From contig JAVZJD010000002.1 of the NCBI GenBank assembly GCA_038870975.1, positions 352,001-416,000 on the forward strand: a stretch of DNA of 64,000 bases. The letters are read 5' to 3'. The translations under genes and the position numbers were made by a program. Source of the stretch: Candidatus Bathyarchaeia archaeon (GTDB lineage: Archaea > Thermoproteota > CALKCG01 > B24). Under the pieces are notes generated by a model. It was not told the origin of the DNA. It saw only the letters and a list, made by a program, of their open reading frames with translations, and did no database searches. Shown here piece after piece: positions 1 through 64,000 of this stretch. How positions within the stretch are numbered: the first letter of the stretch is position 1; every line of letters begins with the position of its first letter.

Positions 1-201
1 GACATCTTTTCCGTCAATGTAGACGCGCCCACTATCTGGCTGTAAAAGCCCTGCTATTATCCTCAGAAGTGTAGATTTTCCACAACCGCTTGGCCCCAAT
101 ATGCATACATACTCACCATCTTTAACTGTTAACGTTATACCCCTGAGGGCATGGATTTCCCCAAACTTCTTATTTACATTTATAAGTTTCACTTCAGGCA
201 T
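1..201 (-). CDS. ABC transporter ATP-binding protein, truncated at window edge
   Basis: Manual translation from ATG at 201: [67 protein letters not shown], with Walker A. The start overlaps the upstream stop (TAATG). Not in the ORF track. Confidence 0.9.
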
Positions 202-1295
202 TATGAGACACCCATTATCTCAGCTATAGCTGCTCTTAAACCACCTTTTGGACATGAGAAGAGATGGATGGCATTTGGGTCTACTACCAGAGATACATGT
301 GCGCCCTTCTCAAAACCGCTTTTATCCGTTTTAACTTGCACTTTCAACCCGTTGTTTAGACATACTATAAGCTTTCTATGCTTAAATGAGAAAATGGAGT
401 CTTCAATCTTACCAATAAGTTCTCCGTCAGATTCCTGAATTTTGAAATCTTTCGGTTTAATGCCGATTATGACCATTTCTCCCCTCTTGAACGGGCCTCT
501 TGCAGAAGATTTTAGCCTAATACCACCTATATCGATGATTGTACCATCAACAGAGACTTCTTCAACAATACCCTCCATCAGATTCATATCACTCATAAAT
601 CCCGCGACGAAAACATTCTTAGGTTCTTCAACTATTTCAAACGGTGTTCCAATTTGAACCACCTCACCTCTATTTATAATAGCTATTCTATCGGCTAATG
701 CCAAGGCCTCTTCTACATCATTAGTCACGTGTAAAGTAGTCAAACCCAAACTTTTAACAAAGTCCCTAAGCTCATACTGTAGCTCTGCTTTTATTTTGGC
801 ATCAAGTTGACTCAGGGGTTCATCTAAAAGCAGTATACTTGCACCTGTCACTATAGTTCTAGCTAAGGCTACCCTCTGTTGCATTCCTCCACTCAACTCT
901 CTAGGATACGAATAAGCTCGATTATCTAGGTGCATTAATCTCAATACTTCTAAAGCCCTTTTTTCAGCCTCTCTCGAATCGTAGCCTCTGACTTTTAAGC
1001 CGAAAGCTACATTCTCTAAGATGGTCATATGGGGGAAGAGCGCAAAATTTTGAAAGAATAATGAGACGTTTCTTTCCTCAGGAGGATAGTCGTCAACTCT
1101 AACACCATCTATGTAGATTTCACCAGCATCCTGTTTTAAAAGACCAGCTATTATCCTTAGAAGCGTAGTCTTACCAGCTCCTGTCGGACCGAGTACAACT
1201 ACATATTCACCGTCCGAAATTTCTAAGTTTACATTTTTAAGAGCAAGAAGCCTCCCAAATTTCTTTGAAATATTAGACAGCCTTAAACTTCCCAT
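201..1295 (-). CDS. ABC transporter ATP-binding protein (PotA/MalK/CysA class, C-terminal TOBE-like region)
   Basis: GPTGAGKT Walker A, LSGGMQQR signature, LLLDEP Walker B. Confidence 0.93.
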
Positions 1296-1324
1296 TTACA
1301 GCTAAAGTAAGTACATAAAAAATA

Positions 1325-3037
1325 TTAAATTCTTCTCCTTCTACTGACAATTCTAAACACTATCATCATGACCATGGATATAAGGATCAGATAAGCTGAA
1401 GTGAATAGAGCTGCTGGTATAGCTAGTGATTCTACCATGTTTACGACTAAAACCGATATTGGTGTATCTGCTCCCATCACTATCATAGCTGCGCCAGTTT
1501 CCCCAAGAGAATGTGTGAAGGACAAAATAGCTCCAGTAATTATGCCTTCTTTAAGAATAGGTAGGCTTATCTTCTCAATAACATGATATGGATTTGCTCC
1601 TAAAGTTTTTGCAGCATCTTCATATAGCTTTATATTCGACCCTTCGTAAACAGCCATAGTAGTTTCGACTATTACGGGAACCGAAAAAACTATCTGGGTT
1701 AAAATTATGAGCCAGATGCCTGGGGTTAAAAACCCAAGGAACTTTGGACCCCAGAGGAGAAGCATGGATAAGCCTAGAGCAGAAGACGGTATTACAAGCG
1801 GGATTTTAAGTATGGCCCTTAAAACCTTGCCAAACTTATATTTATCGATAATGTACACAAGGGGGATAGACAGGAAGACTGATATGTATGTTGATGAAAA
1901 AGCCGAAACAAAAGATACAGCTGTTGATTTAAGTATCACAGGGAAGTAATTTGCGGGACCAAACAGCTGGTAGATAATGCTCCCCTCAGTCTTCCCAGTA
2001 TACGGGTCTTTAAACATGTGGTTAAAGACCGACTCTATGACCACTATAATTGGAGTGACTGTTAAAACAAGCAAGATGACAGTGCAAAGACCGTAAAAAG
2101 TATTCTTGAGGCTTCTCTTGGACAGTTTAACCTCAAGTCTTATAAGGAGACTTTCAATAGCAGACCCAGAAACTATCGATGGGGGTTTAATAACACCCCC
2201 CTTAGCACCCATTAAAAACAATTCAACAGGGAGGATTATTAACCATGTTATAGCAACCAATATTAACCCAAGAAACGCTGCGGTTCCAAGCTTAAACTCA
2301 AACTCCCACTTAACAACAGCGACAGCTGCAGTAAGTCTCACGCCAGCTACGATAAGCGTTGCACCTGTCTCACCAAGGGATCTGGCAAATGCAAGTACCG
2401 AGCCTGAGAAAATTGCCGGAAATAACTCAGGTATTAGAATCTTCCTAAATGTAGTTAGAGAGGTGGCTCCGAGCGTTCTAGATGCATCTTCGTAGACTAC
2501 ATCAATTTCTCCAAGTTTTGCTTGGACAGTTCTAACTACGTATGGCAGAGTTAGAGTCACATGAACTATGAATACTATAATCGGTACATCTATAAATGGT
2601 AAACTTGATGCAATACTTAAAACTCCCCTACTTAGTCCAAACCACTTACCTATCCCGGAGGCAGTTGTCCATGTCAACAACGATGCGAAACCGAATCCAG
2701 AGGTTGGTATGACAAGCGGTAGTGTGACTAGCGTTTCTAAGAATAGTTTACCTGGAAAATTAGCCCTAGCCAGCATGAATGCAAGAGGTATGCCTAAAAT
2801 AATATCTACGAAAACCGTTAAAGCAGAGAGTTTAAAGGAGAATATGAGGACTTCCGCTATTAATTTCAAGTTTTCGTTTCCTATAAGTGGGTTTTCGAAA
2901 ACCTCATACACGATGTCGTTTATATAGATGATTGGAAAAGAGGCCAAGAAAACTGTTGGAAGGAGCACCAACATTGTAAATGCTAAAAATGTGGAAGCCA
3001 ATACAATAATTCTTAAGATCCTCCAAGAATTCCACAT
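1325..3037 (-). CDS. ABC transporter permease with two fused ModB/CysT/FbpB-like modules
   Basis: Two EAA-like loops (EDASRTLGA, EDAAKTLGA), two SLGETGA motifs, many hydrophobic segments. Confidence 0.88.
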   Translation of the reverse strand: MWNSWRILRIIVLASTFLAFTMLVLLPTVFLASFPIIYINDIVYEVFENPLIGNENLKLIAEVLIFSFKLSALTVFVDIILGIPLAFMLARANFPGKLFLETLVTLPLVIPTSGFGFASLLTWTTASGIGKWFGLSRGVLSIASSLPFIDVPIIVFIVHVTLTLPYVVRTVQAKLGEIDVVYEDASRTLGATSLTTFRKILIPELFPAIFSGSVLAFARSLGETGATLIVAGVRLTAAVAVVKWEFEFKLGTAAFLGLILVAITWLIILPVELFLMGAKGGVIKPPSIVSGSAIESLLIRLEVKLSKRSLKNTFYGLCTVILLVLTVTPIIVVIESVFNHMFKDPYTGKTEGSIIYQLFGPANYFPVILKSTAVSFVSAFSSTYISVFLSIPLVYIIDKYKFGKVLRAILKIPLVIPSSALGLSMLLLWGPKFLGFLTPGIWLIILTQIVFSVPVIVETTMAVYEGSNIKLYEDAAKTLGANPYHVIEKISLPILKEGIITGAILSFTHSLGETGAAMIVMGADTPISVLVVNMVESLAIPAALFTSAYLILISMVMMIVFRIVSRRRRI

Positions 3038-3042
3038 GGTAT

Positions 3043-4182
3043 CTAGCCTCTACTCCTAATTTTAACCCAAATCGTGAAAAGACCCTCAAGTATTTCCCCA
3101 CTAGGGGGGTTATGAATAGTTACATTTAATTCATAGCATACACCATTCTCAGGATTGAAGACTTCACGATCAAGTTCAATGTCGCTTCTAACTGGTCTAA
3201 AGCCGTGCTTAATAGCCTTCTCCTGAGAATCCTTTCTAAGTAAAAATTCAATGAATTTCTCAGCCACCAGCTTTTCCTCATCATCAATCCAGGGGGCATT
3301 TAATATTGCAAACGGGTGGTCGTTGAGAATAGTCCCGAAGCTCGGATACACAGCAACAAGTTGATCCCCCCATCTCTTCAAAGCTTCAACAGAATTGTCA
3401 ATCACAATGTTTTCATAAGCCGAGAATACCGTAAGAGTCGACGGTCCGTTTTCAACAGCCCATTTTCCAAAGAAGCCAGTACTTTTACCGTAGTAAATGA
3501 CTTTAGATTCTATTGTACGCACGATTTCTTGAACAGTTGTATTGACTAAGTCGCTTAACGTCAACTCTTCAACAGGTTTACCAGCGGCTTCAGCAATTTC
3601 AAGCAGTACTGTTGTGACGCCTCCATTGCTTAACATTGGATCTGGATGACCATAGGTAAATTCAACACCTTCTTTAACCAGCCTATAGAGGCTCAGAAAA
3701 CTAGTTAAATTGTATTTATCTAGGAAAGACTTCCAAGTAATTATGACAGTTGGCGTTATTAACACTGGATACCATTCATTAACGATGTCGTAATTGTAGC
3801 CGATTTTCCTCCACTTATAGTTTAAATAGGGAATCCATATGCTAGATGCCGGACTCCAAACGACTGGTTTCGATGAACCGTGCAGTATGAGGTTTACAGT
3901 TTCATGTGAACCTGCGACTGTAAACTCCAACTTGACGGCATGTCCATAATTATCCTTAAAGTACTTTTCAAATAGAGGTGCAATCTCTTCCATCCAACTC
4001 TGTTTTTCACTCGTATAAAGCACCTTAAGAGTAAGCGTTTTCTGAGTTGGAATTAGATTCTTTAAGGCTCTAACAGAGAATACTGCTGCTATCAATGTGA
4101 AGAGTAAGAAGCCTATTAAAATACCCACTAGAAGTAGAAGATATCCCTCTGATGGGACTACTCTACGGCTCTTTTTAGACAT
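3043..4182 (-). CDS. ABC substrate-binding protein, N-terminally membrane anchored
   Basis: N-terminal TM helix; VWSPASSIW, HPDPMLSNGG, YPSFGTILNDHP, KHGFRP motifs; first gene of the ABC operon. Confidence 0.82.
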   Translation of the reverse strand: MSKKSRRVVPSEGYLLLLVGILIGFLLFTLIAAVFSVRALKNLIPTQKTLTLKVLYTSEKQSWMEEIAPLFEKYFKDNYGHAVKLEFTVAGSHETVNLILHGSSKPVVWSPASSIWIPYLNYKWRKIGYNYDIVNEWYPVLITPTVIITWKSFLDKYNLTSFLSLYRLVKEGVEFTYGHPDPMLSNGGVTTVLLEIAEAAGKPVEELTLSDLVNTTVQEIVRTIESKVIYYGKSTGFFGKWAVENGPSTLTVFSAYENIVIDNSVEALKRWGDQLVAVYPSFGTILNDHPFAILNAPWIDDEEKLVAEKFIEFLLRKDSQEKAIKHGFRPVRSDIELDREVFNPENGVCYELNVTIHNPPSGEILEGLFTIWVKIRSRG

Positions 4183-4319
4183 CGTTTCACTTTACCGATA
4201 TAGAAAAGTATTAAATTACCTTTAGCTTTTTCTCTGCAGGTTTATAAGCGCATTTCTCAGACTTAAGAGACTATGAATAAGCTTTTTTAGAACCTTAACG
4301 ATCATAACTATGATTATTA

Positions 4320-5021
4320 TTGAGTGAAGAACTTTTAGAGTGGCTCCGTAGAAGACGTAGGGTTTCGGCTATAGAGCATATGGAAGACCATCTTGAGTTA
4401 ACCGTAGACTGCGTAGAGGCGTTGTATAACGCTATAAAAATGTCTTTAAGTGGTTTAGAAGACCCCTCACAGAAGCTTAAAGAGCTATCCTATAAGGAGA
4501 TGGAGGCAGATTACATAAGGAGGTCCATTTTAAATGAACTTTCAGCTAGTGAACTAATGCCAGATGATAAGGCTTCTTTAATGGATCTCGTTCGGAGAAT
4601 AGATTGGATAGCAGATTGGGCTAGAGAAGCCGGTAGGTTAATGACCATCATACGTATCGAGAAGCTTAATGAAGATTTGAAAAATTCTCTTCTCAAAATG
4701 GTGGAGCGAGTTAGGGAATGCGCATATAATGTGAAGAATACTATTTCGCTGTTAATTTCGGATGTGGAGAAATCTCTTGTAAGTGCCGATAGAGTTGAGA
4801 GATTGGAAGAAGAAGTGGATGATATTTACGAGGAGTGTCGTAAAATCTTTGTAAAAGAGAGCTCCTGTGGAGATGCTACGCTTGGTGAGGCCATAATGAT
4901 TGCTCAGTTTCTAGATGCCCTTGAAAACGTAGCAGATTGGTGTGAAAACACCGTAGACCAAGTTAGAGTTATAGCTGTTAGAGTTTCTATGCCCAGGGGA
5001 TTAAAAACTACCAGGTCTTAG
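4320..5021 (+). CDS. DUF47 / PhoU-like phosphate transport regulator
   Basis: Duplicated helical repeats EMEADYIRR...DWIAD and EEEVDDIY...ENVADWCE. Confidence 0.82.
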   Translation: MSEELLEWLRRRRRVSAIEHMEDHLELTVDCVEALYNAIKMSLSGLEDPSQKLKELSYKEMEADYIRRSILNELSASELMPDDKASLMDLVRRIDWIADWAREAGRLMTIIRIEKLNEDLKNSLLKMVERVRECAYNVKNTISLLISDVEKSLVSADRVERLEEEVDDIYEECRKIFVKESSCGDATLGEAIMIAQFLDALENVADWCENTVDQVRVIAVRVSMPRGLKTTRS

Positions 5022-5133
5022 TTAAGCGCTAAAACAATGTAATGAAACTAAAATAATAGCTCAACTATTTAAAGAGAGAGTATTTAGATTAAGCTGTTGA
5101 ATATGAACCTAGTATTCAACTGGAGGATCTGAT

Positions 5134-5388
5134 ATGAGCGAGAGAAGCATGGGTTTCCTCTTATGTTTGTTAAGTATAGTAATCATAGTGGTTTATACGT
5201 GGATTTTATTCCTATCGCCAACGGACTGGGAGATTATGGATAAGCAACTTAGCTGGTGGGCTTTGGCGATACCCGTATACATTATCGTTTTAATTTTCTG
5301 GGCCATCCTGATATGGATTGGATGGGCTATGGCGACTACTAAAGCACCTCCAACACCTATGTCTGAAGAAAAGAAGGAAAAAGGCTAA
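5134..5388 (+). CDS. Small two-TM membrane protein
   Basis: GGAGG RBS, two hydrophobic helices, [15 protein letters not shown] tail. Confidence 0.72.
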
Positions 5389-5561
5389 CTACTGAGACTC
5401 GTTATCCAATTTTGACCCGGTTTTCTATTCAATACTAACCGTTTGATATAGTTGCTCTTGTTTTTAACTCTAGGCGATGGGGAAGTTTTAGGCTTAGCTG
5501 GTATCTTAGGAGTTTGACTTCTAACCTTACCAGCTTTTGTAAGGCTTCCGTGAGTTGGCAT
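5385..5561 (-). CDS. rps30e: 30S ribosomal protein S30e
   Basis: Manual translation [25 protein letters not shown]... (58 aa) carries the eS30 signature; below the ORF-track size cutoff. Confidence 0.95.
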
Positions 5562-5734
5562 AATCTACACCTGAGTAGATAACCTTCAGAGATGTTTAAA
5601 AACTTAACTTTTACAGACCCTTTTTATTCAAATATTCTCCAATAAATCTTCCGCTTAAGAATATCCCAATTTTTCCTAAATATGGAGTACACCTAGGGAA
5701 TACTTTATTTTTTAAGATCTACTCTATAAAGCTG

Positions 5735-6667
5735 ATGAATAGTCAAGAGCAGAGAGCACTCTTAGAGGTTAAAATTTTAAATTTGAGTTTTCCAAATCCG
5801 CTTATTCTGGCTGCTGGAGTACTTGGTTTAACCTCGCCAATTCTCAAAAGAGTTGAACTGTCAGGTGCAGGAGGCATAGTTACAAAATCTATAGGTCTTT
5901 TACCAAGGGAGGGATATCCAAATCCTACGATCGTTGATTTAGGGTTTGGACTCTTAAATTCAATGGGTCTACCAAATCCAGGGTTAAAAGCGTTCATAGA
6001 GGAGCTTGAATACCTTGAAGAGTTAAAGGTCCCCCTCATATTGAGTATTTATGCGTTTTCTAAAGATGAATTAGTAGAAATGGGAAACATTATTTCAGAA
6101 CTTAAAACCGTTTCGGCGGTGGAACTTAATGTTTCCTGTCCCCACGTGGGAGAGGTTTCAGAAGTAGGTAGAGACCCTGAACTTGTAAAATCCTACGTTA
6201 AAACGCTTAAAGATAGTTTAAACAATAAACCGATCATAGTGAAACTTACACCAAACGTTTCAGATGTAGTGTCAATAGCTACAGCAGCCGTCAACGGAGG
6301 AGCTGATGCATTAACAGCGATAAACACTGTAAAGGCCATGGCTATAGACGTAGAAACTGGTAGACCGGTATTGGCTGGAAGGTTTGGCGGATTATCGGGG
6401 CCAGCTATTAAACCAATAGCTTTGAGATGTGTTTACGAAATAACTGAGTCGCTAGATGTTCCAGTATTTGGATGTGGAGGTATAGAAACAGCCCGAGACG
6501 TTATCGAATTCATCATGGCTGGAGCCGTTGCAGTTCAAGTAGGGTCTGCTATAGCTAAACGGGGGTTGAGAGTTTTTAGAGAAATTTCAAAAGAACTGAG
6601 GGAATTTTTGAAGATTAAGGGCTTTAAATCCTTGGAAGAAATCAGGGGGCTAGCCCATAAAAGGTGA
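5735..6667 (+). CDS. pyrD: Dihydroorotate dehydrogenase, family 1B catalytic subunit
   Basis: NSMGLPNPG, ELNVSCPH, VKLTPN, GGLSGPAIKP. Confidence 0.95.
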   Translation: MNSQEQRALLEVKILNLSFPNPLILAAGVLGLTSPILKRVELSGAGGIVTKSIGLLPREGYPNPTIVDLGFGLLNSMGLPNPGLKAFIEELEYLEELKVPLILSIYAFSKDELVEMGNIISELKTVSAVELNVSCPHVGEVSEVGRDPELVKSYVKTLKDSLNNKPIIVKLTPNVSDVVSIATAAVNGGADALTAINTVKAMAIDVETGRPVLAGRFGGLSGPAIKPIALRCVYEITESLDVPVFGCGGIETARDVIEFIMAGAVAVQVGSAIAKRGLRVFREISKELREFLKIKGFKSLEEIRGLAHKR

Positions 6668-6674
6668 AGTCTAA

Positions 6675-7475
6675 ATGAAGAACATTAGAAGGCCCGTAGA
6701 AATTTGTTCAGTTATAGAGGAAAACTTCAAAGTTAAAACACTATTGTTTAAAGATAGGCTCTGTTCGAAGAGCAGGCCCGGTCAATTTCTAATGGTTTGG
6801 ATAGTCGGTGTAGATGAGATACCGTTGAGCATTTCAAGAATTGGAGACATATGTGGGATAACCGTTGCTAAGGTTGGTGAGGCTACAGAAGCCTTACACA
6901 GATTAAAAGTTGGAGATAAGTTCTATATTCGGGGACCCTATGGCAACGGATTTAAAGAAATAGGGCAGTATACGGCAGTTGTAGCTGGAGGGATTGGATT
7001 AGCCGCATTAATGCCATTAATTGAAAGGCTTAAGACTTCCAACCGTAAAATTGACATCTTCCTGGGCTTTAGAAGTAAATCTGATGCCTTCTGGATAGAC
7101 TTACTTGCAAAAAACGTCAACGGTGAGTTTATAATTTCCACGGATGACGGAAGCTTAGGGGTTAAAGGCTTGATCAGTGAAATCTTTCAAAGATTTGTTG
7201 AAGATTTTAAACCACAGTACGATACCGTCTACACATGTGGACCGCCAAGTATGATACGTCAAATATTCAGAGTTTGCGAGAGAATGAGGTATAGAGTCCA
7301 AGCGAGTCTAGAAGCATATATGAAGTGCGCGATGGGAATATGTGGAAGCTGTTGCCTAGGACCCTATAGGGTCTGTAGTGATGGACCTGTCTTTTCAAAT
7401 CGTCAACTGGCAAAAATGCCTGAACTCGGCATATATACACGTGGCTCAGATGGAATGAAGAAGCTCATTCAATGA
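6675..7475 (+). CDS. pyrK: Dihydroorotate dehydrogenase electron transfer subunit
   Basis: RGPYGNGF, GGIG, CGP, MKCAMGICGSC...VCSDGPVF 2Fe-2S motif; adjacent to pyrD. Confidence 0.93.
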   Translation: MKNIRRPVEICSVIEENFKVKTLLFKDRLCSKSRPGQFLMVWIVGVDEIPLSISRIGDICGITVAKVGEATEALHRLKVGDKFYIRGPYGNGFKEIGQYTAVVAGGIGLAALMPLIERLKTSNRKIDIFLGFRSKSDAFWIDLLAKNVNGEFIISTDDGSLGVKGLISEIFQRFVEDFKPQYDTVYTCGPPSMIRQIFRVCERMRYRVQASLEAYMKCAMGICGSCCLGPYRVCSDGPVFSNRQLAKMPELGIYTRGSDGMKKLIQ

Positions 7476-7593
7476 CTTATGTGTTTTAGACGCTACAATG
7501 GCATCTCATCATACCTTACGTCATAAATCTTAAAGGATGTTAAATAAACTGTACGATAAAGTTGGGGGTGTTCACTTAGGGAGGGATTGATAT

Positions 7594-8196
7594 ATGTTTA
7601 ACCATGAGGAAAATCCCAAAGCCAGATATTTTAACGGTGAAGTCTATTCAAACTATTTAGTTGTTGTAGCTCACTGTGTGCTCAACCAAGCAACTAGATG
7701 GTTTTGGAACAACGAGTCTGGTGCTTGGACTGAAGGATTCATTTCAGACTTTCTTGAGAAGCTCAAAATGATGGGGGTTGGATTATATCAACTTCCATGT
7801 CCAGAGTTCAGTTTGTTAGGAAACCCTAGGAGGCCTATGACCCGGGACGAGTATGAAGTTCTGCCTGGATTCGTAGATCACTGTAGAACTTTAGCTAAAA
7901 ATACTCTTCGAGACTTGAAAGCGTTTAAAGAACTTTCAACAAAACCTAAAATAGTGATTTTAGCCATCATAGGTATCGAGGGAAGTCCATCGTGTGGAGT
8001 AGAATTCACCTCACGTAAAATCACAAACACCAGTGTAAGACTCACTGGAAGAGGGATTTTCATGGAAATACTAGAAGAGTTGATGAGTATTGAGGGAATG
8101 AATATACCCTTCTTCGGTTTAGACGGTAGGAGGCTGACAGAGTCCATTTCAAATATTTCCCATCTGTTAGAGAAGCGTATTAAAGAGCTAGTCTAA
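7594..8196 (+). CDS. DUF523/TudS-related Fe-S protein (putative thio-nucleobase desulfidase)
   Basis: HCVLNQ, QLPCPE, GSPSCG, GIFME motifs. Confidence 0.72.
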   Translation: MFNHEENPKARYFNGEVYSNYLVVVAHCVLNQATRWFWNNESGAWTEGFISDFLEKLKMMGVGLYQLPCPEFSLLGNPRRPMTRDEYEVLPGFVDHCRTLAKNTLRDLKAFKELSTKPKIVILAIIGIEGSPSCGVEFTSRKITNTSVRLTGRGIFMEILEELMSIEGMNIPFFGLDGRRLTESISNISHLLEKRIKELV

Positions 8197-8580
8197 AATC
8201 TCTATGAAGCCTCTATCAGCATAAACTTTTACAAAGACTCCATTTTTAAACACGTTTTTCTCAGGCTTGTCGACCAAAGGTATGCCTGCAATTATAGCTC
8301 CAACTGCAACTATAGGCTCGGCCTCCATACATATCATCGCCGAAGGAGCCTTCCCTTTCTTAGCTAAACCGTAGATAACGTAAGAGCCTACTGTTGAACC
8401 TCTACCAGCTTGAAAAACTAAGACTCTACCAGTTATAGACTTCCCATAGAGAGAGTGTTTTTCATCACATACCACTCCAGTTGTTCTATCGATTTGACCG
8501 AAGAAGCTTAGAGGCTCAGGAGATACTAGAGCATAACCTTCTCCATATCCTTTAGATATGCTTCTACATCTTATAATCAA
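8188..8580 (-). CDS. Aconitase X swiveling subunit (phosphomevalonate dehydratase small subunit)
   Basis: DUF126-type GRGSTVGSY and EPIVAVGAIIAGIP; next to the AcnX large subunit. Confidence 0.88.
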   Translation of the reverse strand: MIIRCRSISKGYGEGYALVSPEPLSFFGQIDRTTGVVCDEKHSLYGKSITGRVLVFQAGRGSTVGSYVIYGLAKKGKAPSAMICMEAEPIVAVGAIIAGIPLVDKPEKNVFKNGVFVKVYADRGFIEILD

Positions 8581-8585
8581 TTATA

Positions 8586-9782
8586 TCATCCCTCTGTGAC
8601 GGATTCTATGCAGTTTTTAAGATTCCCATAAAAAACGTTTACCTTCGTTAGAAGGCTTGTATAGAATGCAGCTTTAGCACTATCTACGGCAACGTTTTTA
8701 AAACCTAGATCCTTAAGGGGGGCCAAAGCCATACAACAGTCTGTATAGACTTCTCCACCAGCGTTTTTTATGATTCTAAGGAGACCGCATTTTTCAGCTA
8801 GTTTTTTAACACCGATAGATGTGAAAAACCAGATCTTGCAACCCTTCTTTACATGCCTATTCTTTAATATTTTAACAGCATCTTCGAGCTCTGAGAGAGA
8901 CATATGTGGACAGCCTATAGCAACTAGCTCTACAGACCCATTTACCGGTTTAAAATATTCATCGTAGGTCTCTGTTAGGTCTCTACTTGAGAAGTTTAGC
9001 CTTTCTACCTGATCTATCAAGGCATCCTTATACTCAGGTGTAGCCTCTTCAACGTGATATAAAGCAATACTACCTGCAGCTCCTAAACCAGCTCCCAATG
9101 CCTTAAGCTCCTCACTGCGATTGGGTTTTAAACCTCGAAAATATGGAACACCTGAAGTTATGGTCTTACCGACCCAATAGCCGAGAGCACTATAGTCACT
9201 TAAAGTTTCAAGTTTAACATCCACGTTAATCAATACTGTAGCCTTACGGTTCTCATCTAAGTGAAACCCATAATTGGGTGTTTTACCTACTATGGCTGAT
9301 GCTAAAGCTGAAGGCCCTCCTTCTCGATTTGTTCTAGCACCTAAAACTGAGTTTGCAAAGCATACAGCTGAAGATTCAGACCAAGCTATGTGCTCACCAA
9401 ACCTAGGGATTATACCCGCAAGGTAGGGAGTGCAGGAACATATTGGTTTAACTCCCAACCTCGTATATGCTTGTATTATCCTAAATTGCTTAGAAGCATA
9501 CTCCTGAGATACACCCATGTCCATCCAACTTTCAAGGTCTATGCTCGCTGGATTCAGCGTAGCCAACACTGCGACATGACAATTCCCTAGAGATTCAAGC
9601 CACTCTATACCTTCATCTCCCAGAGAAGTGTAGCTTACACCAGCTATTTGAGCTGAGGATATCCGTATTAGTCTGTCCGCACCATAGATGTCGCCTAATG
9701 CTACAACAATTTCCATAGCTTTCTGTTTAGCGTAACCCTCCTCCCCCTTGAGGATACGTTCCTCCTCTTTTGTCAAGTACAA
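8586..9782 (-). CDS. Aconitase X catalytic subunit (phosphomevalonate dehydratase large subunit)
   Basis: CSCTPY, WSESSA, GARTNREGGP, GCPH, DSAKAA. Confidence 0.9.
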   Translation of the reverse strand: MYLTKEEERILKGEEGYAKQKAMEIVVALGDIYGADRLIRISSAQIAGVSYTSLGDEGIEWLESLGNCHVAVLATLNPASIDLESWMDMGVSQEYASKQFRIIQAYTRLGVKPICSCTPYLAGIIPRFGEHIAWSESSAVCFANSVLGARTNREGGPSALASAIVGKTPNYGFHLDENRKATVLINVDVKLETLSDYSALGYWVGKTITSGVPYFRGLKPNRSEELKALGAGLGAAGSIALYHVEEATPEYKDALIDQVERLNFSSRDLTETYDEYFKPVNGSVELVAIGCPHMSLSELEDAVKILKNRHVKKGCKIWFFTSIGVKKLAEKCGLLRIIKNAGGEVYTDCCMALAPLKDLGFKNVAVDSAKAAFYTSLLTKVNVFYGNLKNCIESVTEG

Positions 9783-9785
9783 AGT

Positions 9786-11045
9786 CTAGACAAGCCTCCT
9801 GAAAGAATTTATATCAGCTCCTAGTGGAATGGTAGCATCTACAATCCACTTAGACGTTAGGCCTGTCTTCCCCTGCGATGGATCTAGACTTGAACCCCTA
9901 ACACCTGAAATTATCACAACACCCTTATCTGGTTGCAACCTTGTCGCCAGAGCCCATTCAACATCATTTGGACTCTCGACATCTATATCATCGTCAACTA
10001 CAATAACCATTTTAAGGCTTGGATGGGCCGCTAAGGCTGCTAAACCAGCGTTCTTCCCATCACCTTCGTGCATCTTCTTAATCGCAACAACAGCGTGAAG
10101 CCAACAACAACCACCAGATGTAAGGTGGACACTTTTGACAGTGGGTACAGTGTTTTTAATGATTTTAAGCATTCTAGCCTCTTGTGGAACACCCATTAAG
10201 TGTTTATGCTCTAAACCACCAGGTAAGATCAAATGCCAGATCGGTTCACGTTTCATATAGAGCTTCTCAACTTCTAGGATGGGTTGTTTTCTAACAGCAT
10301 CGATTGTCCCAGTAAGGTCTACAAAGGGTCCTTCGTCAGCCTCTTCATCTTTGAGGATCTTGCCCACCATAACAATTTCTGCCTCAGCTGGTACATCAAG
10401 TCCATCCATGTTTATGCACTGGAATTCATGGAAGACCCTTGCAAGTTGCAACTCATTTAATTCGGGATATGAAGTTGCTGCGGCCATACATATAGTTGGA
10501 TGGACACCTGATACTATAGCGACTTTCGTATCTCTACCCAACTTACGATTGAGAGTATAAAACCTGTATAAATCTCTTGGAACTATCCTTATCGCAAGTT
10601 TGTTTTTCTCCAATAGCATAAGCCTATGGAACGACGCATTCATCCTACCAGTCTCTGGATCCCTTGCTAAGACTATCGTTCCAGTTGCATACCGTCGTCC
10701 AAGACCTCTGTAGAATATCGGAAACGGTAGATGTTTTATGAGATCTGGTTTCTCGTAGACATTTTCCATGAATTCGGCAGAGTCTGTATATTCATAGGAT
10801 TTAGGATGCTCTAGAGCATCAGACCAAGCTTCGTGAAGTTTTTCATATGGTATCTTTATGGCCTTAGATATCATCCTTCTAGAGCTACATAAATTTCCGA
10901 CGACTTTTAAACCTGGATACCCTCTCACTCTTCGAAATACGACTGGGATGTCAGTCTTCGTAAGATATTCTGCAAACCCGTAGTCTGGGTCTACTTCGTC
11001 GTCTATATATACCGCCCCAACTTCTTCCAAAAACTTTCTAAGCAC
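9786..11045 (-). CDS. UbiD-family decarboxylase, likely anhydromevalonate phosphate decarboxylase
   Basis: EGPFVDLTG, VVDDDIDV, VEWALATR, GSSLDPS, DATIP; co-operonic with AcnX. Confidence 0.85.
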   Translation of the reverse strand: MLRKFLEEVGAVYIDDEVDPDYGFAEYLTKTDIPVVFRRVRGYPGLKVVGNLCSSRRMISKAIKIPYEKLHEAWSDALEHPKSYEYTDSAEFMENVYEKPDLIKHLPFPIFYRGLGRRYATGTIVLARDPETGRMNASFHRLMLLEKNKLAIRIVPRDLYRFYTLNRKLGRDTKVAIVSGVHPTICMAAATSYPELNELQLARVFHEFQCINMDGLDVPAEAEIVMVGKILKDEEADEGPFVDLTGTIDAVRKQPILEVEKLYMKREPIWHLILPGGLEHKHLMGVPQEARMLKIIKNTVPTVKSVHLTSGGCCWLHAVVAIKKMHEGDGKNAGLAALAAHPSLKMVIVVDDDIDVESPNDVEWALATRLQPDKGVVIISGVRGSSLDPSQGKTGLTSKWIVDATIPLGADINSFRRLV

Positions 11046-12141
11046 TTTCAGACATCCTCCTTGCCATTGGATAACTCCCCAAAACTTTTAGAAAACTAGC
11101 TCTAACCTCAAGTTCACTTATAGCTTCACGTACATGTGTGTCGTTCCTATGCCCCTCCATATCCATGTAGAATACGTAGTCCCAGGGTTTACCTCTAGTA
11201 GGCCTAGACTCTATCTTAGTCAGATTTACGCCTTTTAAAGCAAACGGCTCTAACGCCTTGTAAAGTGCTCCTGGTTTATTTGGAACGGAAAATATGAGTG
11301 AAGTTTTATCAAAACCAGTAGGAGGGTGCTCTTTTAAACTCAAAATGATGAACCTCGTGTAATTGTCATGGTAGTCTTGTATGGACCTAGCCAAAATATC
11401 CAACCCATATATGGAAGCTGTATACTCTGATGCTATAGCAGCAGCCCCACGCAAGTTCTTTACTATTTCAGCCGCTCTAGAAGTACTGTTCACTTCTACT
11501 ACTTCAGCTTGGGGCACTACTGTTTCAAGAAATGATCTACACTGAGCTATAGCTTGAGGATGTGAAAAGACAACCCTTATATCTTCTATTGTAGAACCTG
11601 CCCCGGCTAGTAAACAGTGATCTATTCTAAGCTCCACCTCACCGTAGATCTTTAGAGGTGTATCCAAGAGAATATCAAGTGTAGTATTCACAGAGCCTTC
11701 GATAGAATTTTCAATAGGGACAATTCCCATGTCTACCTCGCCAGCTTCAACGCTTCGGAAGACTTCACGTATAGTTGATTTAGCTACATACTGTACGTTA
11801 GCTTCATTCATAAACTTTCTAGCAGCCAGTTCTGTAAATGAGCCTTTAGGACCTAAATACGCTATACTGATGTCGCGATAAGAAGACGTTGATAAACCTA
11901 TTATCCTCTTGAAAATCTCCTCAGTAAGAATTGGATCTAGTTCGAGATTTATAGCTTTGGTTCTTACTGTTTCTAGGATTTCCCTCTCGCGTTTAGCATC
12001 CTTAAATGGTAAACTCAATTTCTTCTTAGTTTCCAGAATTCTTTTAACCAGTTCAGACCGTTCCTTTAGAAGCTTAAGCAATTCAAAATCTACTTGATCT
12101 ATACGTTTTCTCAATTCTTCTATTTCCAAGAGAAGTTTCAC
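11038..12141 (-). CDS. pheA: Chorismate mutase / prephenate dehydratase (P-protein)
   Basis: N-terminal CM (LRKRIDQVD), LGPKGSFT, PIENSIEG, SHPQAIAQC, NYTRF, ACT domain KIESRP. Confidence 0.95.
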   Translation of the reverse strand: MKLLLEIEELRKRIDQVDFELLKLLKERSELVKRILETKKKLSLPFKDAKREREILETVRTKAINLELDPILTEEIFKRIIGLSTSSYRDISIAYLGPKGSFTELAARKFMNEANVQYVAKSTIREVFRSVEAGEVDMGIVPIENSIEGSVNTTLDILLDTPLKIYGEVELRIDHCLLAGAGSTIEDIRVVFSHPQAIAQCRSFLETVVPQAEVVEVNSTSRAAEIVKNLRGAAAIASEYTASIYGLDILARSIQDYHDNYTRFIILSLKEHPPTGFDKTSLIFSVPNKPGALYKALEPFALKGVNLTKIESRPTRGKPWDYVFYMDMEGHRNDTHVREAISELEVRASFLKVLGSYPMARRMSESA

Positions 12142-12154
12142 CTAAGCAAGTGGC

Positions 12155-13276
12155 TTATACATTTTCTCTTAAAGCATTCTCAAAAACTTTTGGTATAAGT
12201 CCTAATGTCAAGCAGTGGTCTGCTATTACAAATGCTAGACAGGCTTCAACAATCGGCACTGCACGGGGTACTATACAGGGGTCATGTCTACCCTTAATCT
12301 CTATATATGTATCCTCTTTCCTAATAAGGTCGACAGTCTTTTGTCTCTTAGGTATTGAAGGGGTTGGTTTGAAAGTTACCCTAACTACTATGGGCATCCC
12401 GTTGGACAAACCTCCTAGAATACCACCTGAATTATTTGTTATAGTCTCCACTCTACCATTTCTATAGACATACTGGTCGTTGAATTCAGAGCCCATCATA
12501 TATGCAGCTCTAACACCAGCTCCAAATTCCACAGCTTTAACTGCTGGAATATTGAACAATAATTGGGCGATATCTCCATCAAGGCTTCCGAATAATGGAT
12601 CTCCTAATCCAACTGGAACGTTAAACGCTAAGCCTTCAACAACACCTCCAATACTGTCCGATTTTGCAGCAACCTCTAGTATAACCTGCTCCATTTCTTT
12701 AGACACCTCCTGATCTACGCATCTGACGCGGCTTGTATAGACTTTGGTTTTAAGCTCTTCTAGACTTACTTCTCTCTCAAGCTTAACATGCCCTATCTGG
12801 ACTGTATGCGCGTAAACTTGGATGCCTATCATTGAGAGTAGTTTTTTAGCCACAGCTCCAGCCATGACATATGCTACGGTCATGCGTCCTGAGAACATCC
12901 CCCCACCCCTATAGTCATTAAAGCCCCCGTATCTTATGAAAGCCGGATAATCAGCGTGACTAGGTCTAGGTTTAAACTTGAATTCTTCATAGACAGCTGG
13001 GTCTACATCTAAATTCCTCACGATCATACACAATGGCGCTCCAGTTGTACGTCCCCTGAATACTCCAGATTTAAACTCGACTTTATCTACTTCTGCTCTA
13101 AGAGTAGACAATTCACTAATAGGCCTCCTCTTATCAACTTCTCTTTGAACATCCTCAAGGCTTAGAGGTAGCCCAGCTGGACAGCCATCTAAGACAACTC
13201 CCACAACTTCACCGTGACTTTCTCCAAAAACCGTCATTACAAGACTACGTCCTATGGAATTCAAACAGTGCACCAT
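12155..13276 (-). CDS. aroC: Chorismate synthase
   Basis: GESHG, RPSHAD, GGILGG, FKPTPSI, GRHDPC. Confidence 0.97.
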   Translation of the reverse strand: MVHCLNSIGRSLVMTVFGESHGEVVGVVLDGCPAGLPLSLEDVQREVDKRRPISELSTLRAEVDKVEFKSGVFRGRTTGAPLCMIVRNLDVDPAVYEEFKFKPRPSHADYPAFIRYGGFNDYRGGGMFSGRMTVAYVMAGAVAKKLLSMIGIQVYAHTVQIGHVKLEREVSLEELKTKVYTSRVRCVDQEVSKEMEQVILEVAAKSDSIGGVVEGLAFNVPVGLGDPLFGSLDGDIAQLLFNIPAVKAVEFGAGVRAAYMMGSEFNDQYVYRNGRVETITNNSGGILGGLSNGMPIVVRVTFKPTPSIPKRQKTVDLIRKEDTYIEIKGRHDPCIVPRAVPIVEACLAFVIADHCLTLGLIPKVFENALRENV

Positions 13277-13292
13277 AATTTCTACGAGGTGG

Positions 13293-13331
13293 GAGATATT
13301 TAGACTCTTCTGTGAGGAAGATAAATATCTC
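13293..13331. promoter_or_regulatory. Inverted repeat in the divergent aroC / MEMO1 promoter region
   Basis: GAGATATTTA (13293-13302) and TAAATATCTC (13322-13331) are exact reverse complements, with an inner TCTTC/GAAGA pair. Confidence 0.5.
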
Positions 13332-13365
13332 AGTCTAGCTCTACAATATTTAGAGGTGATGGCCT

Positions 13366-14220
13366 TTCAAAATCAGATATCCCGCTCAAGCTGGAGCATT
13401 TTACAGTGGGAGCCGTGACGGACTGATTAAGCAAATAGAAGAGTGTTTTAAGCATAAGCTTGGACCTGGATACCTGCCTAAAGTCAGATCTATTGGTGAA
13501 GGAGAGAGAAAGATCTGTGGATTAGTATCGCCTCACGCAGGGTATATGTATTCTGGACCTGTTGCAGCACATGGATATTGTAAACTTGCTGAGGATGGCA
13601 CCCCCAATGTCTTTGTAATACTGGGCCCCAACCATACTGGATTGGGGAGTGGTATTTCCATATACCCATTTGAGGGAATTTGGAGGACACCGCTTGGAAA
13701 CGTTGAAGTAGATTCTCAAACATGTAAGAAAATAGTTGAAGCTTCAGATTTAATAGATATCGATGAAAGAGCGCATTCATATGAGCATTCAATTGAAGTG
13801 CAGATTCCATTTCTCCAATACCTCTATGGATCTCCCAGAATAGTACCAATATGTATGCTCATGCAAGACCTTGAGACTTCTAGGGAGCTTGGAGAAGCTT
13901 TAGCCACAGCTCTTAAAAATATTGATGCTGTCATAATAGCTTCTACAGATTTAAACCACTACGAGCCTCACGAAAGAACTATTAGGAAAGATAGGCTCGT
14001 CATAGATGCCATTCTTAAAATGGATGAAGAGGCTTTATTTAAAGCCGTAGATGAAGGTGTCAGTATGTGTGGACCTGGCCCTGTAGCCACGATGATCGTA
14101 GCGTTAAAAACACTCGGAAATATTAAAACGACACTTCTAAGCCATAGGACGAGCGGAGATATAACTGGAGACTACTCGGCTGTTGTAGGATATGCTTCCA
14201 TAGTCTTTGAGCGTGTTTAA
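13366..14220 (+). CDS. MEMO1 / AmmeMemoRadiSam protein B family
   Basis: Frame stays open upstream of the track start: KIRYPAQAGAFY...SPHAGYMYSG; also GPNHTG, EHSIEVQIPFLQ, STDLNHY, SMCGPGP, VVGY. Start codon unresolved. Confidence 0.88.
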   Translation, partial: FKIRYPAQAGAFYSGSRDGLIKQIEECFKHKLGPGYLPKVRSIGEGERKICGLVSPHAGYMYSGPVAAHGYCKLAEDGTPNVFVILGPNHTGLGSGISIYPFEGIWRTPLGNVEVDSQTCKKIVEASDLIDIDERAHSYEHSIEVQIPFLQYLYGSPRIVPICMLMQDLETSRELGEALATALKNIDAVIIASTDLNHYEPHERTIRKDRLVIDAILKMDEEALFKAVDEGVSMCGPGPVATMIVALKTLGNIKTTLLSHRTSGDITGDYSAVVGYASIVFERV

Positions 14221-15130
14221 AATGAAAAGCTACTGTAAAGCCTCTGCACCTGGTAAAGTAATACTTTTCGGAGAACACTTCGTGGTGTATGGGGAGCCGG
14301 CTATAGCTGTAGCGATTGACCTTAGAGTTAAAGTAACGGCATATAAGTCTCAAACCACTTTCATTGAAGGCTTTAGAACTACTCTAGTCGATAAGGCACT
14401 AGCCGTCGCCCTAAAAGCTGTAAGCTCGAAGAGAGAGGATGTCCACGTGAAAATAGAGTCTAACTTGCCAATATCGGTTGGGTTAGGTTCTTCAGCAGCT
14501 ACCGCCTCAGCCATCATAGCCGCGATAGCTGGTCTATTCGAAGTTAAACTATCTAAAGATGAACTTTTCAAAATGACCCTAGAATGTGAAAAAACTGTGC
14601 ATGTAAATCCTTCAGGCATAGATCCAGCTGTAGCGGTAAACGGTGGAGCCATACTATATCAACGTGGAGTAGGAGCTAAACCAGTGAAACTATTGGAAGA
14701 TTTTACGCTCGTCGTGGGGAATACTGGAGAAAGGAGATCTACAGGGGTTATGGTTGAAAAGGTTAGAGCTTTTGCTGAGAAGAGGACGGATGTAATGGAG
14801 CGCCTTAGGAAGACCTACTTATCCACTGTTTTAAGAGCATTAAAGGCACTTGAAGAGGGGGATCTTGAAGAATTGGGGTTGCTTATGAATGTAAACCACG
14901 GCCTACTCGAAGCCCTGGGTGTTTCAAATTTCAAACTTAATAAACTCGTGTATGCATCTAGGGAGGCTGGAGCTTTAGGGGCTAAAATGACTGGGGGTGG
15001 AGGAGGAGGATGTATGGTAGCCCTAGTGCCTAAGGAGAGATTAAAATTCGTTGTAGAAGGTATAAAACAGGCTGGAGGAGAACCCATAGTTGCTCCAGTG
15101 TCTAGAATTGGTGTGACTTATGAAGATTGA
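14207..15130 (+). CDS. mvk: Mevalonate kinase
   Basis: APGKVILFGEHFVVYG, PISVGLGSSAA, SGID, KMTGGGGGGC. Confidence 0.95.
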   Translation: MSVFKMKSYCKASAPGKVILFGEHFVVYGEPAIAVAIDLRVKVTAYKSQTTFIEGFRTTLVDKALAVALKAVSSKREDVHVKIESNLPISVGLGSSAATASAIIAAIAGLFEVKLSKDELFKMTLECEKTVHVNPSGIDPAVAVNGGAILYQRGVGAKPVKLLEDFTLVVGNTGERRSTGVMVEKVRAFAEKRTDVMERLRKTYLSTVLRALKALEEGDLEELGLLMNVNHGLLEALGVSNFKLNKLVYASREAGALGAKMTGGGGGGCMVALVPKERLKFVVEGIKQAGGEPIVAPVSRIGVTYED

Positions 15131-15917
15131 GGCTATAATTAAACTCGGCGGTAGTGTTATAACAGTTAAAGACAGGTTTATGGCTGTTAACCGTAAAGCT
15201 TTAAACAGGCTTGCACATGAAATTTCAGCCTCAAGCTTGGAAAGAGTCGTTATAGTGCATGGAGGGGGGTCTTTCGGACATCCCCTAGCTTTAAAATACG
15301 GGTTGAACAAAGAGTTTACAGGGTTGGAAGAACAGATCGCAGGTTTCTCTATAACGCATAGAGCTATGCTTAAACTTAACGAAAAAGTTCTGGAGGCATT
15401 AGAACGTAGGGGTTTAAAAGTTGTTCCCTTACCGCCCATAGCTTTCGCAACACTTGCATTGGGCAATTTAAAAAGTCTCTTCTACGAACCTTTTATCAAT
15501 GCTTTAAAAATGGGTTTAATACCGGTAACATTTGGTGATGTTGCATTCGACCTTTATAGGGGTTTCTCAATAATCTCTGGAGATTTGCTTATGTCTAAGC
15601 TCTCATGTAAACTTAAACCTTTAAAAGCCGTCTTTACAATCGACGTCGATGGATTATATACGGATAACCCTAAGTACAACCCCGAAGCGCAACTTGTAAC
15701 TGAGGCTACGGTTGATGAAGTAGATGCCCTTATAAGGCGATTGAGCTTTAAATCGTCTGATGCTACTGGTGGAATGTGGTTCAAACTCGAACGTGCATGT
15801 GAAATAGCTCGCATGGGTGTGGATGTCTATATAATCAGTGGATTAAAACCCGGGAGGCTTTTTAAAGTTCTTAAGGGTGAGAAAGTTATGGGTACAGTGA
15901 TAAAAGGTGTTCAATAG
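15120..15917 (+). CDS. ipk: Isopentenyl phosphate kinase
   Basis: KLGGSVIT, HGGGSFGH, SGD, DVDG, DATGGM; lies between mvk and fni. Confidence 0.93.
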   Translation: MKIEAIIKLGGSVITVKDRFMAVNRKALNRLAHEISASSLERVVIVHGGGSFGHPLALKYGLNKEFTGLEEQIAGFSITHRAMLKLNEKVLEALERRGLKVVPLPPIAFATLALGNLKSLFYEPFINALKMGLIPVTFGDVAFDLYRGFSIISGDLLMSKLSCKLKPLKAVFTIDVDGLYTDNPKYNPEAQLVTEATVDEVDALIRRLSFKSSDATGGMWFKLERACEIARMGVDVYIISGLKPGRLFKVLKGEKVMGTVIKGVQ

Positions 15918-17011
15918 TGGATTCCATAGGTAGAAGGAAGAACGACCATATACGCATCTGTTCCGAGAAAGAAGTTGAGGCGAAAACAATTACTCCTGGC
16001 TTTGAAAACGTGCACTTAATACATAGATGTATACCAGAAATAGACTTTGAAAAAATAGACCTTTCCGTTAAATTTCTAGGCTTCAATTTTAAAGCTCCAA
16101 TAATGATTTCAGCTATGACTGGCGGAACAGCTGAAGCTACTAAGATAAACGCCAACTTAGCTAAAGCCGCTGGAGAACTTGGGATAGGTATGTGTCTTGG
16201 GAGTGGAAGAGTATGTCTTAAAAATCCAAGTTCCATACAATCTTTTAAGATAGCAAGAGAGAATGCAGAAAAGGCATTTATTTCAGCTAATATAGGTTTT
16301 CAGGAGCTTTTAACACATTCATATGGTGAATTGAAAAAATTGGTTGAAATACTTGATGCAAATGCTCTAACTGTCCATTTAAATCCTCTTCATGAACTCC
16401 TCCAACATGAAGGTTCAGGAATTTTTAAGGGAATTTTGAATAGACTCAGGGAATTGAAATTGAACCTTGAATGCCCTTTGATAGTTAAAGAGGTCGGGTC
16501 CGGTATATGTAGAGAAGACGCTAAACTTTTAGCATCTACGGGTATCGACGCACTTGAAACCTCTGGAGCGGGTGGGACAAGTTGGGCTGGTGTAGAGTAC
16601 TATAGAAACATAGAGGCTGGTGAAGAAGAGAAAGCTGAACTTTCTAAAACCTTCTGGGATTGGGGTATTCCAACGGCTATATCCATACTCGAAGTGAAAT
16701 CTGTTGTAAAATTACCTTTGGTAGCTTCAGGAGGCATTCGGAGCGGTTTAGATGTTGCTAAAGCCTTAGTTTTAGGTGCAGATTTAGCTGGTTTAGCACT
16801 CCCACTACTTAAACCTGCGATAGAAAGTTGGGAGAGTGTTCTGAAAGTCTTAAGAAGAATTCGTGAGGAATTAAAGTTGGCTATGGTTTTAACAGGCTCT
16901 GAGACTATAGAAGAGCTTAAAAGCAGGCCATATGTTTTAACTGGTCTCGTTAGAGACTGGGCTGTATTTAGGAAACTGAAAATTAGGTGTGAAGAATGGC
17001 AAACCTCATGA
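15917..17011 (+). CDS. fni: Type 2 isopentenyl-diphosphate delta-isomerase
   Basis: RKNDHI, SAMTGG, HLNPLHE, KEVGSG, GAGGTSW, WGIPT, SGGIR. Confidence 0.95.
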   Translation: MDSIGRRKNDHIRICSEKEVEAKTITPGFENVHLIHRCIPEIDFEKIDLSVKFLGFNFKAPIMISAMTGGTAEATKINANLAKAAGELGIGMCLGSGRVCLKNPSSIQSFKIARENAEKAFISANIGFQELLTHSYGELKKLVEILDANALTVHLNPLHELLQHEGSGIFKGILNRLRELKLNLECPLIVKEVGSGICREDAKLLASTGIDALETSGAGGTSWAGVEYYRNIEAGEEEKAELSKTFWDWGIPTAISILEVKSVVKLPLVASGGIRSGLDVAKALVLGADLAGLALPLLKPAIESWESVLKVLRRIREELKLAMVLTGSETIEELKSRPYVLTGLVRDWAVFRKLKIRCEEWQTS

Positions 17012-18003
17012 ATGAATTATCCATAATTTCAGAGAAGGTTTCCAGGGAAATCTGTAAGGTTATCGGGGAACTTAACATTCCAGATGCCTTACGCGAATCT
17101 AGTTATCATCTTCTAAAAGCTGGTGGTAAAAGACTTAGACCGTTTGTAATTGTAAAGTCTTATGAAGCATGTGGTGGAACCGGCTCCAAGCCATATCCAG
17201 CCGCTGTGGCAGTTGAAATTCTACACACGTTCACGTTGATTCACGATGATATAATCGACCGTGATGAAACCAGAAGGGGAGTCCCGACTGTTCACATACT
17301 CTGGGGGATTCCACAAGCCATAATATCAGGCGATATGCTCTTCGCATTGGTTTATAAAATTCTTTCTAGAAATATGAGAGCTGAAGGCATTAGAGACTCC
17401 ATTATAGTGGAAGTTATCGAGAGATTTTCCGAAGCTCTGATAGACATCTGTGCGGGACAAACTATGGATATGAAACTGGCTGAGAAGCCAATACGCGGTG
17501 TAACAATTGAGGAGTATATGAGAATGATTAACCTTAAGACGGCTAGACTCTACATGGTTTCCGCAGAAATAGGCGCACTCATAGCTGAGGCTTCTCCAAA
17601 GGAGGTTGAGGCGTTGAGAAACTACGGACTGTATTCTGGTATGGCTTTCCAAATGGTCGACGATATACTTGGGGTTTCAGGCGTCGAAAAAGAGCTTGGC
17701 AAACCTGTCGGAAGCGATATAAGAGAGGGGAAAAAGACCATAGTCGTTCTCGAGGCTTTAAGTAGACTTGATGATTGGGGGAGGCGAAGACTTATGGAGG
17801 TTTTAGGTAGCCGAACTGCTTCTAAAGAGCAGATACTAGAAGCCATAAGACTCATAGAGTCTTCAGGCGCTATAGAGCATGCCAAAAAACTCGCCCATGA
17901 GTATTCTCTAAAGGCAAAAAAAGCCTTAAGTTTACTTCCCAAGACAGAAGCTAGAGACCTTCTAGAAGCTTTAACGGACTTCATAGTTGAACGGAGATAC
18001 TAG
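16996..18003 (+). CDS. Geranylgeranyl diphosphate synthase (polyprenyl synthetase)
   Basis: GGKRLRP, FTLIHDDIID..RRG, GQ, FQMVDDILG, GSDIREGKKT. Confidence 0.93.
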   Translation: MANLMNELSIISEKVSREICKVIGELNIPDALRESSYHLLKAGGKRLRPFVIVKSYEACGGTGSKPYPAAVAVEILHTFTLIHDDIIDRDETRRGVPTVHILWGIPQAIISGDMLFALVYKILSRNMRAEGIRDSIIVEVIERFSEALIDICAGQTMDMKLAEKPIRGVTIEEYMRMINLKTARLYMVSAEIGALIAEASPKEVEALRNYGLYSGMAFQMVDDILGVSGVEKELGKPVGSDIREGKKTIVVLEALSRLDDWGRRRLMEVLGSRTASKEQILEAIRLIESSGAIEHAKKLAHEYSLKAKKALSLLPKTEARDLLEALTDFIVERRY

Positions 18004-18067
18004 GACCTTCAATTGGATTAAGTTAGAGGTAAAAATTTAGAGAGCCTAATGAGGTATAGTAACTAGT

Positions 18068-19351
18068 ATGAGCCTAACACTTAAAAACGGTTTAATAGTT
18101 ACGCCAAGAGGTGTTTTGAAGGGAGACTTAGTTGTTAAAAATGGATATATTAGTAAGATAGGCGGCTCTACTGAGACTGTAGGAGACGTTTTAAATTGCA
18201 ATGGTTGCTATATAGTCCCGGGTTTTAGAGAGCAACACATGCATGACGTCAACGGTTTAACTAAATTTTTGACGGATCCGGGTAGAATAGGATGGGTTTC
18301 TAGGTCATTAGTAGCTCAAGGAGTCACAGCGTTTCACCTAGCTACCATAGCTATGCCGATTGAAGACCTTCTGGAGTACTTAGAGACTTGTAGGCTCTAC
18401 ATGGAGTCCGGTGAGAATGGTGTTGAAGGAGCTAGGTTTGAAGGTGCTTACGTAGAGGGTACCTTCATAAATGTAGAATGTGCAGGTGCTCAACCCAAGG
18501 AATACATAGTTTCCCCGGGTTCTACCGAAGCTAGGGCTATAGTTGATAGTCTTTTGAAGACTGGAGTTGTCAAATTCATGAATATAGTTCCTGATTTCGG
18601 AGTAGACCTTATCAAGTATACGGCTTCTAAAGGTATTATAGTTGGGTGTGGACATACGAAAGCTCCAGCAAAAAAGTTGGAGGAGGCCTTCAATTCTGGT
18701 TTGAAATTCATAGTCCATATAACTAATGGCGCGATGGGGCAATCTTTCAAACCTTTCAACGGTGGTGGAGCATATGAGGCAGCATTAACTCTGCCTGTAT
18801 ATGTGGAGATTATCGTAGACGGCTATCACGTAGATTTTCGCTATGTCTCAGACATTATTGAGAGGAGGATTTCTAAAAATAGATTAAATGAAATTATAGC
18901 TATAACGGATTCTGCTTTTCCGATTAGAGAAGAAGTACCTACAGGAGAATTCAAATTGTTTTCGACGATATGCTGTAAACATCCTATTGAAGATGTTCTA
19001 GTAGTAAAGGGCTATTTTGATAGAGGAGAAGTAAAACCAGCACCTCCAAATACACTTTGTTCAAGTCTACTAACTATGAATAAGGCTTTCAGAAACCTCT
19101 TAAATATGTTTACAGTTAAACATTCAGGCTTCATGATAGACGCCGATTCCAGAAGCCTAGACGAATCCGTGAGACTTACGTCAATGTTTACATCATCCAA
19201 TCAAGCTGAATTAGAGGGGTCGAAAGATAGAGGAATTATTGAAAAGGGAAAAGTTGCTGATTTAACCGTTATAAGGATTGAGGGTGAACCTGGATATTTT
19301 GATGTCGAAATTGAAGCTACAATTGTCGGTGGGAGAATTTTCGAAATATAG
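18068..19351 (+). CDS. Divergent NagA-like amidohydrolase
   Basis: PGFREQHMHD, EGTFIN, GHT, HITN, DGYHV, ITDS, GKVADL. Confidence 0.75.
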   Translation: MSLTLKNGLIVTPRGVLKGDLVVKNGYISKIGGSTETVGDVLNCNGCYIVPGFREQHMHDVNGLTKFLTDPGRIGWVSRSLVAQGVTAFHLATIAMPIEDLLEYLETCRLYMESGENGVEGARFEGAYVEGTFINVECAGAQPKEYIVSPGSTEARAIVDSLLKTGVVKFMNIVPDFGVDLIKYTASKGIIVGCGHTKAPAKKLEEAFNSGLKFIVHITNGAMGQSFKPFNGGGAYEAALTLPVYVEIIVDGYHVDFRYVSDIIERRISKNRLNEIIAITDSAFPIREEVPTGEFKLFSTICCKHPIEDVLVVKGYFDRGEVKPAPPNTLCSSLLTMNKAFRNLLNMFTVKHSGFMIDADSRSLDESVRLTSMFTSSNQAELEGSKDRGIIEKGKVADLTVIRIEGEPGYFDVEIEATIVGGRIFEI

Positions 19352-19408
19352 TTAAAAAAAGAGTTTTATTTTAAGTAGTTTAAATAGATAATCACTTGGC
19401 TGAAAATA

Positions 19409-20170
19409 TTGTCTGCCATTCGTATCAGTCGAATCGTAAGACCAACTGATTTAAGATGCATTTTAGTTGACTGTAGCTACGACATTACTCTTCAGAATTT
19501 AACGTCTCGAGTAAGCATGGATATTATCAAGAAACTAGACGGTTTAATAGTAGCAGATGCAGATGCAGTGGTCAAAAACCTACATATATTTCTGGGTAAA
19601 ACCTCGCCAACTTACATTTTAAGAGTTGAACCTGAAGTTTTAAGGTCTTCAGATCCAAAGGCTAATGTTGAAGAGACTGTTATAAAGGCATTGCAAATGA
19701 ATTTTTCAGCGATTATTTCCACGTTTACAATAGGCTTTGAAGATGAAAGTATAGACTCCAACAACATGAAGCTCATAACGATGCTTTCTGATGTTTGCTA
19801 CGACTATGGATTACCCCTCATAGTCGAATCGATGCCTTTCGGCGAAAGAGTGAGTAGCGAAAACTATGGAGAGAGCGTGGGATTGGCCGCAAGAATGGCT
19901 GAGGAGGTGGGAGCATCCATAGTAGTAGTGCCACCTCTGAAGACGCTTGAAGATTTAAAAAAGGTTAGAGAATCTATTAAAGCTCATATGCTTCTCATAG
20001 ACCCTTCATCTAAGCTCGTAGTTGAAAGAAGTCTTCGAAGTCTTCCAGAGATTTTATCCGATGCCTTTAACATTGGATTAAACGGCATAGTTCTAAGTAG
20101 CTCTCTCGCCCTTAATGAGCCAGCCAAAATTCTATTGGACATACTGTCGACTGTTCACAGTGGAGGTTGA
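19409..20170 (+). CDS. Class I (DhnA-type) aldolase-like protein, probably non-catalytic
   Basis: Colinear with the downstream aldolase (IRISRIV; YGLPLIVESMP; ARMAEEVGA) but active-site motifs are replaced. Confidence 0.65.
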   Translation: MSAIRISRIVRPTDLRCILVDCSYDITLQNLTSRVSMDIIKKLDGLIVADADAVVKNLHIFLGKTSPTYILRVEPEVLRSSDPKANVEETVIKALQMNFSAIISTFTIGFEDESIDSNNMKLITMLSDVCYDYGLPLIVESMPFGERVSSENYGESVGLAARMAEEVGASIVVVPPLKTLEDLKKVRESIKAHMLLIDPSSKLVVERSLRSLPEILSDAFNIGLNGIVLSSSLALNEPAKILLDILSTVHSGG

Positions 20171-20176
20171 TTTGAA

Positions 20177-21403
20177 TTGGGCTTTGGAAAAATAATCAGG
20201 TTAAATCAGATAATAGATCCATCAGATGGTAGGAGCTTGGTCGTAGCGGCAGACCACGGTTTAATGCTTGGACCTATAAAAGGCGTTATTGATTTAGAGG
20301 CGACTCTTCGAAAAGTCATAGCTGGTGGACCAGACGCCATCCTTTTAAGTCCAGGTCAGGCTAGAAGGTTACACCACCTTTTCACTGGTAAGGGTGCGCC
20401 AGCTATGCTTGTTAGAATAGATTGGACTAATGCGTTTAGAGATAAAACGTATACACTACCGGCTAGAAGCATACAATTCAATAGGGTTACCACTGTTAAA
20501 GATGCTGTTAAAATCGGGGCTTCAGGTGTTGTGACATATCTTTTTCTCGGTTTTGATAGAGAGAAAGATCATATGGCGATGGTTGAAGAATTTTCGGCTG
20601 AATGTGAGTATTGGGATATGCCTTTAATTGTAGAGCCACTACCCATGGGTCCTAGAGTCACTAAGGCAAATTATGTTGATATGGTTAAGATGGCTGTTGA
20701 AAAAGCCGTAGAGCTTGGAGCCGATGCGTTAAAGGTTCCGTATACAGGTGACCCATATTCATTCAGGGACATAGTCAAGGTTTCTTCGGGTGTACCAGTC
20801 TTAGTTTTAGGAGGCTATAAGGCGTTGAGTATAAGAGATTCATTAGAGGTTATATCTGAGGTTTTAGAATCAGGCGCCGCTGGAGTAGTTTTCGGTAGGA
20901 ATATTGTTCAAGACCAGAATCCAGATGAGGCCGTTAGACTTATGAAGAGGATAATACATGGAAAGGAGACGGTTACAGACATTCTGAGAGAGAGGATTAA
21001 GCCTCCAGTTAGAATAATAGTCGATGCTGAAAAATGCAGCGGTTGTCGTGTATGTGAAATTGCATGCAGTTTTACTCATGAGAAGGTTTTTGATCCATCG
21101 ATGGCGAGGTTGCGAATTGAAAACTCCAGTACTGGAGTATTATTCACTCCATATGTTTGTACACTATGCTATTCTTGTGTAAACGTCTGTCCGCAGAAGG
21201 CTCTTAAAGTAAACAGCAAAACTGGGGCTGTAGAAGTTTCACCCGAGCTATGTCAAGGTTGCGGAATCTGCGTTGAAACATGTCCGGCTGGAGTTTTAAA
21301 ACTTGTAAATGGAAGGCTCTTCTTATGCGATCTGTGTAACGGTTTACCAGAGTGTGTGAAATGGTGTTCTAGGAATGCTTTAAGGGTAGAAGGAGGCTGG
21401 TAA
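20177..21403 (+). CDS. Class I DhnA/FbaB-type aldolase fused to a C-terminal multi-[4Fe-4S] ferredoxin domain
   Basis: AADHG, ELGADALKVPY (Schiff-base Lys), LGG, GRN; then CSGCRVCEIAC, CTLCYSCVNVCP, CQGCGICVETCP, CDLC...ECVKWC. Confidence 0.88.
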   Translation: MGFGKIIRLNQIIDPSDGRSLVVAADHGLMLGPIKGVIDLEATLRKVIAGGPDAILLSPGQARRLHHLFTGKGAPAMLVRIDWTNAFRDKTYTLPARSIQFNRVTTVKDAVKIGASGVVTYLFLGFDREKDHMAMVEEFSAECEYWDMPLIVEPLPMGPRVTKANYVDMVKMAVEKAVELGADALKVPYTGDPYSFRDIVKVSSGVPVLVLGGYKALSIRDSLEVISEVLESGAAGVVFGRNIVQDQNPDEAVRLMKRIIHGKETVTDILRERIKPPVRIIVDAEKCSGCRVCEIACSFTHEKVFDPSMARLRIENSSTGVLFTPYVCTLCYSCVNVCPQKALKVNSKTGAVEVSPELCQGCGICVETCPAGVLKLVNGRLFLCDLCNGLPECVKWCSRNALRVEGGW

Positions 21404-21404
21404 T

Positions 21405-23231
21405 TTGAGCCTTTCAGGCAAGGGTTATGCAGGAGGCGTAGTTAAGATAGACCTTTCATCTGAGAGAGTGGAGAAAGCAGAATTATCCCAAAGAGACGCA
21501 TTAATGGTTCTGGGAGGGAAGGGTTTAGGTGCTCTCCTACTGTACAATTCTACACCTAAGTATGTAGACCCTTTAAGCCCTGAAAACCCATTAATATTGG
21601 CAACTGGCCCTTTAACTGGGACACTAGCACCTTCAAGCTGTCGTTTCAGCGTTGTAACTAAAAGCCCTCATACGGGTCTCTTCTTAGACTCCAACTGCGG
21701 AGGTTTCTTCGGCGTTGAGCTTAAAAAGGCTGGTTTTGATGTGGTTATAATCACTGGGAAGGCAAGTCAACTATCAATGGTCATTATAGATGATGGAAGG
21801 GTTCGCATAGAGGAAGCTACCGAACTCCGAGGTGCTAAAACCATGGATGCTGAGAAAAAGGTGAAGAAGAGGCTTAATGAGGAGTTTAGAGTTTTAACTA
21901 TAGGCCCAGCTGGTGAAGAATTAGCCCCTATAGCTGGAATTTTCACAGACCTACGTTGTGCCGGTAGAGGTGGAGCTGGAGCCGTCATGGGCTCTAAAAA
22001 CCTTAAAGCTATCGCAGTCAGAGGAAGTAGGCCAATATCCGTCTACGACCCTGAGGGTTTTGAAAAAGCGTGTTGGAGGGCCCATAGAAGGCTTAGAATG
22101 CATGAAGTCACAGCAAGAAGTCTACCGACCTACGGTACAGTCAACATAATTGAGACGATAAATGAGACGGGGGCGTTGCCGACTAGAAACTTTGAAACAG
22201 GTGTATTCTCAGATACTTGGAAAATATCCGGTTACGAGTGGCGTAAACAACTTTGGAAGAGGGATAAAGCCTGTTTCGGATGCCCTATAGCGTGCAGTAA
22301 ACTGGCATATATATCTGATTACGTAGTAGATGGCCCAGACTATGAAACATTATGGGCATTAGGACCATTATGTGGAGTTTCAGACAGAGAAGCTGTAGTT
22401 TACGCTAATTGGCTGTGTGATGCCTATGGTGTAGATACGATAAGCACAGGTGTTATTGTAAGCTTTGTCATGGAGCTGTATGAGAAGAAGTGCATCGGGA
22501 GTGAAGATATAGATGGAATACATGCCGAGTGGGGTAGTAGCGAAGCTCTATTGAAGCTCGTTGAGAAGATTTGTAAAGGTGATGGAGTTGGAAGGGAACT
22601 CAGACTCGGTGTTAGGAAGCTTAGCATTAAATATGGTTGTGAAGATATAGCTATGCACGTTAAAGGTTTGGAAATGCCAGGTTATGAGCCTAGAGCCGCT
22701 AAAGGCATGGGTCTAGGATACGCCACCTCAGATAGAGGCGCGTGCCATTTAAGGGCGTATACAGCCGATAAAGAGCTCTTAGCCTATGGGGGGGCCGTAG
22801 ACCCAGTTAAAATTGATGGAAAAGCGAGGCTCGTAGTAGACTATCAGAATGAAAAGGCTCTCATAGATTCCACAGGTATATGTTTCTTCGCATCTTTTGC
22901 CTTAACATTTAGGGAAATAGGGGATATGTTAACTACGGCTACGGGTTTACCGCTCGAAGACGCTACCACGTTGAAAACTATTGGAGAAAGAGTGTACAAC
23001 CTTACACGTCTTTTCAATGTGAGGGAGGGTATTAAACGGAAAGACGATTCTTTGCCACGTAGGTTTTTAGAAGAGCCTATGCCAGAGGGGCCTGCTAAAG
23101 GCTCTGTAGTAGAATTAAGTAAAATGTTGGATGAATACTACACCTTGCGAGGGTGGGATGAAAATGGCGTGCCAAAAGTTGAAACATTGAGACGGTTAAA
23201 CTTAGATTTAATACTTAACATAGGGAATTAG
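21405..23231 (+). CDS. Aldehyde:ferredoxin oxidoreductase (W/Mo-pterin AOR family)
   Basis: KSPHTG, GRGGAGAVMGSKNLKAI, CFGCPIAC, DYET, GVDTIS, RGACH, YYTLRGWD. Confidence 0.93.
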   Translation: MSLSGKGYAGGVVKIDLSSERVEKAELSQRDALMVLGGKGLGALLLYNSTPKYVDPLSPENPLILATGPLTGTLAPSSCRFSVVTKSPHTGLFLDSNCGGFFGVELKKAGFDVVIITGKASQLSMVIIDDGRVRIEEATELRGAKTMDAEKKVKKRLNEEFRVLTIGPAGEELAPIAGIFTDLRCAGRGGAGAVMGSKNLKAIAVRGSRPISVYDPEGFEKACWRAHRRLRMHEVTARSLPTYGTVNIIETINETGALPTRNFETGVFSDTWKISGYEWRKQLWKRDKACFGCPIACSKLAYISDYVVDGPDYETLWALGPLCGVSDREAVVYANWLCDAYGVDTISTGVIVSFVMELYEKKCIGSEDIDGIHAEWGSSEALLKLVEKICKGDGVGRELRLGVRKLSIKYGCEDIAMHVKGLEMPGYEPRAAKGMGLGYATSDRGACHLRAYTADKELLAYGGAVDPVKIDGKARLVVDYQNEKALIDSTGICFFASFALTFREIGDMLTTATGLPLEDATTLKTIGERVYNLTRLFNVREGIKRKDDSLPRRFLEEPMPEGPAKGSVVELSKMLDEYYTLRGWDENGVPKVETLRRLNLDLILNIGN

Positions 23232-23332
23232 GTAGTCTATTTAGTCTCTGTAAATCTGGTGGAGCGCAGAAGAAGATGAAGTCGGGCTGAATTGCCTTTA
23301 AAATTTAAAGTCAGCTTGAGGAATACTGTTCC

Positions 23333-24847
23333 TTGAAAGATTTGACAAGCTATATAGTTAGCGTAGACATAGGTACGACTAATGTTAAAGCGGTAGCCTT
23401 TGATTTAGAAGGGAGGCAGAAGTCTAAAAGAAGTGTTCGATGTAGAGTGTATTCACCTTTTGAAGGATGGGCTGAACAGAGGGCCGATGAGATTTTAAAC
23501 TCCGTGATCGAGGCTGTGAAGTCATGCGTTAAAGATATCGATGGTATAGTGGAGGCTTTAGCATTTAGCTCCCAATTGTACAGTGTCGCATTCATAGACA
23601 AGGATGGAAATATTTTAAGTCCCATACTGAATTGGATGGATTCCAGAAGCAAAATAGAGGCTTTCGAGCTCTCAGAAGCAATAGGGGGGTATGAAATCTA
23701 CCGTAGGACTGGTTGCCATATCAGCCCCATTATGCCAGCCTCTAAAATCTTATGGTTTAGAAAAAATAACCCTGAAATGTTCAGTAGAGTTTACAAGGTT
23801 CTTTCGATAAAAGACTATGTTCTATACAGGCTTTTAAACGTATATGTTATGGATAAAATACTGGCTTCAGCTACTGCGCTATTCAACATACATAGGGGTA
23901 GATGGGACTCAGAAATAGTTGAAACAATAGGTTTAGACATGGATAAGCTTCCAGAGGTCGTTGAGCCAGAATCCATAGTGGGTCAATTGAAGGGGTTCTA
24001 TGCGGAGAAGATCGGACTTCCCAACGGAACTCCAGTAGTCTGTGGGGGTGGAGACGGTATGCTTCAGAATTTAGGATTGGGGGTTCTGAAAAGTGGTATA
24101 GCGGCTTTAAACATAGGGACAAGTGGTGCAGTTAGAGTATCTTCTAACCGTATAACTCTTGACAAATCGAGAAAAGCAAGGTTTTTCTGCCACAGTTTGG
24201 CTGAGGGATATTGGTGCATAGGTGGTGCTATTAACTCAGCTGGATTATCCTTTGAATGGTTTGCTGAAAACTTCCTCGGTGGAGATTTCAATCGTATTGA
24301 AGTTGAAGCTTCTAAAGCCAAGCCCGGTTCTAATGGTTTAATATTTCTACCGTATCTTTTAGACGAGAGAGCACCGCTTTGGTGCACTGCAGCTAAAGCC
24401 GTTCTATACGGTTTAAGTTTAAAACATAGTCTTTCAGATGTCACTAGAGCCGTCTTAGAAGGTGTTGTATTCGCATTAAACCATATCAGGATTGTTCTTG
24501 AGAAGTATGTCCCTCCAGTAAGGGAAATTAGAGCTGGTGGTGGAGGAGCTAAAATAGACCTTCTAAATCAAATTCAAGCAGACGTTTTTCAAACTCCTGT
24601 CTTCTTAACATCTACTGAAGAAAGCTCTTCTCTAGGTGCAGCTATTCTAGCGGCTAAGACTCTAGGCTATTACGGGAGTTTAAACGATGCATGCAACTCT
24701 ACTGTTAAAATAACTAAAGTATTCAAGCCAATTCCTGAGAACAGTATAGAATACTACAAGCTATTTGAAAAATACTGTAAGATTTCAAACCATTTATACA
24801 AATACTTCTTCAAGCCCTCTGAGAATCTCTACAGTTCTCAGGTTTAA
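23333..24847 (+). CDS. FGGY-family carbohydrate kinase (gluconokinase/xylulokinase-like)
   Basis: DIGTTNVK, NWMDSR, GGGDG, NIGTSG, PYLLDERAP, LEGV, GGGA, SLGAA. Confidence 0.9.
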   Translation: MKDLTSYIVSVDIGTTNVKAVAFDLEGRQKSKRSVRCRVYSPFEGWAEQRADEILNSVIEAVKSCVKDIDGIVEALAFSSQLYSVAFIDKDGNILSPILNWMDSRSKIEAFELSEAIGGYEIYRRTGCHISPIMPASKILWFRKNNPEMFSRVYKVLSIKDYVLYRLLNVYVMDKILASATALFNIHRGRWDSEIVETIGLDMDKLPEVVEPESIVGQLKGFYAEKIGLPNGTPVVCGGGDGMLQNLGLGVLKSGIAALNIGTSGAVRVSSNRITLDKSRKARFFCHSLAEGYWCIGGAINSAGLSFEWFAENFLGGDFNRIEVEASKAKPGSNGLIFLPYLLDERAPLWCTAAKAVLYGLSLKHSLSDVTRAVLEGVVFALNHIRIVLEKYVPPVREIRAGGGGAKIDLLNQIQADVFQTPVFLTSTEESSSLGAAILAAKTLGYYGSLNDACNSTVKITKVFKPIPENSIEYYKLFEKYCKISNHLYKYFFKPSENLYSSQV

Positions 24848-25458
24848 ACCGACATCTCTGGAGGAGGTGTTTTCAACGCTTCCCCTATGGATAAAACTTT
24901 CGATTTCCTAAACCCCACATGTCTCAAAGGAGTGATACGCTTAGCCTCGTTATATATATCGGAGGCTATTTTACCTAAGATCATTTCCTGGACAAACTGG
25001 TCGAAGTTTAAATTCTTAGCCTTTTCTTCAATTATCTTGAACATAAGCATTCTTATGGCCTTCTTCTGAGAGGAGTTTATTCTATGTGCCGTACAAGCTA
25101 TCGGGTAGACTCTTATAAGCGCACCATCTTTAGTTTTGACGTCTATTATAGCGTCTATTTTAGAGCTACCCCTACGTACAAGGCTTCTCAAGAAGTCTCT
25201 AGCGTACTCATGTCCACTGAAGAACGTATCGGCTCTAAGTTCTTTAGTTTCATTTATTCTAAAACGCATTATAATCGTCTGGTGGGCCGGGTCTTGAGTT
25301 AAATCGAAAAGTGTAGCCTCCACTGTTCTACCTACAGGATTCTGGCCCTCCGTAACCGGTATGGATGGTAATTCAACTTCGCCGAAGTATTTAGGCGAAT
25401 AGACTCTATACCAGATTTTAGCTTTCCACTTATCTCTAGCTCGCCGCGTCTTAGACAT
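24844..25458 (-). CDS. rps3ae: 30S ribosomal protein S3Ae (eS1)
   Basis: RDKWKAKIWY, GRTVE, LRSLVRR, ITPLRHVGFRKSK. Confidence 0.96.
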   Translation of the reverse strand: MSKTRRARDKWKAKIWYRVYSPKYFGEVELPSIPVTEGQNPVGRTVEATLFDLTQDPAHQTIIMRFRINETKELRADTFFSGHEYARDFLRSLVRRGSSKIDAIIDVKTKDGALIRVYPIACTAHRINSSQKKAIRMLMFKIIEEKAKNLNFDQFVQEMILGKIASDIYNEAKRITPLRHVGFRKSKVLSIGEALKTPPPEMSV

Positions 25459-25629
25459 AGTGTTCAGCTTTCCAAAGAAAGAAAACTCTTTTAATTAAAT
25501 ATTTCCCTCAAGATGACTTTATATCCATTAATAAAAGTCCATCGGATGACCATAGGAGGAGGCAGTCCATAAGTAACATGGGAATACGCGGTGAAATTCC
25601 ACGTTTAAGTTGAACACGTTTCAAAGAAT

Positions 25630-25884
25630 TTACTTCACCTCAACATATTTGAGGCATTTTTCAGCCGTGGAGAAACACGTCAATAAGTCATCCAGAGTAT
25701 TTAGAAGAGTTTCCACTCTAACGTTAGATTCTATCTTTACAGTTATCGTTGAATCCGACAATTCGGCTTTTATAGTGAGCCCCGATGGGGGGTTTTTATT
25801 GTCTGGTTCCAAGGCTTTGAAAAGAGCCAAGGCTTTAACCCTATCTCCTAAATGTATCTTTAGTTCAACTACATCCGGTTCCAT
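25630..25884 (-). CDS. KEOPS complex subunit Pcc1-like
   Basis: ALEPDN...LLNTLDDLL pattern; lies between the DHH nuclease and eS1 as in the conserved archaeal neighbourhood. Confidence 0.75.
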   Translation of the reverse strand: MEPDVVELKIHLGDRVKALALFKALEPDNKNPPSGLTIKAELSDSTITVKIESNVRVETLLNTLDDLLTCFSTAEKCLKYVEVK

Positions 25885-25972
25885 ACCCTATTTACAGTAT
25901 AACTGCCTTACTCATAAAAGTCTTAAGTAGGATACTTAAATGTTTGAGCTTAATCCATATAGGGTTTCAAAT

Positions 25973-27427
25973 TTATGGTACAGCCTGTTGTTTCCTTAAA
26001 AGACTGGAGATTATTCTTAAGAAGTCGTTTCTCTTTTCAAATGGTATTAATGCTCCAGCTGCTACGTCATGCCCACCTCCAGACCCGCCAACGGATAGAG
26101 CCGCTTCCGCTACTATGTGTGCTATGTTGACGCCAGTATTTACAAGGGATCTAGGAGCCCTTGCGGACACTTTAACCATGCCTTCTGGCGTATCTGTGAA
26201 GGCTATTAAAGGCTTCACATAATTGGATGACAGTATGCTTGCTACTGTACTCAGGAGAGAGTCTGGAATTAAACCCGAACCGTTTACTATGATAAGTTCA
26301 TCGGTGTTTATAAGCCTAGATGGGTTTTGAACCACGCTCTCTATGAGCGTGGCTAAGCTTTTCCTATAGGTATTGAGCACGGCATACGCTTCTTCAAGGG
26401 TGTTTTTACTCCTATCGCCCATAGCGATTGCTATTCCAAGTCCATATTTGCCGAGCCTACCACATGCATTTAACAGGGCGGAGTATTCTCTACAATCACG
26501 TAATGGCGTAAATCTCTGCTCATTGGTAAGTATGTAGGATTCTCCGACTAGTTGCACAATCTCTTCTTGAGTTACACCTTTAGAAGCCATGTATGCAGTT
26601 AAATTGTCCAACAGTTTCATTTCTTCGTCTTCAGCTAAATCTGCAGGTGTCCTCCAGAAGTGGCCAGTTTTAACAGGTATATCTATGCTCGCTAAGAAGG
26701 CTAAGGCTTTATCCTCCTCTCCAGATATACCCGGTATGAAAGGTGTTAAGGTTAACGCTAAAGATTCGTGTAGACGCTTGGTTTCACTACCAGCTAATGT
26801 AAGACCTTTTTCGACCTTCAACAGTCCCGATTCGACGGCATCTTTGACGATGATTTCATTAAACCCCACGAGCCTTCTCTCCTCATTTCTATTCTGCATA
26901 TCTCCAACTGCTCCTACGACGGCTAAAGGTGAAAGGTCGATGTTTGAAGGGTTAAGCGATTTAGCCGTTATATAGGCTACTCCTGAACTACTAATGTCTA
27001 TAGCCCCATTTAATTTGAAGAGGTGGGGGTTAACGTGAACACCTTTAAATCCTTCAACGGATTCTGACACAGGCTGATGGTGGTCGAGGACGATTATTCT
27101 TTCACATCCGTCAAGCTTTGAAATAGCATCTAGATTGCTAGACCCCATGTCGGTTAACACCGCTACACGAGCCTCTCCAAGACACTCTTTTAAGGCGGAT
27201 TCTTCAAACTGTTTAATTGCCCTGATTTGAAAGGGCACATTCAACCTCGTTAAAGCCTTCCCTATTATCGCTCCAGAGGCTAATCCGTCACAGTCTATAT
27301 GACATAGAATGACGAAAGAGAAGCCCTCTGAAGCCTTCTCCACTATAAATTTAGCGGCTTCTTCAGAGGCTTTGATAAGCCTTTGGAAACTCCACTCTCT
27401 AGTGGCATTAGGTGAACCCCGGCTCAA
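25973..27427 (-). CDS. DHH-family RecJ/GAN-like nuclease
   Basis: HIDCDG, TDMG, LDHH, GDMQ, DHHA1 GGGHDVAAG. Confidence 0.9.
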   Translation of the reverse strand: MSRGSPNATREWSFQRLIKASEEAAKFIVEKASEGFSFVILCHIDCDGLASGAIIGKALTRLNVPFQIRAIKQFEESALKECLGEARVAVLTDMGSSNLDAISKLDGCERIIVLDHHQPVSESVEGFKGVHVNPHLFKLNGAIDISSSGVAYITAKSLNPSNIDLSPLAVVGAVGDMQNRNEERRLVGFNEIIVKDAVESGLLKVEKGLTLAGSETKRLHESLALTLTPFIPGISGEEDKALAFLASIDIPVKTGHFWRTPADLAEDEEMKLLDNLTAYMASKGVTQEEIVQLVGESYILTNEQRFTPLRDCREYSALLNACGRLGKYGLGIAIAMGDRSKNTLEEAYAVLNTYRKSLATLIESVVQNPSRLINTDELIIVNGSGLIPDSLLSTVASILSSNYVKPLIAFTDTPEGMVKVSARAPRSLVNTGVNIAHIVAEAALSVGGSGGGHDVAAGALIPFEKRNDFLRIISSLLRKQQAVP

Positions 27428-27606
27428 AAATCCCCCTCGCTATAGTTACTAGGAGTCGTCTTACATATGCTTTATTAATTCATACAGTAAAATACCATTT
27501 TCCAAAGAACCGCTCAACTCAAACCATTTTTAAACGTCTGACGTAAGCAAGTTTCAGCTTCTAGTCTCCAAATTTCTTCTCGCTGTTTGAATTCGCATTT
27601 GCCCTT

Positions 27607-28143
27607 TTAAATAATGGGCATTCTCTCTATGATGCTTTTAGCCCACTGTTTGACTTTATCGTCTACTTCAACTACGACAACCCCTTCATTAGGTTGGCCG
27701 TATAGCACTATAGCTTTTAAAGGCGCCTCTGCGATTGCAATTAAAGTTAAAAGGTCTTCCTCACCTTCAACTCTAATCCAAGATGTACATCCATCAATTA
27801 GAGCTCTTTTAACGGTGTTTTCAGCTTCAGACGATATGTGGCCTGGTGGGTTGCGAACCGTGTAGATTTTTTCAACAATACCTGCAAGACCAGGTTCTTC
27901 TGTAGACGCCCTTAGACTTCTTGAGTCTGTTACGTATATATCTGCTTTTAAACCCATTTCTATCATGGTTTTAGAAACTATATCTCCAACTGTGATAAGC
28001 TTGACCCATCCCTTGGATTTTAGAAGCTCTTTAAGTTCAGAGGTGGTTTCACTAATAGTCCCTCTTATTAAGATTCCAGCTGGCTTTTTAAGAAGCTGTC
28101 TTAAGTCCTCTGTTAAGACCCTAAGGAAGTTACTTCTCATCAC
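27607..28143 (-). CDS. DUF359 GTP-dependent dephospho-CoA kinase
   Basis: ITVGDIV, NPPGHI, VEGEEDLL, YGQPNEG. Confidence 0.9.
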   Translation of the reverse strand: MMRSNFLRVLTEDLRQLLKKPAGILIRGTISETTSELKELLKSKGWVKLITVGDIVSKTMIEMGLKADIYVTDSRSLRASTEEPGLAGIVEKIYTVRNPPGHISSEAENTVKRALIDGCTSWIRVEGEEDLLTLIAIAEAPLKAIVLYGQPNEGVVVVEVDDKVKQWAKSIIERMPII

Positions 28144-28212
28144 GATTTTCGCCTCAATACAAATATTCAGAGTATAATAGAAAAATTTAAGTTAATAATT
28201 GGTTTTCTTAAT

Positions 28213-28953
28213 TTGTGGTACTTCATGTCGATAGTCGTTGAAACTAAAGGACTAAAAAAGCAGTATATCCTTCGAGGTGAAGTAGTTCACGCTTTAAGAG
28301 GTGTAGATTTAACGGTTGAGAGAGGCGAATACTTGTCTGTGATGGGCCCCTCGGGAAGTGGTAAAACTACGCTCTTCAACATGATAGGTGGACTTGACGA
28401 TCCCTCGGGTGGGTCTGTATTAATTGACGGAATAGAGATAGCTAGGATGAGTAAGAAGGAGAAGGCTTGGCTTAGAGCTCACAAGATAGGCTACATCTTC
28501 CAGACCTTTAATCTAATACCTGTTTTGACGGCTTTAGATAACGTAGCGCTACCTATGGTTTTCACGGGTAAGAAGAAGGAAGATAGGCTTAAAAAAGCGG
28601 AGGAGCTTTTAAAGACTGTCGGCCTTGGGGAAAGACTCTACCATAGACCTACTGAACTATCTGGAGGACAGCAGCAGAGAGTTGCAATAGCTAGAGCGTT
28701 GGCAAACGACCCTTCGATTGTTTTAGCCGATGAACCTACAGGAAACTTAGACTTAAACACAGGCTTTGCCATTGTAAACTTACTCTACAGGCTTAAAGTT
28801 GAGAGGAATACTACGGTTATATGCGCTACCCACGACTTGAAGATGATAGATGTTTCAGACCGCATTGCTTGGATTAGAGACGGCATGATTGAACGTATAG
28901 AGAAGAGGCAGTCCGTTGCTTTAACTTCGGAAGACCTTAAGATAGAACTCTAG
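28213..28953 (+). CDS. LolD/MacB-type ABC ATPase
   Basis: GPSGSGKT, FQTFNL, LSGGQQQRVAIARAL, LADEPTGNLD. Confidence 0.9.
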   Translation: MWYFMSIVVETKGLKKQYILRGEVVHALRGVDLTVERGEYLSVMGPSGSGKTTLFNMIGGLDDPSGGSVLIDGIEIARMSKKEKAWLRAHKIGYIFQTFNLIPVLTALDNVALPMVFTGKKKEDRLKKAEELLKTVGLGERLYHRPTELSGGQQQRVAIARALANDPSIVLADEPTGNLDLNTGFAIVNLLYRLKVERNTTVICATHDLKMIDVSDRIAWIRDGMIERIEKRQSVALTSEDLKIEL

Positions 28954-29100
28954 CGTTTAAAATATCATGGAACTACTTTCACATTCCAATGAATTTCCTA
29001 GCTGGTTTTATACAGTTTAAGATTCTCCTACAACAATTAAATTTAAATACTCCTTAACGACATTTCAAGCCTCTTGAAGAGAATAGGAGTGTGAATTCTC

Positions 29101-29253
29101 TTGGCTAAGAGAAGTTGGGACATAGAGGAAGAAGAGGAAGAAGAACCAGAGGAGGAAGAGTGGGAGGAAGAGGAGTGGGGAGAGGAAGAAGAGTGGGAAT
29201 GGGAAGAGGAAGAGCCTGAAGAAGAATGGGAGGAAGAGGAGGAAGAGTGGTAG
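29101..29253 (+). CDS. 50-aa Glu/Trp-rich acidic peptide
   Basis: TTG start after GGAGTGTGA; MAKRSWDIEEEEEEEPEEEEWEEEEWGEEEEWEWEEEEPEEEWEEEEEEW; GAA and GAG codons mixed. Confidence 0.72.
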   Translation: MAKRSWDIEEEEEEEPEEEEWEEEEWGEEEEWEWEEEEPEEEWEEEEEEW

Positions 29254-29342
29254 CTTTCTTAATTTAAAATCCCCCTTATTTTTATGAGCCTCTGTGAATG
29301 GACATAGTCTCAGTTTCTATTGAGATTTTCTAGGGTGGTTTA

Positions 29343-31148
29343 ATGGTTAGAGTAGCCGTCTTGGATAAAGAGAAGTGTAAACCGAAAGATTGCGGCTTAG
29401 TTTGCATAAGGTTCTGCCCTCCTGTTAGGAATGAATTAGACGCTATTAAGATGGAGGGAGACGGCTATCCGATTGTGAATGAAAAGTTGTGTGTGGGATG
29501 TGGATTATGTGTTAGGAAGTGTCCTTTTAAAGCATTATCCATAGTGAACCTTCCGGAGGAGTTGGAAAGAGATTGCTCACACAGGTTTGGTGTAAATGCT
29601 TTTAAACTCTACAGGCTTCCAATTCCAATAGCTGGTAGAGTCACGGGGCTTGTTGGTAAAAACGGTGTAGGTAAATCCACCTCTTTAATGATACTTGCTG
29701 GAGTCGTAAAGCCAAATCTTGGCAAGTTAACAGATCCCCCTGACTGGGATGAGATAATCCGCTATTATGGAGGGTCTCCGCTTCAAGATTACTTTAAAGG
29801 CTTAAGTTCAGGCTCTCTCAGGGTTGCGTATAAGCCTCAGTATGTCGATAAGATACCTATTGTTCATAGAGGAGTTGTAGGAGAGCTTCTATCTAGAGTT
29901 GACGATAGGGGGCTTATGAAGTCTGTATGTGGTGAGCTTGAGCTCGATGAAGTTTTGGATAGAGAGTTGTCTGTTTTAAGCGGCGGTGAACTTCAGAGAG
30001 TAGCTATAGCTGCCTGCTGTCTTAGAGATGTAGATGTGTATATTTTTGATGAGCCTTCAAGTTACTTGGATGTGAAGCAGAGGCTTTCCGTAGCTAGGCT
30101 CATAAGGAGGCTATGTGAATCCGGTAAAACAGTAATCGTAAGCGAGCATGATTTAGCCGTTTTAGACTATCTCTCAGATCAGGTTTGCATTCTATATGGT
30201 GAGCCTGGTGTTTACGGTATTGTTTCCCATCCTCACTCAGTTAGAGATGGGATAAACATATTTCTTAAAGGGTATATACCCGATGAAAACGTACGTTTCA
30301 GAGGGAATGAGATAAAATTCCACGTTAGACCCCCCATGGAAAGATATGCTTCTGATATGCCTATCATGGTTAAATGGGGCAACCTCATCAAAACGCTTGG
30401 AGAGTTTACTCTAAAAGTTGAACCGGGTGAAATAAGATTTGGAGAAGTCGTAGGGATACTGGGCCCAAACGGTATAGGTAAGACGACGTTCGTCAAAATC
30501 CTCGCTGGCATTTTAAAACCAGACGAAGGAAGTCCTCCGTCTGAGTCTTTAAAGGTAAGCTACAAGCCTCAATACTTATCGGCTGAAAACTACAGTGGTA
30601 CTGTTGAAGAACTTTTTAGAAAGGTTTTGGGGGATAGGTTTGGTTCGAGCTTTCTAGATGAAGAACTCCTCCAACCAATGGGTATCTACAAATTGTTTGA
30701 AAGAGAAGTGTCAAACCTAAGCGGTGGTGAACTTCAAAAGGTCGCTGTAGCTTTATGCTTATCTAGAGATGCAGATTTATACCTGTTAGATGAGCCGAGC
30801 GCCTACTTAGACGTTGAAGAGAGGTTTACAATAACCAAAGTCGTGAGGAGGATAGTGGAAAACCTTAGGAAGGCTGCGTTCATAGTGGAGCATGACCTAT
30901 CGGTGGCAGACTTCGTGGCAGACAAGCTCATGGTATTCACGGGTAAACCAGGCGTAGAAGGCGTCGCGTCTACACCCATGCCTTTGAGAGACGGAATGAA
31001 CAGGTTCCTATCGGAGCTTGAAGTGACTTTTAGAAGAGACCCTGATACTGGTAGACCGAGGGTCAATAAGTACGGGTCTAGGTTGGATAGATACCAGAAG
31101 TCCATAGGGGAATACTACTATATCCCCTTGAAGGAAGATACCTCTTAG
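29343..31148 (+). CDS. abcE1: Ribosome recycling factor ABCE1 (RNase L inhibitor homolog)
   Basis: N-terminal CKPKDC...C...CP and CVGCGLCVRKCPF Fe-S domain, two ABC ATPase domains, TFRRDPDTGRPRVNK. Confidence 0.97.
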   Translation: MVRVAVLDKEKCKPKDCGLVCIRFCPPVRNELDAIKMEGDGYPIVNEKLCVGCGLCVRKCPFKALSIVNLPEELERDCSHRFGVNAFKLYRLPIPIAGRVTGLVGKNGVGKSTSLMILAGVVKPNLGKLTDPPDWDEIIRYYGGSPLQDYFKGLSSGSLRVAYKPQYVDKIPIVHRGVVGELLSRVDDRGLMKSVCGELELDEVLDRELSVLSGGELQRVAIAACCLRDVDVYIFDEPSSYLDVKQRLSVARLIRRLCESGKTVIVSEHDLAVLDYLSDQVCILYGEPGVYGIVSHPHSVRDGINIFLKGYIPDENVRFRGNEIKFHVRPPMERYASDMPIMVKWGNLIKTLGEFTLKVEPGEIRFGEVVGILGPNGIGKTTFVKILAGILKPDEGSPPSESLKVSYKPQYLSAENYSGTVEELFRKVLGDRFGSSFLDEELLQPMGIYKLFEREVSNLSGGELQKVAVALCLSRDADLYLLDEPSAYLDVEERFTITKVVRRIVENLRKAAFIVEHDLSVADFVADKLMVFTGKPGVEGVASTPMPLRDGMNRFLSELEVTFRRDPDTGRPRVNKYGSRLDRYQKSIGEYYYIPLKEDTS

Positions 31149-31150
31149 AA

Positions 31151-31168
31151 CCCTTAAATCATTAAGGG
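31151..31168 (+). terminator. Short hairpin just after the ABCE1 stop
   Basis: CCCTTAA-atca-TTAAGGG followed by T-rich sequence. Confidence 0.35.
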
Positions 31169-31265
31169 GTTTATGAGTAAAGTTTTTATTGAGTTTTAAA
31201 TTTTCCTCTTTTCTGTCGAATTTTAAGGTCTTTTCAACTATTCCAGCTCTACGGGGTGGGCTGGA

Positions 31266-32285
31266 ATGCCCGCTAAACCTGATTTTACAGTATGGCTTGT
31301 GACTTCCCGTTGTAATTTTCGCTGTAGCCACTGTTACAGCTACGATATAGTTGGTGAGTTGAGTGAAGATGAGGCTTTAAAGATCGCTGAGGAACTGGCG
31401 GATTTTTCAACACCAGTGGATATAACCGGTGGAGAGCCGTTGCTTTGGAAGCCTCTACGTAGCGTAGTAAGATTGCTTAGAGAGTGTGACGTAGATTTAT
31501 CCATACAGTCGAACCTCTCAATATTGGATAGTGACTATGCTAAGTTTCTCAGCGACTTAGGAGTCTTCATATTTACGAGCTTGGATGGTCCGTCTAGGGA
31601 AGTTCATGATAAGTTGAGGGGTTTTGGAAGCTGGGACTCCTTAATACGTAGTCTTAAGCTACTCAAAGGATTTGGATTAGACTTTGCAACGGTTACAACG
31701 ATTACTAGGGTAAATTTACACGTATTAACAGATGTACTTAAGCTTTCTAGGGAGCTGGGGGCTTCATATGCGGCGTTCATACCGATAATACCTATTGGAA
31801 GAGCCAGGTATAACGATCAACTCAATATTGAGCCTGTTGAACTTCTCAACGCTGTTATATCCATCCGAGATTCTACCGATGCTCTAGGCTTTAAAGCAGC
31901 AATCTGGTGTGCGCCATTCCTATCTTCAGTAGGGTCTACAAAGTACTTCTACGTCGGAGACTGCCCGATCTATAGGGCTTGGGATATTCTCCCAGATGGT
32001 TCAATACCGCTATGCGACTCTCTAAGGATAAAAATTGCAGATGTTAAGATTGGTGTTTCCAAGGCTTGGGAGGAGTATTTAGCAAGCCCACTGGTGAGAG
32101 AAGTGTTTACAACCGTGCCTGAAGCATGTAGAGGATGTAACTACAGTAGACTATGTAGGGGAGGTTGTAAAGCTAGAGCCTACGCAGTGGCAAATTCGTT
32201 CAGTAGTCCAGACCCACTTTGCCCACTAATTCAGCCGAGCGTTCAAAGGATAACTGGCACCTCTTGGAGGCTAGAAAGACTCTAG
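31266..32285 (+). CDS. Radical SAM protein with SPASM domain
   Basis: CNFRCSHC, TGGEP, SLDG; C-terminal CRGC...CRGGC...DPLC. Confidence 0.9.
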   Translation: MPAKPDFTVWLVTSRCNFRCSHCYSYDIVGELSEDEALKIAEELADFSTPVDITGGEPLLWKPLRSVVRLLRECDVDLSIQSNLSILDSDYAKFLSDLGVFIFTSLDGPSREVHDKLRGFGSWDSLIRSLKLLKGFGLDFATVTTITRVNLHVLTDVLKLSRELGASYAAFIPIIPIGRARYNDQLNIEPVELLNAVISIRDSTDALGFKAAIWCAPFLSSVGSTKYFYVGDCPIYRAWDILPDGSIPLCDSLRIKIADVKIGVSKAWEEYLASPLVREVFTTVPEACRGCNYSRLCRGGCKARAYAVANSFSSPDPLCPLIQPSVQRITGTSWRLERL

Positions 32286-33130
32286 TATATGTATTCAAAA
32301 GCCTCAATACGTGCTCTTTCCACTGCTTCATCCTGTTCTTCGACTGTGAGCACTCTAAACCTTTCAACAGCATCCAAAACCTTAGGCCAAAGTCTAATAT
32401 CGCACGGCAGCGAGTAAGTCGCAACACCTTCCTGTGAAAGTGTAAACCAAACAGCAAGGTCTATCATCTCCTGTTCTTCTAAAGGCTCGTACCAAGTCCC
32501 ATACTTATGCTCACCCTTCCAAGGCCTCTTAGCTATCGCCTTAATAGCTATAACACCTATACCCCTATCCCTAGCAACTTTTAAGACTTGCCTAAAGTCG
32601 CTTCTAGGCGTAGGATTCACAAGGCTGAACAAGCCTACCGGTATCATTACCGTGTCGAAGTCGAAAAGCTCGATTGCTTTAAGTGCAACTCTAACATCGT
32701 GCGTAGTTAAACCTATAAACCTTATGAGACCAACGTCTCTAGCTTCTTTAAAAGCCTCTATAGCACCATCCCTATCTAAAGCCCTGTTTAAGTCTTCGAA
32801 GTCCGCAACAGCGTGCATCTGATAAAGGTCGAAGCTTTCAACGCTAAGCCTACTCATGCTGGCTTTAAGCTCATCCCAAGCCTCACGCCTACCCCGCTTC
32901 TGAGTCTTCTCAGCTAAGAATAGCCTAGTCCTAAACTTTACAACCCAACTCCTAAGCCTAACCTCAGCTTCACCATAGGTAGGAGCAACATCCACAACGT
33001 TAACGCCACGGTTCAGAATGTACTCAACAGCCTTATCAGCAGTCCCCTGGTCAACCCAGCCAACACCACAACCACCAAGCGTTACCACGGAAGCCTTAAA
33101 ACCAGTCCCACCGAGAAACCTAAACTCCAA
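32282..33130 (-). CDS. Aldo/keto reductase
   Basis: DVAPTYG, AEK, DLYQMH, RFIGLTTH; start moved to the TTG at 33130 behind a GGAGG RBS. Confidence 0.88.
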   Translation of the reverse strand: MEFRFLGGTGFKASVVTLGGCGVGWVDQGTADKAVEYILNRGVNVVDVAPTYGEAEVRLRSWVVKFRTRLFLAEKTQKRGRREAWDELKASMSRLSVESFDLYQMHAVADFEDLNRALDRDGAIEAFKEARDVGLIRFIGLTTHDVRVALKAIELFDFDTVMIPVGLFSLVNPTPRSDFRQVLKVARDRGIGVIAIKAIAKRPWKGEHKYGTWYEPLEEQEMIDLAVWFTLSQEGVATYSLPCDIRLWPKVLDAVERFRVLTVEEQDEAVERARIEAFEYIY

Positions 33131-33174
33131 AACAAAACCTCCATGCAAACTATACACTACATAAGTACATCATA

Positions 33175-34089
33175 TTAAAGGTTTTCTTGAAAGTCCATAT
33201 GTAGATGTCCATCTGTTGAGGGTTGGCTGAATAGACTCTTTCTCTCATTAATAATCTTTTTTCCTTCTACATATCCTTTCCATTTCATTATTCTTATAAG
33301 TGGGTAGTATACTAAAAGCGTGGGTTCCTTTTTCCAGAGCGTTAGACCTAAACCTATTGCTGGGCTAAACATTAACTTCACTGCTTGAAAAAACGGTTTA
33401 AGTTTTCTAATTTCATCTTCAACTAGGATTCCATCTTCGAGCAGTGTAGGAATTTCCTTGGAAAATTCATAGTAATGCCTTTTAGCATATTCAAAAATCG
33501 TCATAGGTTTTAAATGTTCTGAGATTACACTTGTGTCCGTTATCCATTTTAATCCAGCTTTTAAAATCCTAGATTTTAAAACGGCATCAACATGATACCG
33601 AACATTTCTAGGGAAGCCGCCAAGCCTCCTTATAATTTCAGTCCGATAGATATTATTATCTAAGCTATAAAGTTTCTCGCCGCCAAACCATTCTAAACCA
33701 AACTCCTCGAATTTTCTAAGTGTGGGATGGGTTGATAGCCTCCAACCCTGGGCAATGGCAACATTGGGTTGCTCAAGATATTTGAAAATTTTCTCAAACC
33801 AACAATCAGTGAGTAGTAAATCCTGTTCAAAAGAACAAAAAAACTCAGTTTTAACTTTACTAAAAGCAAGATTGGCTCCCTCGCCAATTCCACCTTTTTC
33901 GTTAATAAAAACCTTCCAACCAAAATCTTTAGCGATTTCTACCGAGTTATCAACTGAATGGTCATCGACAAAAATTTTATCACCAATAACTTCATGTGGG
34001 ATAACAGCATCAATCCTTTTCAGAGTTAAAGGTAAGTATTTTGCACCATTCTTGGCCCACATAACTAAGTCAAGTTTCATAAAAATCAA
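33175..34089 (-). CDS. Glycosyltransferase family 2
   Basis: KNGAKYL, VDDHSVDNS, EQD, GGFP. Confidence 0.82.
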   Translation of the reverse strand: MIFMKLDLVMWAKNGAKYLPLTLKRIDAVIPHEVIGDKIFVDDHSVDNSVEIAKDFGWKVFINEKGGIGEGANLAFSKVKTEFFCSFEQDLLLTDCWFEKIFKYLEQPNVAIAQGWRLSTHPTLRKFEEFGLEWFGGEKLYSLDNNIYRTEIIRRLGGFPRNVRYHVDAVLKSRILKAGLKWITDTSVISEHLKPMTIFEYAKRHYYEFSKEIPTLLEDGILVEDEIRKLKPFFQAVKLMFSPAIGLGLTLWKKEPTLLVYYPLIRIMKWKGYVEGKKIINERKSLFSQPSTDGHLHMDFQENL

Positions 34090-34645
34090 CCCTATGAATA
34101 TTCACAAGTAGTATGATAACTATTAAAGATTTTTTGGCTCTTCTTAAGAAGATAGTGCTTTTTATATCTATCGACTGATCATTGGTTTCCGATTCGAATA
34201 TACTTTAGTTATGTGCTTGCTAATGCCGTTAAATTTAAGCCTTGCATCCATAGAAAGAACCGTTCGACTAACCTTACCTTTCTAGACGTATTCATAAGTC
34301 TGTTTTGTCAACTCATCTGCTTTGAAAAACTCTATAAATTTAACTATTAACTAGTCGAAAACCTAAAAGAAAAGTGCTAACGTCTTAATAAGAGCGAATT
34401 TCTAGTCTTCTACTTTATTGAAGAGCCTTGGGTATATCACTATGTATGCAAGACGCTGACGGCGCATTTCTAGTCACCGACCTCTTACATTTTATGGTTG
34501 GTCTTCCAAGCTTTTGCTTAAGCCTGTTACTGAGAGTAGATAATACATTAAGCATCCTTATACCCGGTAGACAGTAACACATATAATTATGATTTTCATT
34601 GTATTCTCAAAGAGTATTGGTCAATAAAAGTGAGGATTAAAAATT

Positions 34646-35590
34646 ATGTGTGAAAGTCATTCTAGACACATTTGTGCTATTATATGGACTTTTAACCCAG
34701 ATATTAAGCAGTTTACAAAGGTTTTAGAATCCGTCTGTAATCAGGTCGATCAAGTTATCGTAGTGGATAATAGATCGGACAATATCTTTGAGGTTCAAAG
34801 CACTTGTACTGCCTTTAACAAGGTAGTATTAATTAAGATTGGATTCAACTCAGGGGTTCATGCGCTAAATGTCGGTATGAAATATGCCGTCGAGACATTT
34901 AAGCCGAGTTTCATTTTACTACTCGATGATGATACCATAATATATCCTAATGCCATATTAACTGTGTTAAGTAAAGTGTTGGAGAAAAATAATCTATGCA
35001 AAGCTATTGGTATCATACAAATAACTTCTCAACATGTTCCACTTAATTGGAGAGGAAAGTGTATTATGTTTTGGAGTCGAGGTATATTCTCAGGTTCTCT
35101 GATAAGAGTAGAACTTATTAAAAGGGGATTGAAAGTGAGAGAAGAGTTCTTTTTAGACCAAGCTGATTATGATTTCTACAATCAAATAAGAAGGCTTGGC
35201 TTCATAACTGTGATGTATGGGGAGAAGCTTATGGACCATAAGATAGGTATGAAGGTAATGCTTCCATCTTTACGCAGACCATATAAACGCAGGATATGGA
35301 TATATGAGCCACCTTGGAGATATTACTATGTGGTTAGAAACTCGACAGTACTGCTCATGGAAGGGGGGCTCGATATAAAATCCTACGTAGAACAATTAAT
35401 CGCTTATATGGTACCATTGTTTTTTATGGATGGCATCTTAGGAACCCTTAAGGTGTTAGTACTAGGCATAGTTCATGGTCTACTTAGAAAACTGGGTATT
35501 CTTGATCTCAAGAATATAGGATTTTTACCGAACACTCATACCAATAGATTAAATCGACGGGCGCTTTTGAATATGGTCTATAACCTATGA
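34646..35590 (+). CDS. GT2 glycosyltransferase, rhamnosyltransferase-like
   Basis: VVDNRS, ALNVG, LLDDDT, SGSLI, FFLDQADYDF, RYYYVVRN. Confidence 0.85.
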   Translation: MCESHSRHICAIIWTFNPDIKQFTKVLESVCNQVDQVIVVDNRSDNIFEVQSTCTAFNKVVLIKIGFNSGVHALNVGMKYAVETFKPSFILLLDDDTIIYPNAILTVLSKVLEKNNLCKAIGIIQITSQHVPLNWRGKCIMFWSRGIFSGSLIRVELIKRGLKVREEFFLDQADYDFYNQIRRLGFITVMYGEKLMDHKIGMKVMLPSLRRPYKRRIWIYEPPWRYYYVVRNSTVLLMEGGLDIKSYVEQLIAYMVPLFFMDGILGTLKVLVLGIVHGLLRKLGILDLKNIGFLPNTHTNRLNRRALLNMVYNL

Positions 35591-35716
35591 GAGACTTTAC
35601 GAGAAGTTTTTACTATACGTCCTCTAAATGATTAGTAAATTCCTGTTACAGAGCAGATTTCTCCATAGCAATATGGTAAAAGGCAGTTAAATTCGTATTC
35701 AAGAAGCCTTATCTAG

Positions 35717-36706
35717 TTAAACTACTTCCTTGGCCTTTAGAGTTTTCCACCATGAGATTACTCTGGTTTCAGGTGCATCAGATATCACACCTTCTTCGAG
35801 AGCCTTGTATACTTCTCTGGATCCTTGAATTGGCGTATAGGATGCTATGAAATTAAGTCTTTTCCTTATCTTTGTGAAGTCTACATTGTAAGACCTTGTA
35901 TCTGGCTCTCCATACCACTCTATACCATAGGGTTTACCCACGCTATCCCCAACAAGCTTAGCTAAATCGTATATTCGATAGTTTTGATCATTTGAGCCTA
36001 CGTTAAAGACCTCTCCGTTCACCTCACTTTCATCGGCTTCTATTACGCTTATTATCGCCTTTGCTACATCTGCTACGTGAACTACAGGTCTTATCTGAGT
36101 CCCTGGATGCATTACCTTAATCACGCCAGTCTTATAGAGTGAAAGCGTCATTCCGTTTACGACTAAATCGAACCTCATCTTTTTGGATAGTCCGTAGACA
36201 GTAGCCAACCTTAGAATCGTCACGCAGAATTCTTTAGACGATAGGGGTTTTACTTCCTCCTCAACCATTAGCTTTGTTTTAGCGTAATTCTCTAAAGGAT
36301 TTGGCTGGGATTTTTCTGAGATTAAGCCCTCTTGGAAACCGTAAACGCTACAGGTCGATGTGAATATGTATTTTTTCACACCATGTTTCATGCTCAGGTT
36401 TGCTACTCTCACGGGGCCTTTATAGTTCATCTCATGGAAAAGTCGTTCCTCCAAGTAGCCTGAGGGGTCTGGCTGCGATATGGCCGCTAAGTCCACGACG
36501 GCATTTACGCCGTTGAGAATTTCTGAGTTGAAGGTTCTAGTGTCGTCTACGACTAGCTTAAAATTGCTCATGCCTATGTACGGTTTGATGCCAGCATCTC
36601 CGAATATGAGCCTGTCTAGGCATATTACGCTATATCCTTCATCTAGCAAACTTCCTATGAGGACGCTACCTATGTATCCAGCTCCACCAGTAACTAAGAC
36701 CTTCAA
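35717..36706 (-). CDS. NAD-dependent nucleotide-sugar epimerase/dehydratase (extended SDR)
   Basis: TGGAGYIG, TSTCSVYG, YAKTK, RLATVYG, RFDLVVN. Confidence 0.88.
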   Translation of the reverse strand: MKVLVTGGAGYIGSVLIGSLLDEGYSVICLDRLIFGDAGIKPYIGMSNFKLVVDDTRTFNSEILNGVNAVVDLAAISQPDPSGYLEERLFHEMNYKGPVRVANLSMKHGVKKYIFTSTCSVYGFQEGLISEKSQPNPLENYAKTKLMVEEEVKPLSSKEFCVTILRLATVYGLSKKMRFDLVVNGMTLSLYKTGVIKVMHPGTQIRPVVHVADVAKAIISVIEADESEVNGEVFNVGSNDQNYRIYDLAKLVGDSVGKPYGIEWYGEPDTRSYNVDFTKIRKRLNFIASYTPIQGSREVYKALEEGVISDAPETRVISWWKTLKAKEVV

Positions 36707-37602
36707 GACTTCTTCGCCTCCAAGTATTCTCTCCTCAAAACGTTTAAAGCGTTATCAGTACTGTAGAAGTCTGTTTTTAGAATGCTCTTCGTGTATTCTG
36801 AGTTTAGGCTTGAGTCTCTAGGCCTCTTGGCAGTCCACTTCATGTCTTTCATTTCAGCTTTTTTGACTAGTTTTTCGTCTAATCCGAGCGTTCTAGCTAC
36901 TTTCAAGGCGAACTCATACCTGCTCATCCTCTCACCGGCTACGTGGAAAACGCCAGTCAGCTTTCTCTCAATAATTTCAGCTATAGCTTCTCCGAGCAAC
37001 CGTGCCTGTGTAGGCGTCGTATACTGGTCTATTAGGGCTTTGACTTCTTCACCCTTCTCAAGCCTTTCCACTAGAAACTTGGCGAAGTTCTTCCTCCCAG
37101 GACCAAAACCATAGATAGAGCTCGCTCTCACTATTGCGCAATCCACGTTAGAAGACCTGAAGGCTACTTCGCCCGCAAACTTCACTAAGCCATAGTAGTT
37201 GACCGGATTTGGAGGATCATATTCACAGTAACCACCCCTTTCACCGTCGAAGACATAGTCCGTAGATAAATATATTAGAAAGGACTGTATTTCAAAGGAC
37301 CATTTAGCCAACGCTATACTGGGCTCAACCGTGGTGCTCCAGGCCAAGCTTCTATCCCTTTCACATAAGTCTACGTCTCCAAGTGCAGCCATGTGAACTA
37401 CAACATCAAACTTCCCATTAAAAACAATCCTCTTGAAGCTCTCAAGATCACGTACGTCTAATCTTATCTTCTTAAGATTACCATGTTCGACTTGTATGGG
37501 GGTTTCATGGTAAACGGCTGAAACATCGTAACCCTTCTCTAAACACTTCTTAACGGTTCTAAACCCTGGAAGACTGCTAGCCCCTGTAATCAATATTTTC
37601 AA
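36703..37602 (-). CDS. rfbD: dTDP-4-dehydrorhamnose reductase
   Basis: STDYVFDG, PVNYYGLVK, DQYTTPT, RPRDSSL. Confidence 0.88.
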   Translation of the reverse strand: MKILITGASSLPGFRTVKKCLEKGYDVSAVYHETPIQVEHGNLKKIRLDVRDLESFKRIVFNGKFDVVVHMAALGDVDLCERDRSLAWSTTVEPSIALAKWSFEIQSFLIYLSTDYVFDGERGGYCEYDPPNPVNYYGLVKFAGEVAFRSSNVDCAIVRASSIYGFGPGRKNFAKFLVERLEKGEEVKALIDQYTTPTQARLLGEAIAEIIERKLTGVFHVAGERMSRYEFALKVARTLGLDEKLVKKAEMKDMKWTAKRPRDSSLNSEYTKSILKTDFYSTDNALNVLRREYLEAKKS

Positions 37603-37609
37603 GGCGGAA

Positions 37610-38158
37610 TCACCTGTGTGGAGGATAAAACCAGTCCCAAGGCTTATTACACCTCGGGTCGTCTCTCCTACCGTTTATTACGGATGGGACTATTGTCTGG
37701 TCGTTCCAGGGCCTTCTCTCTTCATCGGGATTCGCATAATCGTAAAGCCTGTTTACGAAGTATAAAAGCCATGCTGGCTCTGGACTTACGACTTTGAAGC
37801 CGTGCCAGTATTTCCCCGGGACTCTAAGTATTTGCATTCTATCATCGCTTAAAACGACCTCTACTAGGTGACTCTTTGTAAGCGAATCTTCTTCATCGCT
37901 GTACACGCATACTTTGATCGAGCCTTTCAAGACTAAGAAGTAATCTGTTTGACCTTTTACATGTCTATGCCAAGCTCTAACGACGCCTGGATAAGTTATC
38001 GAAAGGTTTGATTGGACTATTGAGTCTTCCCCTAGAAGGTCTTTCCAATCCATACGCATGACCTCAGTAAATACTCCACGCTCGTCTGGAAGCCTAGCTA
38101 GATCAGCTATTTTCACGCCTGGGAGGTGCAGCTCTTTAACAGATGTTAATAGAGGCAT
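37610..38158 (-). CDS. rfbC: dTDP-4-dehydrorhamnose 3,5-epimerase
   Basis: DERGVFTE, GVVRAWHRH, WHGF cupin motifs. Confidence 0.88.
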   Translation of the reverse strand: MPLLTSVKELHLPGVKIADLARLPDERGVFTEVMRMDWKDLLGEDSIVQSNLSITYPGVVRAWHRHVKGQTDYFLVLKGSIKVCVYSDEEDSLTKSHLVEVVLSDDRMQILRVPGKYWHGFKVVSPEPAWLLYFVNRLYDYANPDEERRPWNDQTIVPSVINGRRDDPRCNKPWDWFYPPHR

Positions 38159-38193
38159 ACTCTACTACCATATCAACTTACCTATGGGCTTAC

Positions 38194-39255
38194 TTATATT
38201 TCTACTTCAGAGTAGTCTCCTACGTTGAGTCTTACGATGCCGTGTCTCTTATTCTTCACGATTTTAGCATTTCTGCCTATTAGGCTCTCCTCAAGCTTAT
38301 CCACGTTTTCTATTAATGAATTCTCCAATATTACGGAGTGTTCTATAGAGCTACCCAGTATTTTTGAGCGGTTTCCTATGCTCGTATATGGTCCTATGAA
38401 AGAATCTTTGATTAGGCATCCATTACCGATTACAACTGGTCCTCTAATCGTGCTGTTCATGACTTTACTCTCTTCCCCTATTACTACTCTGCCGTCTACT
38501 CTGGAGTCTATAAGCTCTCCTCTAATATTCCTCTCAATACGCTCGTCCAGGATCAGCATGTTCGCGTAAAGTATATCGTCTTTCTTACCGGTATCTATCC
38601 ACCATCCATCTACAAAGCTATAGCCGATATTATAGCCTTTGTCGAGCATGGTCTGTAAAGCGTCCGTTATCTCGAGTTCACCTCTCCAGCTTGGCTTTAA
38701 ATCTTTAATGATATTGAACACTACGGGTTTAAACATGTAGACGCCTACTAATGCATATTTACTGGGTGGGATCTTGGGCTTTTCAATAAATCCTATGAGT
38801 TGTTTATGCTCATTGAACTTCGCAACACCGAACCTAGATGGGTCTTCGACTTCCTTAAAAAGGACATATGCATCATAATTCTCCCTGAGAAACTCCTCAA
38901 CATACTTTCTAATGCCATACTGTAGCAAGTTATCGCCTAAGTATACGACAAACGAATCGCTACACGTGAAATCTCTACATAAACCGACTGCGTGAGCTAT
39001 ACCGAGAGGCTTACCCTGATAAATGTAAGCGATCTTCACACCAAACCTAGAGCCATCGCCATAATATTCTTTAACGATCTCAGGACAAGTTTCACCTAGC
39101 ACTATCGCTATATCTTTAATACCTGAATCTCTGAGATCTTCTAAAACATACTGACTGATAGGCTTATTAGCAACAGGAATAAGCTGTTTAGGACCACTGA
39201 ACGTCAGAGGCCTAAGCCTTGTTCCAGCACCGCCGTGAAGGATAATGCCTTTCAC
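38194..39255 (-). CDS. rfbA: Glucose-1-phosphate thymidylyltransferase, long form
   Basis: GGAGTRLRPLT, KQLIPVANKP, LKPSWRGELEITDA, C-terminal hexapeptide repeats. Confidence 0.92.
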   Translation of the reverse strand: MKGIILHGGAGTRLRPLTFSGPKQLIPVANKPISQYVLEDLRDSGIKDIAIVLGETCPEIVKEYYGDGSRFGVKIAYIYQGKPLGIAHAVGLCRDFTCSDSFVVYLGDNLLQYGIRKYVEEFLRENYDAYVLFKEVEDPSRFGVAKFNEHKQLIGFIEKPKIPPSKYALVGVYMFKPVVFNIIKDLKPSWRGELEITDALQTMLDKGYNIGYSFVDGWWIDTGKKDDILYANMLILDERIERNIRGELIDSRVDGRVVIGEESKVMNSTIRGPVVIGNGCLIKDSFIGPYTSIGNRSKILGSSIEHSVILENSLIENVDKLEESLIGRNAKIVKNKRHGIVRLNVGDYSEVEI

Positions 39256-39357
39256 AAGAACTATTGCTCACTTAACAATATTTAAGCCTGAAGAATATAG
39301 GTTTAAAGAACTGCCCACTCTATCTATAATTTCACATTTAGAACTAATAGTTGCAGC

Positions 39358-40125
39358 TTAGATTTTCGCCAGCCCGATGTCTTGTACGTATTTTTCTGCT
39401 TCTATTCTTGTTTCTGGTCTTCCTATGTCTCTCCAGAATATGGATTTGGGTATTCTGTATGCGAGTATGTTTAATCCGTCGTTTATCATGAGTTTTATGG
39501 TGTCTGTCACCCAGTATTCTCCTGCTGGAGATATGGGCGTCTTTTTTAGGTATTTGAATACTTCTGGGTTGAATATTAAGGGTCCTGAGTTTACAAGGTA
39601 TACGTCTCCTAGTTTGGCTTCTCTAGCCTCTGCTTCAGAGGGTTTCTCGAGTATATTTAAAACCCTAGCATCTTCATCTACTTTGACTATTCCGTATTCC
39701 CTGTAGGAGGTCATGGGGTATACGCCTACCGTGGCATGAGCTTTTACGCTTTCATGGAATTCAACCATGCTTTTGAAGAACTCCATGGGGTGGAAGAATG
39801 TGTCTCCGTATACAACCATGAAGTCTTCTGAGACCCAGTCTTCAGCCGTCTCCACGGCTTTAGCTGTTCCAGCCCCTCGGCTCATATCCTGGTATAGGTA
39901 GGCTATTTTCACACCTAGCCATCCTCCGTCGCGTAGATACTCCATTATCTGGCTTTTACGCTCACCTAGGACCACGTAGATCTTCTTTATGCCTGCTGAT
40001 GCTAACCCTCTAACCGCGTACTCTATGACGGGGTAGTATCCTATGAGGCACATTTCCTTATTGACGGCGTTAGAGTAGGGCTTCATACGTGTTCCTCTAC
40101 CAGCGGCGAGAATAACGGCTTCCAT
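39358..40125 (-). CDS. Sugar-phosphate nucleotidyltransferase
   Basis: LAAGRGTRMKP, GTAKA, YGD, EKP, WRDIG. Confidence 0.88.
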   Translation of the reverse strand: MEAVILAAGRGTRMKPYSNAVNKEMCLIGYYPVIEYAVRGLASAGIKKIYVVLGERKSQIMEYLRDGGWLGVKIAYLYQDMSRGAGTAKAVETAEDWVSEDFMVVYGDTFFHPMEFFKSMVEFHESVKAHATVGVYPMTSYREYGIVKVDEDARVLNILEKPSEAEAREAKLGDVYLVNSGPLIFNPEVFKYLKKTPISPAGEYWVTDTIKLMINDGLNILAYRIPKSIFWRDIGRPETRIEAEKYVQDIGLAKI

Positions 40126-40255
40126 CGAGTATCAATAGAAATTGATTGCAATTTCCTTAAAAATATTAATAGTTTTATAACTCGTAAATTGTCTATAGCA
40201 ATTTAACTTAAGCATATTTATAAGTGGATGTTGGAGTAGAAGCATTTAGGTTTAT

Positions 40256-40779
40256 ATGGGTTTAACATTTGAAATCCCTAAAAGTCTTCTAGAGGCGCTT
40301 CGTAAGCGTGGTCTCGACCCATCTAATACTGTAGTCGATGCGTTATTTAAAATGCTGAACTTAGACCCCGTAGAAGAAGTAGGGATACACGTAGAATTGG
40401 CTGAGAAGCTCCTTGAGGAGGGTAGAAGACTCGTAGAGGAAGACCCTATTCAAGCGTTTGAAAGACTTATAAGGCTGCTGAAGAAGCCGTTAAAACAGTA
40501 GCCATAGTGTTCAACTTCCATATGATTCTGGAGAGGATGAAGGCTAGGGATAGGTGGACTTTATCAGACTTAGATGAAGCCGCGAAACAAGCATCTAAAA
40601 GTATTGGTAAAGAATTCTACGTTGGCTGGGATAGAGCATACTACTTACACGTAGCTGGATTCCATGAGGCAAAATTGAACAGTGAAGCTGTTAAAGAGAG
40701 ACTGCCGGATATAGATAACATGGTTAGAGTAGTAGAGAAGCTTCTGGAAAAGTTTAGACAGAGCGGAGAAAGCTTATAG
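40256..40779 (+). pseudogene. PaREP1 (HEPN-like) family gene split by a frameshift
   Basis: Adding one A at 40461-40463 joins the two track ORFs: DPIQAFEKTYKAAEEAVK...RW...WDRAYYLHVAGFHE. Confidence 0.78.
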
Positions 40780-40802
40780 TTGATAAACACTCTTAAATAG
40801 TA

Positions 40803-41348
40803 TTGATGAGCGAATTAAACTTTTTTGAAATAGTTAAAAGGCGTAGATCTATTAGAAGCTTCCAATCTAAGCCTGTTGAAGATGAAAAACTATTTAAGAT
40901 CCTTGAAACGGTTGATTTAGCTCCTTCAGCTGGAAACCTGCAGGCTTATGAAATAGTTATGGTTAGAGATGAAAACCGTAAGAGGGCGTTGGCTGAAGCC
41001 GCTTGGGGGCAGTGGTTTATAGCAGAGGCACCTGTTGTCTTCGTCGTATGTGCTAACAGACGTAGATCCGCCACCAGATACGGCTCTAGAGGTGAAAACC
41101 TATACTCGATAAACGATGCCAGTATAGCTGCAGCTTATCTTGAGCTTGCAGCTGCGGCTTTAGGTTTAGGGTCATGCTGGGTGGGGGCGTTTAGAGACGA
41201 CATGGTTTCAAAGGTTATAGAGGCGCCAAGCCATATAAGACCCATAGCGATAATACCGGTAGGCTATCCAGCTGAAGCGCCAAGCCGCCCGTACAGGAGG
41301 GGTTTTAAAGACTTTCTACACTTTGATAAGATTAGAGCTGGCGTTTAA
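40803..41348 (+). CDS. Nitroreductase family protein
   Basis: RRRSIRSF, APSAGNLQ, GLGSCWVG, VGYP. Confidence 0.92.
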   Translation: MMSELNFFEIVKRRRSIRSFQSKPVEDEKLFKILETVDLAPSAGNLQAYEIVMVRDENRKRALAEAAWGQWFIAEAPVVFVVCANRRRSATRYGSRGENLYSINDASIAAAYLELAAAALGLGSCWVGAFRDDMVSKVIEAPSHIRPIAIIPVGYPAEAPSRPYRRGFKDFLHFDKIRAGV

Positions 41349-41350
41349 AG

Positions 41351-42232
41351 GTGGTCATCTTGACTTTCAAACTATCTGTTATATCGGATGAAGTCTCTCA
41401 AGATTTAAACGATTTAATTGTGTTCGCTAGAGAGTTTTCACTAGATGGATTGGAAATAAGGACTCTATTTAACAGGAAGCCTCAAGAGCTTGTAGATTTA
41501 GCGGGTTCTATTAGAACAAGTCTAAGGAGGGAGGGTTTAGAGGTTTCAGCCATAGCCTCACCGGTTTTCAAATCAAGCATAGATGATGAGGCGGAGTATA
41601 AGCAACATTTAAAGATTTTCGAGCGATGTGTAGAGCTTGCTAAAACCCTCGACACGAACATTATACGGGTTTTCACCTTCTGGAAAAGGGATAGCATTGA
41701 ACAGGTTGTAGATAGAATCGTTGAACTCTACCAGCCGCTTATAGACGCTGCTAAAAGCGAAGGAGTCATACTTGGAGTTGAAAACGAGCCCTCCACGTAT
41801 GCGAGTAATGGTTTAAGAGTTTCCAAGTTCCTCGGAAAAATCGGCTCAAAAACGGTTAAAGTCGTCTGGGATCCTGGGAACGATATATGGGATCCCGAGG
41901 GGGAGACTCCATACCCTGATGGGTATAACTACGTTAGAAATAGCGTAGTACATGTACACGTTAAAGACGGAGTTCGAAAGGGACCGGGTGGAAGCCACGA
42001 GTTCACTCCAGTGGGCGAGGGGGAGGTAAACTACAGGGAGCAGTTGAAGGCTTTAGCTTTCGACAAGTATAAGGGATACTTATCGCTTGAAACCCACTGG
42101 AGGCCTAAGGCTAAGCTAAGCGAGGCGAAGGTTTTAATGCCTGGGGGAGCTGAATATTCAAGATTAGGGTTTGAAGCTTCGAGAATATGTATGAGAAACC
42201 TTGTGAACATGCTTAGAGAGCTAGGGTTATGA
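41351..42232 (+). CDS. Sugar phosphate isomerase/epimerase (xylose isomerase-like TIM barrel)
   Basis: ISDE, VENE, WDPGN, HVHVKDG, SLETH. Confidence 0.85.
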   Translation: MVILTFKLSVISDEVSQDLNDLIVFAREFSLDGLEIRTLFNRKPQELVDLAGSIRTSLRREGLEVSAIASPVFKSSIDDEAEYKQHLKIFERCVELAKTLDTNIIRVFTFWKRDSIEQVVDRIVELYQPLIDAAKSEGVILGVENEPSTYASNGLRVSKFLGKIGSKTVKVVWDPGNDIWDPEGETPYPDGYNYVRNSVVHVHVKDGVRKGPGGSHEFTPVGEGEVNYREQLKALAFDKYKGYLSLETHWRPKAKLSEAKVLMPGGAEYSRLGFEASRICMRNLVNMLRELGL

Positions 42233-42270
42233 CCTTCCCATCAGCTGTATGAAGCTAGCGTTAACTTTCA

Positions 42271-42600
42271 CTATTTAGGTTGATGGTCGACTTGGGGAAT
42301 ATAGGGAACAATATGAATAGGTCTTCCTTCATAGAGCGCTTGAGCAGCTTTACGTCTAGCTCTTTGAACAAGCCTCCATACGGTTCCTCTTGAAACCCCC
42401 ATCCTCTGTCCAGCTTCTTCTTGCGATAAACCCTCCAAGTCGACAAGCCGGAAGGCCTCAAGCTCTGCGAATTCTAAGAATACGGGCTCTAAGCTTCTCG
42501 GCTGGTTTGGTATAAAATTGTTTACGGATGGCGCTACTTCTAATGCTACGGGTTTTGGAAGCCTCCCCCTTCTACCGTATCTAAACCTATGTCGCCACAT
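42271..42600 (-). CDS. DUF134 family HTH DNA-binding protein
   Basis: ELEAFRLVDLEGLSQEEAGQRMGVSRGTVWR...ARRK. Confidence 0.9.
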   Translation of the reverse strand: MWRHRFRYGRRGRLPKPVALEVAPSVNNFIPNQPRSLEPVFLEFAELEAFRLVDLEGLSQEEAGQRMGVSRGTVWRLVQRARRKAAQALYEGRPIHIVPYIPQVDHQPK

Positions 42601-42738
42601 GAGCCATCACAGGCCAATTGCCTTCAGGTTATGCTCGTTACTATTCTGTAGATAGAATAGTAATATTTATATATTTCTGTGAATTATCACATAATTGTTT
42701 GTGTGCATAAGCACAAAATAGGTTTAGAGGTGAAAAAT

Positions 42739-43080
42739 ATGGCATGGGGTTGGAGAGGTAGAAAAGGTAGTTGGATTGGACCATGGCCTGGAAGAGGACC
42801 ATTCAGCTACTTACCGCCATGGCAAAGACCGGGATGGACGTTCGGAAGGGGATGGTGCTGGTACTACTTGTACAGCCCATGGGTTGTTAGAAGGCTTCTA
42901 AGGGCTTGGCGGGTTTATCCGCCGTTTACACCACCACAATCTCCAGAAGGAGAATTAGCTACTTTAGAAGATTACAAGAAGGAGCTTGAAGAAGAGAAAG
43001 CAAGCATAGAGCAGGAGATAAGAGACGTAGAAGCAAGAATAAGAGAGTTAAAAGGCTTAGCCAAGGAAGGTGGAAGTTAA
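42739..43080 (+). CDS. DUF5320-like Gly/Trp/Arg-rich protein with C-terminal coiled coil
   Basis: ATG at 42739 after GAGGTGA; WPGRGPFSYLPPWQRPGW; heptad-rich acidic tail. Confidence 0.75.
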   Translation: MAWGWRGRKGSWIGPWPGRGPFSYLPPWQRPGWTFGRGWCWYYLYSPWVVRRLLRAWRVYPPFTPPQSPEGELATLEDYKKELEEEKASIEQEIRDVEARIRELKGLAKEGGS

Positions 43081-43088
43081 CCTAGGCT

Positions 43089-43283
43089 GTGAAAATCTTG
43101 ACTCTACCTGTTAAACGTTTCCAATGTTTTAACTGCGGTCAGGTGATAGAAGTCCCTCAGGGAGTTTATAAGCCGCTTAATTGCCCGAAATGTGGAACAG
43201 CAGCGATGATGATTCATAGGTTGAATAGGGGTCCGCCTGGAGGAAGAAGAGGAAGAGGAGGAGCATGGCAAAGTGGTCAATAG
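43089..43283 (+). CDS. Small zinc-ribbon protein with Gly/Arg tail
   Basis: CFNC...CPKC, GPPGGRRGRGG; co-oriented in the operon. Confidence 0.7.
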   Translation: MKILTLPVKRFQCFNCGQVIEVPQGVYKPLNCPKCGTAAMMIHRLNRGPPGGRRGRGGAWQSGQ

Positions 43284-43331
43284 TAACATTCTCTATTTTT
43301 AATCTAACTTTGAATGTGGGGTTGTTAAGCT

Positions 43332-43685
43332 ATGAGGAGGCTGAAAATAGCCATCCCAACAAAAAACCACATGGGTCTAGAGGATTTTGTTTCAGATGTT
43401 TTCGGTAAAGCTAAAACCTTCACAATAGTAGAATGTGAAGACGGTAAAATTGTAAATGTGCAAATAGTCGATAACACCGCTGCGTCTTACGATTATGGTT
43501 CAGGACCTATTGTCGTAAAGATGTTGGCGGACTTGAAAGTAGACCTTGTATTGGCGGTAGAGATTGGGCCAGGTGTTTCAAAGTTGCTTAAACATAACAG
43601 TATTCGGAAGATCTTAGTAGAATCGGGTAGGAGAGTTAAGGATATACTGGAAGAAGGTTTAACGGGTCAGGACTATAGGAGATAA
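43332..43685 (+). CDS. NifB/NifX family (dinitrogenase FeMo-cofactor-like) protein
   Basis: KIAIPT, VSDVFGKAKTFTIV, IGPG. Confidence 0.85.
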   Translation: MRRLKIAIPTKNHMGLEDFVSDVFGKAKTFTIVECEDGKIVNVQIVDNTAASYDYGSGPIVVKMLADLKVDLVLAVEIGPGVSKLLKHNSIRKILVESGRRVKDILEEGLTGQDYRR

Positions 43686-43814
43686 TGCATAGTTAAAAAG
43701 AGTTTATTAAAGTTGTTAAAATAGCAGTTCAACCATGAGGGTTTTAGACCTTAAGACAATCTGAGGGGTAAAGCATTCCACTTTTTACAAATAATTTTTC
43801 TCTATGATATTAAA

Positions 43815-43836
43815 AGAAAATTTAAATAAATTTTCT
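43815..43836. promoter_or_regulatory. Perfect 10-bp inverted repeat overlapping a TATA-like element
   Basis: AGAAAATTTA-aa-TAAATTTTCT. Confidence 0.4.
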
Positions 43837-44017
43837 CTAAACTATATTATGTTCTTGGGAATCTACCAAGGACCTCATCGACTTCGAAAGATACTTGATA
43901 TGGTCCAACAATATACCATCTTAATTTGTTAAATAATGCAAGAAATCATTTGTATTTTAATGTAATCGTTGTCAACACGTTTTTATGTTGACCTTGTCTC
44001 TTAACAATAGTTGAATC

Positions 44018-44769
44018 ATGTCATTATTCAGAAGGAAGACTTGGATTGAGGGTTTGGATGAGATTCTCAGAGGCGGTTTTTAGAAGGCTCAAGTATCATA
44101 CTCTTAGGGCCTGTTGTAACTCTTAAGTCTCACTTAGCCTTTCAAATCATATATGGAGGATTGAAGAGCGGTGAAAAATGTCTCCTCATGAGTACCAATT
44201 TGACTTTTAATACTTTAAGAACCCATTTGAAAATTAGCTATGACTGGGATTTAAAGCCCTATTTAGATGCTGGAAAGCTAGATTTCATATACTATCCCTC
44301 TCATATCACTGAGAGCGCGAGTAGGTCTAGCAGTATTGAAGGACTTAGAGAAATAACCTTCCGAACAGGAGAAGGCGTTACAAGAGTGGTTATACACAGT
44401 TTCTCTCAGCTCTACTCTATTGTAAATGATGAGAGTTTAATTATGAGTATGATCTATAGGCTTAAAGAGAAGATCGAGAGGAACCGAGGAGTTGTTCTAT
44501 ATCTTCTGGATAACGGTGTTCAAAGCCGCCAAGTTGAAGAAAATCTAAAATCGATTTGCGATTACGTTTTAGAGATAAGAGATGTTGAAGACTCCGTAGA
44601 GATAAGAGTCTCTAAGGCACCGACGCCTCACAGTTTAGAGTGGCATAAACTACTTTTCTCACCCGATGGCGTACGTGTTGGAGCCCCTTCGGTTAAACCC
44701 GGTAAAACCGATAGGAAAAGTCTTCAAGCAAAATCTACTCTGCCGAGCCTTAAGGCGTTCATAGAGTGA
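44018..44769 (+). pseudogene. KaiC/RAD55-like ATPase, frameshifted near the 5' end and with degenerate Walker motifs
   Basis: ATG at 44018 reads MSLFRRKTWIEGLDEILRGGF then TAG; one extra T in the run at 44077-44081 continues LEGSSIILLGPVVTLKS into the track ORF. Confidence 0.72.
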
Positions 44770-44887
44770 GCTTATTTTTTAAACCGTTAAGATAGAAAAC
44801 TATAGCTTATCCACATCATACGTGGAGTATTACAGAAAGTTTTATGTGAAGATAGGCGTCTAATGTTGATTTTGGAAGGGTGTTAAA

Positions 44888-46246
44888 TTGAACGTTAAAG
44901 TTGGGTTTATAGTTTGTGGTGTACACTCTGAAGTGAAAGATGCTCTAGGTAGACCTATGATCGATGTTAAACTCGTAGAAGACTCTTTAAATTCTCTTAG
45001 AAAAGCTGGGCTGGACGTCTACAGGGTTTATGGTGTGCTTTCAAAAAGCTGGGAGATCGAGAAGGCGGTAGAGGAATGTGAAAAACAGGGCGTTGACTGT
45101 ATTGTTTTCTACGTTGCTACGTGGCTTTGGGCTTCGGAAATATGGAGAGCTGCCTATCATCTTTCAGTACCTGTACTAATATGGTGTACGCCGACTTCTA
45201 TTGGCTGGGCTACTGGCGGAGCATTAGTTCTACACGGTGCTTTAGATGAAGTTGGAGTTAAACATAAAATCGTTTACGGATATCCAAGTGAAGAGGAGGC
45301 TTTGAAGAGTATAGTGGCTTTCGCTAGAGCTGCAAATGCCGCTAATAGACTTAAGAAGACGACTCTGGGTCTAATAGGAGGCTATAGTATGGGTGCTGTT
45401 ACCGGTTCTGTGGATATTGCCCAAGTGCTGTCAAAATTTGGAGTTAAAGTTGAACACGTAGACCAGTATATGCTTGTTAATTTGGCTAAGGCCATTTCAA
45501 AAGAAGATGTAGAGAAGGTCTATAGGGAGTTGAAGGCGAAGTATGATAATCTGCCTGAGCTCGACGAAGTTATGGATAGGTCTATTAGACTGTATATTGC
45601 GTTGAAGAGACTTGCTTCAGAGAAGAAGTACGATGTTGTAGCGGTCAAATGCTTTCCAGAGCTTGGAGACAACTACGCTACAGCCTGTTTAGCGCAAAGC
45701 CTTCTACCAGACGAGGGTGTTGTTACTTCCTGCATAGGAGACGTTAACACGGCGCTTTCAGCGTACATATTATACTTGTTAAGTGGAAAGCCTACGTTTA
45801 ACCCAGATGTACAACAGGTTAGAAAGTGGGAGAATGTTGTTAAACTCGCCTCTGATGGAGCCGCTCCAATATCGCTAGCTGAAGATGTAAGAAGAATTGT
45901 TTTAAAACGTAGAGGACTGCCGACTGAAGGGGCTGCCGACGGTATTTGCGTGGGATTCGTATGTAAACCTGGACCGGTGACGCTAATACGGTTGTGTAGG
46001 ATTAAAGGGGAGTACCATATGCATGTAGTTACTGGAGAGGCATTCATTCCAAAGGATGTAGATGTAGCTCTTTTAGAGTGCGGCTTCCCCCATTGGCCTC
46101 ACGCATTCATACGAATACACGGAGAAGTGGAGAAATTCATTCAGAACCAGAGGAGTGAGTACATATCCATGTGCTACGGTGACTATGAGAAGGAGCTAAT
46201 AGACCTATGCTACCTGCTGGATGTAAAGCCGCTGTTAGACAAGTAG
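44888..46246 (+). CDS. L-fucose/L-arabinose isomerase family protein
   Basis: AVKCFPEL, SCIGDV, KPGPVTLIRL, WPHAF. Confidence 0.8.
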   Translation: MNVKVGFIVCGVHSEVKDALGRPMIDVKLVEDSLNSLRKAGLDVYRVYGVLSKSWEIEKAVEECEKQGVDCIVFYVATWLWASEIWRAAYHLSVPVLIWCTPTSIGWATGGALVLHGALDEVGVKHKIVYGYPSEEEALKSIVAFARAANAANRLKKTTLGLIGGYSMGAVTGSVDIAQVLSKFGVKVEHVDQYMLVNLAKAISKEDVEKVYRELKAKYDNLPELDEVMDRSIRLYIALKRLASEKKYDVVAVKCFPELGDNYATACLAQSLLPDEGVVTSCIGDVNTALSAYILYLLSGKPTFNPDVQQVRKWENVVKLASDGAAPISLAEDVRRIVLKRRGLPTEGAADGICVGFVCKPGPVTLIRLCRIKGEYHMHVVTGEAFIPKDVDVALLECGFPHWPHAFIRIHGEVEKFIQNQRSEYISMCYGDYEKELIDLCYLLDVKPLLDK

Positions 46247-46464
46247 ACTTTAAGAACCTTCTCAATATTCTGCCCTCAGCTTAGTTCTCTTAACGACGTG
46301 CGTCAACGGATTGTTCATATTACAACTTTGAAAGGTTGTTTAAAAACCTGGACGTAGATTTAGCTAGGACTCTACTTGGGGAAGGGGAAATTTACTACAT
46401 GGTATCTGTAGGCTCAGAGCTGCAAAGCCTGGAGGGGGCTCATATTCTTCAGACTTAGAGGGAT

Positions 46465-48387
46465 TTAAGCGTCAACAGACTCCCATGGGAATCTACATTG
46501 AGTTAAATCGCTTATCCCACTGTGCCATTCAGTATCGGCTACTGTGAAGTGTACTCTCACGGGTTCATCATAGCGTATTACTTTTATCATCACATGATTC
46601 CATCCTTTTCGGAGAATCGTATTAACATAGTTTGAACCGTCACCGCTGTAGTTCGGCCTTAGTGGAACCCTTTGACGGGTTTCATGTATAATCTTGCCGT
46701 TTAACCATAGACGCATTCTACTATTATTCGGTACTCCTAAAACGACACTACGCTCTTCAAAAGAATACATATAGTGTCGCAGGTAGATGACCCCGGGCTT
46801 GTTTGCAAAAAACGGCTCTATTTCTAGGGCGTTTTCAGGCCAAGACACAGCCTTCCATTTTTCACCAGCTTCCATAAGCGTGGCGTCCTTCTCGGGTGGA
46901 AAGGCGAAATCTAGAAAAACTGGTTCTCTGAAGACTTCTGAAACCAGCCAACGGAAGCCTCCTACGAAGTTTAACGGGATACATAGGAGGCTGGGCCTCC
47001 CATCTATTGAAACTTCTACCATCCCCCTGTTGACTGTGTTTATATCGTATACTTGCGCAACAATTGAAAAATCAAATTCGGCATTCTCTCTCGGCTCTAA
47101 ATTGAAGTGGTAAGTCGAGTAGGGGTTTAAACTCCAACCTCCTGGGATGTGTATGGTGAGTCTTCCAGAAATACGTGTTGGTCTGGCGTTTTCTAAGATG
47201 ACTTTAAACTTGTTTGGAGTGTTCGGGAGTACGGCTGGACCATCTACATATACTACTGATGCTTTCACAGTGGTTAGGTCGAAATCCACCTGGTTTGGTG
47301 GAATTCTCCAAAGCCTACCTACATCTTTTAGAGAATCTAGTATAGCATCTTCAGCCCTAGAGAAGTCGTCTTCATCACACAGTCTTACAGGTGAATTTAA
47401 AGACTTTAGAACTCGTTCGCCTATTACGCATACCTCCTCTGTAAGCTCTTGCAAGTTCTTAGGCACGTGGATGTTCACTATTCCACGGCTTACGAGGACT
47501 TGGTCACCTAAAGGCTTAACCCATTCCTCTGGAAGTCTACTCCTACCGTCGATTATACCCCATATCGCTCCCACCGTTGCACCAGTACAATCAGTATCCC
47601 ATCCGCAGTTTACGGCTTTACACATAGCATCCCCAAAATCTTCCCCGTATAACAGCCCAATGGTTTGAAAGCCTAAGTTTATCGGAGAATACTGAGCTAT
47701 CGGACTGTAAGCCACTTCCTTAACCTTTTCACGCGCCTCTCGCCAATTCAATCCGTTAAGGTAAGAGTTTAAAGCTGTACGGATGGACTTTGCCGTCATA
47801 CTGTCCTCCGGGATTGCTGAGAGACCTATCTCCACTAGTTTAACTCTATCGCTTATTAGGAAGGCTGAGGACTCTACAACGGCGTTGAAGACTTCACCGT
47901 AGACTGATTCTCCCCCTGCATGGTCGCATATGGCATCCTGATAGGCATACCATGCCGCTATATGCGGAGAGCCGGGTGCTATGCAAGCCCATATTTCTGA
48001 GCGTATGGGGCTACCCATACAGTCTTTAAACCAGTTGTTATACCATCCTGAAATAGGTGGATGTAAACCCTTCTTTAGATTTGTCTTATGCAATCCGTAT
48101 TCATCGTAGTTGTAGAGGATGCAGTCGAGCCAGTATTCGGCTAAATCTCTCGCAGCAATATAGATGCCACGGTCTTTAATAGCTTGAAGCCAAACAAGTT
48201 GAATCTCAAGGTCATCGTTTGGAATACCACCCTCCACAAGCTTGGGATACCACCAGACGTTGAACATTTCTTCTTGACCGAATATTCGCTCTAGGGGCCC
48301 GCCTAATGTTCCCCCGGCGTTTTTACCCATCCAACATCCGTAGACTTTATCGTAGTATGTCTCCCTAGAGAGCTTAACCTTAGACAT
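46465..48387 (-). CDS. ADP-ribosylglycohydrolase family protein with C-terminal beta-rich domains
   Basis: GCWMGKNAGGTLG, NDDL, GSPIRSE, GWDTDCTGAT; PGGW-containing Ig-like segment; LRKGWNHVMIKV end. Confidence 0.82.
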   Translation of the reverse strand: MSKVKLSRETYYDKVYGCWMGKNAGGTLGGPLERIFGQEEMFNVWWYPKLVEGGIPNDDLEIQLVWLQAIKDRGIYIAARDLAEYWLDCILYNYDEYGLHKTNLKKGLHPPISGWYNNWFKDCMGSPIRSEIWACIAPGSPHIAAWYAYQDAICDHAGGESVYGEVFNAVVESSAFLISDRVKLVEIGLSAIPEDSMTAKSIRTALNSYLNGLNWREAREKVKEVAYSPIAQYSPINLGFQTIGLLYGEDFGDAMCKAVNCGWDTDCTGATVGAIWGIIDGRSRLPEEWVKPLGDQVLVSRGIVNIHVPKNLQELTEEVCVIGERVLKSLNSPVRLCDEDDFSRAEDAILDSLKDVGRLWRIPPNQVDFDLTTVKASVVYVDGPAVLPNTPNKFKVILENARPTRISGRLTIHIPGGWSLNPYSTYHFNLEPRENAEFDFSIVAQVYDINTVNRGMVEVSIDGRPSLLCIPLNFVGGFRWLVSEVFREPVFLDFAFPPEKDATLMEAGEKWKAVSWPENALEIEPFFANKPGVIYLRHYMYSFEERSVVLGVPNNSRMRLWLNGKIIHETRQRVPLRPNYSGDGSNYVNTILRKGWNHVMIKVIRYDEPVRVHFTVADTEWHSGISDLTQCRFPWESVDA

Positions 48388-48456
48388 TAAATCAACCTAC
48401 GGCCGAAGCTCAATATATGTTTATACGTAGCTTCATTAACTTAAGAAGTTTTAAGA

Positions 48457-49581
48457 ATGAATGCGCGAGAAAGGTTTCTAGCCACTGTAGGCTTTCAGAA
48501 GGCCGATAGATATCCATACTGGGAGCTTGGGATATGGAGTCAGACATATGATAGGTGGCTTCGCGAGGGCTTAGACGAAGAAGAGCTTAAGGGGGATTGG
48601 TTTAGAGGGGAGCCTAAATTCGCCAATCTTGATAGGAGAGACTTCATCCCTTTAAACCTAGGACCGATTCCAGGGTTTGAAGTGAAGACTATTAGTGAAG
48701 ATTGTAGGTACGTCGTCTTCAGGGATGAGTGGGGACGTATTAGAAGGGCTTTGAAAGAAGGTGAAGCTCACGGCACGAGAGCATCTATGGATACCTACGT
48801 AGAATTCTTCTTGAAAGACCGTGAAGACTTCCAAGAGCTTAAGAAGCACTTCGACCCTTACGATCCAAAAAGATATCCTAAGAACTGGGAGGAGTTGAAG
48901 AAGAAGTGGAAGGATAGAGACTATCCGTTATATTTAACGGAGAACTGCGGCTTTGGAGGTTTATACTGGAATCTGAGAAATATGATGGGTACTGTGAGAT
49001 TGTCTATAGCCTTCTACAAGAAGCCGAATCTAGTACATGAAATCCTGGATTTTATCGTTGAATTCTTCGTAAAAGCCACTAAAAAGGCTTTAAGCGAGGT
49101 TGAAGTCGATGCATTTATATTCAACGAAGACTTCGCCTGTAAAAGTGGACCGTTAATATCGCCTAGGATTTTCCGGGAATTCTTCCTTCCACGCTACGAG
49201 GAAATCATCAAGCACTTAAAAATGCATGGGGTTAAAGTCATCGAATTGGATAGCGATGGAAATACTGAACCCCTAATTCCGTTGATGATTGAAGCTGGGG
49301 TAAATGCCCACTGGCCTCTTGAAGCAGCTTCAGGTATGAATCCTGTGAACGTTAGGAGAAAGTATGGTGAAAAGTTGGCATTATACGGGGGGATAGATAA
49401 GAGGGCTCTTACAGGTGGTAAGAGAACGATCGAAAGAGAAGTGTATAGTAAAATAGTGCCTATGATTGAACTTGGAGGATATATTCCGACAGTTGACCAT
49501 ACGGTGCCTCCAGATGTTCCTCTTAAAAACTTTCTTTATTACTTAGAGTTGAAACGTAAAGTTGTTGAAGATGTAAGTTGA
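48457..49581 (+). CDS. Uroporphyrinogen decarboxylase (URO-D)/MtaA-like family protein
   Basis: MNARERFLA, EDFA..GPLISP, DSDGN, GGIDK, PTVDHTVPPDV. Confidence 0.8.
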   Translation: MNARERFLATVGFQKADRYPYWELGIWSQTYDRWLREGLDEEELKGDWFRGEPKFANLDRRDFIPLNLGPIPGFEVKTISEDCRYVVFRDEWGRIRRALKEGEAHGTRASMDTYVEFFLKDREDFQELKKHFDPYDPKRYPKNWEELKKKWKDRDYPLYLTENCGFGGLYWNLRNMMGTVRLSIAFYKKPNLVHEILDFIVEFFVKATKKALSEVEVDAFIFNEDFACKSGPLISPRIFREFFLPRYEEIIKHLKMHGVKVIELDSDGNTEPLIPLMIEAGVNAHWPLEAASGMNPVNVRRKYGEKLALYGGIDKRALTGGKRTIEREVYSKIVPMIELGGYIPTVDHTVPPDVPLKNFLYYLELKRKVVEDVS

Positions 49582-50104
49582 GAAAACTTTCTGGGTATGT
49601 TTAACGTTGAGATGTGAAAACTTCCATCTGAGAAATTTAAAGTCGTCTAATGCATTTAAACGCTTTAAATCTCATGAACTACATGGAAGTACGGCTGTAG
49701 TGTATTTTAGATAGACCGATGTAGATCATACTAGGAAGAGGATAACAGCCTCCTCTAAGGAAGGATTGGCATTTTACTTTAACCAATAGTGGTTTCTCGG
49801 TTATAGATGCTAAACGCCCATTAGATGTTGGAATTGAAAACGATTAAAGTAATTTTTACAGCGTTTGAACTTCCATGATATCCGTATTGTTCTGTGACAG
49901 ATACATACTACTGTATTCTCTAGAGCCTCAGCTAAAATAGATATTTTCGCAGACCTATTTGGAAAAATTCTAAAAATATTGCTTCAAATTAGAAAATAAT
50001 CTTATTTATTAGTTTATTTAACTATTCAACCTTTATTACACGCTTATAGAGTTTTTGGTAAATCCTTTAGCATTTCACATATTCTCTCCAGAGTAGAGAA
50101 AAAG

Positions 50105-50296
50105 ATGGTTAAAGCAAAGTGCCCAATGTGCAACGAGCAAGTCGATTTAGGCAATAAACCTGAATCTGAGGCAACTATAGACTGCCCCTACTGCGGTACT
50201 ACTCTTGTTGTAAGACGTACAGGGCGTAAGTGGATCCTCGAGGTCTTCGAGGAAGAAGAGAAGGAGGAATGGGAAGAAGAGGAAGACTTATTCTAA
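50105..50296 (+). CDS. LysW-like zinc-ribbon protein with acidic tail
   Basis: CPMC...CPYCG then EEEEKEEWEEEEDLF; lacks the LysW EDWGE terminus. Confidence 0.75.
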   Translation: MVKAKCPMCNEQVDLGNKPESEATIDCPYCGTTLVVRRTGRKWILEVFEEEEKEEWEEEEDLF

Positions 50297-50312
50297 TTGG
50301 AGGTGTCTCCCC

Positions 50313-50372
50313 ATGAGCTGTACGGAGAAGAAGGAGGAGAAGAAAGAGGAGAAGAAGAAGAAAAAGAAGTAG
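50313..50372 (+). CDS. 19-aa Lys/Glu-rich micropeptide
   Basis: GGAGGTG at 50299-50305, ATG at 50313; MSCTEKKEEKKEEKKKKKK. Confidence 0.6.
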   Translation: MSCTEKKEEKKEEKKKKKK

Positions 50373-50421
50373 TGGGGTTGACCTCTGCCCCACTACACAA
50401 TCCCCCTAATTTTTCTTTTTT
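50369..50421 (+). terminator. GC-rich hairpin plus T-tract
   Basis: GTAGTGGGG (50369-50377) pairs with CCCCACTAC (50388-50396); TTTTTCTTTTTT follows. Confidence 0.55.
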
Positions 50422-50467
50422 AGAGAAAAATTATTTATGTGGCTTCGCATCCTATTAAGGTGCTTAG

Positions 50468-51187
50468 ATGCCCTTCTACATAGTTTGGGGGAAGCCCCTA
50501 CGCTTGAGAGATGTTTCATATCTTCTTGAAAGAGGATTTATGAAGCTTCATAAAGGGCTATGGATAAGTCGGTCTAATAGTATAGAGTCGGATTTAAAAC
50601 CCATCTTAGACTACTACTTTGAGTCTATTACTATTCTTAAAACGTCTAGAAAGCTTCACAAGCCCCTCATAAGTTTTGAGGAAAACATCTACAATCTGGG
50701 AAGCTTGATACTTATTGCATACGACTTGCCGTATAGTACACGTGTAAGAAAGGCTATTAGCAGACTCTTGAGAAGGAGCCCATGTTTTAAACTCGCTCCT
50801 TCCATATACCTCTTTCCTCACGCAAGGTATGAGGTTTATGAAGGAACATCCATAGTTTCACCCAGCGGTCTAATTAAAAGGATAATCCTCTACGGTGGCA
50901 GAGTAACATGTGCTTCAAGGCTTATTCTATTAAGCGATTACTCGGCGAAACATATAGTAGAGAAGAATTTAAATTTCTTGGGTGAGAGGGTTGAAAACGT
51001 TTACGATTATTGCTTAACGTTAGAGAGCGGTGAAAAGCTTATAGATCCTAAGCTTTTAAGCGAATTAAAAATTGAAGTCGCAACTCTTAAAACTCTTTTA
51101 AAGTTTTACGAGAGTGAGGTCTCGCTCAGTTTGAAAGAAATGTATTCTAAGGTCTATAAAGCCTCAAAAATTCTATCAAACTTTTAA
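50468..51187 (+). CDS. Uncharacterised protein with PaaX/Cas2-like motifs
   Basis: GFMKLHKGLWIS and LIAYDLPYSTRVRKAISRLL...KLAPSIYLFP; helical C-terminus. Confidence 0.5.
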   Translation: MPFYIVWGKPLRLRDVSYLLERGFMKLHKGLWISRSNSIESDLKPILDYYFESITILKTSRKLHKPLISFEENIYNLGSLILIAYDLPYSTRVRKAISRLLRRSPCFKLAPSIYLFPHARYEVYEGTSIVSPSGLIKRIILYGGRVTCASRLILLSDYSAKHIVEKNLNFLGERVENVYDYCLTLESGEKLIDPKLLSELKIEVATLKTLLKFYESEVSLSLKEMYSKVYKASKILSNF

Positions 51188-51320
51188 TGGGACTTAATAT
51201 CATACGTCTATCTCAACCTATCCATCTTATCTCGTAGGGAAAAACCTTATAGGATTGTATTGAGCTCAGTCGTTTGAATTCAAGCGTAATTAGAAGGGTG
51301 GCTTAGAGAGATGGGAGAAT

Positions 51321-54308
51321 ATGGGAAAGGATGTTCAAAGCAGAAAGATAGAGACGAAGGACGAAGCTGTAGGCTGGACTCTTCCAAGTCCAAGCGAAAT
51401 TCTAACCCTACCCATTAATGATCTTCTCCTACGGTTAAAGACTTCTCTATCTGGTCTTTCTTCCGATGAAGTAGAAGAGCGCTTAAAAATCTTCGGCTAT
51501 AATGAGCTTACTAGGAAGAAGAGGCGAACAGCTCTCGCTGAATTTCTATCCCATTTTCGAAGCCCTCTGCTGATTATACTTTTGATCGCCGGGTTGATCT
51601 CAAGCTTCTTTGGAGAGTATGTAAACGCCATCATAGTATTTTCAATTGTATTCGCCAGCGTTATCCTAGACTTTTACCAAGAGTCTAAGGCTGAGAAAGC
51701 AGCTGAGATGCTGAAGAAGAGGGTTGCAATTACGGCTACTGTGTTAAGAGATGGCGTTAAACGTGAAGTAAGATTGTCTGAAATAGTCCCCGGCGATATA
51801 GTATACCTTTCCGCGGGGGATATAGTGCCTGCAGACACCCGAGTGATAAATGCAAAAGACCTATTCGTAGATCAATCTGCACTGACTGGTGAGTCCTTTC
51901 CCGTGGAGAAAACGGCTGAGCCGTTGAAGTCCTTTGAACCTTCAATTACAGAGTGGCGCAATTACCTCTTCATGGGTACGTCTATCGTATCTGGAAATGC
52001 TACAGCAGTTGTAGTGAAAACTGGAAGTCTAACAGAATACGGGAAAATCGCCACAAGGCTAACGGCAAGAGAGCCAGAGACGGAATTTCAGAGGGGAATT
52101 AGAAGCTTCGGCTATATGATCATGCAGGTTACAATCTTCCTAGTCTTATTCGTCTTCCTCATAAATGCCCTCTATATGCGTAGTATCCTTGAATCGCTTC
52201 TCTTCGCTGTGGCTTTAGCCGTAGGTTTAACACCTGAGCTTCTACCCATGATTATTTCTGTAAACCTCTCCAAGGGTGCTATTGAGATGGCTAAGAAGGG
52301 CGTTATCGTGAAGCGTTTAGCCTCCATACAGAACTTCGGAAGCATGGATGTTTTATGTACGGATAAAACTGGAACTTTAACGGAGAATAGAATAAAGCTT
52401 GCACTCTATGTAGACATCAATGGGGAAGAGAATGAGAAGGTGCTGTTATACTCGTACCTAAATAGTTATTTTCAAACAGGGTTGAAGAGCCCTCTAGATG
52501 AGGCTGTGCTGAGATTTAGAGACATAGATGTGAAGGATTATATGAAGATCGACGAAGTTCCATTCGATTTTATACGTAAACGTCTATCCATTGTGGTAGA
52601 GCACCAAAACCAGCGTTTTATGGTTACTAAAGGAGCCCCTGAAGAAATCGTTAAAATCAGCTCATACTATGAGGTGGGAGACGCTATAGCCGATATGACA
52701 GATGATGTTATTCAGAAGATAAAGCAGAGGTACGTCGAATTGAGCGTAGAAGGCTTTAGAGTTTTAGGTGTAGCTTATAAACGCTTGAAGGAAGAGAAGT
52801 CTGTATACTCCGCCCACGATGAAAACGATATGATCTTCCTGGGTTTTATAGCCTTTCTAGACCCACCGAAAGAAACGGCGAAAGAGTCACTCCAGCTTCT
52901 GAAAAACGCTGGTATAGAGTTGAAAATACTCACGGGGGATAACGAATTGGTGACTAGGAAGATTTGCGAATACTTAGGCTTTGAAGTTAAAGGTGTAGTG
53001 ACGGGAGGGGAGATCGCTCAGATGCGTGACGATGCTCTTGCAAGAGTCGTTGAAGAGGCAAATGTATTTTGCAGAGTAACACCAGCACAGAAAGACCGTA
53101 TAATAAACGCTTTAAAGAACAATGGTCACGTCGTGGGGTTCTTAGGCGATGGGATAAATGATGCACCTTCGCTTAAGAGTGCTGACGTCGGCATATCTGT
53201 AGATAACGCTGTTGATGTCGCAAAGGAAGCAGCTGATATCATACTCCTTAAGACGGATTTAACCGTGCTTCACGACGGAGTTTTAGAGGGGAGGAGGACT
53301 TTTGGAAACAGTATGAAGTATATAATGATGGGTGTGAGTTCAAACTTTGGAAACATGTTCAGCGTAGCCGGTGCATCGTTATTCCTACCATTCCTACCGA
53401 TGCTTCCAATACAGATACTGCTCAACAACCTCCTATACGATATTTCGCAGTCAGCAATACCGATGGATGAGGTCGACCGAGAATACGTCGAGAGGCCGAA
53501 GAAGTGGGATATACAGTTTATACGGCGGTTTATGGTATGCCTAGGTCCTGTGAGTTCTCTCTTCGACTTCTTAACGTTCTTCGTAATGCTTTTCATATTC
53601 AATGCCTCTGAGCCGCTGTTCCAAACAGCATGGTTCATTGAGTCTCTATCTTCTCAAACACTCGTAATATTCGTCATCAGGACTAGAGTGGTACCGTTCT
53701 GGAAAAGCCGCCCGAGTAAGATACTGCTTATAAACAGCATGGCTATTATAGCTCTCGCACTCCTACTGCCTTATACGCCTGTGGGGGCGATTTTTAGACT
53801 CGTAGAGCCTCCTCCGGCATTCTTCATAGCCTTAGTGATCATTCTCAGCTCTTACTTGGCTTTAGCAGAACTTGTTAAAAACTGGTTTTACAAGAGATAT
53901 GGCTATCGCTTGGAGCAGGTTCTTGTCTTGCCAAGGGTGGTCGGTATCTACATAAGTAGAACTGCGAGGCTTATTCAAGATACAGTGGCTATTCTATGTT
54001 TAAGAACCGAGGATGAAATTTCAATAGAGTCTTTAATTGGAGATTTGAGGAGCAGCGTGGATTATTCCCTCAGCTTAGAGCAAATTTTCAACTGTCTACA
54101 TCATTTGCGCCGGGCTGGATTGATATCCATCGACTGGCGTAAGAGAACTATTAGACGTGAAAAGTCGCTTAAAGAGTATGTAGAAACGTACGTAGTAGAG
54201 GAGTTTCTACCTAAGATTTCTGAAGACTGGAGGAGGATAAGCGTATACATTAGAGGCAAATATGGTAAACTCAATACGGATTATGAGAAAATCTTGGCAT
54301 TAGTATAG
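51321..54308 (+). CDS. mgtA: Magnesium-translocating P-type ATPase with C-terminal extension
   Basis: TGES, AVGLTPELLPMI, DKTGT, GDGIND, SSNFGNMFS, FQTAWFIES. Confidence 0.92.
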   Translation: MGKDVQSRKIETKDEAVGWTLPSPSEILTLPINDLLLRLKTSLSGLSSDEVEERLKIFGYNELTRKKRRTALAEFLSHFRSPLLIILLIAGLISSFFGEYVNAIIVFSIVFASVILDFYQESKAEKAAEMLKKRVAITATVLRDGVKREVRLSEIVPGDIVYLSAGDIVPADTRVINAKDLFVDQSALTGESFPVEKTAEPLKSFEPSITEWRNYLFMGTSIVSGNATAVVVKTGSLTEYGKIATRLTAREPETEFQRGIRSFGYMIMQVTIFLVLFVFLINALYMRSILESLLFAVALAVGLTPELLPMIISVNLSKGAIEMAKKGVIVKRLASIQNFGSMDVLCTDKTGTLTENRIKLALYVDINGEENEKVLLYSYLNSYFQTGLKSPLDEAVLRFRDIDVKDYMKIDEVPFDFIRKRLSIVVEHQNQRFMVTKGAPEEIVKISSYYEVGDAIADMTDDVIQKIKQRYVELSVEGFRVLGVAYKRLKEEKSVYSAHDENDMIFLGFIAFLDPPKETAKESLQLLKNAGIELKILTGDNELVTRKICEYLGFEVKGVVTGGEIAQMRDDALARVVEEANVFCRVTPAQKDRIINALKNNGHVVGFLGDGINDAPSLKSADVGISVDNAVDVAKEAADIILLKTDLTVLHDGVLEGRRTFGNSMKYIMMGVSSNFGNMFSVAGASLFLPFLPMLPIQILLNNLLYDISQSAIPMDEVDREYVERPKKWDIQFIRRFMVCLGPVSSLFDFLTFFVMLFIFNASEPLFQTAWFIESLSSQTLVIFVIRTRVVPFWKSRPSKILLINSMAIIALALLLPYTPVGAIFRLVEPPPAFFIALVIILSSYLALAELVKNWFYKRYGYRLEQVLVLPRVVGIYISRTARLIQDTVAILCLRTEDEISIESLIGDLRSSVDYSLSLEQIFNCLHHLRRAGLISIDWRKRTIRREKSLKEYVETYVVEEFLPKISEDWRRISVYIRGKYGKLNTDYEKILALV

Positions 54309-54321
54309 ACTTGAGTCGCCA

Positions 54322-54510
54322 TCATATCCTTACTTGTGTTTCAAAGCAGAATTTATCACCTGTGTTCGACGTGTCGGGTATGTAGATCCATTTGTCGCAT
54401 TTACTGCACCTGTACTCTCTATAGGGTTTATCTACAAAGATTATCGTTCTCCTAAACAGTAGCTCACCTTGGCATTTAGATAAAACCTCGGCTTCACAGT
54501 GCTTCATCAC
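54322..54510 (-). CDS. Small putative zinc-binding protein
   Basis: 62-aa ORF with HC...C and CSKC. Confidence 0.45.
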   Translation of the reverse strand: MMKHCEAEVLSKCQGELLFRRTIIFVDKPYREYRCSKCDKWIYIPDTSNTGDKFCFETQVRI

Positions 54511-54718
54511 TCTCTATTAGCCTTTCCTATGATAAAGAAGTTAGGGGATTCTAGTCTGTTTAAAAAGATTTTAATAGCACTTGTTTTTAACTCGATTCAA
54601 TCATTTGACGAGAAAGGTGTATACATTTACAGTGTAGAAATACACCAGTATTCTAGGAAAGTTTAAACCAGCTTCTAAATTCAAAGCTTTTAAAGGGGAT
54701 GTATAACTCTTAAGCCAC

Positions 54719-55918
54719 GTGACCTTGGCAGTAAAAGCTGGGAAAATCTACACTCCGAATAATGTAGTTAGGAATGGTATCGTGGTTCTAGAGAAAGGTG
54801 TGATAAGCTACGTGGGAAATGACTTTGAAAAAGTTAAGAATGTAACGATTCTAAACTTTGACGGTGGAATGTGTGTACCTGGTTTCATAGACCTCCATGT
54901 CCACGGAGGTGGAGGCTACGACTTCGCCGATGGAAATCTAGAGGCTTTCAATAGAGTTTGTAAATACCATGTACGTGGAGGGACTACTTCACTTTTAGCG
55001 ACTGTACTATCTTCACCTGTAGACTATACGCTTAAAATCTTGGAGACGTTTAGGAAGGCCTATAATACCACTGGAGATGGGGCTGAAATACTTGGGTTGC
55101 ATTTGGAGGGGCCGTTTTTAAACCCTGATATGCGTGGAGCACATCCAGTGGAACTTCTACAAACTCCCAGTAGAGAGCTTGTAGAGGCATTTTTAGATTA
55201 TGCAGACGTAATTAGGAGGGTTACGATAGCGCCGGAGTTGCCAGGTGGAATTGAAGCCATTAAAGCCTTCTACAGTAAGAATATTATGGTGAGTATAGGG
55301 CATTCAAATGCCCCATATGGAATCGTGGACGAAGCCTACAATGCAGGGCTGAGGCATGCGACACACTTATACAATGCTTTAGGTGTTTCATTCAAACAGG
55401 GACCCTACAGAATACCTGGGGCTTTAGAATCCGTTTTAGCGTTAGATGGTATAACGGCTGAGATAATAGCTGACGGTAGACATGTTCATCCAGCTCTCAT
55501 AAGTTTAGCTGTTAAAGCCAAGGGTTTTAGAAGGCTGTGTATTGTGACAGATGCTATGAGGGCTGCTGGTATGCCTGATGGAACTTATAAGCTAGGCTCA
55601 AATGCATATGGATCTAACACTGTAGTTAAAGAGGGTGTATCTTACACGGTGGATATGCATTCCTTCGCGAGTACGACCATATCTATGGTAGATGCCGTGA
55701 GGTTTATGAGGAGTATAGGCTATCCTATGAGGACAGCCCTCTCAATGGCTACTGCTATACCTGCTAAACTTTTAGGTGTTTCAAGTAGGAAGGGCCTCCT
55801 AGCTCCCGGCTTCGATGGAGACTTAGTAGTGCTAGATAGAAGGTTTAGAGTACTTTTAACTGTCGTTAGAGGACGAGTCGTATACGCGGAAGAAAAAGAT
55901 TATATTGGCTTATCGTAA
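54719..55918 (+). CDS. nagA: N-acetylglucosamine-6-phosphate deacetylase
   Basis: PGFIDLHVHG, HLEGPF, GAHP, APE, GHSNA, THLYNA, DGRHVHP, VTDA. Confidence 0.9.
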   Translation: MTLAVKAGKIYTPNNVVRNGIVVLEKGVISYVGNDFEKVKNVTILNFDGGMCVPGFIDLHVHGGGGYDFADGNLEAFNRVCKYHVRGGTTSLLATVLSSPVDYTLKILETFRKAYNTTGDGAEILGLHLEGPFLNPDMRGAHPVELLQTPSRELVEAFLDYADVIRRVTIAPELPGGIEAIKAFYSKNIMVSIGHSNAPYGIVDEAYNAGLRHATHLYNALGVSFKQGPYRIPGALESVLALDGITAEIIADGRHVHPALISLAVKAKGFRRLCIVTDAMRAAGMPDGTYKLGSNAYGSNTVVKEGVSYTVDMHSFASTTISMVDAVRFMRSIGYPMRTALSMATAIPAKLLGVSSRKGLLAPGFDGDLVVLDRRFRVLLTVVRGRVVYAEEKDYIGLS

Positions 55919-57166
55919 AATTGCTTTAGCTACTTTCTCAATACCCTCTATTATCGTAGCTTCATCTTCATCTGTGAGTAGAGGGCTCACATCTATGTTG
56001 ACGGCTCTACTTAGGATTTTCAAAGTCTTGGGGCACATCTCTCGACTGTATTCAATGCGTTTTCCGTAGAGTGGGCATACATAGGGGCAGCCTTTGGAAG
56101 CGAAGGATATCTTATCTAAGACGGTGTCCCAGTGGTAGTATACGTGGAGGTCTTTCCTATTGGGGTTGAAGAAGTGCCAAGCACCTATATTCTCAGCATT
56201 TAAAGCTCTAGCAAAGAGCTCGGCTTTCTCAAAGCTTTCAAGGAAGATAACAACGGCTACTGCTACATCGCCTTGAGGGTCTACAGGCTTATGGACTTCT
56301 ACCCCCTCTAGTTCCGATATTGCTTTAACTATGTTGGCTTTACGTCTCCTCATCTTAGTGATTATACCATCTATTTTACGTAGTTGCGCCAGCAGTATTG
56401 CTGAGGAAACCTCGTTAAGTCTGAAGTTGAGCCCTGGATTTGGTTCACCTTTAAACCTTAAGTAGAAGGGGGCGTCGTGGAAGACTGCGGCTCTAACATA
56501 CACATCATCGTCGTTTGTAGTTACAGCTCCTCCTTCACCAGCCGTTATAACCTTGTTTAGTTGAAAACTGAATGCGGCTACTTCGCCTATAGATCCGAGC
56601 TTCCTACCTTTGTAGGAGCCGCCGCACGCTTGAGCCACATCTTCTACTACTTTGATTCCGTGTTCTGAAGCTACTTTCTTTATACGGTCCATGTCGCATT
56701 GAAAGCCCCTCATGTGAACGGCTATAACTGCTTTCGTCTTATCGGATATCTTCTTCTCTAAGTCTTCAGTGTCTATGGATAGTGTTTCATCTATTTCGGC
56801 GATTACTGGTATCGCTCTTAGAAATAGTACCGCCATAGCGTCCATTATCCAAGAAAAGCCCGGTATTATAACTTCATCCCCTGGACCGATGCCTACAGCG
56901 GCTAGAGCTGTACATAGAGCGCCTGTGCCTGAACTAACGGCTAACGCGTGTTTAACACCTATGTAGTCTGCGAAGGCTTTTTCAAATTTTTCGGTTTTAC
57001 CTAGAAATTTAGGCCCATAGTATCTAAACAGGGATTGCGCTCTTAAAACCTCTAAGACTTCTTTCTCCTCTTCATCGTCTATAAACGTCGCTCCTGGAAA
57101 CATCGGAGGCAGAGGTTTACTTCGTACGGGCTTGCCCCCGTATAGGGCTAAATCCTCCTTACCCAT
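55910..57166 (-). CDS. DegT/DnrJ/EryC1/StrS PLP-dependent sugar aminotransferase
   Basis: SSGTGAL, VEDVAQA, SFQLNKVITAGEGG, GLNFR. Confidence 0.92.
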   Translation of the reverse strand: MGKEDLALYGGKPVRSKPLPPMFPGATFIDDEEEKEVLEVLRAQSLFRYYGPKFLGKTEKFEKAFADYIGVKHALAVSSGTGALCTALAAVGIGPGDEVIIPGFSWIMDAMAVLFLRAIPVIAEIDETLSIDTEDLEKKISDKTKAVIAVHMRGFQCDMDRIKKVASEHGIKVVEDVAQACGGSYKGRKLGSIGEVAAFSFQLNKVITAGEGGAVTTNDDDVYVRAAVFHDAPFYLRFKGEPNPGLNFRLNEVSSAILLAQLRKIDGIITKMRRRKANIVKAISELEGVEVHKPVDPQGDVAVAVVIFLESFEKAELFARALNAENIGAWHFFNPNRKDLHVYYHWDTVLDKISFASKGCPYVCPLYGKRIEYSREMCPKTLKILSRAVNIDVSPLLTDEDEATIIEGIEKVAKAILR

Positions 57167-57233
57167 TGCTAATCCACACCCTGCTACCTATTTTTAATCT
57201 ACTGTTTAAAAACTTATGCACCTGAGGCGGCGT

Positions 57234-58355
57234 TCAGCATCTGAATTTTCGATCTATAATCTCGGAAACCCTCTTTACCCTGTTTACGTCTGATGGAGGG
57301 GGGAGTTCATCTGAAATCCCCAGTACTAAGTTGTCTGGGAACATCGTTATAATCTTTTCAACGAATTTATCGAATTTCTCTAGGCTTATCGCCTCTGGGA
57401 TGAAGAATATGAATGGTATCCCATCGAGTAGAACCATTTCATCTCCTAAGGTATTTTTAATATCTTCAAGCGTTATGTCTCCCACTGGTTCAACTGTTAA
57501 AGCTTCTACACCGTCTAACCCAGTCTCTTTTAGAAGTGGTAGTATGGGTTTAGCCCATCCGTCCACGTGAATATGGACATATTTACCATGCTTATGTAGA
57601 TAGTCACTCCTCTCTTGGTAGTAGGGTACACAGTATTTTTCGAACAGCTTAGGCGAAGTTATGCGAGAATCTACATTCTCACCTAGATTTAGTATTTCAA
57701 CCGGAGATGGCGCTAAAACTCTGTAGAATTTATCGTTTGAGGCTTTGATATCGTCCATCAAATCCTCGGTTTCGCTCTTATACCGGAAGAGGAAGCGTAT
57801 AGTTCTCTCAACACCCATGTAGTTTATGAATAGAGCTTGTAGGGGTGAGCGGGGGAAGAAACACCATAACACGCCACGATCTCCAAGCTTAAGCTTCATC
57901 TTCTCATAAACTTCTCTATCGAATTCTACCCTGATGTTTTCAAGAAGATACCGTAAAGGCTTGAAGTCCTCTAGACTTTTAACTGGATATTCTACGAGTC
58001 TAGAAGACAGCCCAAGTTCTCCAAGCATAGAGACTTCTCTGAGGACGCCTTTAGGCGTTTTAATATCGGTTGTTATTAAATTGCCGTTACGATGTGTCTC
58101 AAATTCTACATCCCCCTCGTACCATACTTTTATAAAGCTTTCTACGAAGTATCCAGAGTAGCATCTCCAACTTGCACCCCATTCTTCGCATATTTCCGCT
58201 ATGTCCTTATTCGCGTAGTTAGCGGGGAGAATACCCTTGGCTTTATTGTACACGTACCAGAACTCCGGCCTTATATTCCAAGGTATTTTGTCCTTAGGCT
58301 TTCTTTCGAAGACCGCTAAAATTCTCTCGCGTGGATTCACTTTTAGACCCATCAT
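57234..58355 (-). CDS. URO-D/MtaA-like family protein
   Basis: NPRERILA, SPKLFEKY, HIHVDG, GISDELPP. Confidence 0.72.
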   Translation of the reverse strand: MMGLKVNPRERILAVFERKPKDKIPWNIRPEFWYVYNKAKGILPANYANKDIAEICEEWGASWRCYSGYFVESFIKVWYEGDVEFETHRNGNLITTDIKTPKGVLREVSMLGELGLSSRLVEYPVKSLEDFKPLRYLLENIRVEFDREVYEKMKLKLGDRGVLWCFFPRSPLQALFINYMGVERTIRFLFRYKSETEDLMDDIKASNDKFYRVLAPSPVEILNLGENVDSRITSPKLFEKYCVPYYQERSDYLHKHGKYVHIHVDGWAKPILPLLKETGLDGVEALTVEPVGDITLEDIKNTLGDEMVLLDGIPFIFFIPEAISLEKFDKFVEKIITMFPDNLVLGISDELPPPSDVNRVKRVSEIIDRKFRC

Positions 58356-58394
58356 TAGAACTCGCTTATATGCGTTAATAAGTCTAACTAGTTC

Positions 58395-59054
58395 TCATAG
58401 CTGTTCTAGTGCAATGGCTCTTATTGGAAAAGAATCCAACCCCACTATGTTCACCGGAAGACCTATGAATATGAATCTACTCTTCCTAAGACTATCTAAA
58501 TTGCATAATCTCTCTACGATTGGAATGTTGTTTGAAAGTAGGTAGTTGTGAGTCGCCATCAGCTCGAGGGAACCCGTGCTTCCAGGAGCTTCAACTTGAA
58601 CTGAGTCGTCTACGCCGACCATTTTAACCTTCTTCTCAGCAAGCCATTTAGCAGCCTCCGGTGATATATACGGGCTATTTTCTCCCTTAAAATGGCTATT
58701 ACCCATGATGACTATATCCCCCTCCTTTATACCAGCTTCTTCGAGGTCTTTAACCGTTATAGGCTCACTGGCGGATTTATGAGATAAATCTACTAGAACA
58801 GCTTCACCTAGGAATGTTTCAACCGGGATTTCGGAGAGGTCTGCACCATGGATGCCGTACCTGGCGTTTACATAGTGGGATGGACATTCGACGTGCGTCC
58901 CTATATGACTCATCGTGTCTATGTCGTACATGTATTCTCCAGCTACGTATGTAAACCTTCTAATCTCAAGCCTACGTTCTTCTCTACCTGGGTGTAGTTT
59001 AAGACTTAGGTCTACAACTCTACATTCCACGTTGAAAATCCTCATAACAATCAC
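58395..59054 (-). CDS. Cyclase / kynurenine formamidase family protein
   Basis: HIGTHVECPSH, VGVD, HNYLL...IVERL, SFPIRAIA. Confidence 0.88.
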   Translation of the reverse strand: MIVMRIFNVECRVVDLSLKLHPGREERRLEIRRFTYVAGEYMYDIDTMSHIGTHVECPSHYVNARYGIHGADLSEIPVETFLGEAVLVDLSHKSASEPITVKDLEEAGIKEGDIVIMGNSHFKGENSPYISPEAAKWLAEKKVKMVGVDDSVQVEAPGSTGSLELMATHNYLLSNNIPIVERLCNLDSLRKSRFIFIGLPVNIVGLDSFPIRAIALEQL

Positions 59055-59130
59055 AGTATCTACTTGTGTGTATCTATATTTTAAATAAGACTACAGAGTT
59101 TATTGTAGCTGATTTCAGGGGATTCATCGC

Positions 59131-60048
59131 TTGAGGATTATAGTTGTCGGGCATGTTTCAATGGATAAGGTTATTACGAGTAAAGGTGAGAATCGCCAGC
59201 CTGGTGGAGCAGCATTATACACGGCGGTAGCAGCTAAAACTCTCATTAGAAACGTGAACTTAGTGACCTGCGTAGGTAGAGATTACGCATACATGGATGT
59301 TCTACGCGATTTCGACCTTAAAGGGATAAAGATTTCATCTAGGCCTTCGACAAGCTTTACAATAAGGTACGATGAAGACTGGAAAGCTGAGTATTTGGAA
59401 GTTAAAATCGGGGCTGGAGTCTATATAAAACACTCTCAAATACCAGTAGATTGGCTTGGAGATGAAACTGTCCTCCACTTGGCACCCATGCCTCCTCAAA
59501 AAGTATTTAGAATGATAGATTTCATTAGGAAGTCAGGTCCTAAAACGCTAATATCGGTTAACACGTGGATTGGATACATACGTAAGAGCACTTTAAACAC
59601 TTTAAAGGAGATTGCTAGGAAGGCTGATTTCTTCGTATTGAATGAAGCTGAAGCACGTGCTTTAACAGGTTTAAAAAGCCTACCTAGAGCCGTTGCAAAG
59701 CTCGAAGCTAAAACGCTTGTAGTAACACTGGGTGAGCTTGGAGCCATAGTTAAGAGAGGCGATGATATAACGCTTGTACCGGCGTTGGCGAAACTACCAG
59801 GTGAAACAATCGACGTAACTGGCGCTGGAGACGTGTGGTGTGGGGGGTTTCTATCTGGGTATGTGCTCACTAAGGATTTAAATAAAGCCGTTGTATCGGG
59901 CTCTATACTCGCTGGTCTTAAATGTCAAGATTGGTATTTTAGGGCTCTTTTAAGGCTTAGATTCAACAGTGTTGAAAGCCTTATAAGACATATAATAAGC
60001 CTACGGGGAGATACGAGGCAACGTAAAATCACTAGCTATGTGAGTTGA
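59131..60048 (+). CDS. PfkB-family carbohydrate kinase
   Basis: PGGAALY, LNEAE, VTLGELG, DVTGAGD. Confidence 0.9.
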   Translation: MRIIVVGHVSMDKVITSKGENRQPGGAALYTAVAAKTLIRNVNLVTCVGRDYAYMDVLRDFDLKGIKISSRPSTSFTIRYDEDWKAEYLEVKIGAGVYIKHSQIPVDWLGDETVLHLAPMPPQKVFRMIDFIRKSGPKTLISVNTWIGYIRKSTLNTLKEIARKADFFVLNEAEARALTGLKSLPRAVAKLEAKTLVVTLGELGAIVKRGDDITLVPALAKLPGETIDVTGAGDVWCGGFLSGYVLTKDLNKAVVSGSILAGLKCQDWYFRALLRLRFNSVESLIRHIISLRGDTRQRKITSYVS

Positions 60049-60111
60049 CCATAGCCTTCTTACGATCTGACTTTTTGTATAACATATATTTATAGGTTGA
60101 CTTGCACTTAG

Positions 60112-61041
60112 ATGAATTATACGGTGGAATGGTTGAATTTTAGAAGGGCAGATATTGTAATAGTTGGATGCGGCCCAGCTGGAGTGCAGGCTGCGATAAC
60201 TGCCGCCAAACGTGGGATGAAAGTCCTCATACTTGGTAAGCCAAGGGGAAGCTCTTTAAACTACGCACGTATAGATGACTACTTCGGCGTACTAGGTCCG
60301 ATTGAAGGCGTTAAACTCCTTGAAGTAGGCTTAAAACAAGTCAAGTCTAGAAACGTGGAGATGGTTGAGGAAGACGTTGTAGAATTGAGTAGAGATGGCT
60401 CTATGTTTAAATTGAAGACAGAGAGTGGAGTTGAAATTGTAGCAGATGCCGTGATACTGGCTATGGGCGCTAGGAGGAATAGGTTAAACGTTAGAGGCGA
60501 AGAGAAGCTCATGGGGAAGGGTGTAAGCTACTGCGCTGAGTGTGATTGTGGGTTTTTCAGAGGATTAAACGTCGCCGTAGTCGGAGATGGAAGTGCCGCA
60601 GCCTATGCAGCGCTACTCATGACGAATTACGCTTCTAAGGTCTTTCTCATCGCGAAACGTGTAGATTTCTCCAGCCGACTGCTTGAAGAGCTTAAAAGTA
60701 AAAGTGTAACCGTGATCGAGGGCAGGAGGGTTGTTGAAATATTGGGTGAACATAGAGTGGAGGGGATTCTACTCGACGACGGGAGTAGATTGGATGTCCA
60801 TGGAGTGTTCGTAGAACTCGGCTCTAGAGGCGTTTTAGAGCTTACTTCTAGCTTAGGTTTGCTTCCAGATGCATCTGGCTATTTAAAAGTTGATAGACGT
60901 CAGGCGACGGATGTAGAGGGTATTTTCGCCTGCGGAGACTTATGTGGACCACCTTTAAGTCTAGCTAAATCTGTAGGTGAAGGCTATGTTGCAGCTGTCT
61001 CAGCGTTTGAGTACGTAAGGTCTAAGAGGGGTGGAAATTAG
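60112..61041 (+). CDS. Thioredoxin reductase-like FAD/NAD(P) oxidoreductase
   Basis: GCGPAG, GKGVSYCAECD, VVGDGSAA, ACGD. Confidence 0.85.
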   Translation: MNYTVEWLNFRRADIVIVGCGPAGVQAAITAAKRGMKVLILGKPRGSSLNYARIDDYFGVLGPIEGVKLLEVGLKQVKSRNVEMVEEDVVELSRDGSMFKLKTESGVEIVADAVILAMGARRNRLNVRGEEKLMGKGVSYCAECDCGFFRGLNVAVVGDGSAAAYAALLMTNYASKVFLIAKRVDFSSRLLEELKSKSVTVIEGRRVVEILGEHRVEGILLDDGSRLDVHGVFVELGSRGVLELTSSLGLLPDASGYLKVDRRQATDVEGIFACGDLCGPPLSLAKSVGEGYVAAVSAFEYVRSKRGGN

Positions 61042-61874
61042 TGGTTACAGTTGTTAAAGCAGATGGCACTAGTGTGCTTTTCGATAGAGAAAAGGTTTTC
61101 AAAACCTGTTTAAAATTGTGTGGCTCAACAGAGCTCGCTGAGAAAGTCTCTAAGCGTGTTGAAGAGCAGGTTTACGATGGGATATCTACACGTGAAATAC
61201 TGAGCCTCGTCTTCAGAGTAATGTCTGAGTATAAGCCAGCCATGTCCTATAGGGTTGACCTTAGGACGAGTTTAAGCTTACTGAGGTCTAAACCCGATTT
61301 TGAGAATTTCATTTCTCAGATCTTCAGAAGCCTCGGCTATGAAGTAAAGCGGAATATCATAGTTCAGGGGTTCTGTATCGAACATGAAGTAGATGCGTTG
61401 GCATCTAAGGATGGCGAGGTTGTATACATCGAGGTTAAACACCATATGAATCCGCATAAGTACGTTGATTTAGACGTTGTTGAGAAAGTGTGGGCTACAA
61501 TACTGGATATTAGAGAGGGGTTTGACAATGGTTTGAATAGTATGAGCATATCCAAACCCCTCGTTGCGACAAACACTAAGTTTACAAACCATGCATATAA
61601 ATACGCTAAATGTAGAGGTATTAATCTACTCGGCTGGAGTGTTGCAGACGGTATGGATTTGGAAAAACTCATAACGGAGTTTAAATTATACCCGGTCACC
61701 ATCCTGAAGGGATTTGACTTAAATACCTTATACAAGGTTATCGACGTAGGTTGTGTGACTGTTAAACAGTTGGCTGATTCCAATGTTTCCAAGCTTTTAG
61801 AGGCTGGTCTAACAGAGGACGAGGCAAATCTTCTAATTGAAAGAGCTAGGGAAGTGCTTAAAATCCTTCCCTAA
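61041..61874 (+). CDS. ATP-cone plus Mrr-like restriction endonuclease-fold protein
   Basis: N-terminal VVKADG..VLFDREKV ATP-cone; FE...HEVD...IEVK, ATNTKFT; HhH-like tail. Confidence 0.8.
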   Translation: MVTVVKADGTSVLFDREKVFKTCLKLCGSTELAEKVSKRVEEQVYDGISTREILSLVFRVMSEYKPAMSYRVDLRTSLSLLRSKPDFENFISQIFRSLGYEVKRNIIVQGFCIEHEVDALASKDGEVVYIEVKHHMNPHKYVDLDVVEKVWATILDIREGFDNGLNSMSISKPLVATNTKFTNHAYKYAKCRGINLLGWSVADGMDLEKLITEFKLYPVTILKGFDLNTLYKVIDVGCVTVKQLADSNVSKLLEAGLTEDEANLLIERAREVLKILP

Positions 61875-62652
61875 TTCTAAGAGATTTTAAGCCTTCAGCT
61901 ATATTCGCTATGTAATTCGGGTCTTTTATCGTAGGTTCAGCTATGCCGACCATATCAGCATCTGCGTTGAAAAGCATTATAGCGTCTTCAGCTGATCTAA
62001 CGTAGCCGCTCACCAATAGGAACAAACTACCATATCGGCTTTTAACTTCTCTAACGAATTCTACATTGGGGCGTTTAAACGCTTCATCCCTTACGTTGAA
62101 GTGCACTCCAAAAATATCCATCCCAACGATTCTATCGAGTACCGGAGTATAGTCCGGTATTACACCAGCTCTAAACTTTACAATCGTCGGAATATCTAGT
62201 TCTGAAAAGCCTTTAAGCCAGTTGAATAATTCACTTCTATTCTCAGGTAGAACCATGGCTCTGAGCTTACCTTGCTCCAGGTAACGTCTATAACCTCCGT
62301 GAACGTTAAGCTCTACTAGGTCCCCGCCGACTTCTCTGAAGCATTCGGCAGCTTCAAGCCCCCATTCGAGTTTTAAGGTTGCTAAGTTTAAGCAGACGAG
62401 TACATTGAGTTTTCTTTTGACTTTTTCAACTTCTTCGGCTAAAAACTCAACGCATTGTCTCTTATCGGGTGGGAGGATTAAACCGGGTTCTAAAACACCG
62501 TACATGGGTGGTTCAGCTAAGTATGCTCCGAGTTGAACCATAGCTCCGCCTGCTCCTCTCTCTGCGCAGAACTCTCCATTAGTAATTCCCATCATAGATG
62601 AGAGGAAGAGACAGCCTTTAAGTCTATTACGTAGACTTTCCAACGGCTTCAC
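61858..62652 (-). CDS. Dus-like FMN TIM-barrel protein (MJ0144-like)
   Basis: LSSMMGITNG, ELNVH, IVKFRA, ADMVGIA. Confidence 0.62.
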   Translation of the reverse strand: MKPLESLRNRLKGCLFLSSMMGITNGEFCAERGAGGAMVQLGAYLAEPPMYGVLEPGLILPPDKRQCVEFLAEEVEKVKRKLNVLVCLNLATLKLEWGLEAAECFREVGGDLVELNVHGGYRRYLEQGKLRAMVLPENRSELFNWLKGFSELDIPTIVKFRAGVIPDYTPVLDRIVGMDIFGVHFNVRDEAFKRPNVEFVREVKSRYGSLFLLVSGYVRSAEDAIMLFNADADMVGIAEPTIKDPNYIANIAEGLKSLRIREGF

Positions 62653-62689
62653 CGCTTAAAATTGGAGAATCCCAAAATATAACGTTATT

Positions 62690-63523
62690 CTAAGGCTTGA
62701 ACCTCCTACGTCTGATGTACTCCGCTGCTCCAATGGCTACGCAGTAGTCGTAGTTTTCCGGAACCATTACAGAGACTTTGAATAGCCTACATACCTCGCT
62801 AATGCGTTCAAATATCAGCTTACTTCCAGCAAGCCTACCTACGAGGACTACGTCTTTCTCTAGACCGTAGGCTTTAGCAGCTAGGCTTACAACGACGCCT
62901 ATGACTTCTCCAACGAGGTTAAAAATACCAGCTGCTAAATCCTTCTCCTCGGCTTCTTCACTTATATTTCCGAAGTTTGACGCAGTGGCTTCAGCTGGGA
63001 TTATTCCTACCGACCTACCGGCTATATCTCCAACTGTTAGATCTACTTTTCGAAGGTCGCCCTTGGAAGCTAATTCCTCTAAGACTTCGAAGTTTTGTCT
63101 TCTAATTATTAGTTGTGCTAAGCCTCTAATCGTCCCACCTCCTACGCCAGTTCCACCGATGTGTTGTATAGTGCTATTCCTATGTGCTACAACTAGAGCT
63201 GTACCTGTTCCTAGACTTGCTACTAAGGCTCTATCTCTACCTGAGAGCGTCAACCCGCCTATACCTATGGCTTCGATTTCATCTACTTCAGCCACTGGAA
63301 TATCCAGTACACTTTTTCCTAGGAATCTAGCACCTGCTCCTGAGACGGCTAAAACTTCGACTTCTCTAAGTGGTCTCTCTACTTGAGAGAGAAGTTTTCC
63401 CAGTGCTCCTGAGACGGCTGCAACCGGTTCTGTTGTTAAAACCGTACATAGACCGATTACATTAGATCCTTCTAGAGCTACAGCCTTAGTGAAGCTTCCA
63501 CCTACGTCAACACCTACTATCAA
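62690..63523 (-). CDS. Type II pantothenate kinase-like ASKHA kinase
   Basis: VDVGGSFTK, EIEAIGIG, SLGTGT, GGTGVGGGT, GDLRKVDLTVGDI, ASNFG. Confidence 0.78.
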   Translation of the reverse strand: MIVGVDVGGSFTKAVALEGSNVIGLCTVLTTEPVAAVSGALGKLLSQVERPLREVEVLAVSGAGARFLGKSVLDIPVAEVDEIEAIGIGGLTLSGRDRALVASLGTGTALVVAHRNSTIQHIGGTGVGGGTIRGLAQLIIRRQNFEVLEELASKGDLRKVDLTVGDIAGRSVGIIPAEATASNFGNISEEAEEKDLAAGIFNLVGEVIGVVVSLAAKAYGLEKDVVLVGRLAGSKLIFERISEVCRLFKVSVMVPENYDYCVAIGAAEYIRRRRFKP

Positions 63524-63642
63524 AATACATCCTCCCTTCTAAGTTGTCTGCAATCCTCATAGATGATTACTTTAATATCTTTAGAGCCATTAAAGTTTTA
63601 TTGAAATACGTTTAACTACTTCTAAGTCTAACATAGGTCTTT

Positions 63643-64000
63643 GTGAAGCTTAGAGACCTTAGCGCTACAGTTGTAAACGCGGCTCTATACGCATCTCTAG
63701 GATATTTAACGTATTTAGGCGTCTTCACGCCTGTAATAGGCGTTGTAAGGTTTTGGCCTTCAGTCATAGTTCCAGGGTTTTTCTCCGTAGTTTATGGGCC
63801 CTTGGTGGGTGGGCTAGGTGCCGCCATAGGGATATTTATAAGCGATATGATGATACACGGCAATGCCCTTTTGAGTCTTTTAGTCGGCGTTCCTGCAAAC
63901 TTCCTCGGTTTCTACGTTATGGGTCTCTTGGCGAGGAGGAAAACTGGGAAAACTCACGTTTACTATTCAATTGCCTTTCTCATGTTGATAGTTGTTTTGA
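63643..64000 (+). CDS. ECF transporter S component, partial
   Basis: Manual translation from GTG: MKLRDLSATVVNAALYASLG...VRFWPSVIVPG...YGPLVGGLGAAIGIFISD; runs off the window. Confidence 0.75.
   Translation, partial: MKLRDLSATVVNAALYASLGYLTYLGVFTPVIGVVRFWPSVIVPGFFSVVYGPLVGGLGAAIGIFISDMMIHGNALLSLLVGVPANFLGFYVMGLLARRKTGKTHVYYSIAFLMLIVVL

Follow-up and report, generated by a model that had tools for sequence, protein, structure and literature searches.

In a 64,000-nucleotide stretch of DNA from a Candidatus Bathyarchaeia archaeon, analysed at full length and called the window hereafter, three adjacent genes encode a diverged aldolase paralog (aldS), an aldolase fused to a polyferredoxin domain (aldFd) and the large subunit of a tungsten-type oxidoreductase of the AOR family. 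This conserved triple shares common descent. The constant company of the fusion, an AOR and a predicted dead aldolase twin points to an undescribed machine that makes an aldehyde and at once oxidises it. We favour, with moderate confidence, a mechanism in which a heteromeric aldolase core bears the AOR via the fused domain and cuts a ketose phosphate to DHAP and an aldehyde, the electrons of which pass to ferredoxin.

The genes lie on the plus strand at 19409..20170 (aldS, 253 aa), 20177..21403 (aldFd, 408 aa) and 21405..23231 (the AOR large subunit, WorL, 608 aa). In the open reading frame list of the window, neighbouring genes are 6 nt and 1 nt apart, in exact agreement with the spacing reported in a preliminary description of this DNA. 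A TATA-box-like octamer, TTTAAATA, was read from the sequence at 19379..19386 (plus strand), 23 nt 5' of the aldS start codon, and is a possible operon promoter. The two internal genes start with TTG, and each is preceded by a plus-strand GGAGG Shine-Dalgarno-like site located in the 3' end of the upstream gene: 20162..20166 in aldS, 10 nt before the aldFd start, and 21392..21396 in aldFd, 8 nt before the AOR start. We counted these sites, 8-10 nt ahead of both internal starts, as support for a putative translational coupling of the three genes. Contigs from three other studies span the region and showed substitutions only, with no indel within any gene. The strain substitutions were mostly synonymous (8/8 in the AOR gene) and none made a stop, so that the aldolase-ferredoxin junction, where a stop or split had been named as the point to check, was intact; the fusion did not arise by misassembly. 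RNA coverage of the region was limited to small contigs of a single RNA library that possibly contains DNA.

The C-terminal part of aldFd (residues 273-408; 20993..21403, plus strand) is a WorS/AorA-type polyferredoxin domain with Fer4 families at aa 280-404 (Pfam). The 16 cysteines of its four [4Fe-4S] motifs (C287/290/293/297, C328/331/334/338, C359/362/365/369 and C384/387/393/397) were invariant in 16/16 aligned fusions. The best PDB sequence matches were WOR5 (6x6u_B, E 6e-28; 6x1o_B, E 5e-27) and AorA (8c0z_C, E 1e-21), followed by 9mqx_E (E 9e-16), and Foldseek matched the predicted model to 6x6u_B with a TMt of 0.71 and 41% identity. Judged from these sequence matches, the fused domain is homologous to the small subunits (WorS/AorA) of solved AOR complexes, as the preliminary description had supposed when it assigned the ferredoxin to the AOR small-subunit type. 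Four of the six other AOR genes in the genome are flanked by a separate polyferredoxin gene and the AOR in the window has the fused domain only, which we counted as support for the fused domain being the putative small subunit of the adjacent AOR. The two parts are joined without a linker: the alignment to MJ0400 reaches residue 273 and that to the WOR5 small subunit starts at residue 272. An AlphaFold2 model of aldFd had a pLDDT of 89.1 and a pTM of 0.80. The protein ends 11 residues past the last Cys, and its alignment to 8c0z_C covers that chain no further than residue 165 of 192. According to the available portion of PMC10413684, a C-terminal helix of about 20 residues mediates filament formation in AorA; in the alignment to 8c0z_C, a helix of the kind described there was absent from the fused domain.

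The N-terminal part of aldFd (residues 1-272; 20177..20992, plus strand) is a live-type DhnA class I aldolase domain. It contains a DeoC/LacD aldolase family match (PF01791, aa 22-245, E 4.9e-34), aligns to MJ0400 (PDB 2qjg) with an E of 2e-42 and, in the predicted model, adopts the (beta/alpha)8 barrel of the family (TM 0.89 to 2qjg and 0.89 to 1ok6). The intact Schiff-base lysine claimed earlier for a class I aldolase was located at K186 (codon 20732-20734), the Lys of the motif GADALKVPY, which aligns with the Schiff-base Lys184 of MJ0400. An equivalent residue was present in 15/16 aligned fusions and in 22/30 of a larger set. In LsrF, T. tenax FBPA and MJ0400, the phosphate is bound and the base is provided by His, Gly-Gly, Gly-Arg and Asp, according to the parts of PMC2728841 at hand; the counterparts of that set in aldFd, H27, G212-G213, G240-R241 and D26, were invariant (16/16 aligned fusions). 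The position of the catalytic Tyr (Tyr153 in MJ0400, also Tyr in T. tenax FBPA) is occupied by Leu155, with L, I, M or V in all the fusions examined, and E153 was invariant in the 22 Lys-type fusions (22/22). The domain scored below every NCBIfam equivalog cut-off, with 177 bits for ADH_synth (cut-off 299.45), 155.7 for Fbpase1_Arch (430) and 95.6 for LsrF PRK08227 (297). Together with the replacement of Tyr, these scores indicate that the chemistry of the domain may differ from that of known members. A role as the housekeeping ADH synthase was ruled out, since the genome encodes a separate bona fide ADH synthase (349.8 bits, cut-off 299.45). A subclade of 8/30 fusions, to which that of the window does not belong, has Glu at the position of the Schiff-base Lys and Thr at that of E153. 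These fusions keep the phosphate-binding residues and the AOR, and their aldS-type partners also lack the Lys. Aldol cleavage is therefore not the whole story for every family member, and the module can persist without a canonical class I site.

The product of aldS is a diverged paralog of the aldolase (Pfam DeoC, E 5.1e-6). It reads GASIVVVPP at the Schiff-base position, where Val (the sixth residue of the motif) replaces Lys, and it has no equivalents of D26 and H27 or of the GG and GR loops. The Schiff-base Lys was lost in 15/15 aldS paralogs and then in 12/12 further ones, and a Lys-less paralog adjoined the fusion in 17/17 loci. In the aldolase tree these paralogs formed a single clade (18/18) next to the fused aldolases, and both together split from stand-alone DhnA aldolases with a support of 98. 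The residues thus lost predict that aldS is catalytically dead; it is part of the unit with the fusion and the AOR. Neither the paralogy of aldS to the aldolase nor the loss of its Lys had been mentioned in the preliminary description. Complex prediction of aldS with the aldolase domain gave a score of 0.57, and the best of 3 controls gave 0.00; runs agreed on at least 98% of the contacts, with a partner pLDDT of at least 87. The mark for such predictions was reached by 116/157 solved complexes and 2/215 mismatched pairs, and at scores of 0.60 or less by 18/157 solved complexes and both of the passing mismatches, counts that are only approximate here because author-made alignments were used. 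Homodecamers of the aldolase family have been solved, so the pass may reflect likeness between the partners. The prediction hints at a contact between aldS and the aldolase domain.

The main task of the aldolase-like pair could be to oligomerise a two-subunit AOR or to sense a ligand on its behalf, with cleavage uncoupled from oxidation. In agreement with such a scaffold, aldS appears dead at every locus examined, Glu replaces the Schiff-base Lys in 8/30 fusions that keep the phosphate-binding residues, and the fused domain is without the AorA filament helix, as far as PMC10413684 describes it in the part available, so that other means of assembly would be needed. We nevertheless consider this unlikely: 22/30 fusions from archaea and bacteria, including that of the window, retain the complete set of Lys, Asp, His, Gly-Gly and Gly-Arg. 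A pure scaffold should not require this catalytic set, and aldS illustrates how such a site erodes when it is no longer required.

The third gene encodes AFOR_N (E 4e-71) and AFOR_C (E 8e-136) domains (Pfam). Residues C290/293/297/493, which we take from the P. furiosus AOR structure to be the ligands of the AOR's own [4Fe-4S] cluster, were present in 15/15 fusion-linked AORs. Searches against the PDB returned 1aor with an E of 4.7e-154 and 8c0z_A with 1e-140, and WOR5 with only 4e-69; on these similarities, the AOR of the window is of the P. furiosus AOR/Aromatoleum AorB kind, closest to P. furiosus AOR. Y452, F495 and F498 align on the aromatic pocket of AorB (Tyr468, Phe511 and Phe514), the Tyr of which is retained in only 4/15 linked AORs.

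These results bear on whether the module is a glycolytic short-cut, in which fructose 1,6-bisphosphate is split and glyceraldehyde 3-phosphate is oxidised by the AOR, a reaction known from GAPOR and from the bacterial GOR with its two subunits. FBP is bound or cleaved by the enzymes of known structure nearest to the aldolase domain (2qjg, 1ok4), a GAP-oxidising two-subunit WorLS is known (CbGOR, in the accessible part of PMC13328260), and a search at E 1e-20 turned up no GAPOR equivalog in the other six AORs that the genome encodes. Such a route is decidedly unlikely, however, as the AOR is nearest to P. furiosus AOR and AorB and reached 57.1 bits against a GAPOR_Arch cut-off of 1300. An assignment of the AOR to GAPOR or GOR was rejected on this score and on the presence of Y452, F495 and F498, since the GAPOR and GOR clades lack the aromatic pocket residues according to the available text of PMC10413684. 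The score of the aldolase domain for archaeal class I FBP aldolase is likewise far from its cut-off (155.7 versus 430), the genome has a GAPDH, and the module is patchy, with a full-length fusion in 10/41 relatives' genomes.

A NagA-like amidohydrolase gene (18068..19351, plus strand, 427 aa) lies 57 nt upstream of aldS. Its product has an HxH motif at residue 57 and scored 123.1 bits for NCBIfam nagA (cut-off 225.65); a true NagA is encoded elsewhere in the window (54719-55918, 302.6 bits). The gene is syntenic in two relatives (G001 and G003, 79-80% identity) and was not beside the module in the remaining loci scanned, its conservation being limited to the same genus. Downstream of the AOR gene by 101 nt, an FGGY-family sugar kinase (23333..24847, plus strand, 504 aa; FGGY_N and FGGY_C) scored 357.3 bits for XylB (cut-off 380.25) and 372.5 bits for gntK (cut-off 648.55). 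It is syntenic in G001 and G003, an FGGY gene also adjoins the module in loci L011, L014 and L124, and the kinase probably supplies the phosphorylated substrate. FGGY kinases, glycoside hydrolases and sugar isomerase-like genes neighbour the module in many loci. The flanking genes vary by lineage and do not indicate a single pathway. Elsewhere in the window, an ABC transporter at 201-3037 resembles tungstate/molybdate systems, with scores below cut-offs.

The module could also work in the biosynthetic direction, with the AOR and reduced ferredoxin reducing an acid to an aldehyde that the aldolase condenses with DHAP or a related donor to give a sugar phosphate. ADH synthase, the characterised enzyme to which the aldolase domain is most closely related, catalyses a condensation, and low-potential donors let AORs reduce acids (PMC9295118, in the part available). 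Yet catabolic functions prevail among the neighbours (glycoside hydrolases, kinases, permeases), ADH synthase has a gene of its own in the genome and acid reduction is thermodynamically hard, which makes this direction very improbable.

The aldolase::polyferredoxin architecture recurs in at least 120 protein clusters; of 614 matches, the top 120 were all 403-440 aa long, with 95-100% coverage and both aldolase and Fer4 families. The whole triple was present in the window and at 32 other loci, in archaea and bacteria. It was complete in 6/6 relatives' loci, second copies included, and in 12/12 metagenome loci, and the fusion was found in 7/7 other genomes of the same family. The AOR lay directly downstream of the fusion in 14/14 genome loci where this could be assessed, so that the architecture and neighbourhood searches proposed in the preliminary description came out in favour of the linkage. 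In a tree of 65 AORs, those linked to fusions formed one clade (15/15, SH-aLRT 100), nested in a clade of 35 AORs beside two groups with separate ferredoxins (Peptococcaceae and Pseudomonadota). Matching bacterial subclades were seen across the fusion, aldS and AOR trees. That the cluster domain is a general ferredoxin module merely co-expressed with an AOR that uses aldehydes from the free pool, with no physical link to the aldolase, is hardly credible even though AORs of this clade are described as broad-range aldehyde scavengers in the accessible part of PMC13328260, because the domain belongs specifically to the AOR small-subunit type, no other small-subunit gene adjoins the AOR and the linked AORs form one clade that is always next to the fusion. 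We found no paper describing an aldolase::polyferredoxin fusion in the literature, in keeping with the earlier remark that no characterised example was known, and the word aldolase is absent from the main text, as available, of a 2026 classification of tungsten oxidoreductases (PMC13328260).

We therefore return to coupled cleavage and oxidation, in which the three gene products would form one enzyme complex. Homology and synteny suggest that WorL binds the C-terminal four-cluster domain, as in solved two-subunit AORs, and the aldolase domain of the fusion might assemble with aldS into a hetero-oligomer of the DhnA type, as the complex prediction hints. A ketose phosphate, probably made by the XylB-like FGGY kinase, would be bound by the live aldolase domain and form a Schiff base at K186, releasing DHAP and an aldehyde. 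The AOR would oxidise the released aldehyde to the acid, and two electrons would travel from the [4Fe-4S] cluster of the AOR to ferredoxin by way of the fused domain and its four clusters. In this scheme we infer the binding, the stoichiometry, the direction of the reaction and the hand-over of the aldehyde. We consider glyceraldehyde 3-phosphate less likely to be this aldehyde than a non-phosphorylated one such as lactaldehyde, glycolaldehyde, glyceraldehyde or acetaldehyde.

A more specific and rather doubtful version of this coupling is a ring-shaped hetero-decamer of five live and five dead aldolases, with arms and AOR on the live subunits only and an aldehyde that never leaves the particle. 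It would be modelled on the D5 decamers of solved relatives, with rigid four-cluster arms carrying the tungsten AOR; LsrF, T. tenax FBPA and MJ0400 are all decamers according to the text at hand of PMC2728841. If this held true, the particle would have a mass of about 0.7 MDa, and the dead paralog would make room for the arms by reducing them to half as many. Tungsten oxidoreductases would thereby gain a sixth structural class, with an aldolase core in place of the filament helix as the basis of assembly.

The aldolase domain shares the TIM barrel, Schiff-base Lys, Asp base and phosphate site of DhnA-type aldolases such as MJ0400 (2qjg), T. tenax FBP aldolase (1ojx) and E. coli LsrF (3gkf). 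It differs from them by Leu155 in place of Tyr, by the E153 kept throughout the Lys-type fusions, by its fused redox domain and by its dead-paralog partner. AorABC of Aromatoleum aromaticum (8c0z) has a closely related large subunit (E 1e-140) and, in AorA, a homolog of the fused domain (E 1e-21). Unlike in AorABC, Pfam and NCBIfam profile searches found no FAD/NAD subunit gene beside the module in the window, and oligomerisation would come from the aldolase part instead of an AorA-type helix, the fused domain having none of the kind that the available part of PMC10413684 describes. The Class II WORs, P. furiosus WOR5/ASOR (6x1o, 6x6u) and C. bescii GOR, consist of the same pair of a large subunit (WorL) and a four-[4Fe-4S] small subunit (WorS), encoded side by side, and ferredoxin is their presumed acceptor, as proposed for the module of the window. 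The large subunit of the window resembles P. furiosus AOR more closely than WOR5 (E 4.7e-154 versus 4e-69). In contrast to WOR5 and C. bescii GOR, the small subunit is here the C-terminal domain of an aldolase, and the unit includes a third protein, a predicted dead aldolase.

Three genes on the forward strand, aldS (19409-20170), the fusion gene aldFd (20177-21403) and an AOR gene (21405-23231), formed a row, separated by 6 nt and 1 nt, and the ORF coordinates bore out the arrangement given in the preliminary description. The aldS product showed a weak Pfam DeoC match (E 5.1e-6), the AOR contained AFOR_N and AFOR_C, and the fusion protein combined a DeoC/LacD aldolase at residues 22-245 (E 4.9e-34) with several Fer4 families at residues 280-404. 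The proposal that a class I aldolase with a Schiff-base lysine is joined in frame to a four-cluster domain also held: besides the Pfam matches, K186 aligned on Lys184 of the ADH synthase MJ0400, and the cluster domain displayed 16 invariant Cys in four motifs. GGAGG motifs were located 10 nt (gene 2) and 8 nt (gene 3) ahead of TTG starts, within the preceding genes, and a TTTAAATA octamer was found 23 nt 5' of the gene 1 start. The arrangement resembles that of a single operon with translational coupling.

The fusion module is real and conserved. The aldolase and cluster domains abut without a linker, since the alignment to MJ0400 (2qjg) ended at residue 273 and the alignment to the Fe-S subunit of WOR5 (6x6u_B) began at residue 272. 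Hot-spring metagenome contigs from three other studies covered the stretch, a single 26,514-nt contig spanning the whole of 19300-24900. The sole indel in these contigs was an intergenic one of 2 nt at 19352, and none of the 33 listed substitutions relative to the window created a stop; synonymous changes accounted for 8 of 8 in the AOR, 6 of 9 in the fusion gene, 2 of 5 in aldS and 7 of 10 in the downstream kinase, one further substitution being intergenic. The stop or split at the junction that the preliminary description had considered was therefore seen neither in other contigs, where no indel fell within genes, nor in relatives, which encode full-length fusions. One RNA library contained small contigs on aldS, the fusion gene, the AOR and the kinase, including one (20823-21024) that crosses the domain border (~20993); as such a library can contain DNA, these contigs are a hint only. 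The best 120 of 614 protein matches were all 403-440 aa long, with 95-100% query coverage and both domain types, and their sources included Bathyarchaeia (85% identity), Thermoprotei, Brockarchaeota, Asgard lineages and a Calditrichaeota bacterium. Among the best 150 representatives at 50% clustering (HMMER), we found five full-length fusions and five junction-crossing fragments, and no protein longer than 437 aa spanning both domains. A word-index search of 715-2040-aa proteins retrieved no larger fusion with AOR or aldS at E 1e-20, which is weak evidence.

The gene context of the fusion was equally constant. A genome-collection scan kept 80 loci, 18 of them with the fused type; the others encoded stand-alone small subunits, nearly all adjoining an AOR. 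An AOR followed the fusion gene in 14/14 genome loci with enough downstream DNA (four fused loci that end too early were left out of this count), and the dead paralog adjoined the fusion in 17/17 assessable loci, upstream in 16 and behind the AOR in one (L002). A full-length fusion was present in 10 of 41 relatives' genomes, the window's own genome counted, and in all 7 other genomes of the same family, two of which carry a second copy. All six loci fetched from relatives contained the triple; the NagA-like gene (18068-19351, +) and the FGGY kinase gene (23333-24847, +) flanking the module were also retained within the genus. A metagenome scan seeded with unfused relatives added 12 further triples among 80 loci. 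The complete triple was found in the window and 32 other loci, a count in which genome records and metagenome contigs may overlap, and in which L109, the same contig as L019, was included once. According to record names, hosts of the unit are hot-spring Bathyarchaeia, Hadarchaeota, Asgard archaea, Chloroflexota, Bacteroidota/Ignavibacteriota and others. The Chloroflexia locus L069, which may have decayed or be unfused, did not enter the counts: at 6001-7519, two aldolase-like pieces in different frames lie behind a PfkB kinase gene, with the ferredoxin domain and AOR absent within 6 kb.

The LsrF structure paper (PMC2728841) describes a shared catalytic Asp and His, Gly-Gly and Gly-Arg as phosphate ligands. 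In the fusions, D26, H27, G212-G213 and G240-R241 were invariant (16/16). Leu155 occupies the position of the Tyr that donates the proton in both MJ0400 and T. tenax FBPA; E153, two residues before it, was invariant in the 22 Lys-type fusions and may take over the role of the missing Tyr. The domain scored below the NCBIfam cut-offs of ADH synthase, archaeal FBP aldolase and LsrF. Since the same genome encodes its own ADH synthase (349.8 bits vs 299.45), another DhnA paralog and a DERA, the fusion is an extra, specialised aldolase. Outside the window, at G000:C2:549930-550576 of this genome, another DhnA-type aldolase frame is broken by one TGA and may be a pseudogene.

The upstream paralog has lost the catalytic residues. 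In aldS, Val replaces the Lys, and D26/H27, the GG loop and the GR loop are gone; the Lys was absent in 15/15 upstream paralogs from genome loci and 12/12 from metagenome loci. The aldS type is a clean case of a pseudoenzyme retained as the partner of its live twin. The window's fusion is of the Lys type; 8 of the 30 fusions examined formed a Glu-type subclade with the changes K186E, E153T, P154V and G28N. They are located at L111:7787-8605, L113:2357-3175 (-), L123:3255-4073, L124:6004-6813, L125:5998-6816, L127:5929-6747 and L128:6004-6822, the eighth being the protein P0064. L111 and L113 each represent the second copy of one genome from the window's genus. Glu-type fusions retain the Asp, His, Gly-Gly, Gly-Arg and an adjacent AOR, and their S partners (the aldS-type paralogs) also lack the Lys. 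Glu-type modules are incapable of forming the canonical Schiff base, and may perform other chemistry or merely bind a phosphorylated ligand.

The nearest solved relatives of the cluster domain were the small subunits of WOR5 (E 6e-28) and Aromatoleum AorA (E 1e-21). An AlphaFold2 model of the fusion (pLDDT 89.1, pTM 0.80) gave TM 0.89 to 2qjg and 0.71 to 6x6u_B. The protein ends 11 residues past the last Cys and its cluster domain has no equivalent of the AorA C-terminal helix, which is described as mediating filaments (PMC10413684). Separate polyferredoxin genes adjoin four of the six other AOR genes in this genome, and none lies beside the remaining two; because the fused domain is all that the window's AOR has, we take it to be the small subunit of this enzyme. 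The AOR best matched P. furiosus AOR (E 4.7e-154) and AorB (1e-140), far from WOR5 (4e-69), and scored 57 bits against a GAPOR profile with a cut-off of 1300. This kinship argues for a non-phosphorylated aldehyde as substrate rather than glyceraldehyde 3-phosphate. The four cluster Cys of the AOR were present in 15/15 fusion-linked AORs. Its Y452/F495/F498 match Tyr468/Phe511/Phe514 of AorB; the pocket Tyr was retained in only 4 of the 15, and comparing the pocket residues across them gave no clear substrate signal.

The aldolase domain (1-272) and aldS were chosen for complex prediction, with custom alignments, as the less certain contact. The pair scored 0.57 against 0.00 for the best of three controls, with a contact agreement of at least 98% between runs and a partner pLDDT of at least 87. 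The mark used is reached by 116 of 157 solved complexes and 2 of 215 mismatches; passing scores of 0.60 or less comprise only 18 of the 157 solved complexes, plus both passing mismatches. Likeness may account for the pass, because homo-decamers of the DhnA family are solved. The prediction weakly suggests that the aldolase domain contacts aldS. On the most economical reading, the fused cluster domain would seat the AOR, while live and dead aldolase domains would pair with each other. By known family chemistry, the live domain would cleave a ketose phosphate into DHAP and an aldehyde, the aldehyde would be oxidised at the tungsten site of the AOR, and the electrons would pass through five clusters to ferredoxin.

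In a tree of 65 AORs, the 15 fusion-linked sequences formed one clade (SH-aLRT 100); with Peptococcaceae and Pseudomonadota groups that have a separate ferredoxin, they shared one starred clade of 35 AORs. Bacterial fusion-linked AORs were nested (97) amid archaeal ones, under a midpoint root only. In the aldolase-domain tree, all 18 S paralogs formed one clade (93) with branches several times longer, and F (fusion) and S together were split from three stand-alone DhnA aldolases with a support of 98. Ignavibacteriota/Bacteroidota-type and Chloroflexota-type groups recurred across the F, S and AOR trees. The trees indicate that the dead-copy duplication is as old as the module and that the three genes moved jointly between domains of life.

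Neighbouring genes point to sugar use but vary by lineage. The module has an FGGY kinase next to it in the window, in the same-genus genomes G001 and G003, and at L011, L014 and L124; glycoside hydrolases are GH42 (L111, L123, L125), GH116 (L120), GHL10 (L003), a melibiase (L004) and GH38 (L125), the last of which likewise accompanies the unfused L126 and L069. A sulfatase (L019) was also found, as were xylose-isomerase-like barrels in several loci. Six archaeal loci encode a DUF6785/DUF6784 protein of ~680 aa with ~11 hydrophobic segments, which may be a transporter (L108:11074-13107, L111:4874-6913, L113:4042-5427, L123:370-2400, L127:2853-4907 and 9604-11637, L128:2868-4892). Directly behind the AOR, L004:5178-5801 and L005:9064-9741 encode small proteins with 5-6 hydrophobic segments, mutually homologous (34% identity, E 4e-29), unlike TauE and with no Pfam family match. 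Beyond the module, of the 59 assessable metagenome loci with unfused DhnA aldolases (L136-L195), 39 had the gene of an XylB-like FGGY kinase as the next one downstream (for example L140:6004-8297 and L172:6001-8262), so this pairing is typical of a wider, uncharacterised DhnA group. Aldolase and kinase both scored below all NCBIfam equivalog cut-offs and therefore represent a widespread uncharacterised gene pair.

Lactaldehyde is a candidate for the aldehyde: LarA-like (lactate racemase family) genes directly precede the dead aldolase in four Chloroflexota loci (L008:3893-5164, L012:177-1562, L013:3886-5208, L017:3831-5111) and L108 contains a lactate permease, but the kinase is XylB-like rather than fuculokinase- or rhamnulokinase-like. 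In the same four loci, a TauE/SafE-family membrane protein gene directly follows the AOR (L008:9114-9857, L012:5437-6213, L013:9114-9857, L017:9113-9856), as would suit a sulfoquinovose route combining a sulfofructose-phosphate aldolase with sulfolactaldehyde oxidation, and WOR5 is linked to sulfonates. This route is one candidate only, as the AOR is of a different kind from WOR5 and the other loci lack TauE; a full-text search found no paper joining sulfolactaldehyde and AOR. UPF0261 and PEP-hydrolase-like genes also lie close by in these loci. An inositol-type route (Cgl0159-like family) was rejected, the Pfam matches of the fused aldolases being just 23-35 bits and secondary to DeoC, and so, as a general route, was an amino-sugar one via the NagA-like gene, which is retained only within the genus. 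A bona fide NagA is encoded 35 kb from that diverged gene, at 54719-55918 (+; 302.6 bits, cut-off 225.65); the gene preceding the module is therefore a paralog, possibly with another substrate.

Elsewhere in the window, 201-3037 (-) encodes an ABC transporter ATPase and a 570-aa double permease like those of tungstate (WtpB/WtpC), molybdate and sulfate systems, below cut-offs; it may be relevant given seven AOR-family genes in the genome. At 8188-11045 (-) and 14207-18003 (+), genes for a DUF126 protein, for an aconitase-X-like protein and for a UbiD-family decarboxylase lie near others that, to judge by their sequences, may encode mevalonate kinase, isopentenyl phosphate kinase, IDI type 2 and a prenyl diphosphate synthase. 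The group resembles the archaeal mevalonate pathway.

A 2026 classification places tungsten oxidoreductases in five classes and, as stated there, only five of 92 clades contain an enzyme with a defined physiological role (PMC13328260). Few of these enzymes have a known cellular job; here the genome names the upstream enzyme. Because of the covalent bond between aldolase and electron-transfer subunit, knowing what the former cleaves can reveal which aldehyde is natural to this AOR clade. The module could be a common route by which anaerobes draw electrons of low potential out of a sugar's aldehyde half. The words "aldolase" and "fusion" do not occur in the main text of PMC13328260 or in the Wolframiiraptor paper (PMC9246946), and full-text literature searches found no paper describing an aldolase-polyferredoxin fusion. 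As far as could be found, the module is an unpublished variant of the two-subunit tungsten oxidoreductases, from which it differs in that its small subunit incorporates an aldolase and that a dead aldolase makes up a third component.
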